Below, one piece after another: positions 1-64,000 of a DNA stretch of 64,000 nucleotides. The stretch is from a candidate division FCPU426 bacterium (lineage in GTDB: Bacteria; Oederibacteriota; Muellerivitia; Muellerivitales; Muellerivitaceae). Under the pieces are notes generated by a model. That model ran no database searches and was not told the DNA's origin. It saw only the letters and a list, made by a program, of their open reading frames with translations. Within the stretch, counting starts at the first letter, position 1. Every line of letters begins with the position of its first letter. The stretch spans positions 3,733 through 67,732 of the forward strand of contig CAWKIY010000029.1 of assembly GCA_963849245.1 (NCBI GenBank), given 5' to 3'. The translations under genes and the position numbers were made by a program.

Positions 1-1350
1 CCCCGGGAGAGATAATCGGGCCATTGTTTCTTCATCGATTCCAGGGTGTTGCGGTCGCCTTCATAAAGCATAATGTGATTAAAGCTGACACCCGCGTCCA
101 CAAACATCGCCGGGTCCTGCCCATGCTGATGGCCCATCTGCCAGCCGAGGGTAAAAGTGAAAACCGGCTTGTTCATTTTCGCCTCGTCCAAAATGCTCTT
201 AAGCGCTAACGCCACTTTGTGAGCCCTCCACCATTCGAAGAGCGAGACAACCTCCATATTTTCCTTGAGTTCAACAGTTCTAGCCAGCCAATGAATTCTT
301 TCCTGCTTGGACATGGTCCAATAATCCGCGGGACCCGGCACGTTTAAATCCCTCACGAACTCGTCCACCATTTCATATCCCGCGAAACCGGTTCTCACGT
401 AATCCAATCCCACCATGTCGATCAAAGGGTCCTCGTTCATTTCCTTCAGGAAATCAATAACATCTTGCCGGCGCTTAGAATCATTCAGGGAAATAAACCG
501 GGTTTGAACCACTTCATCGCTATCTGGGTCATACCCGAGCGAAAACTCATAGGGAGCCTGGTTCCAAGCGTCACCGACGACTTTAAATGTGGTCATATAA
601 CCAGCAAACTTGATTCCCTTTGCATGAGCGGCCTTGGCGTATTTATGTCCCACTTCAACATCGCCCCGGTTAAAGGGAAAATCTTTCGCGTTCAAGTGAT
701 CCCAAACGGAAGTTTGACCCATCAGATAGCAATAAATATTGGCTCCCATAAACTGGGCCCAATCGAGGGCGTTGGACGCGCGCATCGAGTCGCCGCCGTC
801 TAAAGCGGGCAATGCCCCGTTAATTAATTGTTTGCCGCCTTCCATGGTCAAAGCCGCGTATCCGGGATACAGCCCTTGAGGTTTCAAAGGTGGAATCGTA
901 AAAGCCGACTCGAAACTCTTAGGGACCTGCCAATCGCTGGAAGACACGGTGACTTCCGCGATATAAGTCCCTGGTTTTGGGTTGTAAGGGATCGGCCAAT
1001 TACCAATCAAACGCCCGCCCCCCGCGTCTTTCTTTAAGTTCAGCTTGGATCGCCCATCCACCATGGAAACCGGTTTTCCATCGCAATAGACTTCCACACT
1101 CGCGCGCATCTCGGCGAAACGCGTGGTTTCCTTGGGGTTTAATTTCACCTCAAAAGGCACCATTTCGTAGCGCAAAAAACTGCGGGCAGGCATCACCGCG
1201 ATCACATCGGGAATCATTTGAGAGACCGAGGGGGACAATGGGGAGGATTTTTTCATCAGGGGCGCCAAAGTCGCCTTGGCGATCAAAACCCCGCTGACCA
1301 GAAACGCCGCGGCTAAAACCCAGCGGACTTTCTTGGGTGCCAAGACCCAG
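1..1350 (-). CDS. Secreted or membrane-anchored glycoside-hydrolase-like (TIM-barrel-type) domain protein. Partial, continuing past the left edge of the window. It lies in the same reading frame as the upstream rlmD-like ORF with no intervening stop.
   Basis: Manual minus-strand translation runs from 3293 down to position 1 with no stop codon, which is why the ORF track omits it (no in-window stop). After the methyltransferase domain ends (~1860) there are hydrophobic segments (LFTLFLSLAAAVLNW; KKVRWVLAAAFLVSGVLIAKA, signal or anchor-like). A large hydrophilic domain follows (..GANIYCYLMGQTSVWDHL..GLDYVRTGFAGYEMVDEF..LGWQMGHQHGQDPAMFVDAG..) that resembles extracytoplasmic glycosyl-hydrolase-like families. 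A possible independent TTG start lies near 1350. Family assignment not verifiable here. Confidence 0.4.
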
Positions 1351-1851
1351 GTCAAAAAGAGTTCGAATCGGGGTCTGGGGAATGAAACGCGGGGCCATTT
1401 CCAAGTCCGCCGGATTTTGGGAAAAGCCGGTGGAGCGGGAGCGACGAGAGGCTGCTCCGCCTCAACCGAAGGGGCTCCCGTCACAATCGCGGCCACGGAA
1501 GCCGGAGTCTCTTGTTCGTTCTCAACCACCGTGGTTTCAACGGGTGAAAAAGTCGAGTCCAAATGAGGCTCGGAAGCCAGGGGAACGCCGGGAAGAGCTT
1601 CTTTCGCGGCCCGATCTGCGGAAGGGCGTTTGAAAAAAAGCTTGGGCCAGTTAAGAACCGCCGCCGCTAAGGAAAGAAACAGAGTGAATAACGATTGAAT
1701 CTGCCGTTTCAAAACAGTCCCTAAAGTTCGCGTCGTCTCCTTCAGGGTTGAGTAATTGGCCGAGATATTTAAAAGGGCTTCATTGGTCTGTTTCGGCAGA
1801 CGAAAAGGCTCAAGCTGGGCTTGATTCGCCTGGGACACAATTTCCGGCGGC

Positions 1852-3293
1852 AAAGGGGTTTCCCGGGTCAGCTTCACCACGGTTTCCACATGATAAGTTT
1901 GCGGAAACATATCTAACGGTTGAATCCAATCCACCGCGAAACCCTGTTTGGTTAACAAGGCCAAATCCCGGGCCAAGGTGGAAGGGTCGCAAGAAACATA
2001 GACTAAGCGTTCCGGGTGTAAAGCCGCGATGCGGGCCAAAATTTCGGGGCTGACCCCTTTGCGGGGTGGATCTAAAATCGCGGCGTCAATTTGGGTCAGA
2101 CCTTTTTCTTTGAGCCCTAAAAGAATTTGGGCCACATCCCCTTCTAAAAAATCAATGTTCGTTCGGTGGTTCGTTTCGGCGTTTAAACGGGCGTCTTCCA
2201 CCGCAGGGGCGATTTCCTCCACTCCCACCACATAGTCGGCTTTTGGGGAGACCGCTAAGGCCAGTGTTCCAATACCGCTGTAAAGATCGAGAACGGTTCC
2301 CCATTTTTTCTTGTGAACTGGATCCCCCAAGGCTTCCCGGACAATGGTGTGAAGCATATCCGCTTGCGGCGTGTTGACTTGAAGAAAAGAACGGAGAGAA
2401 ACTTTCAATTTCAGATCATCAATGATTTCAAAATAATGATCTCGTCCGGCCAGGACTTTCGTTTGGGGTCCAAAGACTATATTGGTCCGGGAAGGGTTGA
2501 TGTTTTGAAGGACTCCGACCAAATTGGGGTTTTCTTCCATTAATTCTTGGGCGAGACGGGGCAAAATCTGGTTCAATTCTTCCGCGATGGCTGTGGGCTT
2601 TTGCAGACGCTCCTCAGGAATCTCGGTACGGGTCACGAAAGCCAACAGAATCTCCCCAGTCTTAAATCCCTGGCGCAGGGTCAAATGGCGTAAAAACCCC
2701 GTGTGTTTCTTTTCCTGATAAGGCGTTAATCCGGAACGGTTGATCTTACTGAGTACTTTTTGAATGAGGTCATTGATCGCGTCGCCCTGAATGGGACAGG
2801 TATGATAAGGAACCAGGTGATGGGAACGGGGCTCATAAATACCCGAAATGAAATGACCATCTCGCATCGAGATGACCGGCATGGCTTTATTGCGGTAAGC
2901 GTAAGGAGAGGGCGACGGCAAACAAGGCTGTACTGTCAGATTCGTTAAACGGCCGATGCGCTCCAAAGCGTCCTGAACAAACTGCCGTTTGGTTTGAAGC
3001 TGGCGGGGATAGCTGAAATGCTGCCATTGACAGCCGCCGCATTCCTCAAAGATGGAACAAACCGGGGCTACCCGGTCCGGGGAATGCCGCAAGACTGACA
3101 GGATCTCGCCGGTAGCGTAATGATCCTTGACCTGGGTAATTTTGACTAAAACTCTCTCGCCGGGAAGTCCCCCCGGAACAAAAACAGCGAACTCCTGGTA
3201 ACGACCGACCGAATCACCGCCGAAAGCCAAAGCGTTAATTTCAATTTCAATTTGATCCCCGAATCGAACGGGTTTGGTCGTGTGGGTGTTCAT
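1852..3293 (-). CDS. rlmD: 23S rRNA (uracil-5)-methyltransferase RlmD/RumA-like (TRAM domain, Fe-S Cys cluster, SAM methyltransferase). Apparently degenerate: frame-scrambled motif and no stop codon.
   Basis: ATG at 3293 (cat on plus at 3291-3293). N-terminus MNTHTTKPVRFGDQIEIEINALAFGGDSVGRYQEFAVFVPGGLPGERVLVKIT is a TRAM domain. PVCSIFEECGGCQWQHFSY matches the RumA Fe-S Cys motif. ..VLDLYSGIGTLALAVSP.. is SAM motif I. ..LVYVSCDPSTLARDLALL..LDMFPQTYHVETVV matches the RumA C-terminus. The conserved FxQVN block (KFSLRSFLQVNTPQADMLHTI) is only readable in a different frame from both flanks. Confidence 0.8.
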
Positions 3294-3740
3294 GGTCGTC
3301 CTGATGAAAAAATATCCTGGGCCTCACTTGGATCCAAGGCATCGAATCGTCAATGAGCCCCCATCATCGATTGGTTAAATCACTTATGCTTCTCGAAAAC
3401 AGTGAGACGCCTGCTTTTGAAAAAACGAAGAGACTTTTTCTGGTCGCGCAAAAAGAAAAACCCTAAGAGTGGTTCTCTTAGTATTCTAACCCTTTTTCAA
3501 ACGGGGGCAACCGACTTTCCCTGTTATGCCCGCGGTTATCTTGATTTGAGGGATGACCCAAGATAAAAGTTCACCCCGAGGAAGAGACTGCGAACCATTA
3601 CGGCTGGCGACCCCCACCCAATTCCCACACGTAAACTAGCGGGCAAAATCCAACCGGACACTGACCCCTGGGTCGGACAAGCCCTTAATTAAATGTGTTT
3701 TTAAAAGAGAATGACTTAATTCTTAAAGCCTTCGCTGTCC

Positions 3741-3768
3741 CCCCTCTTTTGGGAAAAGAGGGGGTTAT
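3741..3768 (-). terminator. Rho-independent terminator-like hairpin downstream of the 3795..4556 gene
   Basis: Inverted repeat cccccctctttt / aaaagaggggg directly after the minus-strand stop at 3795. The T-tract on the transcribed strand is weak. Confidence 0.45.
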
Positions 3769-3794
3769 CTGGGGATTTTCAATCGCGGGTTAAG

Positions 3795-4556
3795 TTATTT
3801 CTTTTTCATTTCGGCGGGGTCCGCTTCCAGCCTTAAATAATCCAGATAGACCACAATCGGCTGTTCACCCGCGGGAATCGGGGTAGTCACGGCCGTCGGA
3901 GTCGTGGAAACGCTCATCGGCTTCACCATGGCCGGTTGGCTGGCGGCCGTCGTTGTCGCTAGGGGGGTCGAAATCATGGCGGCGGGAACCCCGTTCGCGT
4001 CGACCCTAAATCGGAAGGAACGGATCGAGGTCAAATCCAGCCGAGCCTTTTCCAAATCCTCCATGGAAATAGAAAGATTGGAGACTTTTTTCGGGTTCAA
4101 TACACCCGAAGTTTCATAGACAAAAGCCCTGGCGTCGGCGATTTGAATATGGTAATTCAGGGGCTGGTCTTGCGGGTTATAAACATCCAATTTCAAGCTG
4201 GTGTAATCCTGCCATTCAAAAACCGAAAGCCGTGTCACCGAATTGGTATCCAAAACCGCCTGAGGCTGCCAAACCGCGTCCGGGGTGGGCGTGGGGAAAA
4301 ACTGGCTGGCGGTTAAAAAGGTGACTTTGGCGCTGTGCTTGCCGTGAGTCTGGTTTTCCGTGGAGGATTCCATCTTGACGTATCCGCCCGTCGTCCAATC
4401 GAAATCATCCCGTTCATTCTCAAAGTCATCGATAACGAGGGTTTTCTTAACATCCTTATGGCGTTTGAAATTACGGGTGATACCTAAACCTACAGCCGCG
4501 GCGTAAAGCAGGGCCAAGACCAGAAGAATACCTAAAATTTGCATGAATCGTTGCAT
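3795..4556 (-). CDS. Hypothetical membrane-anchored protein with N-terminal TM helix and Thr/Pro-rich C-terminal region
   Basis: ORF track 253 aa. N-terminal hydrophobic ILGILLVLALLYAAAVGL. C-terminal TTPTAVTTPIPAGEQP. No recognised catalytic motif. Confidence 0.55.
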   Translation of the reverse strand: MQRFMQILGILLVLALLYAAAVGLGITRNFKRHKDVKKTLVIDDFENERDDFDWTTGGYVKMESSTENQTHGKHSAKVTFLTASQFFPTPTPDAVWQPQAVLDTNSVTRLSVFEWQDYTSLKLDVYNPQDQPLNYHIQIADARAFVYETSGVLNPKKVSNLSISMEDLEKARLDLTSIRSFRFRVDANGVPAAMISTPLATTTAASQPAMVKPMSVSTTPTAVTTPIPAGEQPIVVYLDYLRLEADPAEMKKK

Positions 4557-4690
4557 GTTCCGTCCTCAAATAGGGGGTCGAAGAAAAGCGAGGGCATTGT
4601 ATCAGTCAGGAAGGGCTCCCGCAACTTTAGCCGGAGGCTTAAAGCGTTTTCAAGCAAGACAGGCCCAACATTGAAACAAGAATCCCAAGT

Positions 4691-4815
4691 AAAACTGCTT
4701 TCACCGCCAAGACGCCAAGTCCGCCAAGAAAGGCAATAAACAATCAGTTTTAAAGAATTTTAACTTTTTTTGGTGTTCTTGGCGGACTTGGCGTCTTGGC
4801 GGTGGAAGCAGTTTT
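4691..4815. repeat. Long near-perfect inverted repeat (40-bp arms, 1 mismatch, 45-nt AT-rich spacer). Each arm carries three reiterated GCCAAG motifs at 8-9 bp spacing.
   Basis: Left arm 4691-4730 aaaactgctttcaccGCCAAGacGCCAAGtccGCCAAGaa. Right arm 4776-4815 is its reverse complement except one base. Lies between the 3795..4556 gene start and the LacI gene stop. Confidence 0.85.
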
Positions 4816-4843
4816 GATTAAAAGCCCAACCGGCCACAACTAC

Positions 4844-5869
4844 TTATTTTTTCACCCCAGAGGATTCACGGACGACCAGCAGGGTCGGCATAAACACCTG
4901 GCGGGTTTTCCAGGTATCTAAATGATGAATTTTCTCGATTAAAATTTTCGTCGCTTCCACGCTCAGTCCCCGGAAATCCTGTTTCATCGTGGTCAAAGAA
5001 TAGGGCGGCTTGGAAGCCTCGGCGATATCGTCAAAGCCCACCAGCGCGATATCTTTCCCCACTTTCAATCCCGCTTTTTCAATCTCATCCCAGGTGGCCA
5101 AGGCCATCAAGTCGTCCGAGGAGAAAATCGCCGTAGGCCGGTCGGATAAAGCCAATAATTTTTTAGCCGCTGCCGTTCCCGAAACCCGGGTAAAGGAACC
5201 TTCCACAATATAGTTTTCCGGAATATTTAGGCCGTGCTTTTTCATCGCGTTTTTATACCCTGTGAGGCGATCCATGGCGTCCGAGGACATTTTCACCGGA
5301 CCCGCGATAAAAGCGATTTTCTTGTGGCCCAGGCCGACCAGATAATCCACCATTTGGGCCGACGCGTTTAGGTTGTCGCAATCGACGAAATCAATGTCCG
5401 GGCTTTCCGTGCGGTGCCCGATCAACACGATCGGAACCTTATTTTCAGTGATATGTAAAATATCTTTTTCAGACAAAATGGGCGAAACCAGCAGGATGCC
5501 GTCCATCGCGTTATGAAACATCTTTTTATAAATTTCCACGGGATCGAAAACGCCGGCGATCGTATTTACCAGAAGACCGAAATCGTTTTCTTGAACTGTC
5601 TCGTTAATCCCGTTTAAAAGTTCCACATACCAATGGGCTTTAAAATCGCACTTAGTTTCAAACCAGGAAAAAAAGACTTGGATGAGATTCGTTTGGTTCA
5701 CCACTAACCCCCGGGCAATGGGATTAGGTTTGAATTCCAGTTCTTCGATGATTTTCAAGACCTTTTGCCGGGTCTCCTCTAAAACATTTGGATTTTTGTT
5801 GAGAACCCGGGAAACAGTGGAGATCGAAACCCCGGCTTTGTTCGCGACATCATAAATTGTGACGGACAT
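4844..5869 (-). CDS. LacI/GalR family transcriptional regulator
   Basis: N-terminal HTH MSVTIYDVANKAGVSISTVSRVLNKNPNV, followed by a periplasmic-binding-protein-like sugar-binding fold (..FDDIAEASKPPYSLTTMKQDFRGLS..). Confidence 0.9.
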   Translation of the reverse strand: MSVTIYDVANKAGVSISTVSRVLNKNPNVLEETRQKVLKIIEELEFKPNPIARGLVVNQTNLIQVFFSWFETKCDFKAHWYVELLNGINETVQENDFGLLVNTIAGVFDPVEIYKKMFHNAMDGILLVSPILSEKDILHITENKVPIVLIGHRTESPDIDFVDCDNLNASAQMVDYLVGLGHKKIAFIAGPVKMSSDAMDRLTGYKNAMKKHGLNIPENYIVEGSFTRVSGTAAAKKLLALSDRPTAIFSSDDLMALATWDEIEKAGLKVGKDIALVGFDDIAEASKPPYSLTTMKQDFRGLSVEATKILIEKIHHLDTWKTRQVFMPTLLVVRESSGVKK

Positions 5870-5894
5870 GGCGGCTCCTTAAGATCGCTTTCAA

Positions 5895-5904
5895 AGCGCT
5901 TTCA
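5895..5904. promoter_or_regulatory. Candidate LacI-type operator (10-bp perfect palindrome AAAGCGCTTT) in the divergent LacI/suhB intergenic region
   Basis: tcAAAGCGCTTTca lies 26 nt upstream of the LacI start. The central AAnCGnTT core fits LacI/GalR operator architecture. Not experimentally verifiable here. Confidence 0.3.
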
Positions 5905-6130
5905 TCACACTTCACACGAATCCCCGTTCGTTAAAACTAGCGGGGAGAAATAATTCTTCTAAACGAAACTTTCACCGTTGTTGAATGGTTCAACGAACGG
6001 AATTCATTGCGGCTGAAATGGATTTTAGCATGAATTAAATAAAAAAGCCGGGCTTTCCCCCGAACTTTTTCAGCTTTCCGAAGGTCTAAACGCTGTTACA
6101 ATCCACGGAATTTAATTCAAAGGATGAAGG

Positions 6131-6937
6131 ATGAACCTCTTTTTAAAAGCCGCGGTCCAGGCCGCTCAAGCCGCCGGAAAAATCCACAAAAAACACTACG
6201 GCAAAACTCTGAATATCCAATTCAAATCCAAAAACAACCAGAATCTCGTAACCCAAGTGGACAAACTTTCGGAAAAAGCGATCCTCTCCCTCCTCCAAAA
6301 GCGTTTTCCCGCCCATAACTTTTTAGGAGAAGAAAGCGGCGGGCAGGAAAATAACTCCCGCTACACCTGGGTGGTCGACCCTTTGGATGGCACCACCAAT
6401 TTCGCCCACGCCTATCCTTTCTTCTGCGTTTCCATCGCCCTTCTGAAAGATAAGAAGCCCGTGGCCGCGGTGGTTTACGACTCCCTCCGAAACGAGTGCT
6501 TCACCGCGGAAAAAGGCCGCGGCGCCTTCTTGAATGGCCGCCGGCTGAATGTTTCCAAAATCGGGACCTTAGAGGAAAGCCTTCTTTGCACCGGCTTCGC
6601 CTATGCGGTCCGCGAAACCCGCTACAACCTGGATAACTTTGAGAAATTCGTTTTAAAAGCTCAGGGGGTGCGCCGGGACGGCTCCGCCGCTTTGAATCTC
6701 GCCTATGTGGCAGCGGGCCGTTTTGACGGTTTCTGGGAAAGGGGCATCCAAGCCTGGGATATGGCCGCGGGTGTTTTGCTGGTCTGGGAAGCCGGAGGCC
6801 AAGTTACCGATCTCACAGGCAAGCCCTATGACTTGTTCAAGGAAAACGCCCTGGCCAGCAACGGCAAAATCCACAACCACTTATTCAAAATCCTGAAAAA
6901 CGGCCAAGACGAAAAAACCTGGGCGAAAAACCATTAA
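6131..6937 (+). CDS. suhB: Inositol monophosphatase family protein (SuhB/IMPase-like)
   Basis: WVVDPLDGTTNFAHAYPFFCVSIAL contains the IMPase DPLDGT motif. WDMAAGVLLVWEAGG matches the C-terminal motif. 268 aa. Confidence 0.85.
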   Translation: MNLFLKAAVQAAQAAGKIHKKHYGKTLNIQFKSKNNQNLVTQVDKLSEKAILSLLQKRFPAHNFLGEESGGQENNSRYTWVVDPLDGTTNFAHAYPFFCVSIALLKDKKPVAAVVYDSLRNECFTAEKGRGAFLNGRRLNVSKIGTLEESLLCTGFAYAVRETRYNLDNFEKFVLKAQGVRRDGSAALNLAYVAAGRFDGFWERGIQAWDMAAGVLLVWEAGGQVTDLTGKPYDLFKENALASNGKIHNHLFKILKNGQDEKTWAKNH

Positions 6938-6945
6938 ACCTTTTT

Positions 6946-7094
6946 GAACCACGAAGTGACACCAAGAGCACAAAGTAGAGAAATCACGAAGTAAAAAGCA
7001 TTTCCTAAAACATCGTTATAAAACCATGATTTTCCTGTTCCTGATTTACTTTGTGGCCTCCCTACTTTGTGCTCTTGGTGTCACTTCGTGGTTC
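6946..7094. repeat. Perfect 33-bp inverted repeat flanking an 83-nt AT-rich spacer. Each arm carries three reiterated CACnAAG heptamers.
   Basis: Left arm 6946-6978 gaacCACGAAGtgaCACCAAGagCACAAAGtag. Right arm 7062-7094 is the exact reverse complement. Starts 9 nt after the suhB stop and ends 66 nt before the downstream ATG (7160). Confidence 0.85.
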
Positions 7095-7159
7095 CTCCTT
7101 GGAACCTTTTCTTTTTTCCTGTGTCTTACCAGGTGAAGGTCAATCACCGGAGGTGTCAC

Positions 7160-8836
7160 ATGGAAGCGAGATTCAGAAAAGTTGGGTTTCTGTCGGTTTT
7201 ATTGTTTCTGGGAGTTCACGCCGGTTGGGGGGAAGTCACTGTTTCAACCCAACCCCGGCAGGTTACGGTATTTCCCGACAGCGCCCGGGTCGTTCGGGAA
7301 GGCTCGTTAAAACTGGAGGCGGGGCCGGAAAAAGTTCTCTTCCCCGACCTACCCGCCTCCGTCATTGAATCCTCCATCCGCCTCACGGTAGATGGCCCCC
7401 CGGGCACCAAACTCTTCGGCGTCGAACTGCGCAAGGAATATACCCCGGAAGTCGCAGAGGAGCGGACCCGGGTGTTGAAGAACCAAATCCAATCCCTCGA
7501 AGACGAACGCACCGCCTTTACCGACCGGGTCGACGCGCGTAAAACCGAAATGGACATTTTGAAGGGACTCGCCAAAGAAAGCGCCTCCACCGCCGCCTGC
7601 CAAGGCGCCACCCATGCCGGAACCATTGTGGACTTCACCCGCTCCGCCGGCGCGGTGGGCGCCCGAATCGCCAAACTCATGCTGGCTTCCCGCAAAGACG
7701 AGCGGGGCATCCGGAATTTGGATTTGAAACTCGCCGCCCTGAGAAAACAATTGTCCGAAGGCGGATCCCCCGACCGGGAAAAGAAAACCGCCTCCGCGGA
7801 CTTGGAATTAGCCCAACCCGGTATTGCCCGGTTTACGCTCACCTATCAGGTCTCGCAAGCCGGCTGGACTCCTCTTTACGATCTGCGGCTGAATACGACG
7901 GCTGAAAAACCCCAAATGGACCTGGTCTTCAACGCCGGGGTTCGCCAGAAGACTGGCGAGGATTGGAACGGAGTCGCCTTAACCCTTTCCACCTCCCGGC
8001 CCACCGAAGGCACCCAGGTACCCGACCCCACCGATTGGTGGCTGGACTTCTTCAATCACGAAGTATTCCGGGCCAAGAAACTAATGGGCATGGCCGCCTA
8101 TGCTCCCGCACCCGCCAGCTCGAATGCCGCCCTCTATGAGGAAAAAAATGACGATAGCCAGGACGCGAGCCTCGAGGCAGCCCAAGTCGAGACGGCCCAA
8201 ACAATTCAAGCCCCCTACGCTATGTCCTTTTCCATCCCCACCCACAAGGATATTCCCTCCGACGGGTCCGACCACCGGGTAGAGATCGCCGAGAACTCCC
8301 ACCCCGTCGCCCTGACCCTGGTGGCGGTCCCCCGCCTGTCCCAAGCCGCCTACCTAGAAGCCAAGATCACCTACGGCGGCGAGCAATCCCTGCTCCCCGG
8401 CCAAGCCCAGCTTTTCCGGGACGGTGATTTCGTGGGAACGACTTATCTGGAAGCCAAAGCCCCCGGCGAGGCCTTTGACCTAGGGTTTGGCCAGGATGAC
8501 CAAATCCGCGTGGAAAGAAAAATGGTGAACGAAACGACCGGCCAAGCGGGATTCCTTTTCACCAAGGGCGAACGCAAATACGACTGGGTGACAACCCTGG
8601 TGAACTATCACTCGGGCGTCCGCACGGTGGAAGTGAGGGAACAGCTTCCCCGGTCTCATCAAAAACAGATCACCGTGGAAAAAGACAACATTTCCCCGAA
8701 ACCCCAACCCGAAAACCCCGACAAGCCCGGCCTAGTTTGTTGGAAACTGGAGCTAACTCCAAAGGAAAAAACCAAACTGACCTTCGCCTATCATGTGAAC
8801 TTTCCGGAAGATATGCAAATTTCAGGACTGGAATAA
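7160..8836 (+). CDS. Secreted DUF4139/DUF4140 family protein (mucoidy-inhibitor MuiA-like)
   Basis: Likely true start MEARFRKVGFLSVLLFLGVHAGWG (signal peptide) with AGGTG RBS at 7151. The track start at 7067 is a TTG inside the inverted repeat. 558 aa, with coiled-coil and a beta-rich C-terminus typical of the DUF4139 family. Family call from memory, moderate. Confidence 0.6.
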   Translation: MEARFRKVGFLSVLLFLGVHAGWGEVTVSTQPRQVTVFPDSARVVREGSLKLEAGPEKVLFPDLPASVIESSIRLTVDGPPGTKLFGVELRKEYTPEVAEERTRVLKNQIQSLEDERTAFTDRVDARKTEMDILKGLAKESASTAACQGATHAGTIVDFTRSAGAVGARIAKLMLASRKDERGIRNLDLKLAALRKQLSEGGSPDREKKTASADLELAQPGIARFTLTYQVSQAGWTPLYDLRLNTTAEKPQMDLVFNAGVRQKTGEDWNGVALTLSTSRPTEGTQVPDPTDWWLDFFNHEVFRAKKLMGMAAYAPAPASSNAALYEEKNDDSQDASLEAAQVETAQTIQAPYAMSFSIPTHKDIPSDGSDHRVEIAENSHPVALTLVAVPRLSQAAYLEAKITYGGEQSLLPGQAQLFRDGDFVGTTYLEAKAPGEAFDLGFGQDDQIRVERKMVNETTGQAGFLFTKGERKYDWVTTLVNYHSGVRTVEVREQLPRSHQKQITVEKDNISPKPQPENPDKPGLVCWKLELTPKEKTKLTFAYHVNFPEDMQISGLE

Positions 8837-8851
8837 AGTCGAAGGGAAAAA

Positions 8852-8890
8852 GCAAAAAGCTAACCGGGAAAATTCCCGGTTAGCTTTTAT
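8852..8890 (+). terminator. Rho-independent terminator
   Basis: gctaaccggg aaaatt cccggttagc (10-bp perfect stem) followed by ttttattgttt, 16 nt after the stop at 8836. Confidence 0.8.
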
Positions 8891-8956
8891 TGTTTAAAAG
8901 GTTCTAAGTTCCACGCAAGATTTGGATGGGTTTATAGAACCAATGGTGGACAATTC

Positions 8957-9265
8957 CTAAAAGGAAAGGAATTTAAAACACATATAAATCAGCAACGGAA
9001 CATAAGTAACCATCATCCATTTATAGAATTTATAAACTGTTCGATCATTTGCGGCGTTAACACCATTCCTTATCCGCTTAATCAAATGATAAGTAAAAAA
9101 AATCCAAAAAAACACTAGTTCAAAAAAAGGTAACAAAATAAAAAGCGAAATATTTTTCTGAGGTGGCATGCAATAAACAATCAAGATTAAGGAAAACACT
9201 GATAAATGAAAAAAATGTCTGCCGTAAAAAGTTTCATATCTCTTTTTATTCTGCGTATTTTTCAA
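8957..9265 (-). CDS. Small (102 aa) hydrophobic membrane protein encoded in a ~30% GC islet
   Basis: ORF track. About three predicted TM segments plus basic residues. The surrounding 8950-9270 region is strongly AT-rich compared with the neighbouring genes. No recognisable family. Confidence 0.45.
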   Translation of the reverse strand: MKNTQNKKRYETFYGRHFFHLSVFSLILIVYCMPPQKNISLFILLPFFELVFFWIFFTYHLIKRIRNGVNAANDRTVYKFYKWMMVTYVPLLIYMCFKFLSF

Positions 9266-9311
9266 AATACTATCGTCTCCCCAATTGGCTTCGAGCCAGC
9301 TCTCTGCGTTA

Positions 9312-10223
9312 CTACTCCGCCCACCCCTTCAAAAACTCCTCAATCAAAAAAGGCAGATCATTGTCATATCCGCCTTCCAAAAGTGAAAACATCGGCAGAT
9401 CCATCTGCTTCAGCCATTGACCAATTTTCCGGTAGTCTTTTTTCTTGAGGCCGAATTGGGTCAGGGGGTCCTTCTCATAAGTATCAAAGCCCATCGAAAC
9501 CCCGACCAGGTCCGGTTGAAAATCCCGGATTCGTTTCATGGCGTTTTCCATGGCAGGAAAATAGTCTCCCTCTTCGGTGCCGGGCGGCAGGGGGTAGTTG
9601 ATACAGTTCTCCCGGGACGACCTTCCCGTTCCCGGATAAGCCGGAAACTGGTGCAGTGAAACGTAAAGAAATTCCTTTTTGCTGAAGCAGAAGTCCTCCG
9701 TGCCGTTGCCGTGGTGGCAGTCCAGGTCGAAGACCGCGATCTTTCGGGGCTTCTCCCCGCGCGCCACATCCTGAACCGCGACGGCCATGGAGTTGAAATA
9801 GCAGAAACCCATGGCCTTGTCCGGCCGGGCGTGATGGCCAGGCGGCCTCATGAGGGAGAAAACCTTCGTGCCGTCCAGGCATTCCCGGGCCGCCTGAAGC
9901 GCCGAGCCGGCGGACAGCATGGAAGCGTCATAGATGCCGGGAGCGCCGGGGGTATCCGGGTCAAAGTAAACCTCCCGCTCCACATCCGCTACCAGATTAG
10001 GTCCGTGGACGGCGTAAATTTTTTCCAGGGGGGCCGGAGCGGGTTCGGCGAATTGGTCCGCGGGGAGGATAGATTTTAAATGTTCCAGGGAGCGGAGCAC
10101 CCGGGCCGGCTGTTCGGGATGGCCGGGGATGTCGTATTGCCCGACTTTAGGGGTGGAAAGAATCTTGAGCTTACTTGCCGCCATTACGCTTCGAGATCTT
10201 CTCGGCCAAAAGAAACTTGTCAA
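9312..10223 (-). CDS. Histone deacetylase / acetoin-utilisation (AcuC) / acetylpolyamine amidohydrolase family protein
   Basis: HDAC signatures GFCYFNSMAVAV and DLDCHHGNGTEDFCF. Likely true start at Met14 (MAASKLKI, about 10184), which overlaps the PilZ stop. Confidence 0.85.
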   Translation of the reverse strand: MTSFFWPRRSRSVMAASKLKILSTPKVGQYDIPGHPEQPARVLRSLEHLKSILPADQFAEPAPAPLEKIYAVHGPNLVADVEREVYFDPDTPGAPGIYDASMLSAGSALQAARECLDGTKVFSLMRPPGHHARPDKAMGFCYFNSMAVAVQDVARGEKPRKIAVFDLDCHHGNGTEDFCFSKKEFLYVSLHQFPAYPGTGRSSRENCINYPLPPGTEEGDYFPAMENAMKRIRDFQPDLVGVSMGFDTYEKDPLTQFGLKKKDYRKIGQWLKQMDLPMFSLLEGGYDNDLPFLIEEFLKGWAE

Positions 10224-10632
10224 GCCGGATCACGTCTTTGCGGTTGATCGCGAGAATCTTAATACCCGCCCGATGAGTGGAGCCGGTGGCGCTTCCCGAG
10301 TTTTCTGATACGGCCCGGATAACCTCGGCGATCAGGGTGACCGGCGCCGGATAGCCGGGCAAATAAAGGTGGATTTCCAGGGCTGAGTCCTCGGGAAAGG
10401 ATTCCTGCCCCACCAGGGACATGCCCCCCATGGAAATATCCCGGGTCACCGCGTTCATCACTACGGATTTTTTGGAGAGTTCGGGTAATTGATCGGCCAT
10501 GGATTCCCGGTAAGAAGCGTCGGAAAGGGTTGTCACCAGGTCCGCCTTGGGAATTAGGCAATAGGTGACTTTAATGGAGGCGTCAATGCGCTCAAACTGC
10601 CGTTTTTCCATCCATCCGTTGTGAACCGCCAT
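10171..10632 (-). CDS. PilZ domain protein (c-di-GMP receptor)
   Basis: RQFERIDASIKV (RxxxR) and DISMGGMSL (D/NxSxxG) PilZ motifs. 153 aa. Confidence 0.8.
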   Translation of the reverse strand: MAVHNGWMEKRQFERIDASIKVTYCLIPKADLVTTLSDASYRESMADQLPELSKKSVVMNAVTRDISMGGMSLVGQESFPEDSALEIHLYLPGYPAPVTLIAEVIRAVSENSGSATGSTHRAGIKILAINRKDVIRLDKFLLAEKISKRNGGK

Positions 10633-10647
10633 ACCAAACCTCGCTGA

Positions 10648-10857
10648 TTACTTCTTCCAATGAATACAAGAAACCGGACAGCTGTGCATCGCCGACTGGA
10701 TATGTTCTTCGCTGTCCCCTTGGGCGTTATAAACTTCCGAAAGCCCGTCGCTGTTCATCCGGAAAACTTTAGGTGTTTCCACCACACAGGCCTCACAGCC
10801 GGTGCATTCGTTCTGGTCCACGTAAGAAATTCGATTTAACTTTTTGGTCTCACCCAT
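10648..10857 (-). CDS. Small ferredoxin (single Fe-S cluster, CxxCxxC...CP)
   Basis: MGETKKLNRISYVDQNECTGCEACVVETP...MHSCPVSCIHW. The track ORF extends upstream to 10950, but that stretch overlaps the next gene and the Met at ~10857 is a more plausible start. Confidence 0.65.
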   Translation of the reverse strand: MGETKKLNRISYVDQNECTGCEACVVETPKVFRMNSDGLSEVYNAQGDSEEHIQSAMHSCPVSCIHWKK

Positions 10858-10880
10858 AGATTCCCTATCGCCCGCTTCTG

Positions 10881-11867
10881 TTAAAACTGAACCCGGAAGC
10901 TGGTACTGCCAGCGATGTCCGTGCCGTTCGATTCGCCCACGATGGCCCAATGGAGCCCGACGCCAAAATCCAACCCCACCACAAACTTCGGTTCCAAAAG
11001 GGTCGGGGGCGCGGCGCTAACAGCTAATAAATTAAGGGATCCGCTGCCTGAGGGCACCCCGCCCGGATTTGTGGTCAAGGTGTAGTTACCATTGCCCGTT
11101 AAGGTTGTGGAAATAACTCCGGAATTTCGTTGGAAACCGATAGCCGCGAAAGGATAAACAACTCCCAAATCTTTTCCGACTTCTATTTTAGCGCCAAAGC
11201 TCTTACTGTTCCAATTCAGGTCATAAGCCGTCTTCCCGCTCACATTCACGTTATATTGCTGCCCCGAATCCGTATAAATGGAATTTTGATTGATATTAGA
11301 AGCGAGACCGACGTTTCCGTTCATTTGATCCCAACTGATACCCATCGTCACCGTCGGAAGTTGTATTCCATCCAATATCTTGTAGCGTAAGTCCAAACCC
11401 CATCCGGAATAATTAGCGCTCACACCGGCAACGCTAATAGAAGGCAGGGTCGTATACCGAAATCCGATATCCAATCCGTTCATCAGACCCAATCGGGCGG
11501 TAGCGATCGGAAAAGGAAGCGGAATACCTGAGGGAAAACTGATATTCGAATTGGCGACAATCGCCGGCAAACTTAGACTATTCAGATTCGGCAGGGTAAT
11601 GAAATCCGCTCCCGCTCCGACTCCTATCTCAAAATGAGGCCCCATCACAAAATCAAAAACGCCCGGCGGATTATCCCAGCCCAAGGTTGAGAAAAATCCA
11701 AGACTTTTAGAAAAGGGTCCATTCATGAAATTAGCGAGGGTCTTATAATCGGATTGGGCTTGATTGACAAAATCCTGGGCCGGAGTCTGCGCCTTAACCG
11801 GGCTCGTTGAGACTGCCCCCAAGACTAAAACAAATAAAATGGTCCAAAAAGTTTTTCGAAAAGCCAT
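10881..11867 (-). CDS. Outer-membrane beta-barrel protein (signal peptide, alternating amphipathic strands, C-terminal Phe)
   Basis: MAFRKTFWTILFVLVLGAVSTSPVKAQ signal peptide. Gly/Ser/Asn/Tyr-rich with C-terminal ...TSFRVQF. 328 aa. Confidence 0.65.
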   Translation of the reverse strand: MAFRKTFWTILFVLVLGAVSTSPVKAQTPAQDFVNQAQSDYKTLANFMNGPFSKSLGFFSTLGWDNPPGVFDFVMGPHFEIGVGAGADFITLPNLNSLSLPAIVANSNISFPSGIPLPFPIATARLGLMNGLDIGFRYTTLPSISVAGVSANYSGWGLDLRYKILDGIQLPTVTMGISWDQMNGNVGLASNINQNSIYTDSGQQYNVNVSGKTAYDLNWNSKSFGAKIEVGKDLGVVYPFAAIGFQRNSGVISTTLTGNGNYTLTTNPGGVPSGSGSLNLLAVSAAPPTLLEPKFVVGLDFGVGLHWAIVGESNGTDIAGSTSFRVQF

Positions 11868-11987
11868 TCTTTTCCTCGTTCACATCAGGTTAAATGGAAA
11901 AACGTTTCAATTACTTTAAGTCAGGTCGTTCTAAATGAAAAGCATTTACATAAATCCACGGAAAACACCTCTTTCCAGGAGCGGCTT

Positions 11988-12716
11988 TTGAAATGGCCTG
12001 AGTCTTCACTGGTTTTAGGCACCTTTGTTGAACGCCTCCACCGGTTTGGCGCGACAGTAAAAGTCAAAGGCCGGGAAGAATACTGCCATGTGACCAACTC
12101 AGGCCGGCTTCGGGAACTCTTATGTCCCGGCGCCAAGGTGGCTCTCGTCGATCATCGGGATGATCCCCTCGCCAATTCCAAAGCCCCTCGCAAAACCCGT
12201 TACGCCGTCCGCCTAGCCTATTACCGGAAAAAGTGGGTTTGCATTGAGGCCAATATCGCCCCGAAGTTGTTGAAAGAAGCCTGGGAAAAGCACAAGGTTC
12301 CCTCTTTATCCCGTTACGATGAACTTCAGGCTGAAGTCCCATTGAATACCCACACCCGCTTTGATTTTCAAGCCCGTAACTCCAAAACCGGAGAGAAAGC
12401 TTGGATTGAGGTGAAGTGCGTGACCCTGGTGGATGAGAAAGGCGCGGGACTTTTCCCCGACGCGCCCTCGGAAAGGGCCTCCAAACATTTGCGGGAATTA
12501 AAAACTTTGTCTCATAAGGCCAAAACTAAATGTTATGTCTTTTTTATCCTGCAGAATCCTTACGGCCGGGGAGTCGCTCCCAAGGATGAGACCGACCCCA
12601 TTTTTGGAAAAACTTTGCGCTTGGTTTCTAAAACTCAGGTCCGTCTTCAAGCTTTCCGCGCCAGGATTGATCTCCAAGGCGCGGAATTGGATCAGGAAAT
12701 CCCGATTTTTTTATAA
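11988..12716 (+). CDS. sfsA: Sugar fermentation stimulation protein A (SfsA family, nuclease-like DNA-binding)
   Basis: N-terminal LVLGTFVERLHRFGATVKVKG..YCHVTNSGRLRELLCPGAKV matches the SfsA signature. 242 aa. Confidence 0.8.
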   Translation: MKWPESSLVLGTFVERLHRFGATVKVKGREEYCHVTNSGRLRELLCPGAKVALVDHRDDPLANSKAPRKTRYAVRLAYYRKKWVCIEANIAPKLLKEAWEKHKVPSLSRYDELQAEVPLNTHTRFDFQARNSKTGEKAWIEVKCVTLVDEKGAGLFPDAPSERASKHLRELKTLSHKAKTKCYVFFILQNPYGRGVAPKDETDPIFGKTLRLVSKTQVRLQAFRARIDLQGAELDQEIPIFL

Positions 12717-13658
12717 GGAGTATTTAACAACCCGGGCGTTTCCCGTGTCCGTCACATAAATGTTGCCGTTGGAATCCACAGCCACTCCGTAGGGGTTCTT
12801 CACCGAATCCGCGGCAGAGAGATTGCTATCGGATTGGGCGGCCAGCGTGTTTCCAGCTGGATTAAAAACCTTGATCGAGTTGTTTCCCGAATCAACGATG
12901 TAAACATTTCCGTTTTTATCTAACTTCACGTCATTGGGTTTGTTTAACTTAACGGTAGAGCTGTTGCCCCAGGTGATCGTGCTGTTTTGAGTTGGGTTGA
13001 GTCCCGTAATGCTGTTCCCGGCGAAATCAGCGACCAGTAAGTTCCCGTTCCCGTCACTACCCATGCCAGTGGGTCCGGAAAAGTTGCTCTGGCTTCCCAA
13101 TTGGGTGATGGGATTCCCGTCGGCGCTAAACTTCCAAACCTTGTTATTGCCGCTATCCGAAACATACACATTTCCGTTGCCGTCCACCACGACTCCCTGG
13201 GGCGAGACAAAGGGCGAACCGCCGTTGGAAGTTGGTGTAAATTGGTTCAACCAGATCCCCGTAGAGCTCATTTCAGTAACCCTCAGGTTTCCAGCGTCCA
13301 CCACATAAATATTGCCGTTGGTATCCACCGTCAGCCCCGTGGGGCGGCTGGTGGCGAATGAGGCGCTTTTCTCATCGGCATATCTCATCTGAGCCAGGCT
13401 ATTTCCGTTCGAATCGAACTTGATGACCATGTTGAGTCCGGCATCCGCGACGTAAATGTTGTTGCTGCTGTCAACCGCGATTCCAACCGGGGTTACCAGA
13501 GCCCCATTTCCGCTTTGATTCCATTGGGAAACCATTTGAAGGGTAAGCGTGGAGGAGGTGGCCATCGCCGTCGGAGCGAGCGGGGCAAGTCCCTTTCCAC
13601 AACCGGTCATTTCGACCAGAGCCAGAATCAAAGCCAGATTTAAAAGTCCCTTTTTCAT
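12711..13658 (-). CDS. NHL-repeat beta-propeller lipoprotein
   Basis: Lipobox MKKGLLNLALILALVEMTGCG. Repeated NGNIYV(V/T)D.GN.R(V) NHL-type blades. Confidence 0.75.
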   Translation of the reverse strand: MKKGLLNLALILALVEMTGCGKGLAPLAPTAMATSSTLTLQMVSQWNQSGNGALVTPVGIAVDSSNNIYVADAGLNMVIKFDSNGNSLAQMRYADEKSASFATSRPTGLTVDTNGNIYVVDAGNLRVTEMSSTGIWLNQFTPTSNGGSPFVSPQGVVVDGNGNVYVSDSGNNKVWKFSADGNPITQLGSQSNFSGPTGMGSDGNGNLLVADFAGNSITGLNPTQNSTITWGNSSTVKLNKPNDVKLDKNGNVYIVDSGNNSIKVFNPAGNTLAAQSDSNLSAADSVKNPYGVAVDSNGNIYVTDTGNARVVKYSL

Positions 13659-13898
13659 ATTTCACCTTTTCTCCCCTCGCGGGGTTCATCGTATTGTTCT
13701 ATTAGTAAAAGCAACCGGAGTGCCAAGAAAAAAAGGGCAAAAACCTTGAAAAAAGCGCTTTCCAATCATTTGTAAAGGTTGGAAAAACGGCTCTAAATGA
13801 CCCAGTTGGGTAAATAAAACCCAATGGACGAATGCGGAAATGAATAAAAACGGGACACTCGGAAGGGATTATAAAAAACGACGGTGAAAAATTGAGCC

Positions 13899-14171
13899 TT
13901 AGGGAATTTTCGAATCAGCTGTCGGCGGGGCGTCCTTATCTTCAATAAAAGCCTTTCGCATCTGCTGATCTAAAAGACAGCAATCAGGACAATCCTGAAC
14001 GTGCTTCGAAATCCAGTCCATCTGAGCCGGCAGAAGTTCTTCTTGCAAAAAAGCGTTATAAAGTTGGTGAACCTGACGGCAATCCATAAATCCCATTTCT
14101 TGACCAGACTTCCCTTGGAAGGAGAAGCAGCAAATCAGTCTTTCAAGTACCCTACTCCTGCCGCAACCCAT
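13899..14171 (-). CDS. Putative zinc-finger (zf-HC2) anti-sigma factor-like small protein, with no adjacent sigma gene
   Basis: MDCRQVHQLYNAFLQEELLPAQMDWISKHVQDCPDCC has the C...H...CxxC pattern of zf-HC2 anti-sigma N-termini. The true start is probably the internal Met (~65 aa product). Confidence 0.4.
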   Translation of the reverse strand: MGCGRSRVLERLICCFSFQGKSGQEMGFMDCRQVHQLYNAFLQEELLPAQMDWISKHVQDCPDCCLLDQQMRKAFIEDKDAPPTADSKIP

Positions 14172-14565
14172 TTTAACAACAAAAAATGACCCGAGGGGCG
14201 ACTCCCACCAACCTCGGCCTTCCGATTCGAAAAGTCACGACCGGCAAGACTTCAAAAAGCTGATTCATGATATTTTAAGAGGCTTCCAGGGACTGTTGAA
14301 TCACGGCATTTTCCGAGGAATAAAGAAAAAAATCAGAGAGATCGACTGGAAGTTACCAAACCGCCGCGAAAGCCGTTTGAATTTGCCCAGGCTTGGCTGC
14401 GGAATGCCTTTTCTTTTGGAGATGAAATTTTGATCGAAACATCGGCTTTTATTGTATGGGTGCCGCATTCTCCAAAAACAGTCCGCCCGATCCTGTTAAA
14501 ATCGGCCACTTTTTGTACAAAAATTGGCATCTTATCGTCTTCAGAAAATAGCTCAAAAACTAAAA

Positions 14566-14600
14566 AGGGGGCTCCTTTTCAGGAAGCCCCCTTTTCAAGG
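14566..14600 (-). terminator. Rho-independent (bidirectional) terminator after the pilin gene
   Basis: aagggggctcc ttttcag gaagccccctt hairpin with flanking T/A tracts, 10 nt downstream of the pilin stop (14610). Confidence 0.8.
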
Positions 14601-14609
14601 CAAACTAAA

Positions 14610-15065
14610 TCATTCAAAGCCATAGAACGAGTAAGGAATCGACTTCGAATCCTTAACCGTGCTATTGACGTAAACGCTTCCCAGGTTACTGTCATACATC
14701 CAACCAGTTCCAGCGCCCGTCGGGACCGAACTTTGGTTTGTCATAGTCACCTTATTCCCAACTGGACTCGTTGAACCAACCGTAAACGCTCCAGTTACTT
14801 TCACATTTTGGAGATTATCCAAATAACGGCTAAAAGCGTAACCAGTGAAAGATTGCAGAGTTTGCGGCCAAACCCCTTGATAGTCTCCATAATAAATCGA
14901 GGCGGCGGACTTGATCGCGCCCAGATTTCCTTTGGTCGACCCTTCTCTTGATTTTTCCAACATTTGGGCGAACCGCGGAATCGCGATAGCCGCCAAGATA
15001 CCGATAATCGCGACAACGATCATCAGCTCAATTAATGTAAATCCTTTTGCTTTCAAACGAATCAT
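14610..15065 (-). CDS. Type IV pilin-like protein (prepilin-type N-terminal cleavage/methylation domain)
   Basis: MIRLKAKG|FTLIELMIVVAIIGILAAIAIP is a class III leader with G-1, F+1 and E+5. GGAGG RBS 8 nt upstream of the ATG. Confidence 0.9.
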   Translation of the reverse strand: MIRLKAKGFTLIELMIVVAIIGILAAIAIPRFAQMLEKSREGSTKGNLGAIKSAASIYYGDYQGVWPQTLQSFTGYAFSRYLDNLQNVKVTGAFTVGSTSPVGNKVTMTNQSSVPTGAGTGWMYDSNLGSVYVNSTVKDSKSIPYSFYGFE

Positions 15066-15148
15066 TTAGTCCTCCGTTTTTTCTAAACCGAACGCTGCCT
15101 GTGACCCCAAAGGCAGTCGATGTTGAAAATAAACTATACCCGTCTACG

Positions 15149-15340
15149 TCAATGTCCTTTTTCAGGCAGCTTTTTTATTTCGATCTTTTGGGACTTCACA
15201 TCAATTCTCCGGGTGTTGTCGGTAAAATCCGAAGCCCATGTGTTTCCCTCGGAAACAGACTTTGGATGTTCACCCGCGACCCAGAAAATAGAACCAAAAA
15301 CCAAAAGCCCAAGAAAGATTAATAAAAAATAAGACTTCAT
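15149..15340 (-). CDS. Small (63 aa) secreted or membrane-anchored protein between the sigma-54 promoter and the pilin gene
   Basis: MKSYFLLIFLGLLVFGSIFWVAGE... hydrophobic N-terminus. Located downstream of the candidate sigma-54 promoter. Coding status unverified. Confidence 0.35.
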   Translation of the reverse strand: MKSYFLLIFLGLLVFGSIFWVAGEHPKSVSEGNTWASDFTDNTRRIDVKSQKIEIKKLPEKGH

Positions 15341-15381
15341 TGATTTTTCCGGATACAGATTTAATTTACTGTAATAAGTAA

Positions 15382-15400
15382 AAGCACGAACTGTGCCAGT
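15382..15400 (-). promoter_or_regulatory. Candidate sigma-54 (-24/-12) promoter reading toward the small ORF and pilin gene
   Basis: Minus-strand sequence TGGCACagttcGTGCt. GG and GC elements are at the canonical spacing of TGGCAC-N5-TTGC. It lies ~45 nt upstream of the 15340 start codon and immediately downstream of a sigma-54-dependent response-regulator gene. Confidence 0.5.
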
Positions 15401-15539
15401 AAAAGGTAAATGATTTCCTTAAATTCCAGGCAATTGGACAGTCCAATCTGCATCAAAAAGAATGCAGTGGAACCTTTCTTATGCATTGATCCCAGAAAGG
15501 TACTGCTGTGAAAGTATCATCGGCAGAATGAAAAAAGAT

Positions 15540-16913
15540 TTATTTTTTTCGAAAGAAATCGGCTTTCAAACGATATTTTTTCAGAAGGAGTTGAAAATTT
15601 CGACGGGCAAGTCCCGCTTGACGGGCCGCGTCCGAAACATTCCCTTGAGATTTTTTTAAAAGTTGAACCAGATAATTCTTTTCGAACGCTTGAACTTGAA
15701 GGCGTTTGGCCTCCCGAAAAGGTCCTTCGGGCTGATACTTTTCAGAACTTTGGGGCAGCGCCATATCTTGCGGCCCTATTTCAAACCCGCTCGACATTAA
15801 AGCCGCACGCTCGAGAATGTTTTTAAGTTCCCTGACATTTCCAGGCCAGCTTTGAGAAATCAGCCATTTGAGAGCCTGAGGCGAAAGCTTTTTAATGTCC
15901 TCGGTATTTTTAGAGAATCGTTTTAGAAAAAAGTCAGCCAAAAGGGGAATGTCAGCCATTCTTTCCCGCAAAGGGGGAATCGGCAGAAGTAAAACAGAAA
16001 GCCGGTAAAATAAATCTTTACGAAATCTTTTTTGCTCCACCATTTCCTCTAAATTTTGGTTCGTAGCGGCGATCACCCGCACATCCACCTTTCGGGCGCG
16101 GGCGTCGCCCAAAAGACGAACCTCGCCGGATTCCAACACTCTTAAAAGTTTGGCCTGTGATTCCAAGGGAACTTCCGCGATTTCATCTAAAAATAAAGTA
16201 CTTCCATCCGCCGCTTGAAAAAGTCCGTCGCGGGTTTCTTGGGCTCCGGTATAAGCGCCTTTCTTAACGCCAAAAAGCTCCGCCTCGAATAAATTGGCGG
16301 GAAGCGCCCCCGCGTTCACTTGAACTAAAGGACCTTTCGCTCGCGGTGAAGCCTCATGGATAGCCCGGGCCGCCAATTCCTTTCCAACCCCTGATTCTCC
16401 CACAATAAGAACATGCGCGTCGCTCGGGGCGAACTTATGGATGAGTTGGGATACTTTTTGAATCGCGGAAGATCCGCCTACCATCGGACCATTCAGGGAA
16501 GCGGAAACCTCTTGGCGTAATCTCTCATTTTCTTCAAGTAAGCGTCCTTTCGCTAGAGCCTTAAAAACCACGACTTCCAGATCCTCCGCCGTAAAGGGCT
16601 TTGGAAGATAGTCTTCCGCTCCTTTCTTAATGACATCCACGACATTTTTAGTGCTTCCATAACCGGAAACCACGACAACCGGCAGATGGGGGCTTACTTT
16701 TTTCAGTTTTTCTAAAAAATGCTCGCCGGACAATCCGGGCAGGCGTAAATCCGTAATGACCAGGCTGAAAGCTTCCCGATTCAATACTTCCAGAGCTTTT
16801 TCAGCGTCTTCCACACAAAAGGCGTCATAACCTTTTTGATCCAACATGGCGTTTAAAAGATTGCGGACCCCCTTTTCATCATCGACAACGAGTATCCTCT
16901 GTTTTTTAGTCAT
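15540..16913 (-). CDS. Sigma-54-dependent response regulator (NtrC/PilR family: REC, AAA+ sigma-54 activator, Fis-type HTH)
   Basis: REC domain (ILVVDDE...[11 protein letters not shown]). Walker [15 protein letters not shown]-like loop (KKGAYTGAQ) and ESELFGH-like ([10 protein letters not shown]). C-terminal HTH ...[23 protein letters not shown]. Confidence 0.92.
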
Positions 16914-16932
16914 TTCGATCCCTTTGAGACAA

Positions 16933-18693
16933 TTAGGCGCTGGGCCATTCTAAAATAATTCTCGTTCCGTGAGGCCTGTTTGCCCTGACTTGGATGCGGC
17001 CCCCATGGGCTTGAAGAATTGAGCGGGCAATCACCAATCCTAAACCTGTCCCGCTGGGTTTCGTGGTAAAAAAGGGCCGAAATAGCTGGGCCGCGTCTTT
17101 TTTCAAAATCCCTTTTCCCGTATCGGTTACCCGGACCCAAATCGATCCCTTATTTTTCTTTAATTCAATAAGAACAATTCCTCCCTGAGGCATCGCTTCC
17201 ACCGCGTTCCGCATGACATTCAACAGCACCTGCTTCACCCGGTCTTTATCCGCGGAGACCATAAAGGGCTTTGACACACATTTTAACTGGTATTTCAGCT
17301 CTCCTTTGGGAATTTGAGCCCAAGTTTCCCTCGCCAAAAAAGTCAAATCAAAACGTTGAAACCGTAATTGAATCGGCTTGGCAAAAGTTAATAGATCTGA
17401 AACCAGTCTCCGGCAGCGGTTGGCTTCCTGATAAATTTCATCCAACCAATTTTTGAATTTGACGCCTTTGGCGTTCCGGGCCATTTGGGCCGACCCTAAA
17501 ATCACCGTTAATGGATTATTTAACTCATGGGCCAATCCGGCTGAAAATTGTCCAATAGTCGCCAAACGCTCTGACTCCGCCAGCTTTCGTTCGGCTTGAA
17601 GCGTTCGGCGGTGGGCTCTTTCCCTGGAATGGGTTTGGGCTTTAATATTTTGGGCCATCCGCCCAATCGCCTGTCCTAAAATTTCCACCTCGTCGGTCGG
17701 TTTCAAGGATTCCCATTTTTTAGAATCCAATTGACCCGATTCATACCGGCCCACTTGAGTCGCTAAATTTAAAATAGGACGAACGACTCTCTCGGAAAGA
17801 GTTAAGGCTAAAAGTAAACTCGCAATGAGGGTCAAGGCTAAGAAAAGGGACATAAACTTCAACATTCGCGCCGCTGGTTCATAACATTCCTCAGCCGTTT
17901 GGCGCACAATCACACCCCAGGACGCGGATTCCACCGTGGCGAAAGCCGCTAAGACCTCTTCGCCCGCCCGGTTTTTAAATTGGATGACGCCTTCTTTTTG
18001 GGTTTTAAGTTTTTGAACCGCGGGACTTCCATTGACCGTTCCCAGCAGCCGGGTTTTATCCGGATGCACAATGGCAAATCCCTGTTGATTGACCATATAA
18101 GCGTAGCCGGTTTTTCCGAAATGCGCGGTTTCTAAGTTTTTAATGCTGTGATTGGGCAGGTAAGTAACTCCCACCAAGACTCCGACCAAATGCCCATCCC
18201 GGAAAACAGGAGCGCTGACCGCGACCCCCACCTCATCGGATTTGGTTTTATAAACGTCGACCAAAACCGAGCTTTTCAATTCCTCCGCGCGCTTAATGTT
18301 TTCGATAAAAAAAGAGGACGGTGGTAGATTTTGAGGATTGACACTGGGCTGGCCCTGCGCGAAAAGGTGGCCCTGAGGCGTGAATAGGAGTAAACCATCA
18401 ATGAGTTCGGTCGCGTTCGTGACAAGGGTCATTTCCCGGATGACGGAAGAGCGGACCATAAGGGTTATTTCAGGCCGTTTTGAAAGAACCTCAATCGCTT
18501 GAAAAGTATTGGAAAGACTTTGATCCACCTGCCAGGCCAGGGTTTTAGCCAAAGTCAACTGGGCTTGTTGTGCTTGCAGCCGGAGGGATTGATACGATTT
18601 CCAAACCAAATAGCCGCCCAAAAAACCGGTAGTACCCGTGGAAAGAAGAACCGTCAAAAGGGTGATTTTGGTCTTTAAACTGATAAATCTCAA
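16933..18693 (-). CDS. Sensor histidine kinase with periplasmic Cache-type domain, HAMP, HisKA and HATPase
   Basis: N-terminal TM, then a periplasmic double-Cache-like region (..GYAYMVNQQGFAIVHPD..), second TM, HAMP, H-box LAHELNNPLTVILG, then G1/G2 boxes (DTGKGI...GTGLGLVIARSIL). Confidence 0.9.
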   Translation of the reverse strand: MRFISLKTKITLLTVLLSTGTTGFLGGYLVWKSYQSLRLQAQQAQLTLAKTLAWQVDQSLSNTFQAIEVLSKRPEITLMVRSSVIREMTLVTNATELIDGLLLFTPQGHLFAQGQPSVNPQNLPPSSFFIENIKRAEELKSSVLVDVYKTKSDEVGVAVSAPVFRDGHLVGVLVGVTYLPNHSIKNLETAHFGKTGYAYMVNQQGFAIVHPDKTRLLGTVNGSPAVQKLKTQKEGVIQFKNRAGEEVLAAFATVESASWGVIVRQTAEECYEPAARMLKFMSLFLALTLIASLLLALTLSERVVRPILNLATQVGRYESGQLDSKKWESLKPTDEVEILGQAIGRMAQNIKAQTHSRERAHRRTLQAERKLAESERLATIGQFSAGLAHELNNPLTVILGSAQMARNAKGVKFKNWLDEIYQEANRCRRLVSDLLTFAKPIQLRFQRFDLTFLARETWAQIPKGELKYQLKCVSKPFMVSADKDRVKQVLLNVMRNAVEAMPQGGIVLIELKKNKGSIWVRVTDTGKGILKKDAAQLFRPFFTTKPSGTGLGLVIARSILQAHGGRIQVRANRPHGTRIILEWPSA

Positions 18694-18714
18694 AATTCAC
18701 TTCCCTTAACGCTG

Positions 18715-19323
18715 TTATTTTTTAACCAAGCTCTTCGCCCCAAAAGCCCCAACCGCGGCCCCGACAAGAATCAATCCAAGCCATACCAAAAAACGCCCGC
18801 TGCCCGCGCCAAATCGAATCCCAAATTGTTGGTCGACAAACCTTCCCATTAAAAAACCGATAAACCCGCCAAAAGCGGAAAAAAGAAGAACCCAAACAAG
18901 TTGACCCAGTGAATAGTATTTTCGGCTGATCCCCCAGAGCGGTTGAATTAAGGGGAAATAGACGAAGATAAATAAAAACCCCAGGGCAATCTCGTGCTGG
19001 CGCATAGCGGTTGAAAAAGGATTTCCCGTGAAATAAAGAAGATAAACCGTCCAAAGGTAAGCGCAGACGCCTAAAGCCCAGCTCAAAACAAAACTCACGG
19101 GCCAAAGAATCGTTCCCAAACAACCTTCCGGCAATTTCCAACGGTAAACATAAAGCAGCGGATAAGCCACGACGAAAAATAAGGCGTTATGGAAAAAATG
19201 AAGACCTAACAATTCGCTGGCGGTTGGATGAATTTGAATATGCAAAAGACCGGCGACTCCCAACGCTTCCCAGAATAACAATCTGAAAAAAGACCGGTCT
19301 TCAGCGGCGGCTTTCTTGCCCAC
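18715..19323 (-). CDS. Polytopic membrane protein, paralog 1 of a tandem pair (unknown family)
   Basis: 202 aa, about 6 TM. Shares with the upstream paralog the blocks FxR(F/L)(I/L)(L/F)WE(I/A)LGV(V/A)G(F/L)LHI, NA(V/L)xFV(L/V)xYP(V/L)(V/L)Y and Q(H/P)LWG(V/I)S. Confidence 0.5.
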   Translation of the reverse strand: MGKKAAAEDRSFFRLLFWEALGVAGLLHIQIHPTASELLGLHFFHNALFFVVAYPLLYVYRWKLPEGCLGTILWPVSFVLSWALGVCAYLWTVYLLYFTGNPFSTAMRQHEIALGFLFIFVYFPLIQPLWGISRKYYSLGQLVWVLLFSAFGGFIGFLMGRFVDQQFGIRFGAGSGRFLVWLGLILVGAAVGAFGAKSLVKK

Positions 19324-19326
19324 AGG

Positions 19327-19953
19327 TCAGCCTTTCCGGGTACGGGCGTTAAACCACACCACAACCCCTACCCCGATAAACACGAAAATAACCCAAACTA
19401 AAACCCTCACTTCATTCCCGCCGAAAAACATTCCCCATTTCGTGTCTAAAGTATGGCCAAGTCCAAAACCAACGACGACTCCGCTGACCGCGTCGGAAAG
19501 AATGGCCGCGGTTGACCAGAAAGTGTGCTCGTGCCCGCTGACACCCCATAAGTGCTGAAAAAAGAAGAAATAATTCATCATAAAAAGGGGAAAGACCGCC
19601 CAATAATAATCGGCGAAAACTTGATAGCAATAAACGTGATCAAGGGAATAACCCGTCGCGTAAAGCACATCCGTAATCCAAATATAAGTGCTGATAAGCA
19701 GCAGCACCTGTAAAAAAGCGTGCAGGGGTGAAATCAAAAACTTTAAAAAAACAGGCATCTTCAGCTGTTGATAAAAATAAACAACCGGATAAGTCAGGAC
19801 AAAAATCACGGCGTTGGCTAAAAAAATGAGCGGAACCGGGTCATTTGCCGGACCGTAATAAAGAATATGCAGAAATCCAACCACTCCTAAAATTTCCCAA
19901 AGAATAAACCGGGCGAAAGAAGGCGGCTTGGAAATAACGGGGTCTTTACCCAT
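19327..19953 (-). CDS. Polytopic membrane protein, paralog 2 of the tandem pair. Carries GVSG and AVSGVVVGF Ser motifs plus His residues that paralog 1 lacks.
   Basis: 208 aa. ...QHLWGVSGHEHTFWSTAAILSDAVSGVVVGFGLGHTLD. The 3-nt gap to paralog 1 suggests a tandem duplication. Confidence 0.5.
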   Translation of the reverse strand: MGKDPVISKPPSFARFILWEILGVVGFLHILYYGPANDPVPLIFLANAVIFVLTYPVVYFYQQLKMPVFLKFLISPLHAFLQVLLLISTYIWITDVLYATGYSLDHVYCYQVFADYYWAVFPLFMMNYFFFFQHLWGVSGHEHTFWSTAAILSDAVSGVVVGFGLGHTLDTKWGMFFGGNEVRVLVWVIFVFIGVGVVVWFNARTRKG

Positions 19954-19954
19954 T

Positions 19955-20302
19955 TCAATCCTCTTTCTTAACTTTTATTTTTTCTGTCATATGGCCGCAT
20001 TTCGAGCAGGCATAAATGACAATCCAACTGGCTTTAGCCTCGTCGTATTTCATCTCGTGGGCCGTTACCCGGGCCATACACCAGGAACAATGGGCCTTTT
20101 CCCAGCGGGGCCTTGTCGTGGCCCAAAGCAGTCCTGCCCCGGTCGCCAAAAGCAACAAGCCCATGGGCTCTAATATCCGCAGGCTCAGACCATAGTTCAA
20201 CCACAAAAGACTGGTTCCCATTAATAAAGCGAGGAACCATAGAAGAAAAAATTTTTCCCAAGGCACCCGCCGAAGGAACGATTGAAGGAGAAAAGGTTTC
20301 AT
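19955..20302 (-). CDS. Membrane protein with C-terminal zinc-ribbon (CxxC...CxxC)
   Basis: About three N-terminal TM helices, then CSWCMARVTAHEMKYDEAKASWIVIYACSKCGH. 1-nt gap to the next gene. Confidence 0.5.
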   Translation of the reverse strand: MKPFLLQSFLRRVPWEKFFLLWFLALLMGTSLLWLNYGLSLRILEPMGLLLLATGAGLLWATTRPRWEKAHCSWCMARVTAHEMKYDEAKASWIVIYACSKCGHMTEKIKVKKED

Positions 20303-20361
20303 GAGAAGACTATGTTACACCAACAAACTGGCATCCCAAACGAGGTTCTATAAGACAGGCC

Positions 20362-21621
20362 TTACTGAATCTTTGGCTTTTGGAAGGAAGACATCTGGCT
20401 TTTTTGAGCGCGGGATTCTTCATGGGGATCTAACGAAGCCGCCTTTTCCAGCTTATGAAAACCGTATTTGCGTTTGATGGCGTCAACGCTTTTATAAAGC
20501 GCGTCTTTCTTTTGAGAGCTCATCTCAGGGAACAACCAGCTGGCTTCTTCCCCTTTCTCGAATTTAGAAAGAGAAACACCCAAAAGCCGAATCTTTCGTT
20601 TTCGAACATGGGATTCCTTAAAAAGCTCATAAGCGGTTTGCATCACCGCCGTATCATCATTGGTTTCCGGAATGGTTTTAGCGTGAGTAATGGTTTGAAA
20701 ATCATCGTATCGAAGTTTTAAAGTCACCGTCCTGGCTTTTTTGCCGATGCTTCTCAAACGGTAGCAGCCCTTTTCGGAAAGCCAGGCGAGGGTTTGTCGG
20801 ATTTGTTCGATATTGTCCGTATCCGTTCCAAAGGTCGTCTCATGCCCAATGCTCTTGGCGTTGTGAAAGGGATGAACTTCCGTATCGCCCATTCCCCGGG
20901 CCGCTTCATAAAGCCAAGTCCCCGCCGAAGGCCCAAAAGCTTTTTGTAGTTTGGGCAGGGGAATAGAAAGAATATCCCCGATTTTGTGGATCCGCATTTC
21001 CTTGAGTCTCGGCAGAGTCTTCTCCCCGGCCCCATGTAAACGCTCCACCGGAAGACGGGCGAGAAAAGTCTGCTCCTGTCCCTCGGGCACCACCACAATC
21101 CCCGTATCCGCGGTCCATTTTTTACCGAGCATCGCGGGATCCGGCTTAACGGTCTTCCCCGCGATCTTCGCCACATACTTATTGGACGCGATCGCCACCG
21201 TGCAGGAAAGCTTCGCGCGGTCCCAAACCGCGTCCCGCACCTTTCGGGCCATCGCCATCAAGTCATGGCCGTAAAGAGCTTCGCATCCCGTGAAATCCAA
21301 ATAGAACTCGTCAATGGAGGCGTATTCGACTACCGGCGCGACTCGTTTGAGCAGAACATAGGCTTTACGGGAATACTTGGAATAGAGTTTATGATTGCCG
21401 GGGACAAAAAGGGCTTGGGGGCAGAGTTTTTCAGCGGTCAGGATCGGCATGCCCGATTTCACGCCGAACTTGCGCACTTCGTAGGAAGCGGAGGCGACGA
21501 CTCCCCTTTCGCCTTTTCGCCCCCCTACGACCACCGGCTTTCCGTTCAAGGCCGGATTCACCAGTCTTTCACAGGAAACAAAAAAGGAATTCATGTCGAT
21601 ATGGGCAATTAAACGCTGCAT
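20362..21621 (-). CDS. dinB: DNA polymerase IV (Y-family, DinB) with C-terminal extension
   Basis: MQRLIAHIDMNSFFVSCERLVNPALNGKPVVVGG...ASYEVRKFGVKSGMP matches the Y-family palm motifs. Confidence 0.9.
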   Translation of the reverse strand: MQRLIAHIDMNSFFVSCERLVNPALNGKPVVVGGRKGERGVVASASYEVRKFGVKSGMPILTAEKLCPQALFVPGNHKLYSKYSRKAYVLLKRVAPVVEYASIDEFYLDFTGCEALYGHDLMAMARKVRDAVWDRAKLSCTVAIASNKYVAKIAGKTVKPDPAMLGKKWTADTGIVVVPEGQEQTFLARLPVERLHGAGEKTLPRLKEMRIHKIGDILSIPLPKLQKAFGPSAGTWLYEAARGMGDTEVHPFHNAKSIGHETTFGTDTDNIEQIRQTLAWLSEKGCYRLRSIGKKARTVTLKLRYDDFQTITHAKTIPETNDDTAVMQTAYELFKESHVRKRKIRLLGVSLSKFEKGEEASWLFPEMSSQKKDALYKSVDAIKRKYGFHKLEKAASLDPHEESRAQKSQMSSFQKPKIQ

Positions 21622-21687
21622 AGTATACTAGCGTATACTTCCCCTCGCGCTTCGTCCAGGGGATAAATAATCTTAAAATCCAAACTT

Positions 21688-22164
21688 TTATTTAACGAAG
21701 GTCAGGTCGGGGTTTTGGGTTCCGTATTGGGTCGAGCTTAAATCCACATCCTCTGACGGATTTTGTTTGAAAAGCCGATAGGCGGTGGCCCGGCCCTTAT
21801 AAACCCCGTAACCAATTCCACCGCCTTCAACATTGAGTTTTTCAAAGACAACCGCGTTGGCGCCGATTTCAGCGGCTTTCTTTTGAAACTCTTGGATGAT
21901 GTCCTGGTAAGACCAATTGGTATTCAGGGGCGAAAAAAGATATCCCACCGGAACCGATTGAAGGCCGGGCGGAAAAGCTTCTTTCGAGATAAAAAAGTAA
22001 ACCTCATCCGGCTTCAACGCGGCAAAAGAAGCTTCGGGATCAAACGTCTGGGCCGTAGCCGGATAGTGATAAAAAGTTAACGCGCAGCCGCAGAGGCCCA
22101 GCGCGAACCCGGCACCCAAAATTAAACTCAATAGTTTCTGAAACAAACCCGCTTTAAAAGACAT
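21688..22164 (-). CDS. Hypothetical lipoprotein
   Basis: Lipobox-like ...ALGLCGCALTF. 158 aa, no recognisable domain. Confidence 0.5.
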   Translation of the reverse strand: MSFKAGLFQKLLSLILGAGFALGLCGCALTFYHYPATAQTFDPEASFAALKPDEVYFFISKEAFPPGLQSVPVGYLFSPLNTNWSYQDIIQEFQKKAAEIGANAVVFEKLNVEGGGIGYGVYKGRATAYRLFKQNPSEDVDLSSTQYGTQNPDLTFVK

Positions 22165-22213
22165 TGTCGTTCCTTTGGGTGAATGAATTCACGCGTCATC
22201 AATTGGATTTATT

Positions 22214-23488
22214 CTAGGACAACCCAGGAGCGGACTTGAGGGTATCGAGATGGAGAACTAGGGATAAAATATGATTTTTTCCATGAACATCCTTGAAGGA
22301 ACGCGCGAAAGTCGCGCAAAAATGGCCCGTCGATGGGGAAACATAGGGCTCCCCGGTAAAAGTCAGGTTTGAATCCCCGCTTTCTTTCAAGCGCGAATAA
22401 TAATCCCTAAACTGATGATCCGATCCCATCGGGGGCGGTCTTAAAATCAAACGCTTTTTCGAGAACTCCTCCGAAGGGCCGAAGATCGCTCCCGAAACCT
22501 GCCTTCCCTTCTCATCCAAGATAAAAAGATATTCCGCGGAAGGAAAATGAGAAATCATTTCCAACGACTTTTGCTCAAAGTTCTCCGACGGAACCTGAGA
22601 AAGCGTTTTGGCTATTTCAGCCGCCATGAGTTGATATTTCTCAAGATCAAGATTCTTAATTTTGTTTTTTTCAAGAATCCTTTCCCTAAACCGAACCGAA
22701 AGCGGTTGAAGTTTCGACTCGACTTCCTGCGGCTTAAACTGTTCAACCGGCAGAGGCTTGGAGAAATAAAAACCCTGCATCAGGTCGACTCCCATTTCCA
22801 GGATCGTCACAGCCTCCTCTTCGCTCTCCACTCCTTGGGCGATGATCAAGGCCCCCATCTCACGGGCGACCCCGACGAGTGATTTGAAAACTTCTTGTTG
22901 ATGAAAATCCTTTGAGATATCCCGAACCAAAGCCTTGTCGATTTTGAGGATGTCGGGTTTTAAAAGAGCGATTCGATTGAGGTTCGAGCGCCCCGCTCCC
23001 ATATCATCCAAGGCGATTAAAAAACCATTGTTTTTATGAACTTCAATAAACTTTTGCAGCAGTTTGATATCTTTAAAATTAGATTCGATCACTTCCAACA
23101 CAATACTGGAGGGTTTTAATCCCAAGGAAGTCACTTGTTCCATCAGCTTGCCCGAGGACACCATTTCCCAATTAATCGCCGCCGCGTCAAAGTTGAGAGA
23201 TAAAAAGTAATCGGGGTGGGATTTATCGACCGTGAGGTAACAATCCAAAATCTTCTTCCGGCAAAGACGATCCAATTCGCGGGTCAATCCAACCAGGTCG
23301 GCTTTATCAAACAAAAGCAAAGGATTGATGGTCTGCAGATCCCGGGGATCAAGCGCCCGGGATAAACCCTCATAACCCACAATGGCCTGCCTTGAAACCG
23401 AGACAATCGGTTGAAAGTAGGCGACGACAAAATCGCCTTCCATGATTTTTTGCAGATCAAACGGATTGGGAGACTGCGGCTCGGGCAT
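22214..23488 (-). CDS. EAL-domain c-di-GMP phosphodiesterase-like protein with C-terminal Cache/PAS-like sensor fold
   Basis: N-terminal EAL domain (FQPIVSVSRQAIVGYEGLSRAL; DDMGAGRSNLNRIALLKPDILKIDKALV). C-terminal ..RDYYSRLKESGDSNLTFTGEPYVSPSTGHFCATFARSF..HILSLVLHLD resembles the Cache/PAS-like consensus. Confidence 0.75.
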   Translation of the reverse strand: MPEPQSPNPFDLQKIMEGDFVVAYFQPIVSVSRQAIVGYEGLSRALDPRDLQTINPLLLFDKADLVGLTRELDRLCRKKILDCYLTVDKSHPDYFLSLNFDAAAINWEMVSSGKLMEQVTSLGLKPSSIVLEVIESNFKDIKLLQKFIEVHKNNGFLIALDDMGAGRSNLNRIALLKPDILKIDKALVRDISKDFHQQEVFKSLVGVAREMGALIIAQGVESEEEAVTILEMGVDLMQGFYFSKPLPVEQFKPQEVESKLQPLSVRFRERILEKNKIKNLDLEKYQLMAAEIAKTLSQVPSENFEQKSLEMISHFPSAEYLFILDEKGRQVSGAIFGPSEEFSKKRLILRPPPMGSDHQFRDYYSRLKESGDSNLTFTGEPYVSPSTGHFCATFARSFKDVHGKNHILSLVLHLDTLKSAPGLS

Positions 23489-23579
23489 TCAAAAATTCCC
23501 TTCACTGGCCTCGAATGACTTGAAACCTGATTCCGCTTAAAGCGGCGGACAACAAATGATAAATCAATCCTACCACTGG

Positions 23580-26138
23580 TTACAGATGATTTGCCCGGTC
23601 ACGGTATTCCACCGCCAAATCCCTGCGCCAATAGGGATAAAGATCGCTGGAAATCCGCAAAAGAAGCTTTTTCAACTCCGCGTGATTTTGGGTGGAGACC
23701 CATTGGGTCGGATCCGTTTGGTACTTACGCACTTCCATCAAATCCTCGTAATAGGTATTGCGGTAAAAGCTCAAGGGCGCCGAGAACTCAATCAAGGCGT
23801 TGTCGTCCAAATTGAGCGGACCTTTCCCCTCAAAAGAGCTGACGTCCGAAGGCCCCAGCCGTAAAAGGCTCAAGAGGTCTCCGCTCTGTTCCAAACCGAT
23901 GCGCTTGATCGCCGCCTGTATTTTCGGCTCTCGGACTACCTGATCCAGCGCCGAAAGACGGGGATTCAAAGGACGGGAAGACCCGAGCAAAATGAGATCC
24001 GCGCCCGGCGTCTTCTCCCCTTTTTTAGGCGGCGTCGCGAAAACATAGGTATTGGGAAAAACCGAGTGAAAGGTGCGGACAATGGTTTTCACGTCCTCAA
24101 GTTTCATCTCATAGATCTGCACCCATTGGCAGAAAACTCCGTCCGGCGTCAGGGAATCCTGCGCCGTCTCAAAACTTTCACGCGTAAACAGGTTCGAAAC
24201 ACCGGAAAGCCAGGGATTGCTCGGTTCGGAAATAATCACGTCGAATTGCCGGGGATGGGTCTTCAAATAATGCCGTCCATCATCCGAGACAAACTTGAAC
24301 TTCGGGTCGGCAAGAACGGCAAAGTTATAGTCCTGAAATAGGGCCGCCGCCTGGGGCATAAAAGGCTCAATATCGACCACCGTCAATTGATCGAGGGAAT
24401 GCTGCAAGGCCGCTCCCGCGGAAATCCCGCTGGCCAAACCAATCAATAGTCCCTGACGGGCGGGTCGAAGCCGGGTGCTTTCAAACCAAAAAAGTGGGAG
24501 TTCAGCGATGAGCTGCTGCGTGGGTAAATCTCCGTAGGTCGATGCCTCAGGCTTTCCGTTATTGGACAAAAACAACGTATTACGGGCCAAATTTTTCTCA
24601 ACCGTCACTGTCGTAGCGACGCCTTCCCGGTAGAACAATAAATTTGTCATGTCTACCCGGCCGTCAATCGCCGGATGAATCGGCGCCGTTTCCGAAAGAA
24701 AACTCACTTGGACATAAGGCCCAATCGCCATCCGGTGCCGGTTCCAAGAAGGTAAAAAAGAGAGGAGAATAAATAGCCCCAAAAGACCCGCGGCAAAAAA
24801 GGACAAGCGGAAAAAAGAGGAGATTTTAATTCTAAAAAGCACCACGATTAAGGCGCCCGCCAAATGAAGAAGAGCCCCCAAAGTCAGCGCGGTTTGAAGG
24901 CCGACAAAAGGCACCAACAAAAAGGCCGCGGTAAAAGAGCCTAAAATAGCCCCCAGCGTATTCCAGGAATAAACCCGGCCCACCCATCGGCCTCCCTCTT
25001 TGAGAGAAACGGTCCCGAGTTTAAGAATGAGGGGAAAAGCGCCTCCCAGAAATAACGCCGTCGGCATCATCACTGCCGCCGAAACAAAAAATTGAATGGT
25101 TCTCTGGCTTTGTCCCACATCCCATCCAAAATGGCCTAAAAGCTCGGTCAGCCAAAAGAAAAAATAGCCAAGACGGTCAAAAAGAAATCCCGTCCCCAGC
25201 GCGGTGAGTCCCGCTCCCGCCAAAACACCCGCCAATTTGGTTTCTAAGTTCTTTTTAAAAAGGATTCCGCAAGATGAAACCACTAAAGCGCCTAAGCTGA
25301 TGCCGACAAGAAAAGTCGCCAGCATCGTGGAAAAGGCGTAAACCGAACCGCCCAAGGTCATCGCCAGAATACGGTTGTAACAGGTTTCATACACCATGGC
25401 GGAGAAACCGGAAAGCGCGGTGAGAAAAATCGCCAGAGTCACCCAAGGGGACCTTTTACTTTTTGGAACAAACCGCGGTTTTAATTCGGGCTTCGATTTC
25501 GCGAAAAGATCCCGGCTGAGAAAAAGGGCCGCGGCGCCCAAGATTAAATTAAGACATGCCGCTCCCCAAGTGGTTTTGAGTTCTCCTAGAAGCGGAATTA
25601 AGGCGAATCCAGCTAAAAGCACCCCTAACACGGCTCCCACCGTATTAACCCCGTAAAGTTTGCCCACATCCCATCCGCCCTGCTGTTCGTCCCGCACAAT
25701 AACCTTGGATAAAAAAGGCAGAGTCGCGCCCATACAAGCCGTTGGAATGAGAAGTAATAAAACCGCCGCGATAAAGCGGATCATGAGGGAGGCGAAAGGG
25801 GTTAAAGCGAAATGAATCTCGAGCGGAATATAAAGTTGATAAGCCAGATGAAAAAGGAAAGGAAAAACCCAGGCATAAAGACCAATCACCGTTTCTAACC
25901 AACCATAAGCTCTCAGGGGATTTTTAGACCCATCGGCTTTCTGGCTCGCGGCCCAGCTCCCCAGCCCCAATCCCCCCATAAAAGCCGTTAACACCGCCCC
26001 CACCGCGTAGGTGCTGGCCCCAAAAACGACCTCAAATTGTCTTACCCAAATCACCTCATAAAGAAGCCCGCTTAAACCGGAAAAGAAAAAACAAAACCAG
26101 ACAATCCATCGTTTGGAGGCGGGCAAAAGGGTTGGCAT
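23580..26138 (-). CDS. Spermidine-synthase-family aminopropyltransferase fused to a large N-terminal polytopic membrane domain
   Basis: 852 aa. At least 12 N-terminal TM helices. C-terminal SpeE-type domain with the ..PRQFDVIISEPSNPWLSGVSNLFTRESF.. motif. Confidence 0.8.
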   Translation of the reverse strand: MPTLLPASKRWIVWFCFFFSGLSGLLYEVIWVRQFEVVFGASTYAVGAVLTAFMGGLGLGSWAASQKADGSKNPLRAYGWLETVIGLYAWVFPFLFHLAYQLYIPLEIHFALTPFASLMIRFIAAVLLLLIPTACMGATLPFLSKVIVRDEQQGGWDVGKLYGVNTVGAVLGVLLAGFALIPLLGELKTTWGAACLNLILGAAALFLSRDLFAKSKPELKPRFVPKSKRSPWVTLAIFLTALSGFSAMVYETCYNRILAMTLGGSVYAFSTMLATFLVGISLGALVVSSCGILFKKNLETKLAGVLAGAGLTALGTGFLFDRLGYFFFWLTELLGHFGWDVGQSQRTIQFFVSAAVMMPTALFLGGAFPLILKLGTVSLKEGGRWVGRVYSWNTLGAILGSFTAAFLLVPFVGLQTALTLGALLHLAGALIVVLFRIKISSFFRLSFFAAGLLGLFILLSFLPSWNRHRMAIGPYVQVSFLSETAPIHPAIDGRVDMTNLLFYREGVATTVTVEKNLARNTLFLSNNGKPEASTYGDLPTQQLIAELPLFWFESTRLRPARQGLLIGLASGISAGAALQHSLDQLTVVDIEPFMPQAAALFQDYNFAVLADPKFKFVSDDGRHYLKTHPRQFDVIISEPSNPWLSGVSNLFTRESFETAQDSLTPDGVFCQWVQIYEMKLEDVKTIVRTFHSVFPNTYVFATPPKKGEKTPGADLILLGSSRPLNPRLSALDQVVREPKIQAAIKRIGLEQSGDLLSLLRLGPSDVSSFEGKGPLNLDDNALIEFSAPLSFYRNTYYEDLMEVRKYQTDPTQWVSTQNHAELKKLLLRISSDLYPYWRRDLAVEYRDRANHL

Positions 26139-26244
26139 TCATTCTCCTGAAAAGAACTGGCTCAAGATTCAATACAAATCATAAACGAACTCGCTCTTGA
26201 AACCAGAATTTTCATGGGAACTTGATTTGAAAAGAGGGAGAAAA

Positions 26245-26260
26245 CCGGGTGAGAGCCCGG
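26245..26260 (-). terminator. Terminator-like hairpin after the giant adhesin gene
   Basis: ccgggtgagagcccgg stem-loop followed on the minus strand by a T-rich tract (ttttctccctctttt). Confidence 0.5.
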
Positions 26261-26316
26261 CCTTATCCATGAAAAATTCAAATGGATCCCTTTATTTCTC
26301 TTTAACACAAGCACTT

Positions 26317-29300
26317 TTAGCGGAGGACTAAGACCTTAAGGATTTTACTGGATTTCACCGGGCCTGTGACCTGGACTTTTAAATAGTAAATACCGTTGGC
26401 TACTGTATTTCCCCACGCGTCATTTAGATTCCAATCGAGAACCGCGTTATTTCCGAAATTAGTGTCCGTATGATCCTGAACCTTTCGGAAGGCGGTCGTA
26501 TAAACAGTCCATTCAACCGTGGAACCGGCGGGAATCTGTAACTGGATAGACACCGGCCCCGCATGGACCGGATTAGGATAGGGCAGCCCAATTACGACAG
26601 TCGAGCCTGGATTAGACGAAGCCGTCGCGGTCGAAGTCGGTGTGGAGGTATAGGTGAGGATGGGCGTTAAGGTCAAGGTAAGCGTTGAGGTAGGGCTGCT
26701 CGAAGGAGTGGAAGTCGCTGTAGCCGTAAGCGTATTGGTCAAAGTAGCGGTGAACGTATTCGTCGGGGTATTCGTTGAAGAATAAGTCGGGGTGGCCGTA
26801 TTGGTCGCGATAGGGGTCGGCGTCATCGTGGAAGTACTGGAGGCCGTCGGCGTTAACGTATCCGAAGCCGTGGCGGTCAGGGTTTGAGTCGACGTGGCCG
26901 TAGCACTGGGAGTATTGGTTGCCGTATTGGCCGCCGTAGGGGTATAGGTCCCCGGCAGGAAGGTATTTGTCGGTGTAATACTCAAAGTCATCGTCGCCGT
27001 CCCCGTTAAATTCAAAGTTGGGGTGAAGGTCACCGTTGGCGTAGCCGTGGGCGATCCCGCTGTTGGGGAAATCGTAATCGTCGGGGTGGCCGTCGGCGCG
27101 GCTGGCGTGGATGTATCCGTAGCCGTGTACGCCACCGTCAGGGTAGCGCTCGGAGTCATTGTCGCTGTCCCCGTTAAATCAAAGGTTGGAGTCAAGGTAA
27201 CGGTGGACGTGGAAGTCGGTGATCCCGCCGTTGGGGAGACCGTAATCGTCGGGGTGGCCGTAGGCGCGGCTGGCGTAGACGTATTCGTAGCCGTGTACAC
27301 CGCCGTCAGGGTAGCGCTCGGGGTTATTGTCGCCGTCCCGGTTAAATTCACAGTCAAAGTAAAGGTTGGAGTAGCCGTAGGCGCAACAAACGTAGATGTA
27401 TTCGTAGCCGTGGAAGTCACCGTTGGCGTGGCCGTAGGCGATCCTGCCGTTGGGGAAATCGTAATGGTCGGTGTTGCCGTCGGTAGAGACGGAGTGAATG
27501 TATCCGTAACGGTGTAAGTCGCCGTCGATGTGTTTACCAATGTCAGGGTAGCGCTTGGGGTCATCGTCGCTGTCCCGGTTAAATTCACAGTGGGAGTAGG
27601 GGTTACCGTTGGCGTGGCGGTAGGCGATCCTACTGTTGGAGAGACTGTAATCGTCGGGGTGGCCGTAGGCGCGGCTGGCGTGGATGTATTCGTAGCCGTG
27701 TACACCACTGTCAGGGTAGCGCTTGGGGTCATCGTCGCCGTTCCGGTTAAATTCACAGTCGGAGTGAAGCTGAAGGTTGATGTAACCGTAGGCGATCCCG
27801 CCGTTGGGGAAATTGTAATCGTCGGGGTGGCCGTAGGCACAACCGTGGTAAATGTACCCGTAACGGTGGATGTCACCGTCGACGTAGATACCGCCGTTAA
27901 GGTGAAAGTCGGAGTAGCCGTTGGGCTTCCCGGGGTCGGAGTGACCGTACTAGTTAAAGTCGGCGTGGCGGTCGGAGGCGCGTTCTCAAAATAAATATCA
28001 TCATAATCAATCGTCTCGTTCGATCCGCCTGTAGCCGGGCCGGCCACTAAAAAGCCCACATCCAAAACGGCCGCCCAATTGAACGTGCCGATACTCGAAT
28101 CCCAATTCGTCGAGTTGATCGGCAATACCACGTTCACCCAGGTATTCAGCATTGTGACTGAATATAAAACCGGCGAACCCGTTCCCCCGGTGTAGTAGCT
28201 CGTATCCGCCACTGAGTAACTACTGTTACTTGTCGCGCTTTGCATAAATACTTTGAACGTGACTGGAGAACTCGTATTGATCCAGAAGCTTAAGGACGCT
28301 GGGGCTGAAGGCGCGATACTTACCGCGTCCCCATAGTTATTGATTTGGGCGTAACCGGACTCGAAAGCGTATGCCGCTGTACCATTAGACCCGGTCCATG
28401 TTACGGCCATCTGGATTCCCCAGCTGCCTGAATGGACTTGGGTATTTTCCAAATACCCTGTTACCGCAGAATTAACTTCCCCAAAAGTTTGATCCATACT
28501 AGAAGAGACGACTGCCCCATTCGTATCGCCGTAGGGATCTCCTCCCTCGGGATAACTCGGATATTCCCAGTTCTCAAACACCATGCCCGAAATCGAAGGA
28601 GTTGGTGTAGCCGCAAAAGTGGAAGTACTCGTAGGAGTCAGGCTGATCGTGGCTGTCGACGTCATCGTTGATGTGGAACTGGATGTCATCGTAAACGTGG
28701 ATGTACCTGTTGGAACCACGGTATTAGTCAGTGAAGGCGTAAGCGTCGCCGTAACCACCAACGTCGGGGTATAGGTTCCCGGCAGGAAGGTATTTGTCGG
28801 CGTGGCGCTGGGGGTTATTGTCGCCGTCCCGGTTAAATTCAAAGTCGAAGTAAAGGTAAAGGTTGGAGTAGCCGTAGGCGCGGCAAACGTAGATGTATTC
28901 GTAGCCGTGGAAGTCACTGTTGACGTGGCTGTAGGCGAGCCTACTGTTGGGGAAACCGTAATCGTCGGTGTTGCCGTCGGTAGAGACGGTGTAAATGTAT
29001 CGGTAACTGTGTACGTCGCCGTCGAAGTTTCCACTGCTGTCAGGGTAGCGCTCGGGGTTATTGTCGCCGTCCCGGTTAAATTCGCAGTCAAAGTAAAGGT
29101 TGAAGTGGCCGTAGGCGATCCTGCCGTTGGGGAAATCGTAATGGTCGGTGTTGCCGTCGGTAGAGACGGAGTGAATGTATCCGTAACGGTGTAAGTCGCC
29201 GTCGATGTGTTTACCAATGTCAGGGTAGCGCTTGGGGTCATCGTCGCTGTCCCGGTTAAATTCACAGTGGGAGTAGGGGTTACCGTTGGCGTGGCGGTAG

Positions 29301-31116
29301 GCGATCCTACTGTTGGAGAGACTGTAATCGTCGGTGTTGCCGTAGGCGCGGGCGGCGTGGATGTATTCGTAGCCGTGTACACCGCCGTCGGGGTATAGGT
29401 TCCCGGAAGGAAGGTGTTCGTTGAGGTAAAAGTAACCGTGAAAGTACCCGTATTAGTCGGCGTAAAACTGCTGGTTAGGGTGGGCGTAAAGGTCGGCGTC
29501 GTAGTACTGGTTAGGGTTGTGGTCGAAGTAGCCGTAGTGGTTCCAGTCGCCGTGTTGGTAGAAGTAAGCGTCTTGGTCGGGGTGGAGGTCACCGTGGGGG
29601 CGACGTAACAAAAATTTAAATTATCGAAAAGAACCGTGGAAGAATAAGGGAATGTAGTAACCGACGCGGGACTCATCATCTCAAAATCTAAACTACGAAC
29701 GCCGGTGCCGTCATAGGTAATGGAGCTTAAATCCGCTATAACATTTGTCCACTGTCCGGCTGGCAGGCTTTGGGTAATGGTCACTACATGACTGGTCGTA
29801 TCGTAAATAACCACGTAGGATAAATTGATCGTTTGGGAAGGATTGATGTCAAAACTCAATTGAGTCGGATTGGAACCCATAGACTGGACATTAACGGCGG
29901 AGCCTCCACCGGCAACCCCGTCATAAACCTCCAATTGGGCCAAACCGCTGGGACCCGTGAAAGTAATCGCGTCCTGAAGACTGCCAACCGAGCCTCCATA
30001 GGTTTGAAGGGTATTCGTGTTCAACGTAACCGTTTGTGTCACAGAAGAGCTGACGACGAAATAACCGGTCGAGGGATTTGTCGTCCAAGGCGCCTCGTCA
30101 AAATCATCAAAATCAAAACAATTAGTCAAAACCGGAGTGCTGCTAGCCGTAGGAGTCGCTGTTGTTGTAGGTGTGGGAGTGCTTGTTGGAAGAGGCGTGA
30201 GGGTGTAAGTTCCAGGGGCGAAAGTATTAGTCGGGGTAAAGGTCGCCGTATTCGTCGGCGTTAACGTGGGAGTAGGCGCCGCAAAGCAAAAATTAAAGTT
30301 GTCTAAAAGAACCGTCGAAGAATAGGGATAAGTGCTCACCGATCCTGGGCTGGTGATGCCGAAATAAACCTGCACAACATCTGTGCCGTTGTAAGTGATC
30401 GAACTCAAGTCTACAACCACATTAGTCCATACACCGGCCGGAAGGGTTTGGTTCACGGGAACCGTATGTAAGGATGTGTCATAAACACCCACATTCGATA
30501 AGGTAATCACTTGGGAAGGATTGATATAAAAACTAAGTTTGGTTGGATTCGAACCCAGGTACTGCACATTAACGGCACCGCCAAAAGAAGCCCCGTTACC
30601 CACTCCCAACAATGCCAGATTACCAGCACCCGTGAAAGTAATTGCGTCCTGAAGGCTTCCTAAGGAACCACCATAGGTTTGAAGGCTATTGGTGTCCAAT
30701 GTAACGGCTTGAGTCGTGGAAGTATTAATTGGCTGGCACAAATAAGATGGGAAGCCCCCGCCAATCCATGGACTCTCGTCAAAATCATCAAAATTAAAAC
30801 AATTGGCCAAAGCGACCGTATTGGTGAAGGTAGGCGTATAGCTTCCGTTCGAGGTATTCGTGGGAGAAGGGGTGAAAGTCGCAGTTGGAGTACCCGTATT
30901 GAAAGGCGTAAAAGTAATCGTGGAAGTATAAGTCACCGTACCCGTAGCCGTCGGGGTAGCGGTAAGTCCCGGGGTATTGGTGGACGTACTGGTTGAAGTG
31001 AGGGTAGGCGTATTGGTGGCAAAGACAGGCAAGGCCCAACCCATGAAAAAAACAACCACGAAGCAGGCAAAAATGCCGGCATTCCAAAACAAAAATTTAT
31101 TTCCAAACGCTCTCAT
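26317..31116 (-). CDS. Giant (1599 aa) Thr/Pro-rich repetitive cell-surface protein. It has two CBM-like ~175-aa domains (xNCFxFDDFDExPW...) and a type-IX-secretion-like C-terminal sorting domain.
   Basis: Signal peptide. Two copies of the ..NCF(N/D)FDDFDE(S/A)PW...LQTYGGS(L/V)[11 protein letters not shown].. domain. Dozens of ~60-aa [23 protein letters not shown] repeat units. C-terminal [15 protein letters not shown]...TAFRKVQD...GIYYLKVQV...KILKVLVLR. Confidence 0.85.
27428..27656. repeat. 229-bp perfect direct repeat, copy 1, inside the adhesin gene. It is part of a longer array of ~180-bp coding repeats.
   Basis: Identical base for base to 29105-29333 by manual line-by-line comparison. 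Confidence 0.9.
29105..29333. repeat. 229-bp perfect direct repeat, copy 2, inside the adhesin gene
   Basis: Identical to 27428-27656. Flanking repeat units are related but diverged. Confidence 0.9.
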
Positions 31117-31348
31117 TTATATAACTTTCCTTTAAAACAATACCCCGCCCACGGCGGTTATTTCTTATTCATAGAACCAACAGGGAAAGGATTTTATCAC
31201 AAACCCCTAAAAGCATATCCCGTTTGTCCCCGCCCAGTTGAAATAGGCGAAAAAAGCGATTTCTTGATTCAATTTTTTACAGCTTCTTAACCCCAACCGC
31301 GTCACTCCTCAACATTTATCTCCAAGCACACTGGCCATCGTTTTCATA

Positions 31349-32704
31349 CTAGGGTGTAGCCTCCGGTACCACGCCTTTATACTTCTCAAGCCAATCCGCC
31401 AGGGACTTGGCTTCAGGTTTTAATTTGAGAACCTGCTCAAAACATTGAATGGCATAAGCCTTTTGATTGACACGGTAATACAAGTTCGCCAGCTGCCACC
31501 AAGCCTTAGCGTCTTGGGGATTCTCTTTGATTGCGGCTCGATAGGCTTCCGAGGCCTGAGTCCATTGGCCGTCCTGTTCCAATTTTTCACCGTTAGCCAC
31601 TTGGGGCGACAGCATGTCAAAGTGGACAGTCAGGGATTGTCCCCCAGCCCCGGCGGAAGACCCCGTAACCGGTTCGGGCTTCACCCCGGCTGTTACAGAC
31701 TGCGCCGTTGAAGCTTTCACCGACTGAGTCGCAGTGGATGTCGGCTGGGAAGGTCCGCCGAAACGATAAGTCAGGCTGATCCGGTTTGTGGCGCCTAAGT
31801 CGCCGAAGGGCACAAAGGCATAATCCAAACACAGCCCTGAGAAATCCACTCCGCCTCCGGCGCTAAAACCTTGAAGACCGTTGAGTCCGGTATCTTGTAA
31901 GACTCCCTGATAGCCTGCCCGGATAAAGTAGGTGGATTTGTAGGAAGCTTCCGCACCCAGATTGAACTCGCTCCCGTATTGGGGTTCATAGGAATAAGCG
32001 ACGGCCGTTAATACCGAGAAAGGGCCCTTGCTCGAAAAAAGTTTCGAAATCCCTAGTCTCAAGATAGAAGAGGCGGAAGCGCTGTTGGTCGTCGTACCGA
32101 AGTTCTCAAAAGAAGCCCCAAAGCGCCATCCCCCGGGGACAGCAAAGAGAAATCCCGCGTCCGCGTCAAAGAGATTGTAGGTATAAGAAGCCAATTGCTG
32201 GGAAGTGCCCCGCAAATCGAGCCCGATAGAAAATCCTTTGAAAAGCTCTAGGCCCATGCCCGCGCCCAAACCAAACTGATTGGCGCTACTCGAGGCCGCC
32301 AAGGTCCCATCCGCGTTACGACCCTGAAAGGTTCCGTAGTTCACCATCTGGGCGGTAAATCCCAACCCCATTCCCTTCATCAGGGGCAGACCCATGGTGA
32401 AAATATCCTGGGATATCCCATCCAAGCCAATAAGGTGATCCAACCCCAAATCATTTCCGCCCAAAGTCGCCAATCCGGCCGGGTTATAAAAAAGGGCTGA
32501 GGAATCATCCGCCACCGCGACGAAAGCGTTCCCCATCGCCACATCCCGGGCCGAGGCCCCGGCGCTTTCGAAGGGATCTTGAATAGAAGAGGTGGAAAGT
32601 GTCTGCGCCCCTATTGAACTAAAAGAGGCTGTCCCCAAGAACACGAAGAGGCCTAGCATAACTTTCATCGCTAACCCTTGCGGGCACTTCATGACGGGGC
32701 GCAT
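31349..32704 (-). CDS. FadL/PorV-like outer-membrane beta-barrel protein with C-terminal TPR extension
   Basis: Signal peptide MKVMLGLFVFLGTASFSSIGAQ. N-terminal block ..ARDVAMGNAFVAVADDSSALFYNPAGLA.. is typical of the FadL/PorV-like family. C-terminal ..AKAWWQLANLYYRVNQKAYAIQCFEQVLKLKPEA.. is a TPR repeat. The start ATG overlaps the stop of the upstream cargo gene (TAATG). Confidence 0.55.
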   Translation of the reverse strand: MRPVMKCPQGLAMKVMLGLFVFLGTASFSSIGAQTLSTSSIQDPFESAGASARDVAMGNAFVAVADDSSALFYNPAGLATLGGNDLGLDHLIGLDGISQDIFTMGLPLMKGMGLGFTAQMVNYGTFQGRNADGTLAASSSANQFGLGAGMGLELFKGFSIGLDLRGTSQQLASYTYNLFDADAGFLFAVPGGWRFGASFENFGTTTNSASASSILRLGISKLFSSKGPFSVLTAVAYSYEPQYGSEFNLGAEASYKSTYFIRAGYQGVLQDTGLNGLQGFSAGGGVDFSGLCLDYAFVPFGDLGATNRISLTYRFGGPSQPTSTATQSVKASTAQSVTAGVKPEPVTGSSAGAGGQSLTVHFDMLSPQVANGEKLEQDGQWTQASEAYRAAIKENPQDAKAWWQLANLYYRVNQKAYAIQCFEQVLKLKPEAKSLADWLEKYKGVVPEATP

Positions 32705-35580
32705 TAACGCGCCACCAGGAACTTCGACACGGGCACCGAGTCGGCACCGCCTGAGTCATAGTTCATGTTAATCAAGTACAAATACACCCCCGGCGCGTAA
32801 CCGGCGAAATTCAGGGTGCTGGTTTGGGCTCCGGCAGACTTGGTTTCCTGCTGAGTGCAAACCAATTGGCCGATGGCGTTAAAGATGCGAATTTTCACGG
32901 TTCCCGAATTGGCCATCCAATAGGCCAAGGTACCCGTCGTTCCCGTCACCGGCTCAGGGGCTATATAAGAACCTCCTGTTGGCGGCAGTTCTTTCAGGGG
33001 AAAGCCGGACGAAATGATAGGCGTAGCTGTCAGGGTCGGTGTGGGAGTAACGGAAACCGTTGGCGTAATCGTATTGGTAGGACTACTGGTTAAAGTAGCT
33101 GTTGAAGTAATAGAAGGTGTATTAGTCGGAACAGGGCTAAAAGTACCGGTAACTGTGGCTGTAAGAGTATTGGTAGATGTACTAGTTGGAGTATTCGTAA
33201 TCGAATTCGTGGGAGTGCTGGTCGGAATGTTGGTGGGTGTAATCGTGACAGTGTTGGTGACGGTTGGAGAGCTTCCTGGGCCAGGTGTATAAAAATCCGA
33301 CGCGTCGAATTTAGCTACGAAGGCATGTCCATAACTGCTAGTAGGGTCGCTAGTTTGATAGGCGCCGGAGGTCGTTGGGAAATTACTGGAATAAGCGTTC
33401 CCAGTCAAATAAATGTTTCCACTTCCGTCCATCGCCAAACCTGAACCCGAATCGGATTTATTCCCGCCCAAATAGGTCGAATAAGCTAGACTCGTACCCA
33501 GGGGACTCAATTCAGTGACAAAAGCATAGCTATTACCGCTGGAAGGACCGATAGTTTGGAAGGCCCCAGTTGTCGTCGGGAAATTAGTGGAGAAAGTTTG
33601 CCCCCCTACATAAATATCACCATTCCCGTCCAGTAGGATGCCATAACCTGAATCAGAGGTATTTCCGCCTAGGAAAGTGGAAAAGACCAACTGGGCGCTA
33701 CCGCTCGCCGAGGGGTTCAACTCGAGGACGAACGCAGGAACCCCTCCTGAGGGAAAGCTCGTTTGATAGGCTCCGGAAGTCGTTGGGAAATTGGATGAAC
33801 CGGTGCCTCCAGTCACATAAACATCATCGTTCCCATCCAAAGCCATGCCACGGAATATGTCATCATTACTTCCTCCTAAATAAGTGGAATAGACCAAGCC
33901 AGTTCCTGTTGGGTTCAACTCGGTTATGAAACCATGGTCCTTTCCAACAGCTGGATCACTGGTTTGATAGGCGCCGGAGGTCGTAGGAAAATTGCTGGCG
34001 AGAGTGCTCCCTATCACAAAAGCGTTTCCGCTCCCATCTACCGCAATCCCATTACAGGCATCCACCTCAGTATCAGTTCCACTGTAACTCCCCGTCAAAA
34101 AGGTGGAATAGACGAGGGCCGTTCCCGCCGGGTTGAATTCAAGAACAAAACCATGTTCATTGCCACTGGTAGGGGCGTCGGGATAACTAGTTTCGTAGGC
34201 CCCCGTCGTAGTCGGGAAATCATGGTTCGAAGTGTATCCCGCCACATAGGCATCTCCATTGGCATCCACCACAATGGCACTGCCGTCTTCATAATTACCG
34301 TCCAACGAAATATAGGTCGAATAAACCAACCCCGAGCCGGTTGAATTCAGTTCGGTCACAACACCATGGAAATTAACTGCGGTAGCGTTGGTTTCAAAGG
34401 CCCCTGCCGTCGTGGGATAGTCGACGGCAGAAGAGTCCCCCGTGATATAAGCGTTTCCACCATGCAATGCCAAAGCATTACCATCACAATAACCGTTTCC
34501 ACCCAAATAGGTGGAATAGACCAGGTTCGTTCCACTGGAATTCATTTCACTCACAAAAATTTGATAAGTGCCGCTGGTAGGATCGTTGGGTTGTTCAGCC
34601 CCCAAGGTCGTCGGAAAATTGGTAGAAGTGGTCGTGCCAACCACATAGGCGTCCCCGCTTCCGTCCACCGCAATACCCTGTCCAACGTCCAGATTATTCC
34701 CACCCAAATAAGTGGAATAATCTAATTGTGGGTCAATGATGAGTGGCTTGGATTTATCATAGACTCCAGCCTCAAAACCGATCATACTTTCGTTCTTCGG
34801 GGAGAACTTCCCTTCCACAGGAGTCCGGGTTCCCCCTTCCTCCTGGTAAAGAGTGGGAGCGTGAAAGACCAACTTCCGGGCTCCCACCGAAATTTCCAGG
34901 TTCCCCTCGGCGCTGACCTCTACCTTATCCGCACCCTCCACCTTCATGCGGATCGCGCCAGGGTCCGCTCCCGGTTTGACCGTGAAGTCATATTCCAACC
35001 TGCCCTGGTGGCCGTAATAGATCATGTCCACGCCCGGATAAACTTCCGAGGCCCGGATCTTAGCGTATTGGGGAATGTTGGCATGCCATTTGGAACGATC
35101 GTTACCGATGAAGTAATTGCTGATACCAGAAAGTTTTTCCAGACCCTGGAAGGACAGATTCTTTTGGACACCGGAAAGGGTAAGCCGCACCACGTCGTGG
35201 GACCCTGGCTTGGGGTGGAATTTCGAAAACTTTTGTCCTTTAGACTGGGGGTCGCCTGAAGATTTGGCTTCCGTCTTGTGAAGCGACAGCACAGCGCCCG
35301 AACCTGTTAAAAAGAGAGTGTAACCGGCTCCCTGGCTCAAAAATTGGACCCGGGAATCAGTCTGGCCTTCATTGGGCTCAAAGGCCAAAGGTAGTTTTCC
35401 ATAGTTTTGATTGAGATGGATTTGTTGGCTGGTAGGAACAGGAGCACGTTTTAATTTATTGGTTAGGACGTTACCCGAAGGGCCAAAACCAAACAAGAAC
35501 ATAGGAAGGGCCAGGAGGATAACAAGAGTACTGAATAAACGACGTGTCATTAATGATGCTCCCTCAAATAAAACTTTCAA
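32704..35580 (-). CDS. Secreted beta-propeller-repeat (SBBP-type) protein with Thr/Pro linker and type-IX-like C-terminal sorting domain
   Basis: About ten repeats of YSTYLGG..xD.G.GIA(V/L)D.SGNAYV.G.T.S.NFPTT. A TPTxT linker. C-terminal ..KIRIFNAIGQLV...PGVYLYLINMNYD...KFLVAR beta-sandwich tail. Confidence 0.8.
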   Translation of the reverse strand: MKVLFEGASLMTRRLFSTLVILLALPMFLFGFGPSGNVLTNKLKRAPVPTSQQIHLNQNYGKLPLAFEPNEGQTDSRVQFLSQGAGYTLFLTGSGAVLSLHKTEAKSSGDPQSKGQKFSKFHPKPGSHDVVRLTLSGVQKNLSFQGLEKLSGISNYFIGNDRSKWHANIPQYAKIRASEVYPGVDMIYYGHQGRLEYDFTVKPGADPGAIRMKVEGADKVEVSAEGNLEISVGARKLVFHAPTLYQEEGGTRTPVEGKFSPKNESMIGFEAGVYDKSKPLIIDPQLDYSTYLGGNNLDVGQGIAVDGSGDAYVVGTTTSTNFPTTLGAEQPNDPTSGTYQIFVSEMNSSGTNLVYSTYLGGNGYCDGNALALHGGNAYITGDSSAVDYPTTAGAFETNATAVNFHGVVTELNSTGSGLVYSTYISLDGNYEDGSAIVVDANGDAYVAGYTSNHDFPTTTGAYETSYPDAPTSGNEHGFVLEFNPAGTALVYSTFLTGSYSGTDTEVDACNGIAVDGSGNAFVIGSTLASNFPTTSGAYQTSDPAVGKDHGFITELNPTGTGLVYSTYLGGSNDDIFRGMALDGNDDVYVTGGTGSSNFPTTSGAYQTSFPSGGVPAFVLELNPSASGSAQLVFSTFLGGNTSDSGYGILLDGNGDIYVGGQTFSTNFPTTTGAFQTIGPSSGNSYAFVTELSPLGTSLAYSTYLGGNKSDSGSGLAMDGSGNIYLTGNAYSSNFPTTSGAYQTSDPTSSYGHAFVAKFDASDFYTPGPGSSPTVTNTVTITPTNIPTSTPTNSITNTPTSTSTNTLTATVTGTFSPVPTNTPSITSTATLTSSPTNTITPTVSVTPTPTLTATPIISSGFPLKELPPTGGSYIAPEPVTGTTGTLAYWMANSGTVKIRIFNAIGQLVCTQQETKSAGAQTSTLNFAGYAPGVYLYLINMNYDSGGADSVPVSKFLVAR

Positions 35581-35581
35581 A

Positions 35582-36304
35582 TTAACGAATCATTACTTCT
35601 TTACTCATCGAGTTGCCGTTCCCCTTGACCTCGATGTGGTATATCCCGGACGTCGCGGCCCGGTTTTGATCCAATAAACCATCCCATGTAAAGGCCCACT
35701 TCCCCACGGCCAGCGGCCCCTCATACAAACGCCGAACCTCGGTTCCATCCGGGCCCGTGATCCGCACCAAAATTGACCCTGCCGCCTCTTGATCCACCAC
35801 CACCCTGAGGTTTCGATAATCCGTATCGAAACCAGGGTTAGGAGGAGCCTGATCCATCCCCGCTGGCACCGGCGTGGCTCCATTCGGTATCGAAGGCGTC
35901 AACACCACGCTTTCCGTCGGGACCGGCGGAGGCCCGATCGGCTTTTCCGCTTTCCTAGAAACAGGAGCGATGATTTTCAATTCCGTCTGCGCGGGTACAG
36001 GCGCCATCACCGGTGACGAAACCACCACCGGCAAAGGCTGACTTTCAACCTGGGGCCAATAATGCCAAACACCCACTCCGCTCAAAACCACAACTGGCGC
36101 CCATCGGCCCCAGGACGATTTCAGAAACCGGGCCAGCTTTCCAGGCGCCTTGGGTTCGGGTAATCCGAATCCAAAATAAACCTTCTCCGCCTTTTGGGCG
36201 AAGCGCTCGGCGGCGTCCTCAGAGGAAGCTAACAGCTTCGCCAGGGCCTGGTCTTCGGCCTCGGTCAATTCGGAACGGAAGAATTTTTCGATCAGGTCAG
36301 CCAT
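35582..36304 (-). CDS. Anti-sigma factor (single-pass). Its periplasmic C-terminal domain resembles the cargo C-terminal sorting (FlgD-Ig-like) domain.
   Basis: N-terminal cytoplasmic anti-sigma segment, then TM WAPVVVLSGVGVWHYW, a Pro-rich linker, and a C-terminal ..GSILVRITGPDGTEVRRLYEG..WAFTWDGLLDQNRAATSGIYHIEVKGNGNSMSKEVMIR. Overlaps the sigma gene by 8 nt. Ends 1 nt before the next gene start. Confidence 0.6.
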   Translation of the reverse strand: MADLIEKFFRSELTEAEDQALAKLLASSEDAAERFAQKAEKVYFGFGLPEPKAPGKLARFLKSSWGRWAPVVVLSGVGVWHYWPQVESQPLPVVVSSPVMAPVPAQTELKIIAPVSRKAEKPIGPPPVPTESVVLTPSIPNGATPVPAGMDQAPPNPGFDTDYRNLRVVVDQEAAGSILVRITGPDGTEVRRLYEGPLAVGKWAFTWDGLLDQNRAATSGIYHIEVKGNGNSMSKEVMIR

Positions 36305-36875
36305 CGATAATCCCCCTTCTCCGGGCCGTCTTCAGCACCCTCTGTTTCAACTCGTCCTTACACCGGGCCAGCCGGGACATCACCGTTCCGATGGGAACCT
36401 TCAGGAATTTGGATAATTCGGCGTAATTTTTGTTCTGCCGGTCCCTCAGGTCCAAAATTTCACGGCAACGGTCCCCCAAAGCCTCAAGTTCAGACTTCAC
36501 AATTTGAAGAAGATCCCGCTTGTCCCCTTCCCTGACCTTTTCCGCGGCTTTTTCCACCGCGATTCCGTTGGTCAGGTTTTCCAGTTCCTCGTTAGCGTTC
36601 GCGACCTGGCGCTTTCGGCGCCGGATTCGGTCATAACAGCGGTAAACACAGATGCGGCGAAGCCAATGTAAAAAAGTGGAACGGAATTGAAATTTCGAGA
36701 GATCCTGAAGGGCCGCCAGGAAGGTTTCCTGGACCACGTCTTCCACTTCCGGGTCGCCATTTCCCAGAATGAAAGTCGCGATGCGGTAGAGTTTAGGGCG
36801 GTAGGTACGAAAGAAAAACCGCTCGGCGGAGCTGTCCTTTTCCAGGAGCCCCCGAACCAAGTCACGATCATCCAA
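36297..36875 (-). CDS. ECF-type RNA polymerase sigma factor (sigma-70 regions 2 and 4)
   Basis: ..ERFFFRTYRPKLYRIATFILGNGDPEVEDVVQETFLAALQDL.. is region 2. ..YAELSKFLKVPIGTVMSRLARCKDELKQRV is the region-4 HTH. 192 aa. Confidence 0.85.
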   Translation of the reverse strand: MDDRDLVRGLLEKDSSAERFFFRTYRPKLYRIATFILGNGDPEVEDVVQETFLAALQDLSKFQFRSTFLHWLRRICVYRCYDRIRRRKRQVANANEELENLTNGIAVEKAAEKVREGDKRDLLQIVKSELEALGDRCREILDLRDRQNKNYAELSKFLKVPIGTVMSRLARCKDELKQRVLKTARRRGIIDG

Positions 36876-36989
36876 TAGTGATCCCCCATCGCCATAATCC
36901 CTCCCCTCTATCTACTAAGGGTGGGAAGCTCGTTATTTATTCCAAAAAAATATTAAGTCTTTAAATATTCATGAAAATATCAGAAAAAC

Positions 36990-37020
36990 CCCATTTTTAA
37001 ACCCTGAAAATGGGGACTTT
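36990..37020 (-). terminator. Rho-independent terminator after the 37086..37712 gene
   Basis: ccccatttt taaaccctg aaaatgggg hairpin followed on the minus strand by tttttctgatatttt. Confidence 0.7.
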
Positions 37021-37085
37021 TAAAAGGATTATTTGGTGATAAGGAGTTTTACAGGGAATTTAATGTAGGTTGAAAATGAATCTTT

Positions 37086-37712
37086 TTAGGTGAAAACCTT
37101 GGAAAGACTGGGCAAAACATTGATGGGGGTAAGTTCACGCACTTGGGCGCCTTCGTTTTCCCATACTTTTAATCGATTTTGGTGTTCCTCAATAATCGGC
37201 TGGGCCGCGACGGCGGCATAAACCGCCTTAAGATGAAGGGAAAGCTGTTTTTCGCTGGGACGGTTCGGACCTGTTAAAAGCTTGGCGGCCCCGTCCTGGG
37301 CACAGGCGGTCAAAATGAAAGAATTTCCATCAAAGGAGTAAATCTCCAGATTACTGATCACGACTTTACCCGCTTCTTTTCCTTCTACCCAATTCACCAA
37401 AAGAAGAACTGATTTTTTGTCTGGCGCGATGAACACCCGGGCCCAAAAGAAGAGCGTAGAGGCGTAAGAGTAATCCCCGATAAAAACATAACCCTGTTCT
37501 TGCAGCTTTTGGCTGTACTGGGCCTGCCAAGCGGGGGTCAGCCGTTCGGTCATGTCTTGCGGGGCTTTGACTAAATTGACTGAAATTTTAGGAAGATGGG
37601 CGAACGGAGAATCATCGATAGCATTTTTAGGGCGAAATAGCTTTTCGGTGAACAGGATATACCCGATCACAAGAAACAAAAGAATGATAATAACAATTCC
37701 ACCAACACCCAT
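37086..37712 (-). CDS. Hypothetical membrane-anchored protein
   Basis: N-terminal TM GIVIIILLFLVIGYILF. 208 aa. No recognised domain. Confidence 0.5.
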   Translation of the reverse strand: MGVGGIVIIILLFLVIGYILFTEKLFRPKNAIDDSPFAHLPKISVNLVKAPQDMTERLTPAWQAQYSQKLQEQGYVFIGDYSYASTLFFWARVFIAPDKKSVLLLVNWVEGKEAGKVVISNLEIYSFDGNSFILTACAQDGAAKLLTGPNRPSEKQLSLHLKAVYAAVAAQPIIEEHQNRLKVWENEGAQVRELTPINVLPSLSKVFT

Positions 37713-37805
37713 AAAAATCCTTAAAAATAATTTTCGACCTTAGGTTCAATAAAATAAAAAGCCGCGGTCAATTAAGATGACCGCGGCTTTGAGGACTATA
37801 AGCTT

Positions 37806-38369
37806 TTAAAACTCAACTTTCGGAGGCTCTTGAGCCGCTTCCTTCGCCTTAAAATACGCGTCCTTCACCTTGAAGTTACAGATGGAGGCGATCAGGTTGG
37901 TCGGAAAGCTTTGTACTTTCACGTTGTACTCCAGAACCGCGTCGTTGTAGCGTTTGCGTTCCACCGCGATGCGGTTTTCCGTTCCGGCCAATTCATCCTG
38001 CAAACGCAGAAACCCTTCGTTAGCTTTCAAATCCGGATATTGCTCGACCACCACCATCAAATGGTTCAAGGCGCTTCCCAAATCGTCGGAGGACTTGGCC
38101 TTCTCAGCCGGCGTCTTCGCCGCTCCCCATTGGCTGCGCAAGCGGGTGACTTCTTCCAGCACATCCTTTTCATGCTTCGCGTAGCCTTTAACCGTCGCGA
38201 CCAAGTTCGGAATCAAGTCATACCGGCGCTGCATATCGTTTTCAACCTGGGCCCAGCTGGCGTCAATGGCCTGGCTGGTGGAAACCAACCCGTTATAAGA
38301 CCCAATCAACATGAGAAAAAAAACCGCGACAAATCCGAGTAAAGCCCACAGCCAAATTTTCGACGACAT
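37806..38369 (-). CDS. LemA family protein
   Basis: N-terminal TM plus ..YNGLVSTSQAIDASWAQVENDMQRRYDLIPNLV..EVTRLRS.. characteristic of LemA. Confidence 0.85.
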   Translation of the reverse strand: MSSKIWLWALLGFVAVFFLMLIGSYNGLVSTSQAIDASWAQVENDMQRRYDLIPNLVATVKGYAKHEKDVLEEVTRLRSQWGAAKTPAEKAKSSDDLGSALNHLMVVVEQYPDLKANEGFLRLQDELAGTENRIAVERKRYNDAVLEYNVKVQSFPTNLIASICNFKVKDAYFKAKEAAQEPPKVEF

Positions 38370-38423
38370 AAAAACCCCCGTTTTTAATTTTTCATCTAAT
38401 ACCTGAATTTAAAAAACCATCTC

Positions 38424-38984
38424 TTAATTTCCGTACAATCCCATGATCTGTGTCTTCGCCAAAATATGACCCTTCATCGCCTTCACTAACAGATCTTTCG
38501 GCATCCCCGCGGATAAGCTTAAAGTCGAATCCAGGGCGTAAAGCTCAAAGTAATATCGGTGCATTCCGCTGGGAGGGCAAGGCCCGTCATAACCCACTTT
38601 TTTAAAGTCATTCGACCCCTGCAGAATTCCGTTATCCATCTTATCCACCCGGGGGAAAGCCTCTAAAAGCTCATAGGTATTGTCAGAAATACCCGCGGGT
38701 TTCACCGGGATATTGTAAATCACCCAATGAATCCAGGTTTGGATGGAAGCGTCCGGGTCTTCCACGACCAAGGCGAAACTTTTCGTTTTCGGCGGAGCGC
38801 CTTTCCAGTTCAACTCCGGGGACTCATTTTTACCATTGCAGGCATAAAGACTGGGAATCATTCCCCCATCTTTAAAGGAAGTGCTTTCCAAATGAAGCGT
38901 CGATTTGACCTTCGGGGCCGCCCAAACCGCGGAAAAAATCAAACCGCCCAGTGATGCCGTTAGGATCAAAACAAACTTGTTCAT
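38424..38984 (-). CDS. YbhB/YbcL (PEBP / Raf-kinase-inhibitor-like) family protein, secreted paralog
   Basis: Signal peptide. ..PELNWKGAPPKTKSFALVVEDPDAS...WIHWVIYNIP...GYDGPCPPSGMHRYYFELYALD matches the PEBP bacterial subfamily. Confidence 0.8.
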   Translation of the reverse strand: MNKFVLILTASLGGLIFSAVWAAPKVKSTLHLESTSFKDGGMIPSLYACNGKNESPELNWKGAPPKTKSFALVVEDPDASIQTWIHWVIYNIPVKPAGISDNTYELLEAFPRVDKMDNGILQGSNDFKKVGYDGPCPPSGMHRYYFELYALDSTLSLSAGMPKDLLVKAMKGHILAKTQIMGLYGN

Positions 38985-38994
38985 GCCCTTCTCC

Positions 38995-39702
38995 TTAACC
39001 TAATCGATCGACGTTATTGACGATGGCCTCGACTGAACCTAGATATTTTTGGAAGGTTTGCGACACATCCAAACCCGGAACTTTTTCGCCTCGTTTTAAC
39101 CGATCCACAACTTCAAAAACCTCTAAATCAAAAGCCACATGGGTTTTTAATATTTGAAGCGCTTCCAGTTTTTTTAAAGGGGGTTTAACACCATAAAGCC
39201 AAAGGCTATGTTTGAATAAAATCAGAAAAGAGGAGAGAGAATCAACCATGAGCTTTTGAACCAGGCTCGGCCTGGATTCGGTGAGCATGTAATGAGTCTT
39301 GAGCCGGATCAATTTCGCCTGAAGTTCGTGCTGCAGCTGCACCTTTAAATGATCGTTCGAAACCGAAAAGCCCTCCACTGGATCGATTCCAAAAAGAACC
39401 TGGTGGCTGTTTTGAATATCCAATATCTCTATCGGGAAAACGCTGACGAATTCTTTCAAATGATTTTGGGTTAAAAAGAGGGGCGGATGATTACCCTGCT
39501 TGACCCAAGGCATCACCGCTTTGGAAAGACTTTGAAGTTCGGGCATCATTAAATGCCGTGTTACGACCAAAAGATTAACGTCGGAATTTTTACCCGCGTG
39601 GTCCCCGGACGCCATGGACCCGTAAAGGACGACCGAAACCAACCGTTCCCCTAAAAGGATTTTGAGTTCTTTCACCATTTTTTCTGTTGTCCACTTTGCC
39701 AT
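38995..39702 (-). CDS. Nucleotidyltransferase-domain protein (Pol-beta superfamily, KNTase-like with C-terminal helical domain)
   Basis: ..LVSVVLYGSMASGDHAGKNSDVNLLVV.. has the GS...D.D nucleotidyltransferase motif. About 130 aa C-terminal helical region. Confidence 0.7.
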   Translation of the reverse strand: MAKWTTEKMVKELKILLGERLVSVVLYGSMASGDHAGKNSDVNLLVVTRHLMMPELQSLSKAVMPWVKQGNHPPLFLTQNHLKEFVSVFPIEILDIQNSHQVLFGIDPVEGFSVSNDHLKVQLQHELQAKLIRLKTHYMLTESRPSLVQKLMVDSLSSFLILFKHSLWLYGVKPPLKKLEALQILKTHVAFDLEVFEVVDRLKRGEKVPGLDVSQTFQKYLGSVEAIVNNVDRLG

Positions 39703-39738
39703 CTCGACATCTCCCCGCTTTATTATGAATAACCTCTT

Positions 39739-40473
39739 CTACCAGCCGCCGCTGGCCCCGCCGCCGCCTGATCCGCCGCCACCAAAACCTCCAAATCCCC
39801 CGCCGCCGCCACCTCCGCCAAAACCGCCGCCCCAGCCGCCTCCGTAAAAACCGCCGCCCCCATAACCCCTGCGGCGGAGGGAAAAAATCAGAGAGAAGAT
39901 CACAAAAAATAAAATCAGTGTTCCCCAAAAACCCAAACCGTTTTGCTCCTGCCCGCCGTAGGCAACGGGAGCATCGCCGTTCAAAGTAACCCCTTCACTG
40001 GCCGCGATGAGCTGCGCGACCGCGGCCGCCCCATTGCTAAGCCCGGCGCCGTAATTGCCCTGCTTGCAAAGAGGGCTGATGTATTGACGGATAATACTTC
40101 CCGACTGGCCGTCTGTAATAACGGCTTCCAGGCCGTAACCCACCTCAATACGAACCCGGCGGTCTTGAATGGACGCGAAAATCAGAACCCCGTCATCTTT
40201 TCCTTTTTTACCGATACCCCAGGTTTTAAAAAGATCTACCGCCGCGCCGTCCACATCTCCACCCTCCACCGAGGGCGTGGTCACCACCGCGATTTGGGCG
40301 CCAGTCTTGAGCTGAACCTGGGTTAAAAGGGATTCAAGGAGTTGGGCTTGATCCGCGGGAATAACATGGGCGAAGTCATTAACGTAGCCGGAGGGCGAAG
40401 GCCACGAAGCGGCGGAGAAAACAGGTAAAGCGGTAAAAAAAATAAAAACAAACGAAACGATAATTTTTTTCAT
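39739..40473 (-). CDS. TPM-domain (YgcG-like) protein with Gly-rich C-terminal tail
   Basis: Signal peptide. ..SGYVNDFAHVIPADQAQLLESLLTQVQLKTGAQIAVVT...GVLIFASIQDRRVRIEVGYGLE.. is a TPM domain. C-terminal TM plus a (GGGF) tail. Confidence 0.8.
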   Translation of the reverse strand: MKKIIVSFVFIFFTALPVFSAASWPSPSGYVNDFAHVIPADQAQLLESLLTQVQLKTGAQIAVVTTPSVEGGDVDGAAVDLFKTWGIGKKGKDDGVLIFASIQDRRVRIEVGYGLEAVITDGQSGSIIRQYISPLCKQGNYGAGLSNGAAAVAQLIAASEGVTLNGDAPVAYGGQEQNGLGFWGTLILFFVIFSLIFSLRRRGYGGGGFYGGGWGGGFGGGGGGGGFGGFGGGGSGGGGASGGW

Positions 40474-40503
40474 AGATGAAAGATGAGCTTTCGAGGAAAT
40501 GGA

Positions 40504-40968
40504 CTAACTTGAGCGCTGGTATTTTCCCATTAGTTGGGCCTGGGCCACAAGTCGTCTTTGCATCATTTTTTCAAGCGGGGCCCTGGCGACGCCCGGCTCC
40601 AGGTCTAAAAGAGCGCTTAAAGCGTAGAGTTTAAAATAATAGCGATGGATTCCATCCGGGGGCGCCGGACCCTTGTAATAAGACTGCCCAAAATCATTAA
40701 CACCCTGTTTCGTTCCATTGGGAAGCGCCTTGAGTGAAGGAAAGGCCTCCTGAAAAGAATTGATACTCGCGGGAATGTTAAAAACAAGCCAATGGGTAAA
40801 CACAGCGCCGGGCGCGTCCGGATCCTCACAAATCAACGCGAAACTTTTCGTTCCCACCGGCGCGTCAGCCCAATCCAGGGGGGGCGAGACATCTTCCCCA
40901 TCCGCGGTGTAGTGCGCCGGAATCATTTCTCCATCTTTAAAAACCCGGCTCGTCACTCGAAAGGCCAT
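40504..40968 (-). CDS. YbhB/YbcL (PEBP) family protein, cytoplasmic paralog
   Basis: ..SPPLDWADAPVGTKSFALICEDPDAPGAVFTHWLVFNIP...GPAPPDGIHRYYFKLYAL. No signal peptide. Confidence 0.8.
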   Translation of the reverse strand: MAFRVTSRVFKDGEMIPAHYTADGEDVSPPLDWADAPVGTKSFALICEDPDAPGAVFTHWLVFNIPASINSFQEAFPSLKALPNGTKQGVNDFGQSYYKGPAPPDGIHRYYFKLYALSALLDLEPGVARAPLEKMMQRRLVAQAQLMGKYQRSS

Positions 40969-41091
40969 TGTTCCCCCCTAAAAGGAAGATGCCTCATCTT
41001 AGTCGAACCCAGGCGATTTAAATTTTAAATCTCGAAAAACAAAAACAAGCGTCTGAATAACCCAATTAAAACGCTTTGTAAGAACTTGCGA

Positions 41092-41880
41092 CTAAGAAGA
41101 GGTCCATCTTCTTGGCGGCTGATCCCAGCGGGGATTATTAAAGTAGCGTTCCGTGCGAACCGAAAAAATCCGATGAAGATCAACTAATCCTATTTGGTTT
41201 TCTTTGGCGAGTTCCGCTAAACGATCGTTATATTGTTCCAAAACTTTTAGCCCGTCCGGCCAGCCCCACTTAGTAAATCCTCTGCCGTTGGTAAAATCGT
41301 AAAGATTAGCGATTAAAATCTGCTTTGACTTTTTTCTCGTTAACGCTTTCAAGATAATCTGAATCCGTTTCTTAAACTGATGGGAGTAAATCATTCCTTC
41401 GGAAGCGTTACAGCCAAAAGGATGAAGCGCGTCTGGCGGACCGGACGGATTGGTTTTCACTAAATCATTCAAGCCGACAAAAAGGGTAACGAAGTCGGCG
41501 CCGTCAGGAACTTCGGGTAGCTCACGGTCAATCACCACCAGCGTATTGGCGAATCCAATACCCAAAATCTTCTTATCTTTAAAACCCGCCCGATTCGCTA
41601 GAATTTCCGCGTAAGTCGGGTGGAATTTGTCCCCCGTAAAATGGGTGACGCTATCACCCAACGCGCAATAAACCTCCCGTTTATTTTTTTGTAGTTGGGC
41701 TAAAAAAGCTTCAGCCATCAAAAAATGGCCGCGGCTGTTGGGATGGACTTCCCCGTCAAAAGGAAGGAAATCAGCGGAAGAAAAAGGCTTCGGGCCGCAG
41801 CCCGCTAAAAGCAGGATCAGAAAAAGAGTTCTTTTCAGTAGAATCCCCTGACTAAATTTTGGGCCTAACCCGGGCGGCAT
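41092..41880 (-). CDS. SGNH/GDSL-family hydrolase lipoprotein
   Basis: ..VYCALGDSVTHFTGD (GDS block), ..LFVGLNDL.. (block III). Lipobox LLLAGCG. The track start is likely too far upstream and overlaps the previous gene. Confidence 0.7.
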   Translation of the reverse strand: MPPGLGPKFSQGILLKRTLFLILLLAGCGPKPFSSADFLPFDGEVHPNSRGHFLMAEAFLAQLQKNKREVYCALGDSVTHFTGDKFHPTYAEILANRAGFKDKKILGIGFANTLVVIDRELPEVPDGADFVTLFVGLNDLVKTNPSGPPDALHPFGCNASEGMIYSHQFKKRIQIILKALTRKKSKQILIANLYDFTNGRGFTKWGWPDGLKVLEQYNDRLAELAKENQIGLVDLHRIFSVRTERYFNNPRWDQPPRRWTSS

Positions 41881-42280
41881 AAACCCCTAAACAAGCGTCC
41901 GCGACGACTTTGAATCCCGCTTTTTCCAGTTTGGCTTCCGCTTCCGGATGGGTAATGCCCGTTTGAAGCCAAACGACTTTCGGCCGTTTTTCTTCAGGGA
42001 GGGCGATAATTTCATCCGCTAGCTCCGGAATGGCGTCGCTGCGGCGGAATACGTCCAGAATATCCACCTTCACCGGCAAATCGGCCAAGCTAGCCAAAGC
42101 CTTTTGACCCATAGAAGATTGAATCTTCGGATTCACGGGATAAAGCTGAATGTCCCTTTCGTGGAGCATGGCCGGTATCTGAAAAGCGGGGCGGTCCATA
42201 TGGGCCTCATCCTGCATACCGTAAACGGCGACGGTCTTGGCGTCTTTGGCGGCTTGAAGCGCTTCTTGTTCAGAAAGCAT
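41852..42280 (-). CDS. CoA-binding domain protein (YccU-like)
   Basis: ..AKTVAVYGMQDEAHMDRPAFQIP...YPVNPK...VWLQTGI.. Rossmann-like CoA-binding fold. Confidence 0.7.
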   Translation of the reverse strand: MLSEQEALQAAKDAKTVAVYGMQDEAHMDRPAFQIPAMLHERDIQLYPVNPKIQSSMGQKALASLADLPVKVDILDVFRRSDAIPELADEIIALPEEKRPKVVWLQTGITHPEAEAKLEKAGFKVVADACLGVYAARVRPKI

Positions 42281-42295
42281 GGAACCCTCCTAAAA

Positions 42296-42709
42296 TTACA
42301 CGGAATAAAGCATGAGATAAACAATCACACCCGTAACTGAGACATAAAGCCAGATAGGAAAAGTGATCCGGGCCAGTTTTCGGTGTTTCGCGAAATTGCC
42401 CTTTAAAGCCTGCCGAAGGGTCATGATGGCCAAAACCGGTACCAAAACCGCCAGCGGGGTATGCGTCCAAAGAATCGTGAAATAAAGAATACGGATGAGA
42501 CCCTGGCCTTGAAAATAAACAATGCCCGCGTTGGCGTGGTAATAAAGATAGCAGCCTAGAAAAATAATCGAAATGGAAAAGGCCGTGATCATGCAAAACC
42601 GGTGGGCCTTTTGATTTTTATTTTTAATAAACCAAAAACCCAGTAATAAAAAAAACGCGCTGGCCCCGTTTAAACAGGCGTTCAAGGTGGGGAAAAAAGA
42701 AAGACTCAT
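42296..42709 (-). CDS. DUF420 family membrane protein (commonly linked to heme-copper oxidase biogenesis loci)
   Basis: 137 aa, 4 TM. Overlaps the SCO gene by 4 nt. Confidence 0.6.
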   Translation of the reverse strand: MSLSFFPTLNACLNGASAFFLLLGFWFIKNKNQKAHRFCMITAFSISIIFLGCYLYYHANAGIVYFQGQGLIRILYFTILWTHTPLAVLVPVLAIMTLRQALKGNFAKHRKLARITFPIWLYVSVTGVIVYLMLYSV

Positions 42710-43329
42710 GATTTGCTCCTGAATTTCATAAGATAACGGATATCCTGCTTCAGCTTTTTCACCTCATCCTGCTCTTGCCCGTCATAAAAACCGCGGATAA
42801 CGCCCTTCCCATCCACCAAAACCAGCCGGGTGGAATGGATAAAATCAAACCCCGGCCCGCCTTGGGGGTCATCCTGGGCGGTCAGCTTAAATCCCTCCCG
42901 AATAACCTGATAAAGGTCTTTCTTCTTTCCGGTTAGGAAGAACCATTGGTTTTCATCCGCTTGCAGATTACCCGCGTATTCCTTTAAAACCGGGGGGGTG
43001 TCTTTTTCCGGGTCGACGCTGAACGAAACGAGTTTAAACTCACTGTTATTTTTCCAGTCATCCTGTAAAAGTCTTAATTCTTGGCTCAGCAGGGGGCATT
43101 GACCGGCACAACTGGTAAAAATAAAATCGGCCACCCAAACCTTGCCTTGAAGCTGAGCACTGGTGAAGGTTTTTCCATTTTCATCCTCAAAAGAAAAATC
43201 CGGCGCTTTTGCGATCATCTTTTGAAGTTTGTCCGAAGGCCGGCCCATCCAAACGCGATAGCTTAAAAAGACCAGCCCCAAGAGGGCCAGAAGAGCTAAA
43301 AGCCACTGCTTCCAAGCAGAAACTTTCAT
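42706..43329 (-). CDS. SCO1/SenC family copper chaperone (thioredoxin fold)
   Basis: N-terminal TM. FIFTSCAGQCP is a CxxxC motif. Downstream conserved H in ..FIHSTRLVLVD... Confidence 0.85.
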   Translation of the reverse strand: MKVSAWKQWLLALLALLGLVFLSYRVWMGRPSDKLQKMIAKAPDFSFEDENGKTFTSAQLQGKVWVADFIFTSCAGQCPLLSQELRLLQDDWKNNSEFKLVSFSVDPEKDTPPVLKEYAGNLQADENQWFFLTGKKKDLYQVIREGFKLTAQDDPQGGPGFDFIHSTRLVLVDGKGVIRGFYDGQEQDEVKKLKQDIRYLMKFRSKS

Positions 43330-43331
43330 AC

Positions 43332-44078
43332 TTATCGCCTTTCCTTACTCTTCGCGACAACCCAAGAAGATAGTCCGTAAAAGAAAATTGAAAAACCAAG
43401 CAACACGATCAAACACAAGGATAAAGAAGGGACCTGGCTCAAATCCGATGTGGGGAAAAGTCCCCGGCGGACTCCCGCCACTCCATAAGTAAAGGGATTC
43501 ACGAACATGAAGGCTTTCAACCAAGGAGAAGCGCTCACCGCGAAAATGGCGCCCGAGGCCATCCACATCGGCAGAAGAACCATGTTCATGATGGCGTGAA
43601 ATCCCGGAGGCGAATCAATTTTCCAGGCCAGCCAAAAGCCCATCGCCGTGACAACAAAGGAAATTAAAAAAAGCGAAAGCAAAAGTCCCAAAAAGGGAAT
43701 AACCACAAAAACCGCTCCAACGCTCCAGGCGAATGCCAAAATGAGGAGCCCTTGAAGGGTCGCTAACGTAGCGCCTCCCAGTATCTTACCCATCACAATC
43801 GCCGCCCGGCTGACCGGCGCGACCATGACCGATTGTAAAAAACCCGCTTGTCGGTCTTCAATGATGGATGCCGTGGAAAAAATACAGGAAAACATCATAC
43901 TCATGACAATAGTCCCCGGAAAAAAATAAGCCCGGTAAGCCGCTCCGCCGATGCCTGTCCCCAACACCGCCCAAAACAAAAGTGCCGTTCCCAAAGCCCC
44001 GAACCAACGGCTGGGAACCCGGTAAAACCGGACCAGTTCTCTTTGCCATAAGGTATAAACCGCCATCCCAAAGTTCAT
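43332..44078 (-). CDS. ABC-2 type transporter permease
   Basis: 6-TM ABC-2 topology. 4-nt overlap with the ATPase gene. Confidence 0.75.
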   Translation of the reverse strand: MNFGMAVYTLWQRELVRFYRVPSRWFGALGTALLFWAVLGTGIGGAAYRAYFFPGTIVMSMMFSCIFSTASIIEDRQAGFLQSVMVAPVSRAAIVMGKILGGATLATLQGLLILAFAWSVGAVFVVIPFLGLLLSLFLISFVVTAMGFWLAWKIDSPPGFHAIMNMVLLPMWMASGAIFAVSASPWLKAFMFVNPFTYGVAGVRRGLFPTSDLSQVPSLSLCLIVLLGFSIFFYGLSSWVVAKSKERR

Positions 44079-45004
44079 TCCTTGTCCTCCGAAAAACGCC
44101 GTCCGGTTTTATGGATAAAAACGTCCTCCAGCGTAGGAGGACCCAGCGTCAGGGACAATATCTGATCATGAAAAGCTTCCATCAGTGGTTCGATAAGGCG
44201 GTGTACTTTCGGTTGCTCAATTTGAATAAGATCGCCGACCAGCTTCGTTTTCACATTGAGTTTCGTTTCAATTTGAACGGAGAGCCTGTCCGGCTGGCGG
44301 CTCTTTACCCTTAAAACTTCGCCGCTAATTTGAGCTTTGAGCTCTTCGGGCCCGCCTAAAGCGACTTTCTCTCCCTGATCCAGAATAAGAAGCCGGTCGC
44401 ACCGGTCCGCTTCCTCAAGATAATGGGTCGTTACCAAAACGGTCATGCCTTCGGATTTTCGAAGTTCTTCCAGATGACCCCAAAATTCTTTGCGGGCAGC
44501 GGGGTCAAGTCCGGTAGAGGGTTCATCCAAGATCATCAGTTCGGGATCATTTAAAAGAGCCTTCGCTAACTCCACCCGGCGCTGCAACCCACCGGAAAGA
44601 GTTTCTACCTTATCCTTAGCCCGGTCCCTTAAGCCTAACCGTTCCAAATCCCGGTCGATACGGTATTTCAAATCTCGGCCCATCAATCCGTAAAGGTGAC
44701 CCTGATGCTGAAGGTTTTCACGAACTTTCAACTTTTTATCTAATGCGGGAAGCTGAAAAACAATCCCCATTTTCCGCCGGATGGTCATTTTATCTTTGGT
44801 TAAATCAAGGCCAAAGAGTTTGACTTGGCCTGGCTGGGGAGAAAAAAGGGTGGAGAGAATTTTAAAGGTGGTGCTTTTGCCCCCGCCGTTGGGACCTAAA
44901 AAACCGAAAATTTCTCCTTTCTCGACTGAAAAGGTAAGGTTATGCAGGGCGGTTTTGGCGCCATATTGGTAGGTCAAATTTTCAACTTCAACTAGGTTTT
45001 CCAC
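44075..45004 (-). CDS. ABC transporter ATP-binding protein
   Basis: Walker A GPNGGGKST, signature LSGGLQRRVELAKAL, Walker B LMILDEPSTGLD, H-loop VLVTTHY. Confidence 0.9.
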   Translation of the reverse strand: MENLVEVENLTYQYGAKTALHNLTFSVEKGEIFGFLGPNGGGKSTTFKILSTLFSPQPGQVKLFGLDLTKDKMTIRRKMGIVFQLPALDKKLKVRENLQHQGHLYGLMGRDLKYRIDRDLERLGLRDRAKDKVETLSGGLQRRVELAKALLNDPELMILDEPSTGLDPAARKEFWGHLEELRKSEGMTVLVTTHYLEEADRCDRLLILDQGEKVALGGPEELKAQISGEVLRVKSRQPDRLSVQIETKLNVKTKLVGDLIQIEQPKVHRLIEPLMEAFHDQILSLTLGPPTLEDVFIHKTGRRFSEDKE

Positions 45005-45029
45005 TTCACGCCTTCACTTTCAGTTCAAC

Positions 45030-45884
45030 TTATTTTTTATCGATCGCCATCACCAGAAAAAGAAGGGGTAAATAGGTAATGGAAAACCAAAATAAACCCT
45101 TCGCGTAGCGCATGGTTTTGTACCGGGCCAGCGCCAAACTGTAGCCGAGGAAAACCAAACTTAGCACCAGAGCGCACCAAAAATAAAGGGGCCCGGCAAG
45201 GTGAAGATAGGTCGGCAAAAGGGAAACCGGCACCAGCGCCATGGCATAAGCCACCGCCATAAGCCCGGTGGTTTCGCCTTGGGGGTCAATAACCGACAGC
45301 ATGGGAAAGCCCGCCCGGGCGTAATCTTCCCGGTAGATCCAGCCAATAGCTAAGAAGTGTGGCATCTGCCACAAAAAAAGGATGGAAAAAAGCATCCAGC
45401 CGCCTGGCCCGATTTCATTTTGTACCGCGGCCCATCCCATTAATGGAGGAATCGCCCCCGGAATGGCGCCCACCACCGTGCAAAGCGAGGTTATTCTTTT
45501 AAGCGGTGTATACATAATGACGTAGCTGATCAAAGCCGCCAAACCTAATAGCGCCGAAAGATCGTTCACCTTCCAAAATAAAAGCCCCACTCCCGCGGCG
45601 GAAAGACTGAGTCCAAACCAGAAGGCCTTCAGATTGGAGATTCGTCCCGAGGGCAAAGGCCGCTTTTGGGTTCGGCGCATTTTACGGTCGGCTTCCACTT
45701 CCAGCCATTGATTCAGCGCTCCGCAGCCAGCGGCCACTGCGGTGGAACCTAAAAGGGTAAAAAAAAGTAAAACCCCATCCAACGGTTTCGGACTTCCCAA
45801 ATAAAAACCCGCTAAAGTGGTGACAATGGCTTCGGAATTTAACCGGGGTTTGGTGAGAGTGATATAGTCCCTAAAATTCTTCAA
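45030..45884 (-). CDS. ctaB: Protoheme IX farnesyltransferase (heme O synthase, UbiA family)
   Basis: UbiA motif ..GCGALNQWLEVEADRKMRRTQKRPLPSGRIS... 9 TM. Overlaps ctaA by 4 nt. Confidence 0.9.
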   Translation of the reverse strand: MKNFRDYITLTKPRLNSEAIVTTLAGFYLGSPKPLDGVLLFFTLLGSTAVAAGCGALNQWLEVEADRKMRRTQKRPLPSGRISNLKAFWFGLSLSAAGVGLLFWKVNDLSALLGLAALISYVIMYTPLKRITSLCTVVGAIPGAIPPLMGWAAVQNEIGPGGWMLFSILFLWQMPHFLAIGWIYREDYARAGFPMLSVIDPQGETTGLMAVAYAMALVPVSLLPTYLHLAGPLYFWCALVLSLVFLGYSLALARYKTMRYAKGLFWFSITYLPLLFLVMAIDKK

Positions 45885-46813
45885 ACGGGGCTTCCCTTCT
45901 TAAAAACATGAAAGCTATTCAAGGTTAGAACTAGCATAGAAGCCAAAAGGGCTGCGCCCGTAATCACATGTACCGAAGTAGGGATGATTGATTTTTCAGT
46001 AGCAATTACCAAAATTCCCAAAAAACACTGCAGCCAAACCAATAATCCCGCCAAAGCCGCCGGCCAAAAGAGGCTCTTTTCCTCGGGATAATATTTGCAA
46101 ACGCGAAACGCGGTAAAGTTTACTAGAACGAGAACGATAAACGCCCCCACCCGGGTATGACTAAATTGCAAAATGATAAAAGAAGACCATTGCTGGGGTA
46201 AAAAATTGCCGAAAGAGAGGGGAAAATCCGGAATCGCCAGTCCCGCTCCGCTATGGCGGGTCACGGCCCCTACCACAATTTGAAAATAAATAACGAGAGT
46301 CGCCGCGAGAGCGATCTTAGGAATAAAAGGAACAGGCGCTAAAAGCCTTTGTGGTTTCTCTTCGATCCACAACCTTGAAGTTACGAGCGTCAAAGTGATG
46401 ATAAGACAAAAGAAAATCTGGGCCAGCCCCGCGTGGCTCACTGAAACCGCTGTGGGCAGATGCAGTAGCACCGTCACTCCTCCCAGTACCGCTTGAAGCA
46501 GTACCGCTCCCATGGCGCACCAGGCTAATTTTTTAACTGAGGAGCGTTGTTCCACTTTTTGGGTATAAACGGCCAGACCTAGCATTAAAATCGCCACCGT
46601 ACCAGCGACCATGCGGTGACCATGCTCAAACAAAACGCCGCCAGTCATGGGTGGAAAAAACTTTCCGAATGAAAGCGGCCAGTCCGGAACCGCCAAACTC
46701 GAACCCGTGCTGGTGACCAGAGCCCCCGCCAACAACAACACAAAAGTACAGCCCGCCGTTATTAGAGCGTAACGGTAAAGAGTGGGTTGAAAACGGATAG
46801 GGGCACCGATCAT
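45881..46813 (-). CDS. ctaA: Heme A synthase (CtaA/COX15 family)
   Basis: 8-TM protein with conserved His pairs (..FEHGHRMVAG.., ..VSHAGLAQ.., ..TRHSGAG..) in CtaA-like arrangement. Confidence 0.8.
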   Translation of the reverse strand: MIGAPIRFQPTLYRYALITAGCTFVLLLAGALVTSTGSSLAVPDWPLSFGKFFPPMTGGVLFEHGHRMVAGTVAILMLGLAVYTQKVEQRSSVKKLAWCAMGAVLLQAVLGGVTVLLHLPTAVSVSHAGLAQIFFCLIITLTLVTSRLWIEEKPQRLLAPVPFIPKIALAATLVIYFQIVVGAVTRHSGAGLAIPDFPLSFGNFLPQQWSSFIILQFSHTRVGAFIVLVLVNFTAFRVCKYYPEEKSLFWPAALAGLLVWLQCFLGILVIATEKSIIPTSVHVITGAALLASMLVLTLNSFHVFKKGSPV

Positions 46814-46900
46814 TGGCTTTTAGTCCCTCAAGATGTTTAAAAAAAGATGGCCCCGGGGGTTTTCCCCGGAGCCATCAAAATCTCGAATAAAATCTTTAAC

Positions 46901-47716
46901 TTACTGGGCGGTAAAAGCGAAAGTCAGGCTCTTGGCTTCGCCGTCCTTGATATCCACCTTTTGCGGAGCGGATTCGCCGTACTTTTCTTGCCAGGCCACA
47001 ATCGTGTAGCTGCCGGCGGGAAGGCCGGAAATTTTGAAGGAACCGTCATCGCCGGTCACGGCGAAGAAGGGATGGGTAAAGACCCCCGCGAAGCAATGCA
47101 TCCAGCTATGGACGTCGCACTTGAACTTCACCGGCATCTCCGCCTTGGTGAACTTCTTTTCGGTCTTCATACCCTGATTCGGCTGACCAACGTTGAAGCT
47201 TTCATTAGTAACTGGCTGAGCGTGGACGTTATGCAGAGTCGCGTCGCTGTTTTGGATTTCCAAAGCTTGCCCGACTTGAATCCCGAACACATGCGGGTTG
47301 TACATACAGCCTTTTTGGTCCAGCAAAACGGAAGTCGCTGGAGCCGGGTAATTGCCAGCGCCGTCCTTAACGTAAACCAGAACGTTTTTCAAATCGCCCT
47401 TGGCGTCGACCACGATCGTCGGGTCGGCCATGGTGCCCGAATGCTGGGCTTTACAAACCGGATCGGCATCAAAGCTGATCATAGAAGGCGCCGGAGCCTT
47501 GCCCATCAAAGTGACCTTACCAGCCACTGAGGCCGTTCCCATCACCGCCGCAGTCTTGGAACCCCCGCCGCCCGCTAGCAAATCGTCATCGTCTTTTTGT
47601 CCGCAACCGGTCGTCGCGATGAGTCCCGCGATCGCCATCAAAGCCAAATACTTTCTGAAATCCATCTCATGTCTCCTTCGGTTTAAAAGAATAGTTAGAA
47701 AAAAGAAAGCCTTCAA
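46901..47716 (-). CDS. Cupredoxin-like (type-1 blue copper) lipoprotein with C-terminal carboxypeptidase-regulatory-like beta-sandwich
   Basis: Likely start MDFRKYLALMAIAGLIATTGC (lipobox). Candidate T1 Cu ligands ..LHNVHA.. and ..KCDVHSWMH.. (C-x2-H-x2-M as in amicyanin or pseudoazurin). C-terminal ..DGSFKISGLPAGSYTIVAWQEKYG... Confidence 0.55.
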   Translation of the reverse strand: MKAFFFLTILLNRRRHEMDFRKYLALMAIAGLIATTGCGQKDDDDLLAGGGGSKTAAVMGTASVAGKVTLMGKAPAPSMISFDADPVCKAQHSGTMADPTIVVDAKGDLKNVLVYVKDGAGNYPAPATSVLLDQKGCMYNPHVFGIQVGQALEIQNSDATLHNVHAQPVTNESFNVGQPNQGMKTEKKFTKAEMPVKFKCDVHSWMHCFAGVFTHPFFAVTGDDGSFKISGLPAGSYTIVAWQEKYGESAPQKVDIKDGEAKSLTFAFTAQ

Positions 47717-47851
47717 AAGACCCTCTTCGGCGTCGAAAACAGGATTTCCAAAACTGGTTCAGCTTCGAGGATAAAATCCACTGAATTTCTAGAATGGAAA
47801 TCGATACGTCAATCTACTCCCGCTCACTTTGGAAAAGCAAGCGGGGAGGAT

Positions 47852-50656
47852 TTAGTTGGCTTGTTGTCCCATCATGAAGAGATAGTCGCGCAAAACTTCC
47901 CGCTGTTTCACGGAGTCGCCATGGAAATACTGCGGCACAGGCGAAACATCCTGCGGCTGGGGCCAAAAGCCCGGCATACGGGTCCCCGGCATTAAGTCGT
48001 CCGGATTCTTGAGCCATTCCACAATCCAATCCGGCTTCAAGCGTTCATGAACTTTGAGCAAGTCCGGCGCGGCAGAAGCCAGATCCGCAGGAGACTTACT
48101 CCCCACGATATGACATTTCGCGCATTGCAATTTACTGAAGAGCGCTTGAGCTTGGCTTAAATCGGCGCCATTAAGCTTCTCTACTTTGATATCCTTGAAA
48201 GGATAAACCTGGTTTTCTTTATAGTTGAAATAAGTAATCACGTTGCTGATTTCCTCATCCGTCCAATGGAAGCTCGGCATGCGGATATGCAGCCAAGGAC
48301 GGATCGGATGAACATTCAGCAGGAAGTTATGGAGCCACTCGATCTGAACCTTCGCGCCTTCTTTGTTTAAGTTCGGCGGAGCCAATGAAAGGTCAATGCC
48401 ATCTTTCTCGTACATCTCACGTATTTTACCGCCCTGACCCTCAATCAAATGGCAACCGCGACAGTTGTAGTTAGCGATAACCCGGCGGCCCTTCTCCAAG
48501 AGCGGACCATATCCATGCAATCCAGCCGTCATGTCATCAGGAATATAGGTTTTAGTTAAACCCAAAACCGCGGTCGCGATCGCTTCCCTGTCTTCTTCGC
48601 TCAAGTTAAAGTTCGGCATCTTCAGACGGTCTTGGAAAGCAACCATTTTATCTTTATCGAATTGGCGCGGGTTCTCCAGCTTGGCGTTGATAAAGGTTTC
48701 GTGAGAATGTTCCAAATCAGTCAATCCGAAATCCAATTGGCTGACCTGCTTGGTTCCCCAATCAGAAAGTTCCGTCCCGATACCTTGAGCCGTCTCGAAC
48801 CCTTGAATCATGTGACAGCCAAAACAGCCATACTTGGTCAAACTCTTCTGGCCTAAGAATTGATCGCGGGCCTTGTCGTCCATCTGGGCCAACTGCGTTT
48901 TAGCGCCATCAAGACCATATTGGGGTTTCAAATAGTCCTCAATCAAACCATCCCGAACCGCGGCATCAAATTCCGGCACAGAAGTTTGTTCGAAATCTTT
49001 GTTCTTTTTGGACATCAAATAAGCGGTGATATCCGAAGCTTCCTGATCAGACAAGCGCAAAGAAGGCATACGGGTATCCGGGTTAAAGTGGCGCGGATTC
49101 TTGATCCAAGTATAAACAAAAGCGCTTGAGAGCTTGCTTCCGGTCCCGGATAAATCCGGCGCGAAGTCCGCGTGATGCGACGTTACATCATCAATACCGT
49201 GGCAGGCCAAGCAGCCGGTCTCTTTAAAAAGTTTCTTTCCATTGGAAACACTACCAGCACCCGGCGCTTCATTTGGTGTGTAATCACCCGAATGTTCGTA
49301 GAGATATTCCACGATAGAATGCAATTCCGCTTTGGTCTTCGCCAAAGATTCGTCATCCGAGTTATTGGTTTGTTGGAAGAAGCTGGGCATACGGGCAGCG
49401 GCATTAAAGGATTTTGGGCTCCACACCCATTTCTCCACGAATTCTTTTTTCAACTTACCCTTAACGCGAACTAAGTCCGGACCAGCCTTAGTTAAGCCTT
49501 CCAAATTCTTGACCTTATGACAACCCACGCAGCCGCGAGTTACCATCAGTTCACGCCCACGGTTCAACTTCGGTGCGAAATTAACTTGCTCTTGCGTTCC
49601 GTGGCACTTTAAGCAGGAACCTTCGGTATATTTCAAAGGCAGCATCATGCTCTGCATGCCCTCCGGATGGCTCCAGCCATACTTCCTGGCCCACTTCTTA
49701 GCTTGATCTTCGTCATTCGCCATATGAGCGCAGGTGTTGAAGTCCAACGCCGCTCCCATACCGCCATGACAGATCGTGCAGCCCACTTTATCCATTGGAT
49801 GAGCGCTGTTGGAGCCGACATAAAGCTCCAGATGGGGATGAGTTTTAAAAGGCTCCGGAGCGTCTTCGTAACCCTTTTTATCGATACTCATATGACAAGT
49901 CATACAACGGTCAACCCGCATCGACTTGGCGAAATAAAGATCTTCCGGCAAATTCTTCAAAACTACCTGCTGAATTTGAATAGTGGGCGCCATAAAATCC
50001 AAGAGCATGGCGTTGCGGAAATAAAAGAGGAAATTAAAGGACATCTTTTGAATCTTGGTTTTGAGCAGATTATAATCCGTCAACATTTTGGTGATCTTGC
50101 TGTTGATTTCATCCCGTTTGGCGTAAATATCCGCCAAGTCTTTGGTGGTCTGATCTTTTTGCTGACCTAAATCGAAAAGCTGCTGCGTGAAAGCGCTGGC
50201 CTTGTCGATCTCATCGCTTAATTTCTTTTTGAAGTCCGCGGTATTTTTGCCTTCTTTATTCTCTTCGGAATATGTGTATTTGTCCGCGTCAACATTGGCT
50301 TTCACCATTTGATAATCGGATTTAATTTTAAAAATTTGGGCGTCTAGCTTGGCGGCTTTTGATTCCAAATCGCTGATTTGATCCTGGCGGGATTTCAAAT
50401 CTTGATTGGCTTCTTTTAAGTCAGCCTTTAATTGTTTGTACTGGGCGATATCCAAATCGGAGACAACTTCAGATTTTTTCTCAATCGCGCGAGAGCGCTC
50501 CATTTGCATAAACTGGCGTTGATAGCCTTTCCAAGGGCGGTGATAGTCTTTATAGGCCATCCAGATTACGCAAACCAAAAGGGCCAAACTGGACCAAAGA
50601 AATACTTTGGTCAACTTATTGCTATCGTAAGCTCGTTCGTCTTTGAAGTCCGCCAA
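47852..50656 (-). CDS. Membrane-anchored octaheme c-type cytochrome with N-terminal coiled-coil
   Basis: Eight CxxCH motifs: CMTCH, CTICH, CLKCH, CVGCH, CLACH, CFGCH, CRGCH, CAKCH. N-terminal TM LWSSLALLVCVIWMAY followed by ~200 aa of heptad-rich sequence. Confidence 0.85.
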   Translation of the reverse strand: MADFKDERAYDSNKLTKVFLWSSLALLVCVIWMAYKDYHRPWKGYQRQFMQMERSRAIEKKSEVVSDLDIAQYKQLKADLKEANQDLKSRQDQISDLESKAAKLDAQIFKIKSDYQMVKANVDADKYTYSEENKEGKNTADFKKKLSDEIDKASAFTQQLFDLGQQKDQTTKDLADIYAKRDEINSKITKMLTDYNLLKTKIQKMSFNFLFYFRNAMLLDFMAPTIQIQQVVLKNLPEDLYFAKSMRVDRCMTCHMSIDKKGYEDAPEPFKTHPHLELYVGSNSAHPMDKVGCTICHGGMGAALDFNTCAHMANDEDQAKKWARKYGWSHPEGMQSMMLPLKYTEGSCLKCHGTQEQVNFAPKLNRGRELMVTRGCVGCHKVKNLEGLTKAGPDLVRVKGKLKKEFVEKWVWSPKSFNAAARMPSFFQQTNNSDDESLAKTKAELHSIVEYLYEHSGDYTPNEAPGAGSVSNGKKLFKETGCLACHGIDDVTSHHADFAPDLSGTGSKLSSAFVYTWIKNPRHFNPDTRMPSLRLSDQEASDITAYLMSKKNKDFEQTSVPEFDAAVRDGLIEDYLKPQYGLDGAKTQLAQMDDKARDQFLGQKSLTKYGCFGCHMIQGFETAQGIGTELSDWGTKQVSQLDFGLTDLEHSHETFINAKLENPRQFDKDKMVAFQDRLKMPNFNLSEEDREAIATAVLGLTKTYIPDDMTAGLHGYGPLLEKGRRVIANYNCRGCHLIEGQGGKIREMYEKDGIDLSLAPPNLNKEGAKVQIEWLHNFLLNVHPIRPWLHIRMPSFHWTDEEISNVITYFNYKENQVYPFKDIKVEKLNGADLSQAQALFSKLQCAKCHIVGSKSPADLASAAPDLLKVHERLKPDWIVEWLKNPDDLMPGTRMPGFWPQPQDVSPVPQYFHGDSVKQREVLRDYLFMMGQQAN

Positions 50657-50671
50657 GGCTTTATCCTTACG

Positions 50672-51772
50672 TTAAATGTTAAAGAAGAATTCCGGTATCG
50701 CCACAATGTACTTTAAATTGAAAACCCAGCGCAAAACCATCTTGATGGGCAAAGCGGCCATCGTCAGCATCAAAAACATCAAAATGCCGTATCGAACCAC
50801 ACCCAGTTTTTCCAGCAGTTCCTGTAGCTGTGAAACTTTCTTGGTTAGAAGCGGCGGAAGGGCGATTAAATAAAGCCCCAGAATCAAGAATCCGGGCAAT
50901 TCACGTAATAGGAAGAATTTCGGAAGACCAGGGTAAAGCCCGAACCATCCCGGCACTTTCACCCAGAAAATCTCAGACAAGTTAATGTTATTCAACACCA
51001 CTACCTTATGCGGATCCCAGTTCTCAAAAGGCCCGAAAAAGTTCCAGCCCGGACCACGAAGAAAAGTTCCCAGGAAGATAAGCGTGACCCAAAGAATAAA
51101 AAAACCAAAAAGGAAAGGAATGAGCGCGAACTTTCTCTCGTTAAAGGTGTAATAACCGGAACCTTTAGGATTTTTATCGATGTAGGGAATCGCCATCAAT
51201 CCGACAATAATGATACTGGGGAAAACTACTCCGGCCAGCCAGGGATCGTAATAGACCAGCATTTCTTGCAGGCCCAAAAAGTACCAAGGTGCCTTCGAAG
51301 GATTCGGCGTCCAAGCGGGCGTCGCGGCTTCTTCCAACGGGGCGTGCAGGCACAAAGACCAAACGAGAAGCGCCACACCCCCAATAATCGTCGCGAGAAA
51401 TTCAACATAAACCAAATCCGGCCAAACATAGACTTTCTTGTCAGACGTTTCTTTTTCAACCGGAGGCTGGCCCTGAGCCAAACGCCGGTCATTTATCACG
51501 CCTTGGCGGAAAGAGAGCCAAGTGAAAAAACCAACCGAAAAGACCATCAAGAAAATCGGAACGTTGTCCGCTTTGGTTGAGATGTCGCGAAAGTGATCAT
51601 CAAACATGGAAAGAGCGAGAACCCCGAGGGCGCCCAAAAGAATTCTCAGAGCGAACTTCGGCTCAGTCCACTTATCCCGGTACTTGATCATCGCCCAAAA
51701 AGCGATAACAGAGAAAATGAAGTACGACCAAGGTTGGATAATAAAATCGATCGCGTCAGTTAAATAATGCAT
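50672..51772 (-). CDS. Cytochrome b C-terminal domain / b6f subunit IV-like protein (extended, 366 aa)
   Basis: ..APWYFLGLQEMLVYYDPWLAGVVFPSIIIVGLMAIPYID.. matches the PEWYFL motif region of cytochrome b / PetD. Additional TM helices. Confidence 0.75.
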   Translation of the reverse strand: MHYLTDAIDFIIQPWSYFIFSVIAFWAMIKYRDKWTEPKFALRILLGALGVLALSMFDDHFRDISTKADNVPIFLMVFSVGFFTWLSFRQGVINDRRLAQGQPPVEKETSDKKVYVWPDLVYVEFLATIIGGVALLVWSLCLHAPLEEAATPAWTPNPSKAPWYFLGLQEMLVYYDPWLAGVVFPSIIIVGLMAIPYIDKNPKGSGYYTFNERKFALIPFLFGFFILWVTLIFLGTFLRGPGWNFFGPFENWDPHKVVVLNNINLSEIFWVKVPGWFGLYPGLPKFFLLRELPGFLILGLYLIALPPLLTKKVSQLQELLEKLGVVRYGILMFLMLTMAALPIKMVLRWVFNLKYIVAIPEFFFNI

Positions 51773-51812
51773 GATCCCTCAAAACTTAACGTATTTTCCG
51801 CTCAATAACCGA

Positions 51813-52646
51813 TCAAAGCGGCCCTGAAATGCCCCCGTCTTTACGCACGCGCCAGAAATGGATCGCCATCAAAGTCGCGGCCACGATGGGAATAAACACA
51901 CAATGAAGCACGTAGAACCGAAGAAGCGTGGCTTCCGAAACGAAATGACCCGCCAACAAGAGCGAAATGGATGTCCGAACCGCCGTGCACCAAATGAACT
52001 CCGCCGATTTGAATCATCGAGGCACCAGGGCCTTCATATCCCATGAAAGGAGTTGCGCGGGCCATGTTGGTTCCGACCGTGATAGCCCACATGGCCAGCT
52101 GATCCCAAGGCAACAAGTAACCGGTGAAGGAAAGCATTAAGGTTAAAACCAAGAAGAAGTACACCGATCACCCAGTTAAATTCGCGGGGCGGTTTATAGG
52201 AACCGGTCATGAAAACACGGAACATATGAAGCCAAACCGCAATGACCATGGCATGGGCGCCCCAGCGGTGAATTTCACGCATAATTCCCAGCGGCACATG
52301 TTCCCGCAAAGCCACGATATCGTAATAAGCGTATTCCGCCGTCGGGCGGTAATAAAACATCAAAAGGATGCCGGTAACCGTGAGGTTTAAGGAACAAGAA
52401 GAAGGAAAGACCGCCCATGCACCAGGTGTAGCTCATCTTCACGCCCGAATGGCGGGCCTTGACCGGATGCAAATGAAGAAACACGTTGGAAAGAACCGCC
52501 ATAACGCGGTTACGGGGAGTATCCGGGTAACCGTGGCGGAAAATGGATTTCCAAACCTGGCCTTCCGCGATGGCTTTTTTAACCGCTTCGGGCGAAGGCT
52601 GTTGCGCTTGCCACTCAGCGATTGTTTTTTTCAGTTTGTCCAACAT
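51813..52646 (-). pseudogene. Cytochrome b6-like (N-terminal heme-binding half of a split cytochrome b), interrupted by three +1 frameshifts
   Basis: Homology to cytochrome b6 runs through four successive frames: ..[17 protein letters not shown] | [79 protein letters not shown] | [37 protein letters not shown].. | ..[64 protein letters not shown]. Frame changes at about 52386-52390, 52145-52151 and 52005-52017, each consistent with one extra base in a short homopolymer. The ORF track shows these as fragments 52275..52646, 52034..52363 and 51841..52164. Confidence 0.7.
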
Positions 52647-52681
52647 GCTTGAAGCCCCTTTCGCGTCGTTCGGCTATTCAA

Positions 52682-53464
52682 TTAACCTTTATATTCTAAG
52701 AAGGATCCCGGCAATCCCCATTGACCCAACTCTTGTTGGAATTTAATACTCTCATCGATCTGAATTTGACCGTCATCGGCCAAGGTAATTTGGAAGCGCT
52801 CCAAAGGCCGCGGAGCGGGCCCCTCAAAGTTAATGCCCGTTATATAGAATCCGCTACCGTGGCAGGGACATTTAAATTTTTGTTCCGCGGATAACCAGTT
52901 CGGAGTGCAGCCCAGATGGGTGCAAATAGTCGAAAGAGCGTAAAAGCCTTGGGTATCACGGACAATCCAAACCCGGTGTCCCTCTTTATAGCGCTCATCT
53001 ACTCCAATGGAATAAGTATCCGGTAACCCTGCGGCGAATTTTAGAGGCGGCTCAAAAGTAACGTTCGGGAAAGCGAAACGAAGCAGGGTACTCAGGGCGC
53101 CCATGGTCGCGGCCGTGAAAGCCACCCAAGCCCAGCCCAACAAGGAAAGAAAAGAACGACGACTCATTTCCGGATTTAAAGTAAGTCCCTCAACTCCGGC
53201 TACCTCAGAAGGCCCATGGGCTTTGTGTTCCGCTTTGGCTTCGGCGGATTCCTTAAAGGCTTGAACCAAAAAGAGAATGGTTAGAAAAAGAACGTAGACC
53301 GACAATAAAGCGAGCATCGTAAAACCTGTAGTGATAATGGCGGTGCTGAGGGAAACTGTAGCGGAAAGATCTCCGTTATCAGCCAATGAAATGCCGGTTA
53401 GAAGGAAACAAGCCGACAGGGCCAAAAGGGAAAAACGATATCGCCTTACCCAACGAGAGATCAT
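52682..53464 (-). CDS. Rieske [2Fe-2S] iron-sulfur protein with N-terminal membrane extension and internal Tat motif
   Basis: CTHLGCTPNWL and CPCHGSGF Rieske boxes. SRRSFLSLLG twin-arginine motif. N-terminal TM helices. Confidence 0.9.
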   Translation of the reverse strand: MISRWVRRYRFSLLALSACFLLTGISLADNGDLSATVSLSTAIITTGFTMLALLSVYVLFLTILFLVQAFKESAEAKAEHKAHGPSEVAGVEGLTLNPEMSRRSFLSLLGWAWVAFTAATMGALSTLLRFAFPNVTFEPPLKFAAGLPDTYSIGVDERYKEGHRVWIVRDTQGFYALSTICTHLGCTPNWLSAEQKFKCPCHGSGFYITGINFEGPAPRPLERFQITLADDGQIQIDESIKFQQELGQWGLPGSFLEYKG

Positions 53465-53514
53465 TCAAAACACTCCGGTAATAACGAGAAATTAGGGATG
53501 CTCACAAAAAAAAT

Positions 53515-53541
53515 TCCACCCTTAAGACGAAGCGTGGAATC
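53515..53541 (-). terminator. Rho-independent terminator after the dehydrogenase gene
   Basis: attccac ...13 nt... gtggaat stem followed on the minus strand by tttttttt. Confidence 0.7.
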
Positions 53542-53741
53542 GGGGTAAAGCTGAAAAACAAGCCGTATTTTAGACGAGGGTTTTTTCGAGGTCAAGGAAG
53601 ATTATGAGTCGAAAAAGACACTAAGCGATCAATATCTTGCTAAATATAACGCTCCTTGTATCTATACCTCTTATTTTTCTACATTCCGAATAAGCCATTT
53701 TCGTTGAAACTAAAATGCTTTCTCAATTTCCAAAACTCGTT

Positions 53742-54899
53742 TTAATTTTCAGCATAAGTTACCTTGAAAATTCTTCCCCCATGATCATCTGAGACGAACA
53801 ACTCACCTTGAGGCCCGGTGATCACATCCACGGGCCGGCCTATTCTCTCCGCCCCTTGTAGAAATCCGCTTAAAAAATTCAAAGGTTTTCCGGGTTTATT
53901 TTTAACATCCAAAGGAAGAAATACCACTTTATACCCCACAGGAATACTGCGATTCCAGCTGCCATGAAAACAGATAAAAAGACCTTGCCGGTACTTTTCG
54001 GGAAAAACGGTTCCATCATAAAATGTAATACCTAAAGGCGCTGAATGGGCCTGATATTCAAAAACAGGGAAAGCGTTTTGCCTCACACCTAATCGCCCTA
54101 GATCCGGGTCTGGAACCGCTTTACCTTTATCCGTGTATGAATTAGGCCATCCGTAATTTTGTCCTTGCCGCACCAGATCAATATCCTCAGGCGGCGTATC
54201 GTCTCCCAGCCAATCGCGTCCATTTACCGACGCCCATAAGTCTTGAGTTCCCGGCCGAAAGGCGATTCCTACAGCGTTTCTTAACCCCTTGGCGAAAATT
54301 TCAAACTGTGACCCATCTGGGTTACAACGGCAAATCGTGGCGCAACGCTCATCTTCTTCCACGCAATGGTCGCAGGAGCTTCCGATGGAAATATAAAGTT
54401 TGCCGTCCGGACCGAACAAAATCGTACGGGTAAAGTGTCCGCCACCAGTCGGTAAAGACGCGATCGTCTTTCCATCCTCCTCGAACAGACGGTGATCAGC
54501 GGGAATAAACCGGGAAACTCGATCGGTTTCCCCTACGTAAATGAAACCCTGGTTGAAAGCCAAGCTATGCGGCCGATGAAGCCCTTCGATAACAACTTTT
54601 ATCGTCGCAACAATGGAGCCTTGGTCTAGAAGCTCCAAAACACGCCCGCCCTTCATGTCACAGACATAAAGATGTCCGTCAGGCGCGAGCGCCATTCCCC
54701 TGGCGTTTCCTAGATTTGAAGCGTAAACCGAAACTTTAAACCCCGCTGGAACGGTAAGGCGGGAAGCCGCGTCCGCCCATGAGAAAGATGGAGTCAAAAT
54801 CATCATAAAAAACAAAAAGCCCATCGAGCTCACCCTATTCCGTTTTTCCAAGACACACCTCGTTAAATTGGATGAGCAAAAGCTTAACGTTTTCTTCAA
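53742..54899 (-). CDS. PQQ-dependent soluble sugar (glucose/sorbosone) dehydrogenase family beta-propeller protein
   Basis: Signal peptide. ..GHLYVCDMKGGRVLEL.., ..GLHRPHSLAF.., ..GGGHFTRTILFGPDGKLYISIGSSCDHC.., ..GLRNAVGIAF.. match SGDH/YliI-type motifs. Confidence 0.8.
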   Translation of the reverse strand: MKKTLSFCSSNLTRCVLEKRNRVSSMGFLFFMMILTPSFSWADAASRLTVPAGFKVSVYASNLGNARGMALAPDGHLYVCDMKGGRVLELLDQGSIVATIKVVIEGLHRPHSLAFNQGFIYVGETDRVSRFIPADHRLFEEDGKTIASLPTGGGHFTRTILFGPDGKLYISIGSSCDHCVEEDERCATICRCNPDGSQFEIFAKGLRNAVGIAFRPGTQDLWASVNGRDWLGDDTPPEDIDLVRQGQNYGWPNSYTDKGKAVPDPDLGRLGVRQNAFPVFEYQAHSAPLGITFYDGTVFPEKYRQGLFICFHGSWNRSIPVGYKVVFLPLDVKNKPGKPLNFLSGFLQGAERIGRPVDVITGPQGELFVSDDHGGRIFKVTYAEN

Positions 54900-54968
54900 G
54901 AATGAATCAACTAGGATGAAAGAGTTTTTTGAGGCGTTTGGAGGAGGACCTTTAAAATCTCGCCCTAA

Positions 54969-56267
54969 TTATCTGAGCACTAACAGTTTAACTATAAAAC
55001 GACCTTGATTTGTTTGGGCCACCACATAGTAAAGTCCATTGGCTAAAAGATTTCCCGCGCTGTCCATCGCCGAAAAAGTTAAATCCTTGCCTGGCGCCAC
55101 TTGATTAAAAGATAAATCCTGAACCTTTCGGTAAGAAACTGTAAAAATTTGAACCCGTATGTCGCTGGAACCCGTCCTCTGCGGTAAATACAAATTCACC
55201 GGCTGAGTTCCATTAGCGGGGTTCGGATAAACAACCGGCACAGTTGTCACAACCAACGGAGTATTAGTCAAAGTCGGCGTGGGTGGACAAGTGCTGCAAG
55301 GCGTGGGGGTTGGGGTCGGCGTTGACGTGGGTACAGGCGTCGGAGAAAAAGTCGGTGTCGGGGTATTGGGCTGATAGACCCGGACATAATCCACCAGCAT
55401 GGTTTGAGGAAAAGAAGTCGTCGCGTTCGGCGAGCCGGGATAGCTTCCACCCACAGCCAAGTTCAAGAGAAAGAAAAAGGGATGATTAAATTCCCAGGTT
55501 CCCCCTGACGATGTCGCGTTCGAAGCCGTATCCGTTTCATACAGGTTATTATCCACGTAAAACTGTACTTGGTCCTGCTGCCACAGAACGGAGAAAGTGT
55601 GATAGGAATTATAAAAATATTGTCCGGCGGGAAGGTCATAAAGAGCGGTGCCATTGTAACCCGGGGCGTGGAGAGAACCCTGGTTTTGGCCAGCCCATCC
55701 CCCGTCTCCAACGCTTTCCATAATGTCAATCTCGCCACAGGTAGGCCAGCCAACCGTATTGAAATTACTTCCCAGCATCCAATAAGCGGGCCAAAAGCCT
55801 TGACCTGTGGGAAGCTGAATCCGGGCTTCCATCCAGCCGTATTGAAAGGATTGAAGGCCCGAAGTATTCAACCGCGCGGAGGTATACCGTCCCACTGTGC
55901 TGTAGCTGGAACTTCCGGGAGTAGTATCAATCGCGATAATAGCTAAAGACGATCCATCCGTGGCCCCTGGATCTGAAACAATTTGGGAATTATTGGTGCT
56001 ATTGGTGTAATACTCGAGTTCGTTGTTTCCCCAACCGCTGTCGCCTATGTCATATCCCCAATTAGCGGAATTAGGAGCGCTGCCGATAGGGCCGTTAAAT
56101 TCATCACTCCATACCAGGCTGTAACCCGCTGGCGGAGTGGCCTGGGACAAATTAGCGCCTAAAAACAAGCAAATAAAAGCGGCCGATAATCCCGCTAAAC
56201 CCGTTCGTAATTTAAAAATTCGCACCCAATAATCTCCCCGGCCCGGGTCAAACAATACATTTCCCAA
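54969..56267 (-). CDS. Glycoside hydrolase family 16 (beta-glucanase/laminarinase-like) with Thr/Pro linker and type-IX-like C-terminal sorting domain
   Basis: GH16 catalytic block GEIDIMESVG (ExDxxE). ..WPAYWMLG.. C-terminal PVVYPNPANG...IFTVSYRKVQD...GLYYVVAQTNQGRFIVKLLVLR. Confidence 0.85.
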   Translation of the reverse strand: MGNVLFDPGRGDYWVRIFKLRTGLAGLSAAFICLFLGANLSQATPPAGYSLVWSDEFNGPIGSAPNSANWGYDIGDSGWGNNELEYYTNSTNNSQIVSDPGATDGSSLAIIAIDTTPGSSSYSTVGRYTSARLNTSGLQSFQYGWMEARIQLPTGQGFWPAYWMLGSNFNTVGWPTCGEIDIMESVGDGGWAGQNQGSLHAPGYNGTALYDLPAGQYFYNSYHTFSVLWQQDQVQFYVDNNLYETDTASNATSSGGTWEFNHPFFFLLNLAVGGSYPGSPNATTSFPQTMLVDYVRVYQPNTPTPTFSPTPVPTSTPTPTPTPCSTCPPTPTLTNTPLVVTTVPVVYPNPANGTQPVNLYLPQRTGSSDIRVQIFTVSYRKVQDLSFNQVAPGKDLTFSAMDSAGNLLANGLYYVVAQTNQGRFIVKLLVLR

Positions 56268-56430
56268 AACCGCGATTTCAAAACCTTTGGCATAAGGTTC
56301 TCTGTCGCAAAGTCTATCAATGGTTTTGAATTTTCGCCAAGGCTAACGGGATCAAGAATATCTTTTAAGCGGTTAAAACGCGCGAATCCGAATGGATTGA
56401 TCTAAAAATATTTTCATTTCAAGAAAAATT

Positions 56431-59400
56431 TTACCGAAGAAGCAGAAGTTTGGTCACGGTTCGGCCCTGCGGCGTCGTGACAACGACATAGTAGAGCCCG
56501 CTGGCCAAAGGATTTCCCCACCGATCATCCATCTTTACCACGACATCTTCTCCCACAGGCGTTTGAGAGAAAGTCTGGTCTTGAACCTTTCGGAAAGCCA
56601 CTGTGAAAAGTTCCACTTGGACATCACAAGTCTTGTTATGCGGAACATGAATGGAAACTGGCCCGCCTTTTCCAGGATTGGGATAGATCACGGGTGTCGA
56701 GATAGTCTCTTTCGTCGCCGTCGAAGTAAATGTGATGGTGGGCAGAGGAGTTGAGGTACGGGTGATCGTAGGCGTACTAGTCGGGGTTGAACTCGAAGTT
56801 GAGGTCGCGGTAAAGGTGGCCGTCCGAGTATCCGTCAAAGTCATGGTGAGGGTCGATGTCGCCGTGGGGGTCTTCGTTGAAGTAACCGTAAAAGTGAAGG
56901 TAGGCGTTGGCGTAGATATCGGGGTGAATGTGTTCGTACTCGTAGCTGTAGAAGTCGAAGTAGTCGTAAACGTTTTGGTGGGGCTCGGCGTAAAAGTCTG
57001 TGTCACCGTAGATGTCGATGGGGGTGTCAGGGTGGTCGTGGAAGTAGACGTTCCCGTGAATGTCGGGGTTGCGGAGAAAAACGGCGTATTGGTAATGGTT
57101 GACGAGAGTGTGGGCGTACCAGTGAAAGTCGGTGTTCCCGTATTCGTCATTGTATAAGTGGAGGTGAAACTCGGGGTAAAAGTATTGGTCATTGTCGGGG
57201 TTCGGGTGGGTGTTGGAGTTCCCGTGTTGGTCGCTGAAGAGGTGACCGTCATGGTCAACGTATGGGTCGCCGTATTGGTCAAAGTTCCCGTAAAGGTAGG
57301 CGTATAAGAAAAAAGCGGCGTATTGGTTATTGTCGTCGTGAAAGTAGGCGTGCCGGTAAAAGTAGCCGTAAGGGTTTTGGTCGGAGTCCAGGTGGGCGTA
57401 AAACTGGGAGTTGAGGTTGAGGTAACCGTGAACGTTTTAGTATTGGTGGGCGTACCTGTATTGGTCAGTGAAGGGGTCAATGTCAGCGTAACGGTCGCTG
57501 TTTTTGTCGGACTATAAGTAGCGGTCATTGTGGAAGTAAACGTTGAGGTAAAAGTTCCGGTATTCGCAATTGTATTAGTCGGAGTAATCGTAATGGTTTT
57601 GGTTGGACTGTTGGTCATGGTTGAGGTAAAGGTTGCGGTGTTTACAGCGGTATTCGTCGGGGTAATGGTAGAGGTTTTAGTTGGACTATTGGTGGGGGTC
57701 ACTGTCGAGGTAGGCGAGTTGGTCGCGGTTGGAGTCCGGCTTGGCGTAGGGGTCACGGTTTTCGTCGGAGTCATCGTAGGCACGGGAGTAAAAGTAGGGG
57801 TCGACGCGGACGCGCAGGTAAACCAAACGTCATCCACCGTAAAATCATACGTGCCACCCCAGTAACCCACACGCCAGGCGATATATTGCAGGCTGGTGGG
57901 GTCAAAGGTATAAGGGGTCCCAGTGGAGGGCGCTGTTAACGAGGTAAAAGGTATGGTCACCAGCATCTCTTGATTAGCCGCCGTAACCACAACGTTGTAA
58001 TAATACTCGGCCCAGTTCACGGGCGTAACCTTCTGACCCGCGTTGGAATAAACCAAAGCCGTCACTGTCGCGGGAAAAGAAGGCGCAGAGCCCAATTTGA
58101 TCCTAAATTGAAGCCCCGTAGCGCCATTGGTAGTGCCGTTATACGCGGGCGCGGTACCTGCCCCAAAACTACAAATAAGCGCGGGCGAACCATAGCATAG
58201 TGTTGAACTTCCCGCGGCCGCGTTGGTCCCATAAAGACGGGCTCCAATATCCGAACCGCCTAAACCGTAACCATAAGAGGGAAACCATTGGGTAGCCCCG
58301 CTGCTTGGAATGACATAAAGAGGATTCATGGTCGGCGGACCACCGCAGTCCCCCGCCGGAGGCATAGAAGCGGTCCAAATACCTCCCAAATAATTGGTGA
58401 ACATCCCGCTCTCAAGATCGTCCACTTTAACACCGCAGGCGGGCGTAGCCGTTGGAACCGGTGTCGGCGTACAGCCGGTCGTTTTACAACCACCCGTAAC
58501 ACAACTGGTATTTCCCCCGACTGTATCCCAAATGGCGGACACTCCGGCGTTAGCGTTGATCGGCAGGGCCATTCCGGCGTCCCAAAGTCCAATCCCGGCG
58601 ATTCCTTTGTTTTTGGCCCAAGTGATCTTGGTACAGAAAGATTGGGCGTCATCGGCACCGTATTGCGTCCCGCCGTAAGTGTAAGTAATTTCATCACCAC
58701 TGGCGTCCCGAGCTCCCGCCGTACCGGTAAGCACATTAACAATGGGCGAGGAAGGAGTGCCGTCAGCGCCACGGGCATAAAGGGGACATCCCAAAACCAT
58801 TTGAGCTGCGGGGAGACCTAAATTGATATAACCATTGACAAGCGAACTGACGTCTAGATTTAACGTGCCCTCACAGCCGCTATTGGTGGAATATCCCGTC
58901 TGGGTTAACGGCCCTTGGCAAAGATCACCGCCGACTCCGATATTGAAATCGTATCCGCCGACAAAACCCCAGTCCGCGGAGGAAGCCGAACCGCTTCCCG
59001 GCGACAATCCGTAATTGCACATATTGGCCGCCCCAGGAAGGAAGAAGGTGAGACCCACATGACTTGTGTTAGCCGCTAAACTTGTTTCCACCGGATAACT
59101 ACCGGAAGGCGCTAGACCCGGGGTAATGGCGTTTAATCCCGTTCGTAAATCACTCAAAAGGGCCGTGAAAACAGCCGCGTTGGTTGGATACTCCCAGTCA
59201 ATATCAACTCCATCATATTTCGCGACGGTCCCGTTCGTGTCCGTTCCTTGATTCATGAGTGCGACAATGGCGTTCGCCAAAGTTTGAGCTTGGGCTGTAC
59301 TGGTCGGCCAGGAAGTACTGCTGGCGCCTCCAACGGAAAGATAAACCCTCACTCCGTGGTTATGAGCTTCTTCAATAACTCCGATACGCCGTTGAAAGGT

Positions 59401-59613
59401 AAGCGTGGTGCCGTTGACCACAGCGAAGGATTCATAAATATGTGAAATGTCCCCCCATGGAATATCTTCTATTCTAAAAAGGTAATTGGGATTGGAATTG
59501 TAGTCATTAGGAACATAAGCGACGACCACATAAGGAGGCGCGGCGGAAGCAACAGCGGAAAAAAGAAAGCCGCAGACCATTATAGTTAGGACAATTTTAA
59601 AGAATCGATTCAT
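56431..59613 (-). CDS. Glycoside hydrolase family 18 (chitinase-like) with very long Thr/Pro/Ser linker and type-IX-like C-terminal sorting domain
   Basis: GH18 motif YDGVDIDWEYP (DxxDxDxE). 1060 aa. C-terminal VIYPNPGKGGPVSIH...LFTVAFRKVQD...GLYYVVVTTPQGRTVTKLLLLR. Confidence 0.8.
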   Translation of the reverse strand: MNRFFKIVLTIMVCGFLFSAVASAAPPYVVVAYVPNDYNSNPNYLFRIEDIPWGDISHIYESFAVVNGTTLTFQRRIGVIEEAHNHGVRVYLSVGGASSTSWPTSTAQAQTLANAIVALMNQGTDTNGTVAKYDGVDIDWEYPTNAAVFTALLSDLRTGLNAITPGLAPSGSYPVETSLAANTSHVGLTFFLPGAANMCNYGLSPGSGSASSADWGFVGGYDFNIGVGGDLCQGPLTQTGYSTNSGCEGTLNLDVSSLVNGYINLGLPAAQMVLGCPLYARGADGTPSSPIVNVLTGTAGARDASGDEITYTYGGTQYGADDAQSFCTKITWAKNKGIAGIGLWDAGMALPINANAGVSAIWDTVGGNTSCVTGGCKTTGCTPTPVPTATPACGVKVDDLESGMFTNYLGGIWTASMPPAGDCGGPPTMNPLYVIPSSGATQWFPSYGYGLGGSDIGARLYGTNAAAGSSTLCYGSPALICSFGAGTAPAYNGTTNGATGLQFRIKLGSAPSFPATVTALVYSNAGQKVTPVNWAEYYYNVVVTAANQEMLVTIPFTSLTAPSTGTPYTFDPTSLQYIAWRVGYWGGTYDFTVDDVWFTCASASTPTFTPVPTMTPTKTVTPTPSRTPTATNSPTSTVTPTNSPTKTSTITPTNTAVNTATFTSTMTNSPTKTITITPTNTIANTGTFTSTFTSTMTATYSPTKTATVTLTLTPSLTNTGTPTNTKTFTVTSTSTPSFTPTWTPTKTLTATFTGTPTFTTTITNTPLFSYTPTFTGTLTNTATHTLTMTVTSSATNTGTPTPTRTPTMTNTFTPSFTSTYTMTNTGTPTFTGTPTLSSTITNTPFFSATPTFTGTSTSTTTLTPPSTSTVTQTFTPSPTKTFTTTSTSTATSTNTFTPISTPTPTFTFTVTSTKTPTATSTLTMTLTDTRTATFTATSTSSSTPTSTPTITRTSTPLPTITFTSTATKETISTPVIYPNPGKGGPVSIHVPHNKTCDVQVELFTVAFRKVQDQTFSQTPVGEDVVVKMDDRWGNPLASGLYYVVVTTPQGRTVTKLLLLR

Positions 59614-59739
59614 TGAACTGGTTTCTCCTAGGAACTGCCATTCCCCAAATCTTGAATTTTATCCGAAAAAATTATTTTCAACGCCGCCATCCGGGCAAAA
59701 AACGGCCGAACTTCTTTTAAAGCTTCCTAATCAAACCTT

Positions 59740-62340
59740 TTATCGAATTAACAACAGCTTCGTGATAACCCGTCCTTTATAAGTGGTGACAACAACGTAA
59801 TACATTCCGCTGGCTAACGGGTTTCCCCACCGGTCATTCATCTGAAGGACCACATCCTCTCCCACCGGCGTTTGAGGAAAAGTCTGATCCTGAACCTTTC
59901 GGAACGCCACCGTAAAGAGCTGCACCTGAATGTCACTGGGCCTATCCATCAAAACATGAAGTGAAACTGGCCCGCCTTTACAAGGATTAGGATAAATAAT
60001 CGGCCCGGTTGAGGGAACTTTTGTGACCGTCGAAGTAGAGGTCGCGGTCGGCAAAGCCGTTGCCGTCCGAGTCACCGAGGGCGTATTCGTTGATGTCGAA
60101 CTGAACGTGGAAGAAGCGGTTATCGTGAAAGTGGGGGTCATCGTCCAAGTTGACGTGAAAACAGGTGTGCTCGTTAAAGTATTCGTGGAAGTCGGGGTCG
60201 AGGTAAAGGTCACCGTGGATATGGGCGTAAATGTGGAAGTTCCGGTCAAAGTCGCTGTCAACGTGGGCGTTCCCGTGAAAGTCGGAGTCGAAGAGGAAAT
60301 CGAAGTATTCGTGGAGGTTAGCGTAACCGTGGGAGTATCAGTCGCGCTGGGCGTCCCCGTATTCGTCGCGGAACTAGTAGCGGTCAGGGTGGATGTTTGG
60401 GTTGCCGTACTCGTAACCGTTCCTGTAAAGGTAGGTGTATAGGAAAAAAGCGGGGTATTGGTAATCGTCGAAGTAACAGTGGGAGTGCGGGTAGGCGTTT
60501 GCGTCAGCGTGTCCGTAGGGGTTGGAGTAATCGTCGGGCTTGACGTGGAAGTCCGGGTGGTCGTTGGTGTTCCAGTATTGGTCGCGGAGGAAGTCGCTGT
60601 CACAGTGGCCGTATGGGTGGCTGTACTTGTCATTGTGGCCGTAAAGGTAGGGGTATAAGAGAAAAGCGGGGTATTGGTAATCGTCATGGTGGCCGTAGAA
60701 GTTCGAGTAGGTGTAGTTGTAAAGGTGTTTGTCGCTGTGTGGGTAGTCGTCAAAGTAAACGTAGAAGTCGGCGTGGAGCTCGAAGTGAAGCTATAGGTAG
60801 AAGTCACTGTTGCGGTATGGGTGGCTGTATTGGTGGACGTTCCCGTCAAGGTAGGTGTATAGGAAAAAAGCGGAGTATTAGTCATCGTTAAGGTCGCCGC
60901 GGGAGTTCCCGTATTGGTGGTTGAGGGAGTGATGGTCAAGGTCTCGGTGCGAGTCGGACTATTGGTGGTCGTAGACGTCGCCGAATTGGTGGCCGTAGCC
61001 GTCGGGGTCTTCGTCGGACTGTTGGTAGCGGTGAAGGTTGATGTGCTAGCAGGCGTGTTAGTCATAGTCACTGTGAGAGTCCGGGTAGAACTATTCGTGG
61101 CTGTAAGCGTAGCCGAATTGGTGGCCGTAGTCGTCGGGGTCTTGGTGGGGCTATTCGTTGAGGTAAAGGTCGAGGTACTGGCGGGTGTATTGGTTGAGGT
61201 CGGCGTGCGGCTGTTAGTGCCCGTCGGTGAATTAGTAGTGGTTGTAGTCGCGGTCTTGGTCGCCGTATTCGTCGGGGTAAAGGTTCCGGTGAAGCTCAAG
61301 GTACTCGTCGGCGAAAAAGTCGGCGTCGAACTAGTCGTGGCTGTCGCGGTTTTGGTCGGGGTGTTGGTCGCGGTAAAAGTTTTGGTGGAGGTAAATGTAC
61401 TCGTAGGGGTATTAGTGAATGTTTTGGTCGGAGTACTCGTAAAGGTTTTCGTAGGACCTGTCACGCATCCTGGAAACTGGACGCCCGTGTTCGCGATGGC
61501 CGTCCCATTGGTAACCGCGCAAAAAGAGGGTTGGAGTGTGCCCGAAAAGCAGGGATCGTTTCCGGTCGCTAAAGGAAGGGTCGCCGTAACGGCGTCGCCT
61601 CGGGCATCCGTCAAAACAAATTGCATATTTCCGGTTCCCCAAGCCGCGGCGGCCTGCCAACGGTTATCCACCTCATGAGTGAGCGCCGAACCCCCGGCTG
61701 TCACCGATTGAATGGGGAACAACATGTCGTAAAAAAAGATCCCTGAGTTTTCTCCAGGGTCAAAATAATAGGTAATCGTTCCATTGGGATTTGAGTTATT
61801 GAGATTGTTCAGGATGCTCATGGGACATTGCACCATATTCCAGGTCATGGCCACATTACCGGCCGAAGTTCCTCCGGTTAAGTCAATAAAATCCTGTGTG
61901 CTCAGGTCTAAATGATTATCCGTGGTACTGGTGCAGCCGGCGCATTGGTCCACAATCGGAACAACGAGAGTTTGAGAGTTATACATTATCTGCGCGCAGG
62001 CGCCGCAAACCCCTGCCGCAGCAGTTCCGTTGTAATCCGGGGCTGAAATGGCGGCGAAGTTTCCATCATAAAAACTGCCATGAATCGTCGCGCATTCCGA
62101 GAAAGGAATCGTACAGTTAAAAACCCCGGTCGGAGGAGATACGGGTTGGTAATAGGTCATGTCACCGCTAAAAGTCGGGGAGAGGGGCGGGCAATAGGAG
62201 GCTGTCGCAATATTGATTTGTCCCCAAACATGGGAAAATCCAATGGTTAAAAAGAAAAGAACCGTTAGAAAGAACGGGGAAAGAACGGAAGTGAGTTTAA
62301 GTTGTTTTCCTGAAAACGTTTTCAATGGTTCTCCATACAA
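59740..62340 (-). CDS. Expansin / RlpA-like double-psi beta-barrel (DPBB) domain protein with Thr-rich linker and type-IX-like C-terminal sorting domain
   Basis: N-terminal ..GVCGACAQIMYNS...VDQCAGC...NHLDLSTQDFIDL.. resembles expansin/DPBB signatures (CxxC, HxDLS). 866 aa. C-terminal sorting domain is ~85% identical at protein level to that of the GH18 gene. Confidence 0.6.
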   Translation of the reverse strand: MYGEPLKTFSGKQLKLTSVLSPFFLTVLFFLTIGFSHVWGQINIATASYCPPLSPTFSGDMTYYQPVSPPTGVFNCTIPFSECATIHGSFYDGNFAAISAPDYNGTAAAGVCGACAQIMYNSQTLVVPIVDQCAGCTSTTDNHLDLSTQDFIDLTGGTSAGNVAMTWNMVQCPMSILNNLNNSNPNGTITYYFDPGENSGIFFYDMLFPIQSVTAGGSALTHEVDNRWQAAAAWGTGNMQFVLTDARGDAVTATLPLATGNDPCFSGTLQPSFCAVTNGTAIANTGVQFPGCVTGPTKTFTSTPTKTFTNTPTSTFTSTKTFTATNTPTKTATATTSSTPTFSPTSTLSFTGTFTPTNTATKTATTTTTNSPTGTNSRTPTSTNTPASTSTFTSTNSPTKTPTTTATNSATLTATNSSTRTLTVTMTNTPASTSTFTATNSPTKTPTATATNSATSTTTNSPTRTETLTITPSTTNTGTPAATLTMTNTPLFSYTPTLTGTSTNTATHTATVTSTYSFTSSSTPTSTFTLTTTHTATNTFTTTPTRTSTATMTITNTPLFSYTPTFTATMTSTATHTATVTATSSATNTGTPTTTRTSTSSPTITPTPTDTLTQTPTRTPTVTSTITNTPLFSYTPTFTGTVTSTATQTSTLTATSSATNTGTPSATDTPTVTLTSTNTSISSSTPTFTGTPTLTATLTGTSTFTPISTVTFTSTPTSTNTLTSTPVFTSTWTMTPTFTITASSTFSSTSTNTPSVTRTATALPTATSTSTVTKVPSTGPIIYPNPCKGGPVSLHVLMDRPSDIQVQLFTVAFRKVQDQTFPQTPVGEDVVLQMNDRWGNPLASGMYYVVVTTYKGRVITKLLLIR

Positions 62341-62545
62341 GGAAACCTATTCAGTCGCGGGTGATTAAAAAAATTCAGATTATGAATTGTGGTGTAGAAG
62401 ATATGCCTCATTTAAATTGTTAGATATTATACCACTGCTTTTCTTATGCTAATTTTTTGCCCCTCACAATAGGTCTTGTCTTAAAAAAGCTCAAAATAAA
62501 AGGCTTTTGCCGTCCCTGGTATATAAGTCGAATATCCTTCGGCTT

Positions 62546-64000
62546 CTAACGCACAGGAAGATAGCTAAATACCCGTTGAGCTTGGCTATTACGTGGATCA
62601 TCTTCTAAAACTCGGGTCAGGCAAATTCGGCTGTAATCATATTTCTTGGCGAAAAAGTACATTAGACCCGCCTCGAAATAAAAATCATCATACTGTCCCC
62701 TGCTCCGGCGAATACATTCCAAAAAAAGCGGCTCAGCGATACGAAAATTTTCCAGGTGATAATTAAAAAGTGCCATGGATAAAAGCCCTCTTGGAAATAT
62801 AGCAGGCCTGTAAAATCCCTCAAAGAAATTTTTCCAAACTGCCGGGGAAGGCTTCTCAAGCAGCGTCAAATCCTCTTCGGAAGAAAAAACAATTCCTCTT
62901 TCCGGCAATAGCTGGTTTTCATTCAGAAGGGGAATCTGAGGAGCGTAATGGTTTCTAAGATAAATGGCGACGGACTCATCCAGGTAGACCAAACGCCAAT
63001 CTTGCATTTTACGCAGTTCAAAAATCCATTGGCGGGCTGAGATAGGATTAAAGAAGATAATATCAAACCCATATTTTTCAATCAGCGGTTTCAGGCCCCC
63101 CGGAGCGAAGGAAGCCATGTCTTCTTTATATAAATCCTCGCCCATCACATCCGCTGTCCGTCCGTCAATAAACACCTTTTGGGGACCTTTCCAATCTAGC
63201 CAGCCTCCCGCGTCGATTTGGTTTAAGATTTTCCCGTCCAGCTGGTTTTGAACCAAAAACTCGGCGGCTCGGACCGGAAGATACTCCTGGTCCAAACCCC
63301 ATCCGAATCGATCCAATCGGCGGTCTGAAATATAGTAAGCGTTGGTGATAATTCTCAAGGACATTCCCAATAGAAGAAAAGCGAACCCCCAGGCAAAAAT
63401 CGGCTTGTTAAAAAGAATTTTTTGAGTTTTTTGGAATCGATCCCATGGCAGATCTTTCCAGCAAATAGCCGCCAAGGGAAGAGTCGCGATCATGAAGAGA
63501 GGGATGTTTCTAAACGAGGTGCCGGAGAGATAAAAAAAAGAGCCGGCAATAAGAAACTCATGAATTTTCCGGTGTCGGAAAGTGGCCAGCAAAAGCAAAA
63601 GAAGAAAAAAGCTAAATACTCGGTAGAAGATCAGGCCGACTTCCGGCATCAGCGCGGACGAGAACGGCATGAACCAGGAAGGCTGAAACTCCGCGATGGT
63701 TTGTTTAAAAATATTGGACGTGCCAATGATCGAAAGCAGTTGAAATGGAAAAACCGCCCCCTGTATAAAATGGGGATTTGCCAGACAAGCGACGACGGCC
63801 AAACCGGAAAACAGAAAAAGTTTTTTATCCGGCTGAGCGCCATGACAATAACTTGAAAGAATATAAAAACCCATCAAAACCAACCCTAATGGAAAAAGAC
63901 CCTCCACATTGACCCAAACCAGCTGGAGGATCGGAAGTAAAAAAAGGGCGTCTCTTTGGTGGTTTGCTCTTTCTTCCAGAACCCAAAGGGTCAAACCCAG
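62546..64000 (-). CDS. Polytopic membrane protein (possible glycosyltransferase/DUF2079-like), N-terminus beyond the window
   Basis: At least 11 predicted TM helices followed by a hydrophilic C-terminal domain. The ORF is open to the right edge. Confidence 0.4.
   Translation of the reverse strand: MGLTLWVLEERANHQRDALFLLPILQLVWVNVEGLFPLGLVLMGFYILSSYCHGAQPDKKLFLFSGLAVVACLANPHFIQGAVFPFQLLSIIGTSNIFKQTIAEFQPSWFMPFSSALMPEVGLIFYRVFSFFLLLLLLATFRHRKIHEFLIAGSFFYLSGTSFRNIPLFMIATLPLAAICWKDLPWDRFQKTQKILFNKPIFAWGFAFLLLGMSLRIITNAYYISDRRLDRFGWGLDQEYLPVRAAEFLVQNQLDGKILNQIDAGGWLDWKGPQKVFIDGRTADVMGEDLYKEDMASFAPGGLKPLIEKYGFDIIFFNPISARQWIFELRKMQDWRLVYLDESVAIYLRNHYAPQIPLLNENQLLPERGIVFSSEEDLTLLEKPSPAVWKNFFEGFYRPAIFPRGLLSMALFNYHLENFRIAEPLFLECIRRSRGQYDDFYFEAGLMYFFAKKYDYSRICLTRVLEDDPRNSQAQRVFSYLPVR

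Follow-up and report, generated by a model that had tools for sequence, protein, structure and literature searches.

Described systems closest to the locus

In the PorA–PorY–PorX–SigP pathway of P. gingivalis (PMC7712824, PMC12152298), an Ig-like C-terminal domain (CTD) of T9SS (type IX secretion system) type serves as a periplasmic signal, and an autoregulated ECF sigma factor acts downstream, governing secretion-related genes. The original prediction for the locus described here, that a sorting-type domain feeding into sigma factor control had not been characterised, is out of date in this respect, since the PorA CTD is a periplasmic ligand for PorY upstream of SigP (PMC7712824, PMC12152298). 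In P. gingivalis, however, the CTD sits on a separate cargo, a histidine kinase does the sensing and PorX activates the sigma factor. In the window (the whole stretch of DNA analysed, 64,000 nucleotides), by contrast, a FlgD_ig domain is fused straight to an anti-sigma-like protein and is locked genetically to a PorV-like barrel carrying a TPR domain; neither PorX nor PorY was seen in the module. The literature found for PorV together with anti-sigma factors consisted only of P. gingivalis papers and unrelated matter.

The FecI/FecR/FecA system (PMC9249621, PMC11637429) is similar in its three-part logic, operon layout and positive autoregulation, sharing with the window a sigma factor, a single-pass anti-sigma protein one domain of which lies in the periplasm, and an outer-membrane barrel extended on its periplasmic side. 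FecA, a TonB-dependent receptor, has 22 strands and its signalling domain is N-terminal, whereas the window barrel, of FadL/PorV type, has 14 strands and bears a TPR at its C-terminus. The window anti-sigma is not FecR-like and, unlike in FecIRA, a CTD cargo is an obligatory fourth partner; no FecR or TonB-dependent receptor domains were found in the module, which places it outside FecIRA as defined by these domains.

T9SS shuttles (PMC12618676) offer a further parallel: here, too, a barrel of the PorV/PorQ family is used, and the gene for cargo with a particular CTD adjoins that for a dedicated outer-membrane partner. Linkage of cargo genes to those of cognate shuttle proteins has precedent, with PorV serving type A CTDs and PorP/SprF serving type B CTDs (PMC12618676). 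The window barrel differs from these shuttles in scoring below the equivalog cutoffs, in its TPR extension and in being coupled to a sigma/anti-sigma pair. For the Ig domain of the anti-sigma-like protein, the best match in both sequence profile and structure is the FlgD hook cap (PF13860; PDB 3osv, 7bhq). Unlike FlgD, it has no flagellar context, lies behind a transmembrane anchor and is not accompanied by the other FlgD domains.

SigI/RsgI modules are polysaccharide sensors that induce secreted glycoside hydrolases. Cellulolytic clostridia carry several such sigma/anti-sigma modules, each with a different carbohydrate-binding module (CBM), which is possibly a similar logic (PMC6582324). In RsgI, the CBM lies within the anti-sigma and the envelope is Gram-positive, whereas the window module has a separate CTD cargo with an outer-membrane barrel in between.

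Organisation of the four-gene locus

The four open reading frames proposed for this region proved to be real, all on the (-) strand and with their coordinates unchanged. Their features, in the direction of transcription, are as follows, where "type 2" denotes the CTD subtype on the adjacent SBBP operon cargo and "type 1" the genome's bulk CTD type (1599-aa protein, GH16, GH18).

36916..36943, (-) strand: putative autoregulated ECF-type promoter, GGAATAAA-N15-CCTTA, -35/-10-like (motif in relatives)
36297..36875, (-) strand: ECF sigma factor, 192 aa, TTG start (Sigma70_r2/r4, TIGR02937)
36119..36304, (-) strand: cytoplasmic N-terminal helical domain of the anti-sigma-like protein, aa 1–62 (AF2 helices, position)
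36062..36115, (-) strand: predicted transmembrane helix of the anti-sigma-like protein, aa 64–81 (AF2, hydrophobicity)
35822..36058, (-) strand: Pro-rich disordered periplasmic tether of the anti-sigma-like protein, aa 83–161 (low pLDDT)
35585..35821, (-) strand: periplasmic FlgD_ig Ig-like beta-sandwich of the anti-sigma-like protein, aa 162–240
32704..35550, (-) strand: DUF7948 + SBBP beta-propeller cargo, secreted, 948 aa counted from ATG (Pfam, Shine-Dalgarno)
32707..32970, (-) strand: sorting domain of type 2 in the C-terminal 88 aa of the operon cargo (TIGR04183, PF18962)
31757..32569, (-) strand: PorV/PorQ-family 14-stranded outer-membrane barrel, aa 46–316 (NF033709, AF2, Foldseek)
31613..31750, (-) strand: low-complexity tether between barrel and TPR, aa 319–364 (pLDDT 25–30)
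31370..31609, (-) strand: C-terminal TPR domain of the barrel protein, aa 366–445, predicted periplasmic (TPR_2, TPR_11, TPR_1)

As first described, the sigma and anti-sigma genes overlap by 8 nt (ATGGCTGA) and TAATG is common to the cargo stop and barrel start. The 1-nt gap reported between the anti-sigma and cargo genes holds only with a TTG start (the open reading frame itself reaches back to TTG at 35580) and not if the downstream ATG is the start. This ATG, 31 nt downstream at 35550, is the one picked by the gene caller; it is preceded by a GAGGGAG Shine-Dalgarno sequence, and the cargo signal peptide (MTRRLFSTLVILLALPMFLFG) begins there.

The sigma factor has regions 2 and 4 only in about 190 aa, as in ECF (group 4) sigma-70 proteins (Sigma70_r2, 55.8 bits; Sigma70_r4, 26 bits, Pfam), and scores 81.2 bits on TIGR02937 (cutoff 42.9); it reached none of the equivalog cutoffs.

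Conservation of the module

Co-occurrence analysis, a check proposed together with the original prediction, recovered sigma factor, FlgD_ig anti-sigma, PorV-TPR barrel and CTD cargo, the latter of type 2, in every locus with enough sequence: ~15 distinct loci, or 19 if overlapping contigs are counted. In searches anchored on the anti-sigma, the barrel was present wherever the contig reached (window, L002, L003, L005–L008, L013, L014, L016, L017, L019, L024, L026 and L028), and a search anchored on the barrel found an ECF sigma and FlgD_ig anti-sigma immediately upstream in 4/4 contexts. Three gene orders were seen, namely sigma/anti-sigma/cargo/barrel, sigma/anti-sigma/barrel/cargo (L011, L012) and cargo/barrel/sigma/anti-sigma (L014), indicating that the linkage survives rearrangement. 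Across loci, the folded domains are 40–53% identical (type-2 CTD, barrel TPR and anti-sigma Ig each at ~40–44%), and the tethers are 20–27% identical and variable in length. The bodies of the module cargo vary and are usually of lectin, CBM or propeller type, comprising SBBP, PA14+CBM9, L-type lectin, Laminin_G_3 and CBM_3. The type-2 CTD was seen only in module-linked cargo across all loci, and module cargo always carries it.

These data speak for the four genes being a conserved module dedicated to regulation and not neighbours by chance, although the linkage as such could reflect co-regulation only. An alternative reading is an ordinary envelope-stress ECF pair, whose Ig domain would sense an unrelated cue such as cell-wall or membrane damage, with barrel and cargo as mere regulon members nearby. 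ECF sigma factors paired with an anti-sigma whose periplasmic domain is uncharacterised are very common, and FlgD_ig is a generic module that also forms internal repeats. We nevertheless regard this as highly unlikely, because the link to a single CTD subtype and to a barrel whose TPR extension is not seen on Bacteroidota PorV is invariant in all informative loci and through three gene orders.

The anti-sigma-like protein

The gene directly downstream of the sigma gene encodes a short helical domain and one transmembrane helix, as for a translationally coupled anti-sigma factor, and the two genes overlap or abut in related loci too. The N-terminal domain, modelled by AF2 as four short helices within aa 2–62, is 53% identical across loci. 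In the window protein, this domain had no Pfam match and a PDB profile search returned nothing significant; 1/18 N-terminal domains of the family matches zf-HC2 (E = 0.009), and the window protein shows neither HxxxCxxC nor the profile of a class I ASD / zf-HC2 protein. It matches no known anti-sigma family, and we infer from its position, size and topology, and from the conservation of the 8-nt overlap, that this small membrane protein acts as the anti-sigma of the ECF sigma factor.

AF2 places the transmembrane helix at residues 64–81, and the basic residues ahead of it predict N-in/C-out topology; the protein has no signal peptide and would be held by this N-in anchor. A strongly hydrophobic 19-mer occupies the same position in 125/164 relatives. 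It is followed by a disordered linker (pLDDT <50), 20% identical across loci and 38–92 aa in length, and then by the folded C-terminal domain, which has an Ig-like sandwich fold, scores 34 bits on FlgD_ig PF13860 (above the gathering threshold of 27) and has FlgD as its top structural match. Giant proteins likewise contain this domain, as internal repeats.

An exhaustive search returned 185 cluster representatives at E <= 1e-30, at least about 130 of them with anti-sigma size and layout (190–340 aa). This ruled out a tiny family of 15–29 members, the size given by a word-index protein search. The combination of an anti-sigma with a FlgD Ig-like domain was not found in the literature, and FlgD, PorV and SBBP all go unmentioned in the ECF reclassification paper.

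The PorV-like barrel and its TPR extension

The barrel belongs to the PorV/PorQ family as defined by the subfamily model PorV_fam NF033709 (103 bits, cutoff 90) and has 14 strands in the AF2 model. It falls well below the Bacteroidota equivalog models, giving 31.9 against a cutoff of 250 for PorV NF033710 and 60.2 against 220 for PorQ NF033711. In Foldseek, two T9SS translocon structures from F. johnsoniae, 8gl6 and 6h3i, rank first, each with its chain F (E = 1e-13, TM 0.63), and FadL ranks below these. We take chain F of these SprA translocon complexes to be PorV.

A tether of low confidence (pLDDT 25–30), 27% identical across loci and 33–101 aa in length, joins the barrel to a TPR domain of five helices (pLDDT 87–92, AF2). 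The TPR fusion had been described as unique to the window's barrel, which did not hold: it is conserved in at least 14 homologues, and every barrel homologue belonging to the module has it. The TPR could also serve cargo handling or barrel assembly instead of signalling.

SprA/Sov, PorK/L/M/N and PorU were not found in the 64-kb window or in the domain-scanned or annotated flanks; the short metagenome loci L015–L030 were scanned with module HMMs only.

Cargo tails and the Ig domain of the anti-sigma

The operon cargo combines DUF7948 (217 bits) with SBBP (143 bits). Its CTD scores 26.9 bits on TIGR04183 (cutoff 23) and, on PF18962, 26.3 bits in the whole protein (cutoff 27) and 31.0 bits as an isolated domain, so that a profile score above cutoff, a C-terminal position and a signal peptide together mark the tail of this SBBP protein as a type-A-like T9SS sorting domain. 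The anti-sigma does not qualify as type A: it gives 14.3 bits on TIGR04183 against the same cutoff of 23 (E = 0.029), and three members of its family did not match PF18962 (Por_Secre_tail) even at E <= 10. HMMs of both cargo CTD types left the anti-sigma unmatched (E > 1 in 705 ORFs), and an HMM of the anti-sigma CTD found nothing significant in the cargo.

Remote homology to the type-1 CTDs emerges only when profiles are compared with each other on the basis of a deep alignment. The profile built from 164 anti-sigma CTDs matched type-1 CTDs at 86.8% probability in hhalign (E = 4e-6, 70 columns in register), compared with 0.3–1.5% for reversed-sequence nulls. Against the type-2 CTD, the same profile reached 11.7% over 32 columns, and comparisons ranged from 3 to 12%. 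The original prediction that the anti-sigma's outer domain resembles the cargo tails is thus correct at the superfamily level, for type 1, but fails for the cargo of its own operon. The likeness to T9SS CTDs, a shared broad Ig-like fold and superfamily, is real only at that level; judged from profile comparison, the domain is a remote homologue of type-1 CTDs. It mimics none of the neighbouring cargo tails closely, and the one encoded in its own operon least.

This bears on the possibility that the Ig domain is read as a T9SS CTD, with secretion capacity setting sigma activity, either because it vies with cargo for access to the shuttle barrel or the translocon, or because a PorU-like sortase makes in it the site-1 cut of regulated proteolysis. 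Besides the remote homology to type-1 CTDs, it would fit with the cargo CTDs of relatives, which score on both FlgD_ig and Por_Secre_tail, and with inner-membrane-tethered PorA, which signals through its CTD in P. gingivalis (PMC12152298). The anti-sigma domain, however, shows essentially no likeness to the type-2 CTD encoded alongside it, with which it would have to compete, and has neither a Por_Secre_tail match nor the N-terminal xPxP motif of cargo CTDs. PorV in the SprA–PorV structures meets CTDs at the translocon, not in the periplasm, which also counts against such mimicry. Some tethers, at only 38–48 aa, seem too short to span the periplasm and outer membrane.

The C-terminus of the anti-sigma argues in the same direction. 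The protein is not built like a type A cargo, which is soluble and Sec-exported and carries its domain, last strand intact, at the extreme C-terminus; 81/164 relatives have a tail of 1–14 residues past the last strand, and the complete relatives P0007 and P0010 are without that strand (P0014 may be a fragment). In L002, no alternative frame restores the missing strand. The last CTD strands are required both for secretion and for PorA signalling (PMC12152298). On balance, we consider that reading the Ig domain as a sorting signal is improbable by either route. Of the feedback circuit first proposed, the regulatory module is supported and the sorting-domain mimic is weakened.

A putative promoter of the ECF sigma factor

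A conserved ECF-type motif, GGAATAAA-N14-15-CACTA-like, was found ahead of every sigma gene; 16 related loci have it at this place, a short way upstream. In 342 kb, 26 strict matches were observed versus 0.6 expected: 16 before sigma genes, 2 before barrel genes, 1 before type-1 cargo, 5 intergenic and ahead of the module's neighbouring genes, and 2 apparently by chance. A relaxed site precedes a GH30 xylanase gene adjoining the CBM9 cargo in L008, and a further site lies ahead of a neighbouring reprolysin gene in L013. A scan of the region for generic sigma-70 promoters and terminators gave results at chance level.

A candidate promoter sequence for recognition by the sigma factor is GGAATAAATAACGAGCTTCCCACCCTTAG. 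A search upstream of cargo genes, as originally suggested, did not bear out wider control in the window, whose single match is the one ahead of the sigma gene; even with one mismatch allowed, the motif is absent before the genes for the 1599-aa, GH16, GH18 and expansin-like cargo. There is accordingly no sign of control over the window's other surface cargo, and the regulon in the window may be the operon alone.

A possible route of signalling across the envelope

Taken as a whole, the locus looks like an undescribed link between surface-protein export or sensing and gene control. We put at somewhat short of an even chance that its four co-inherited parts constitute an autoregulated, self-contained envelope-signalling module that works across the envelope, and such signalling by TPR–Ig contact, with FecIRA-like logic, is favoured over strict sorting-signal mimicry. 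The barrel would be a dedicated shuttle or anchor for its cognate type-2 CTD cargo, paralleling PorV and PorP/SprF, and its tethered periplasmic TPR would contact the tethered Ig domain of the anti-sigma. The state of the barrel, whether loaded or unloaded with cargo, or with cargo on an external ligand, may then be relayed across the periplasm by this contact, altering the stability or conformation of the anti-sigma so that sigma is released. Freed sigma would transcribe its own operon from the GGAATAAA-N14-15-C(A/C)(C/T)TA promoter and, in relatives, also the genes for barrel or cargo, together with the gene that follows, for a secreted enzyme or adhesin. Contact between an outer-membrane transducer and an anti-sigma has precedent in cell-surface signalling (PMC11637429). 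Mirror-tree and charge-complementarity arguments would be uninformative here, given shared phylogeny and near-neutral charges. A bolder proposal, possible but doubtful, is that the module represents a previously unrecognised, TonB-independent class of cell-surface signalling, in which a PorV-like shuttle barrel would keep at the surface a CTD protein of lectin or CBM type and report its loading or ligand state through the tethered TPR to the Ig anti-sigma, thereby switching on the ECF sigma.

The same parts might instead form a periplasmic sensor of cargo tails, PorA/PorY-like or RseA/DegS-like, in which unexported type-2 CTDs accumulating in the periplasm are bound by the Ig domain, or by the TPR, which would then release the anti-sigma; barrel and cargo expression would then match export flux, and any outside ligand would be irrelevant. 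The co-travelling of type-2 CTD, barrel TPR and anti-sigma Ig at similar levels of identity is consistent with this, as are the position of barrel and cargo under sigma's putative promoter and the binding of the PorA CTD to periplasmic PorY, a proposed report of export failure (PMC12152298). The varied lectin- and CBM-like cargo bodies, and the motif sites before neighbouring hydrolases (L008 GH30, L013 reprolysin), are nevertheless better suited to substrate sensing than to pure flux control, and although the present data do not separate an export-flux stimulus from surface-ligand sensing, we think a sensor of this kind rather unlikely.

If the coupling is functional, trans-envelope TPR–Ig signalling would be a new wiring for ECF sigma biology and type IX-like secretion, and would extend what was found for PorA, namely that domains of sorting type can act as signals as well. 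For the ECF field, it would add a new anti-sigma family with a FlgD_ig sensor and a defined, obligate outer-membrane partner; for type IX-like secretion, a PorV-family barrel that carries a periplasmic TPR, along with its cognate subclass of CTD, suited to asking how shuttles recognise tails and signal to the cell interior. With small parts and a clear promoter motif, the hypothesis lends itself to direct tests in a heterologous host, uncultured as the organisms are. Duplicated modules with SBBP, PA14-CBM9, L-type lectin, LamG and CBM3 cargo would, if this is true, amount to a substrate-sensor array comparable to the sigma/anti-sigma systems of Bacteroides PULs or the clostridial RsgI systems, and type-IX-like sorting would extend to a candidate phylum left unplaced by NCBI. 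To our knowledge, a T9SS has not been described in this candidate phylum, and the literature on FCPU426 gives no biology. The FCPU426 relatives form an uncultured soil lineage, filed by NCBI among unplaced candidate phyla.

Organisation and conservation of the module

Four minus-strand genes follow one another head to tail:

36297–36875, minus strand: ECF sigma factor (Sigma70_r2 and r4; TIGR02937, 81 bits)
35582–36304, minus strand: anti-sigma-like protein, 240 aa, starting within the end of the sigma gene
likely ATG start at 35550, minus strand: cargo, a DUF7948 + SBBP beta-propeller protein
minus strand, last gene: barrel, 451 aa (NF033709, PorV/PorQ family, 103 bits, cutoff 90), with a TPR domain at its end

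As originally predicted, the sigma and anti-sigma genes overlap by 8 nt (ATGGCTGA at the sigma stop) and the cargo stop overlaps the start of the barrel gene in TAATG. The proposed 1-nt gap between anti-sigma and cargo exists only with a TTG start; the likely ATG at 35550, which has GAGGGAG upstream and yields a clean signal peptide, leaves a spacer of 31 nt. A GC-rich hairpin (CCGCCGTGGGCGG, 31145–31157) followed by a T-run lies ~190 nt past the barrel stop and ~30 nt ahead of the ATG of a 1599-aa gene. If this hairpin terminates the operon, as it may, the space available to a promoter of that gene would be small.

Genomic contexts were examined starting from both the anti-sigma protein and the barrel, giving 19 informative loci (~15 clearly distinct, the counts including some overlapping metagenome contigs). 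In all loci with enough flanking DNA we find an ECF sigma factor and the anti-sigma together with a PorV-family barrel that ends in a TPR and a cargo bearing one particular C-terminal sorting domain (type 2, below). Cargo precedes barrel in most; the order is inverted in two loci (L011 and L012), and L014 has its cargo and barrel genes upstream of sigma. The four parts are therefore strictly co-inherited through rearrangements. The cargo bodies differ (SBBP, PA14+CBM9, L-type lectin, Laminin_G_3, CBM_3). Across 11 loci the folded parts share 40–53% identity, and both tethers, of widely different lengths (38–92 aa in the anti-sigma, 33–101 aa in the barrel), share 20–27%.

The anti-sigma domain and the cargo tails

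An AlphaFold2 model of the anti-sigma, built on a 15-sequence alignment, comprises short N-terminal helices (aa 2–62, pLDDT 65–76), a transmembrane helix (aa 64–81), a Pro-rich disordered stretch (aa 83–161) and a confident beta-sandwich (aa 166–239, pLDDT 85–91). An N-in, C-out topology is predicted because basic residues precede the transmembrane helix. Since the N-terminal domain matched none of the anti-sigma models, we infer the anti-sigma role from the protein's size and topology, the position of its gene and the conserved overlap of that gene with sigma. At its C-terminus the protein carries a FlgD_ig domain (PF13860, 34 bits, cutoff 27), which reaches only E = 0.029 against TIGR04183.

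With an exhaustive HMMER search we obtained 185 cluster representatives (E <= 1e-30), versus 15–29 relatives from a word-indexed protein search, which strongly underestimates the size of this divergent family. Among the 150 representatives listed out of the 185, at least ~130 are of anti-sigma size (190–340 aa), and most of these span the whole profile. Named relatives come from candidate division FCPU426 MAGs, and two others from MAGs labelled Proteobacteria. Giant proteins contain this domain type too, as 9–13 internal repeats. In a WOR-1 MAG (METM01000016; L009 4757–17784), several internal FlgD_ig repeats of a 4033-aa protein match the anti-sigma domain profile at 30 bits, and a 330-aa PorV-like barrel without TPR follows directly.

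The cargo tails of the window and related loci fall into two subtypes. Type 1 (YPNP...RKVQD...GN.LANGLYY...KLLVLR) is carried by the 1599-aa, GH16, GH18 and expansin-like proteins. Type 2 (YxAPxP...GTVxIRxFN...APGVYxY...YDSG...KFxV) has the SBBP cargo as its sole carrier in the window and was not found outside modules there or in the related loci. In Pfam searches the isolated cargo tails have Por_Secre_tail as top match and a weak match to FlgD_ig; tails of relatives match both, and anti-sigma domains match FlgD_ig only. Sequence HMMs of the cargo tails miss the anti-sigma, and the reverse search fails too. In profile-profile comparison (hhalign, with a 164-sequence anti-sigma alignment), the anti-sigma domain matched type 1 with 86.8% probability (E = 4e-6, 70 columns in register) and type 2 with 11.7% (32 columns), against 94.9% between types 1 and 2 and 0.3–1.5% for reversed-sequence nulls. 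On these results the likeness noted in the original prediction is real at the level of superfamily and fold; it does not extend to a mimicry specific to the neighbouring tails, and mimicry of the tail in its own operon (type 2) is the least supported.

This bears on the proposal that the anti-sigma end is itself handled as a sorting signal. That reading is possible but not the best supported, being weakened by the missing similarity to the cognate tail, the missing Por_Secre_tail signature, variable or extended C-termini, short tethers in some members and loss of the last strand in others. About half of the relatives stop exactly at the last strand, and 81/164 carry tails of 1–14 residues; the complete proteins P0007 and P0010 carry an internal duplication and are missing the last strand. 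The duplication (~23 aa inside the Ig domain; P0007, P0010, L002 2018–2782) together with the strand loss may represent strand replacement; none of the alternative frames checked in L002 restores the strand. A further relative, P0014, also ends ahead of the last strand and may be a fragment.

The barrel

The AlphaFold2 model has 14 strands followed by a disordered linker (aa 319–364, pLDDT ~27) and five TPR helices (aa 367–444, pLDDT ~90). In the PDB it most closely matches chain F, taken from its length to be PorV, of the two Flavobacterium T9SS translocon structures (8gl6 and 6h3i; E = 1e-13, TM 0.63), with FadL and TodX ranking behind. Scores far under the equivalog cutoffs of Bacteroidota PorV and PorQ mark the barrel, by sequence, as a family member and not an orthologue. 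Both termini of FadL/PorV-type barrels are periplasmic, which should place the TPR on that side of the outer membrane.

An Elusimicrobia MAG homologue (P0033, 503 aa) is fused to HEAT repeats and has no TPR; helical-repeat periplasmic extensions may be more widespread among PorV-family barrels. At L023 4953–5921 a TPR-less PorV-like barrel (82 bits against the barrel profile) directly follows a large type-1 cargo, ~1.5 kb upstream of a sigma/anti-sigma pair, which suggests separate barrels for the two tail subtypes. A 458-aa protein (L013 5162–6538, minus strand) has the opposite domain order, with an N-terminal TPR and a beta-rich C-terminal region whose last residue is F, and gives no match to the barrel HMM.

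A shared promoter motif

Upstream of each sigma gene lies an ECF-like −35/−10 pair, GGAATAA(A/T)-N12–16-C(A/C)(C/T)T(A/T). Strict matches numbered 26 against 0.6 expected from shuffles (342 kb, window plus loci): 16 directly before sigma genes, two before the barrel genes of L011 and L012, which are set apart from the anti-sigma, one ahead of a type-1 cargo gene in L013 and five in intergenic positions ahead of the module's neighbouring genes; the other two look like chance. Relaxed matches precede a cargo (L003), NHL genes (L002) and a GH30 xylanase adjoining a PA14-CBM9 cargo (L008). This putative promoter would be autoregulatory and would also reach barrel, cargo and adjacent secreted-protein genes. 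In the window, even with one mismatch allowed, it occurs once (36916–36943); the other surface cargo genes lack the anticipated motif, and the visible regulon here is therefore the operon.

A model for the module and its precedents

The predicted topology places two folded domains in the periplasm, each on a flexible tether from a different membrane. The barrel would be a dedicated shuttle or anchor for type-2-tailed cargo, and its TPR would contact the anti-sigma Ig domain, relaying the state of barrel or cargo to sigma. The stimulus could be a surface ligand bound by lectin- or CBM-type cargo, a reading favoured by the diversity of cargo bodies and by the pairing of CBM9 with GH30 in L008; by analogy with PorA/PorY, it could instead be periplasmic flux of type-2 tails.

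Such a scheme would amount to Fec-like logic with unrelated parts. Fec-type cell-surface signalling is a functional analogy: unlike it, the module has neither a TonB-dependent transducer nor FecR, and did not test as a member. PorA is the closest published precedent, and because of it the general claim that no such mechanism is known falls. Cognate pairs of cargo and shuttle genes are also known, in the case of type B CTDs and PorP/SprF (PMC12618676). In the literature searched we found no anti-sigma that is fused directly to an Ig/CTD-superfamily domain and locked to a PorV-TPR barrel. The original observation was largely correct: the module is real and conserved, a variant of envelope signalling by ECF sigma/anti-sigma pairs that is tied to PorV-family sorting, and apparently an undescribed one.

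Other genes in the window

26317–31116, minus strand: 1599-aa secreted Thr/Pro-rich protein with a type-1 tail
54969–62340, minus strand: three type-1 cargo genes in a row (GH16, GH18 and an expansin-EXLX1-like 866-aa protein)
42706–51772 and 14610–15065, minus strand: respiratory cluster plus a type IV pilin-like gene (GFTLIELMIVV...)

Five proteins with sorting domains in 64 kb suggest a large surface or secreted glycan-degrading repertoire. The 1599-aa protein has three repeated ~170-aa modules (CFNFDDFDE...LDNFNFC) and long TPT-type linkers; several antisense ORFs at its gene are spurious products of low-complexity repeats. The respiratory cluster encodes a 934-aa multi-haem cytochrome c, a b-type cytochrome membrane protein, SCO1, CtaA and CtaB.
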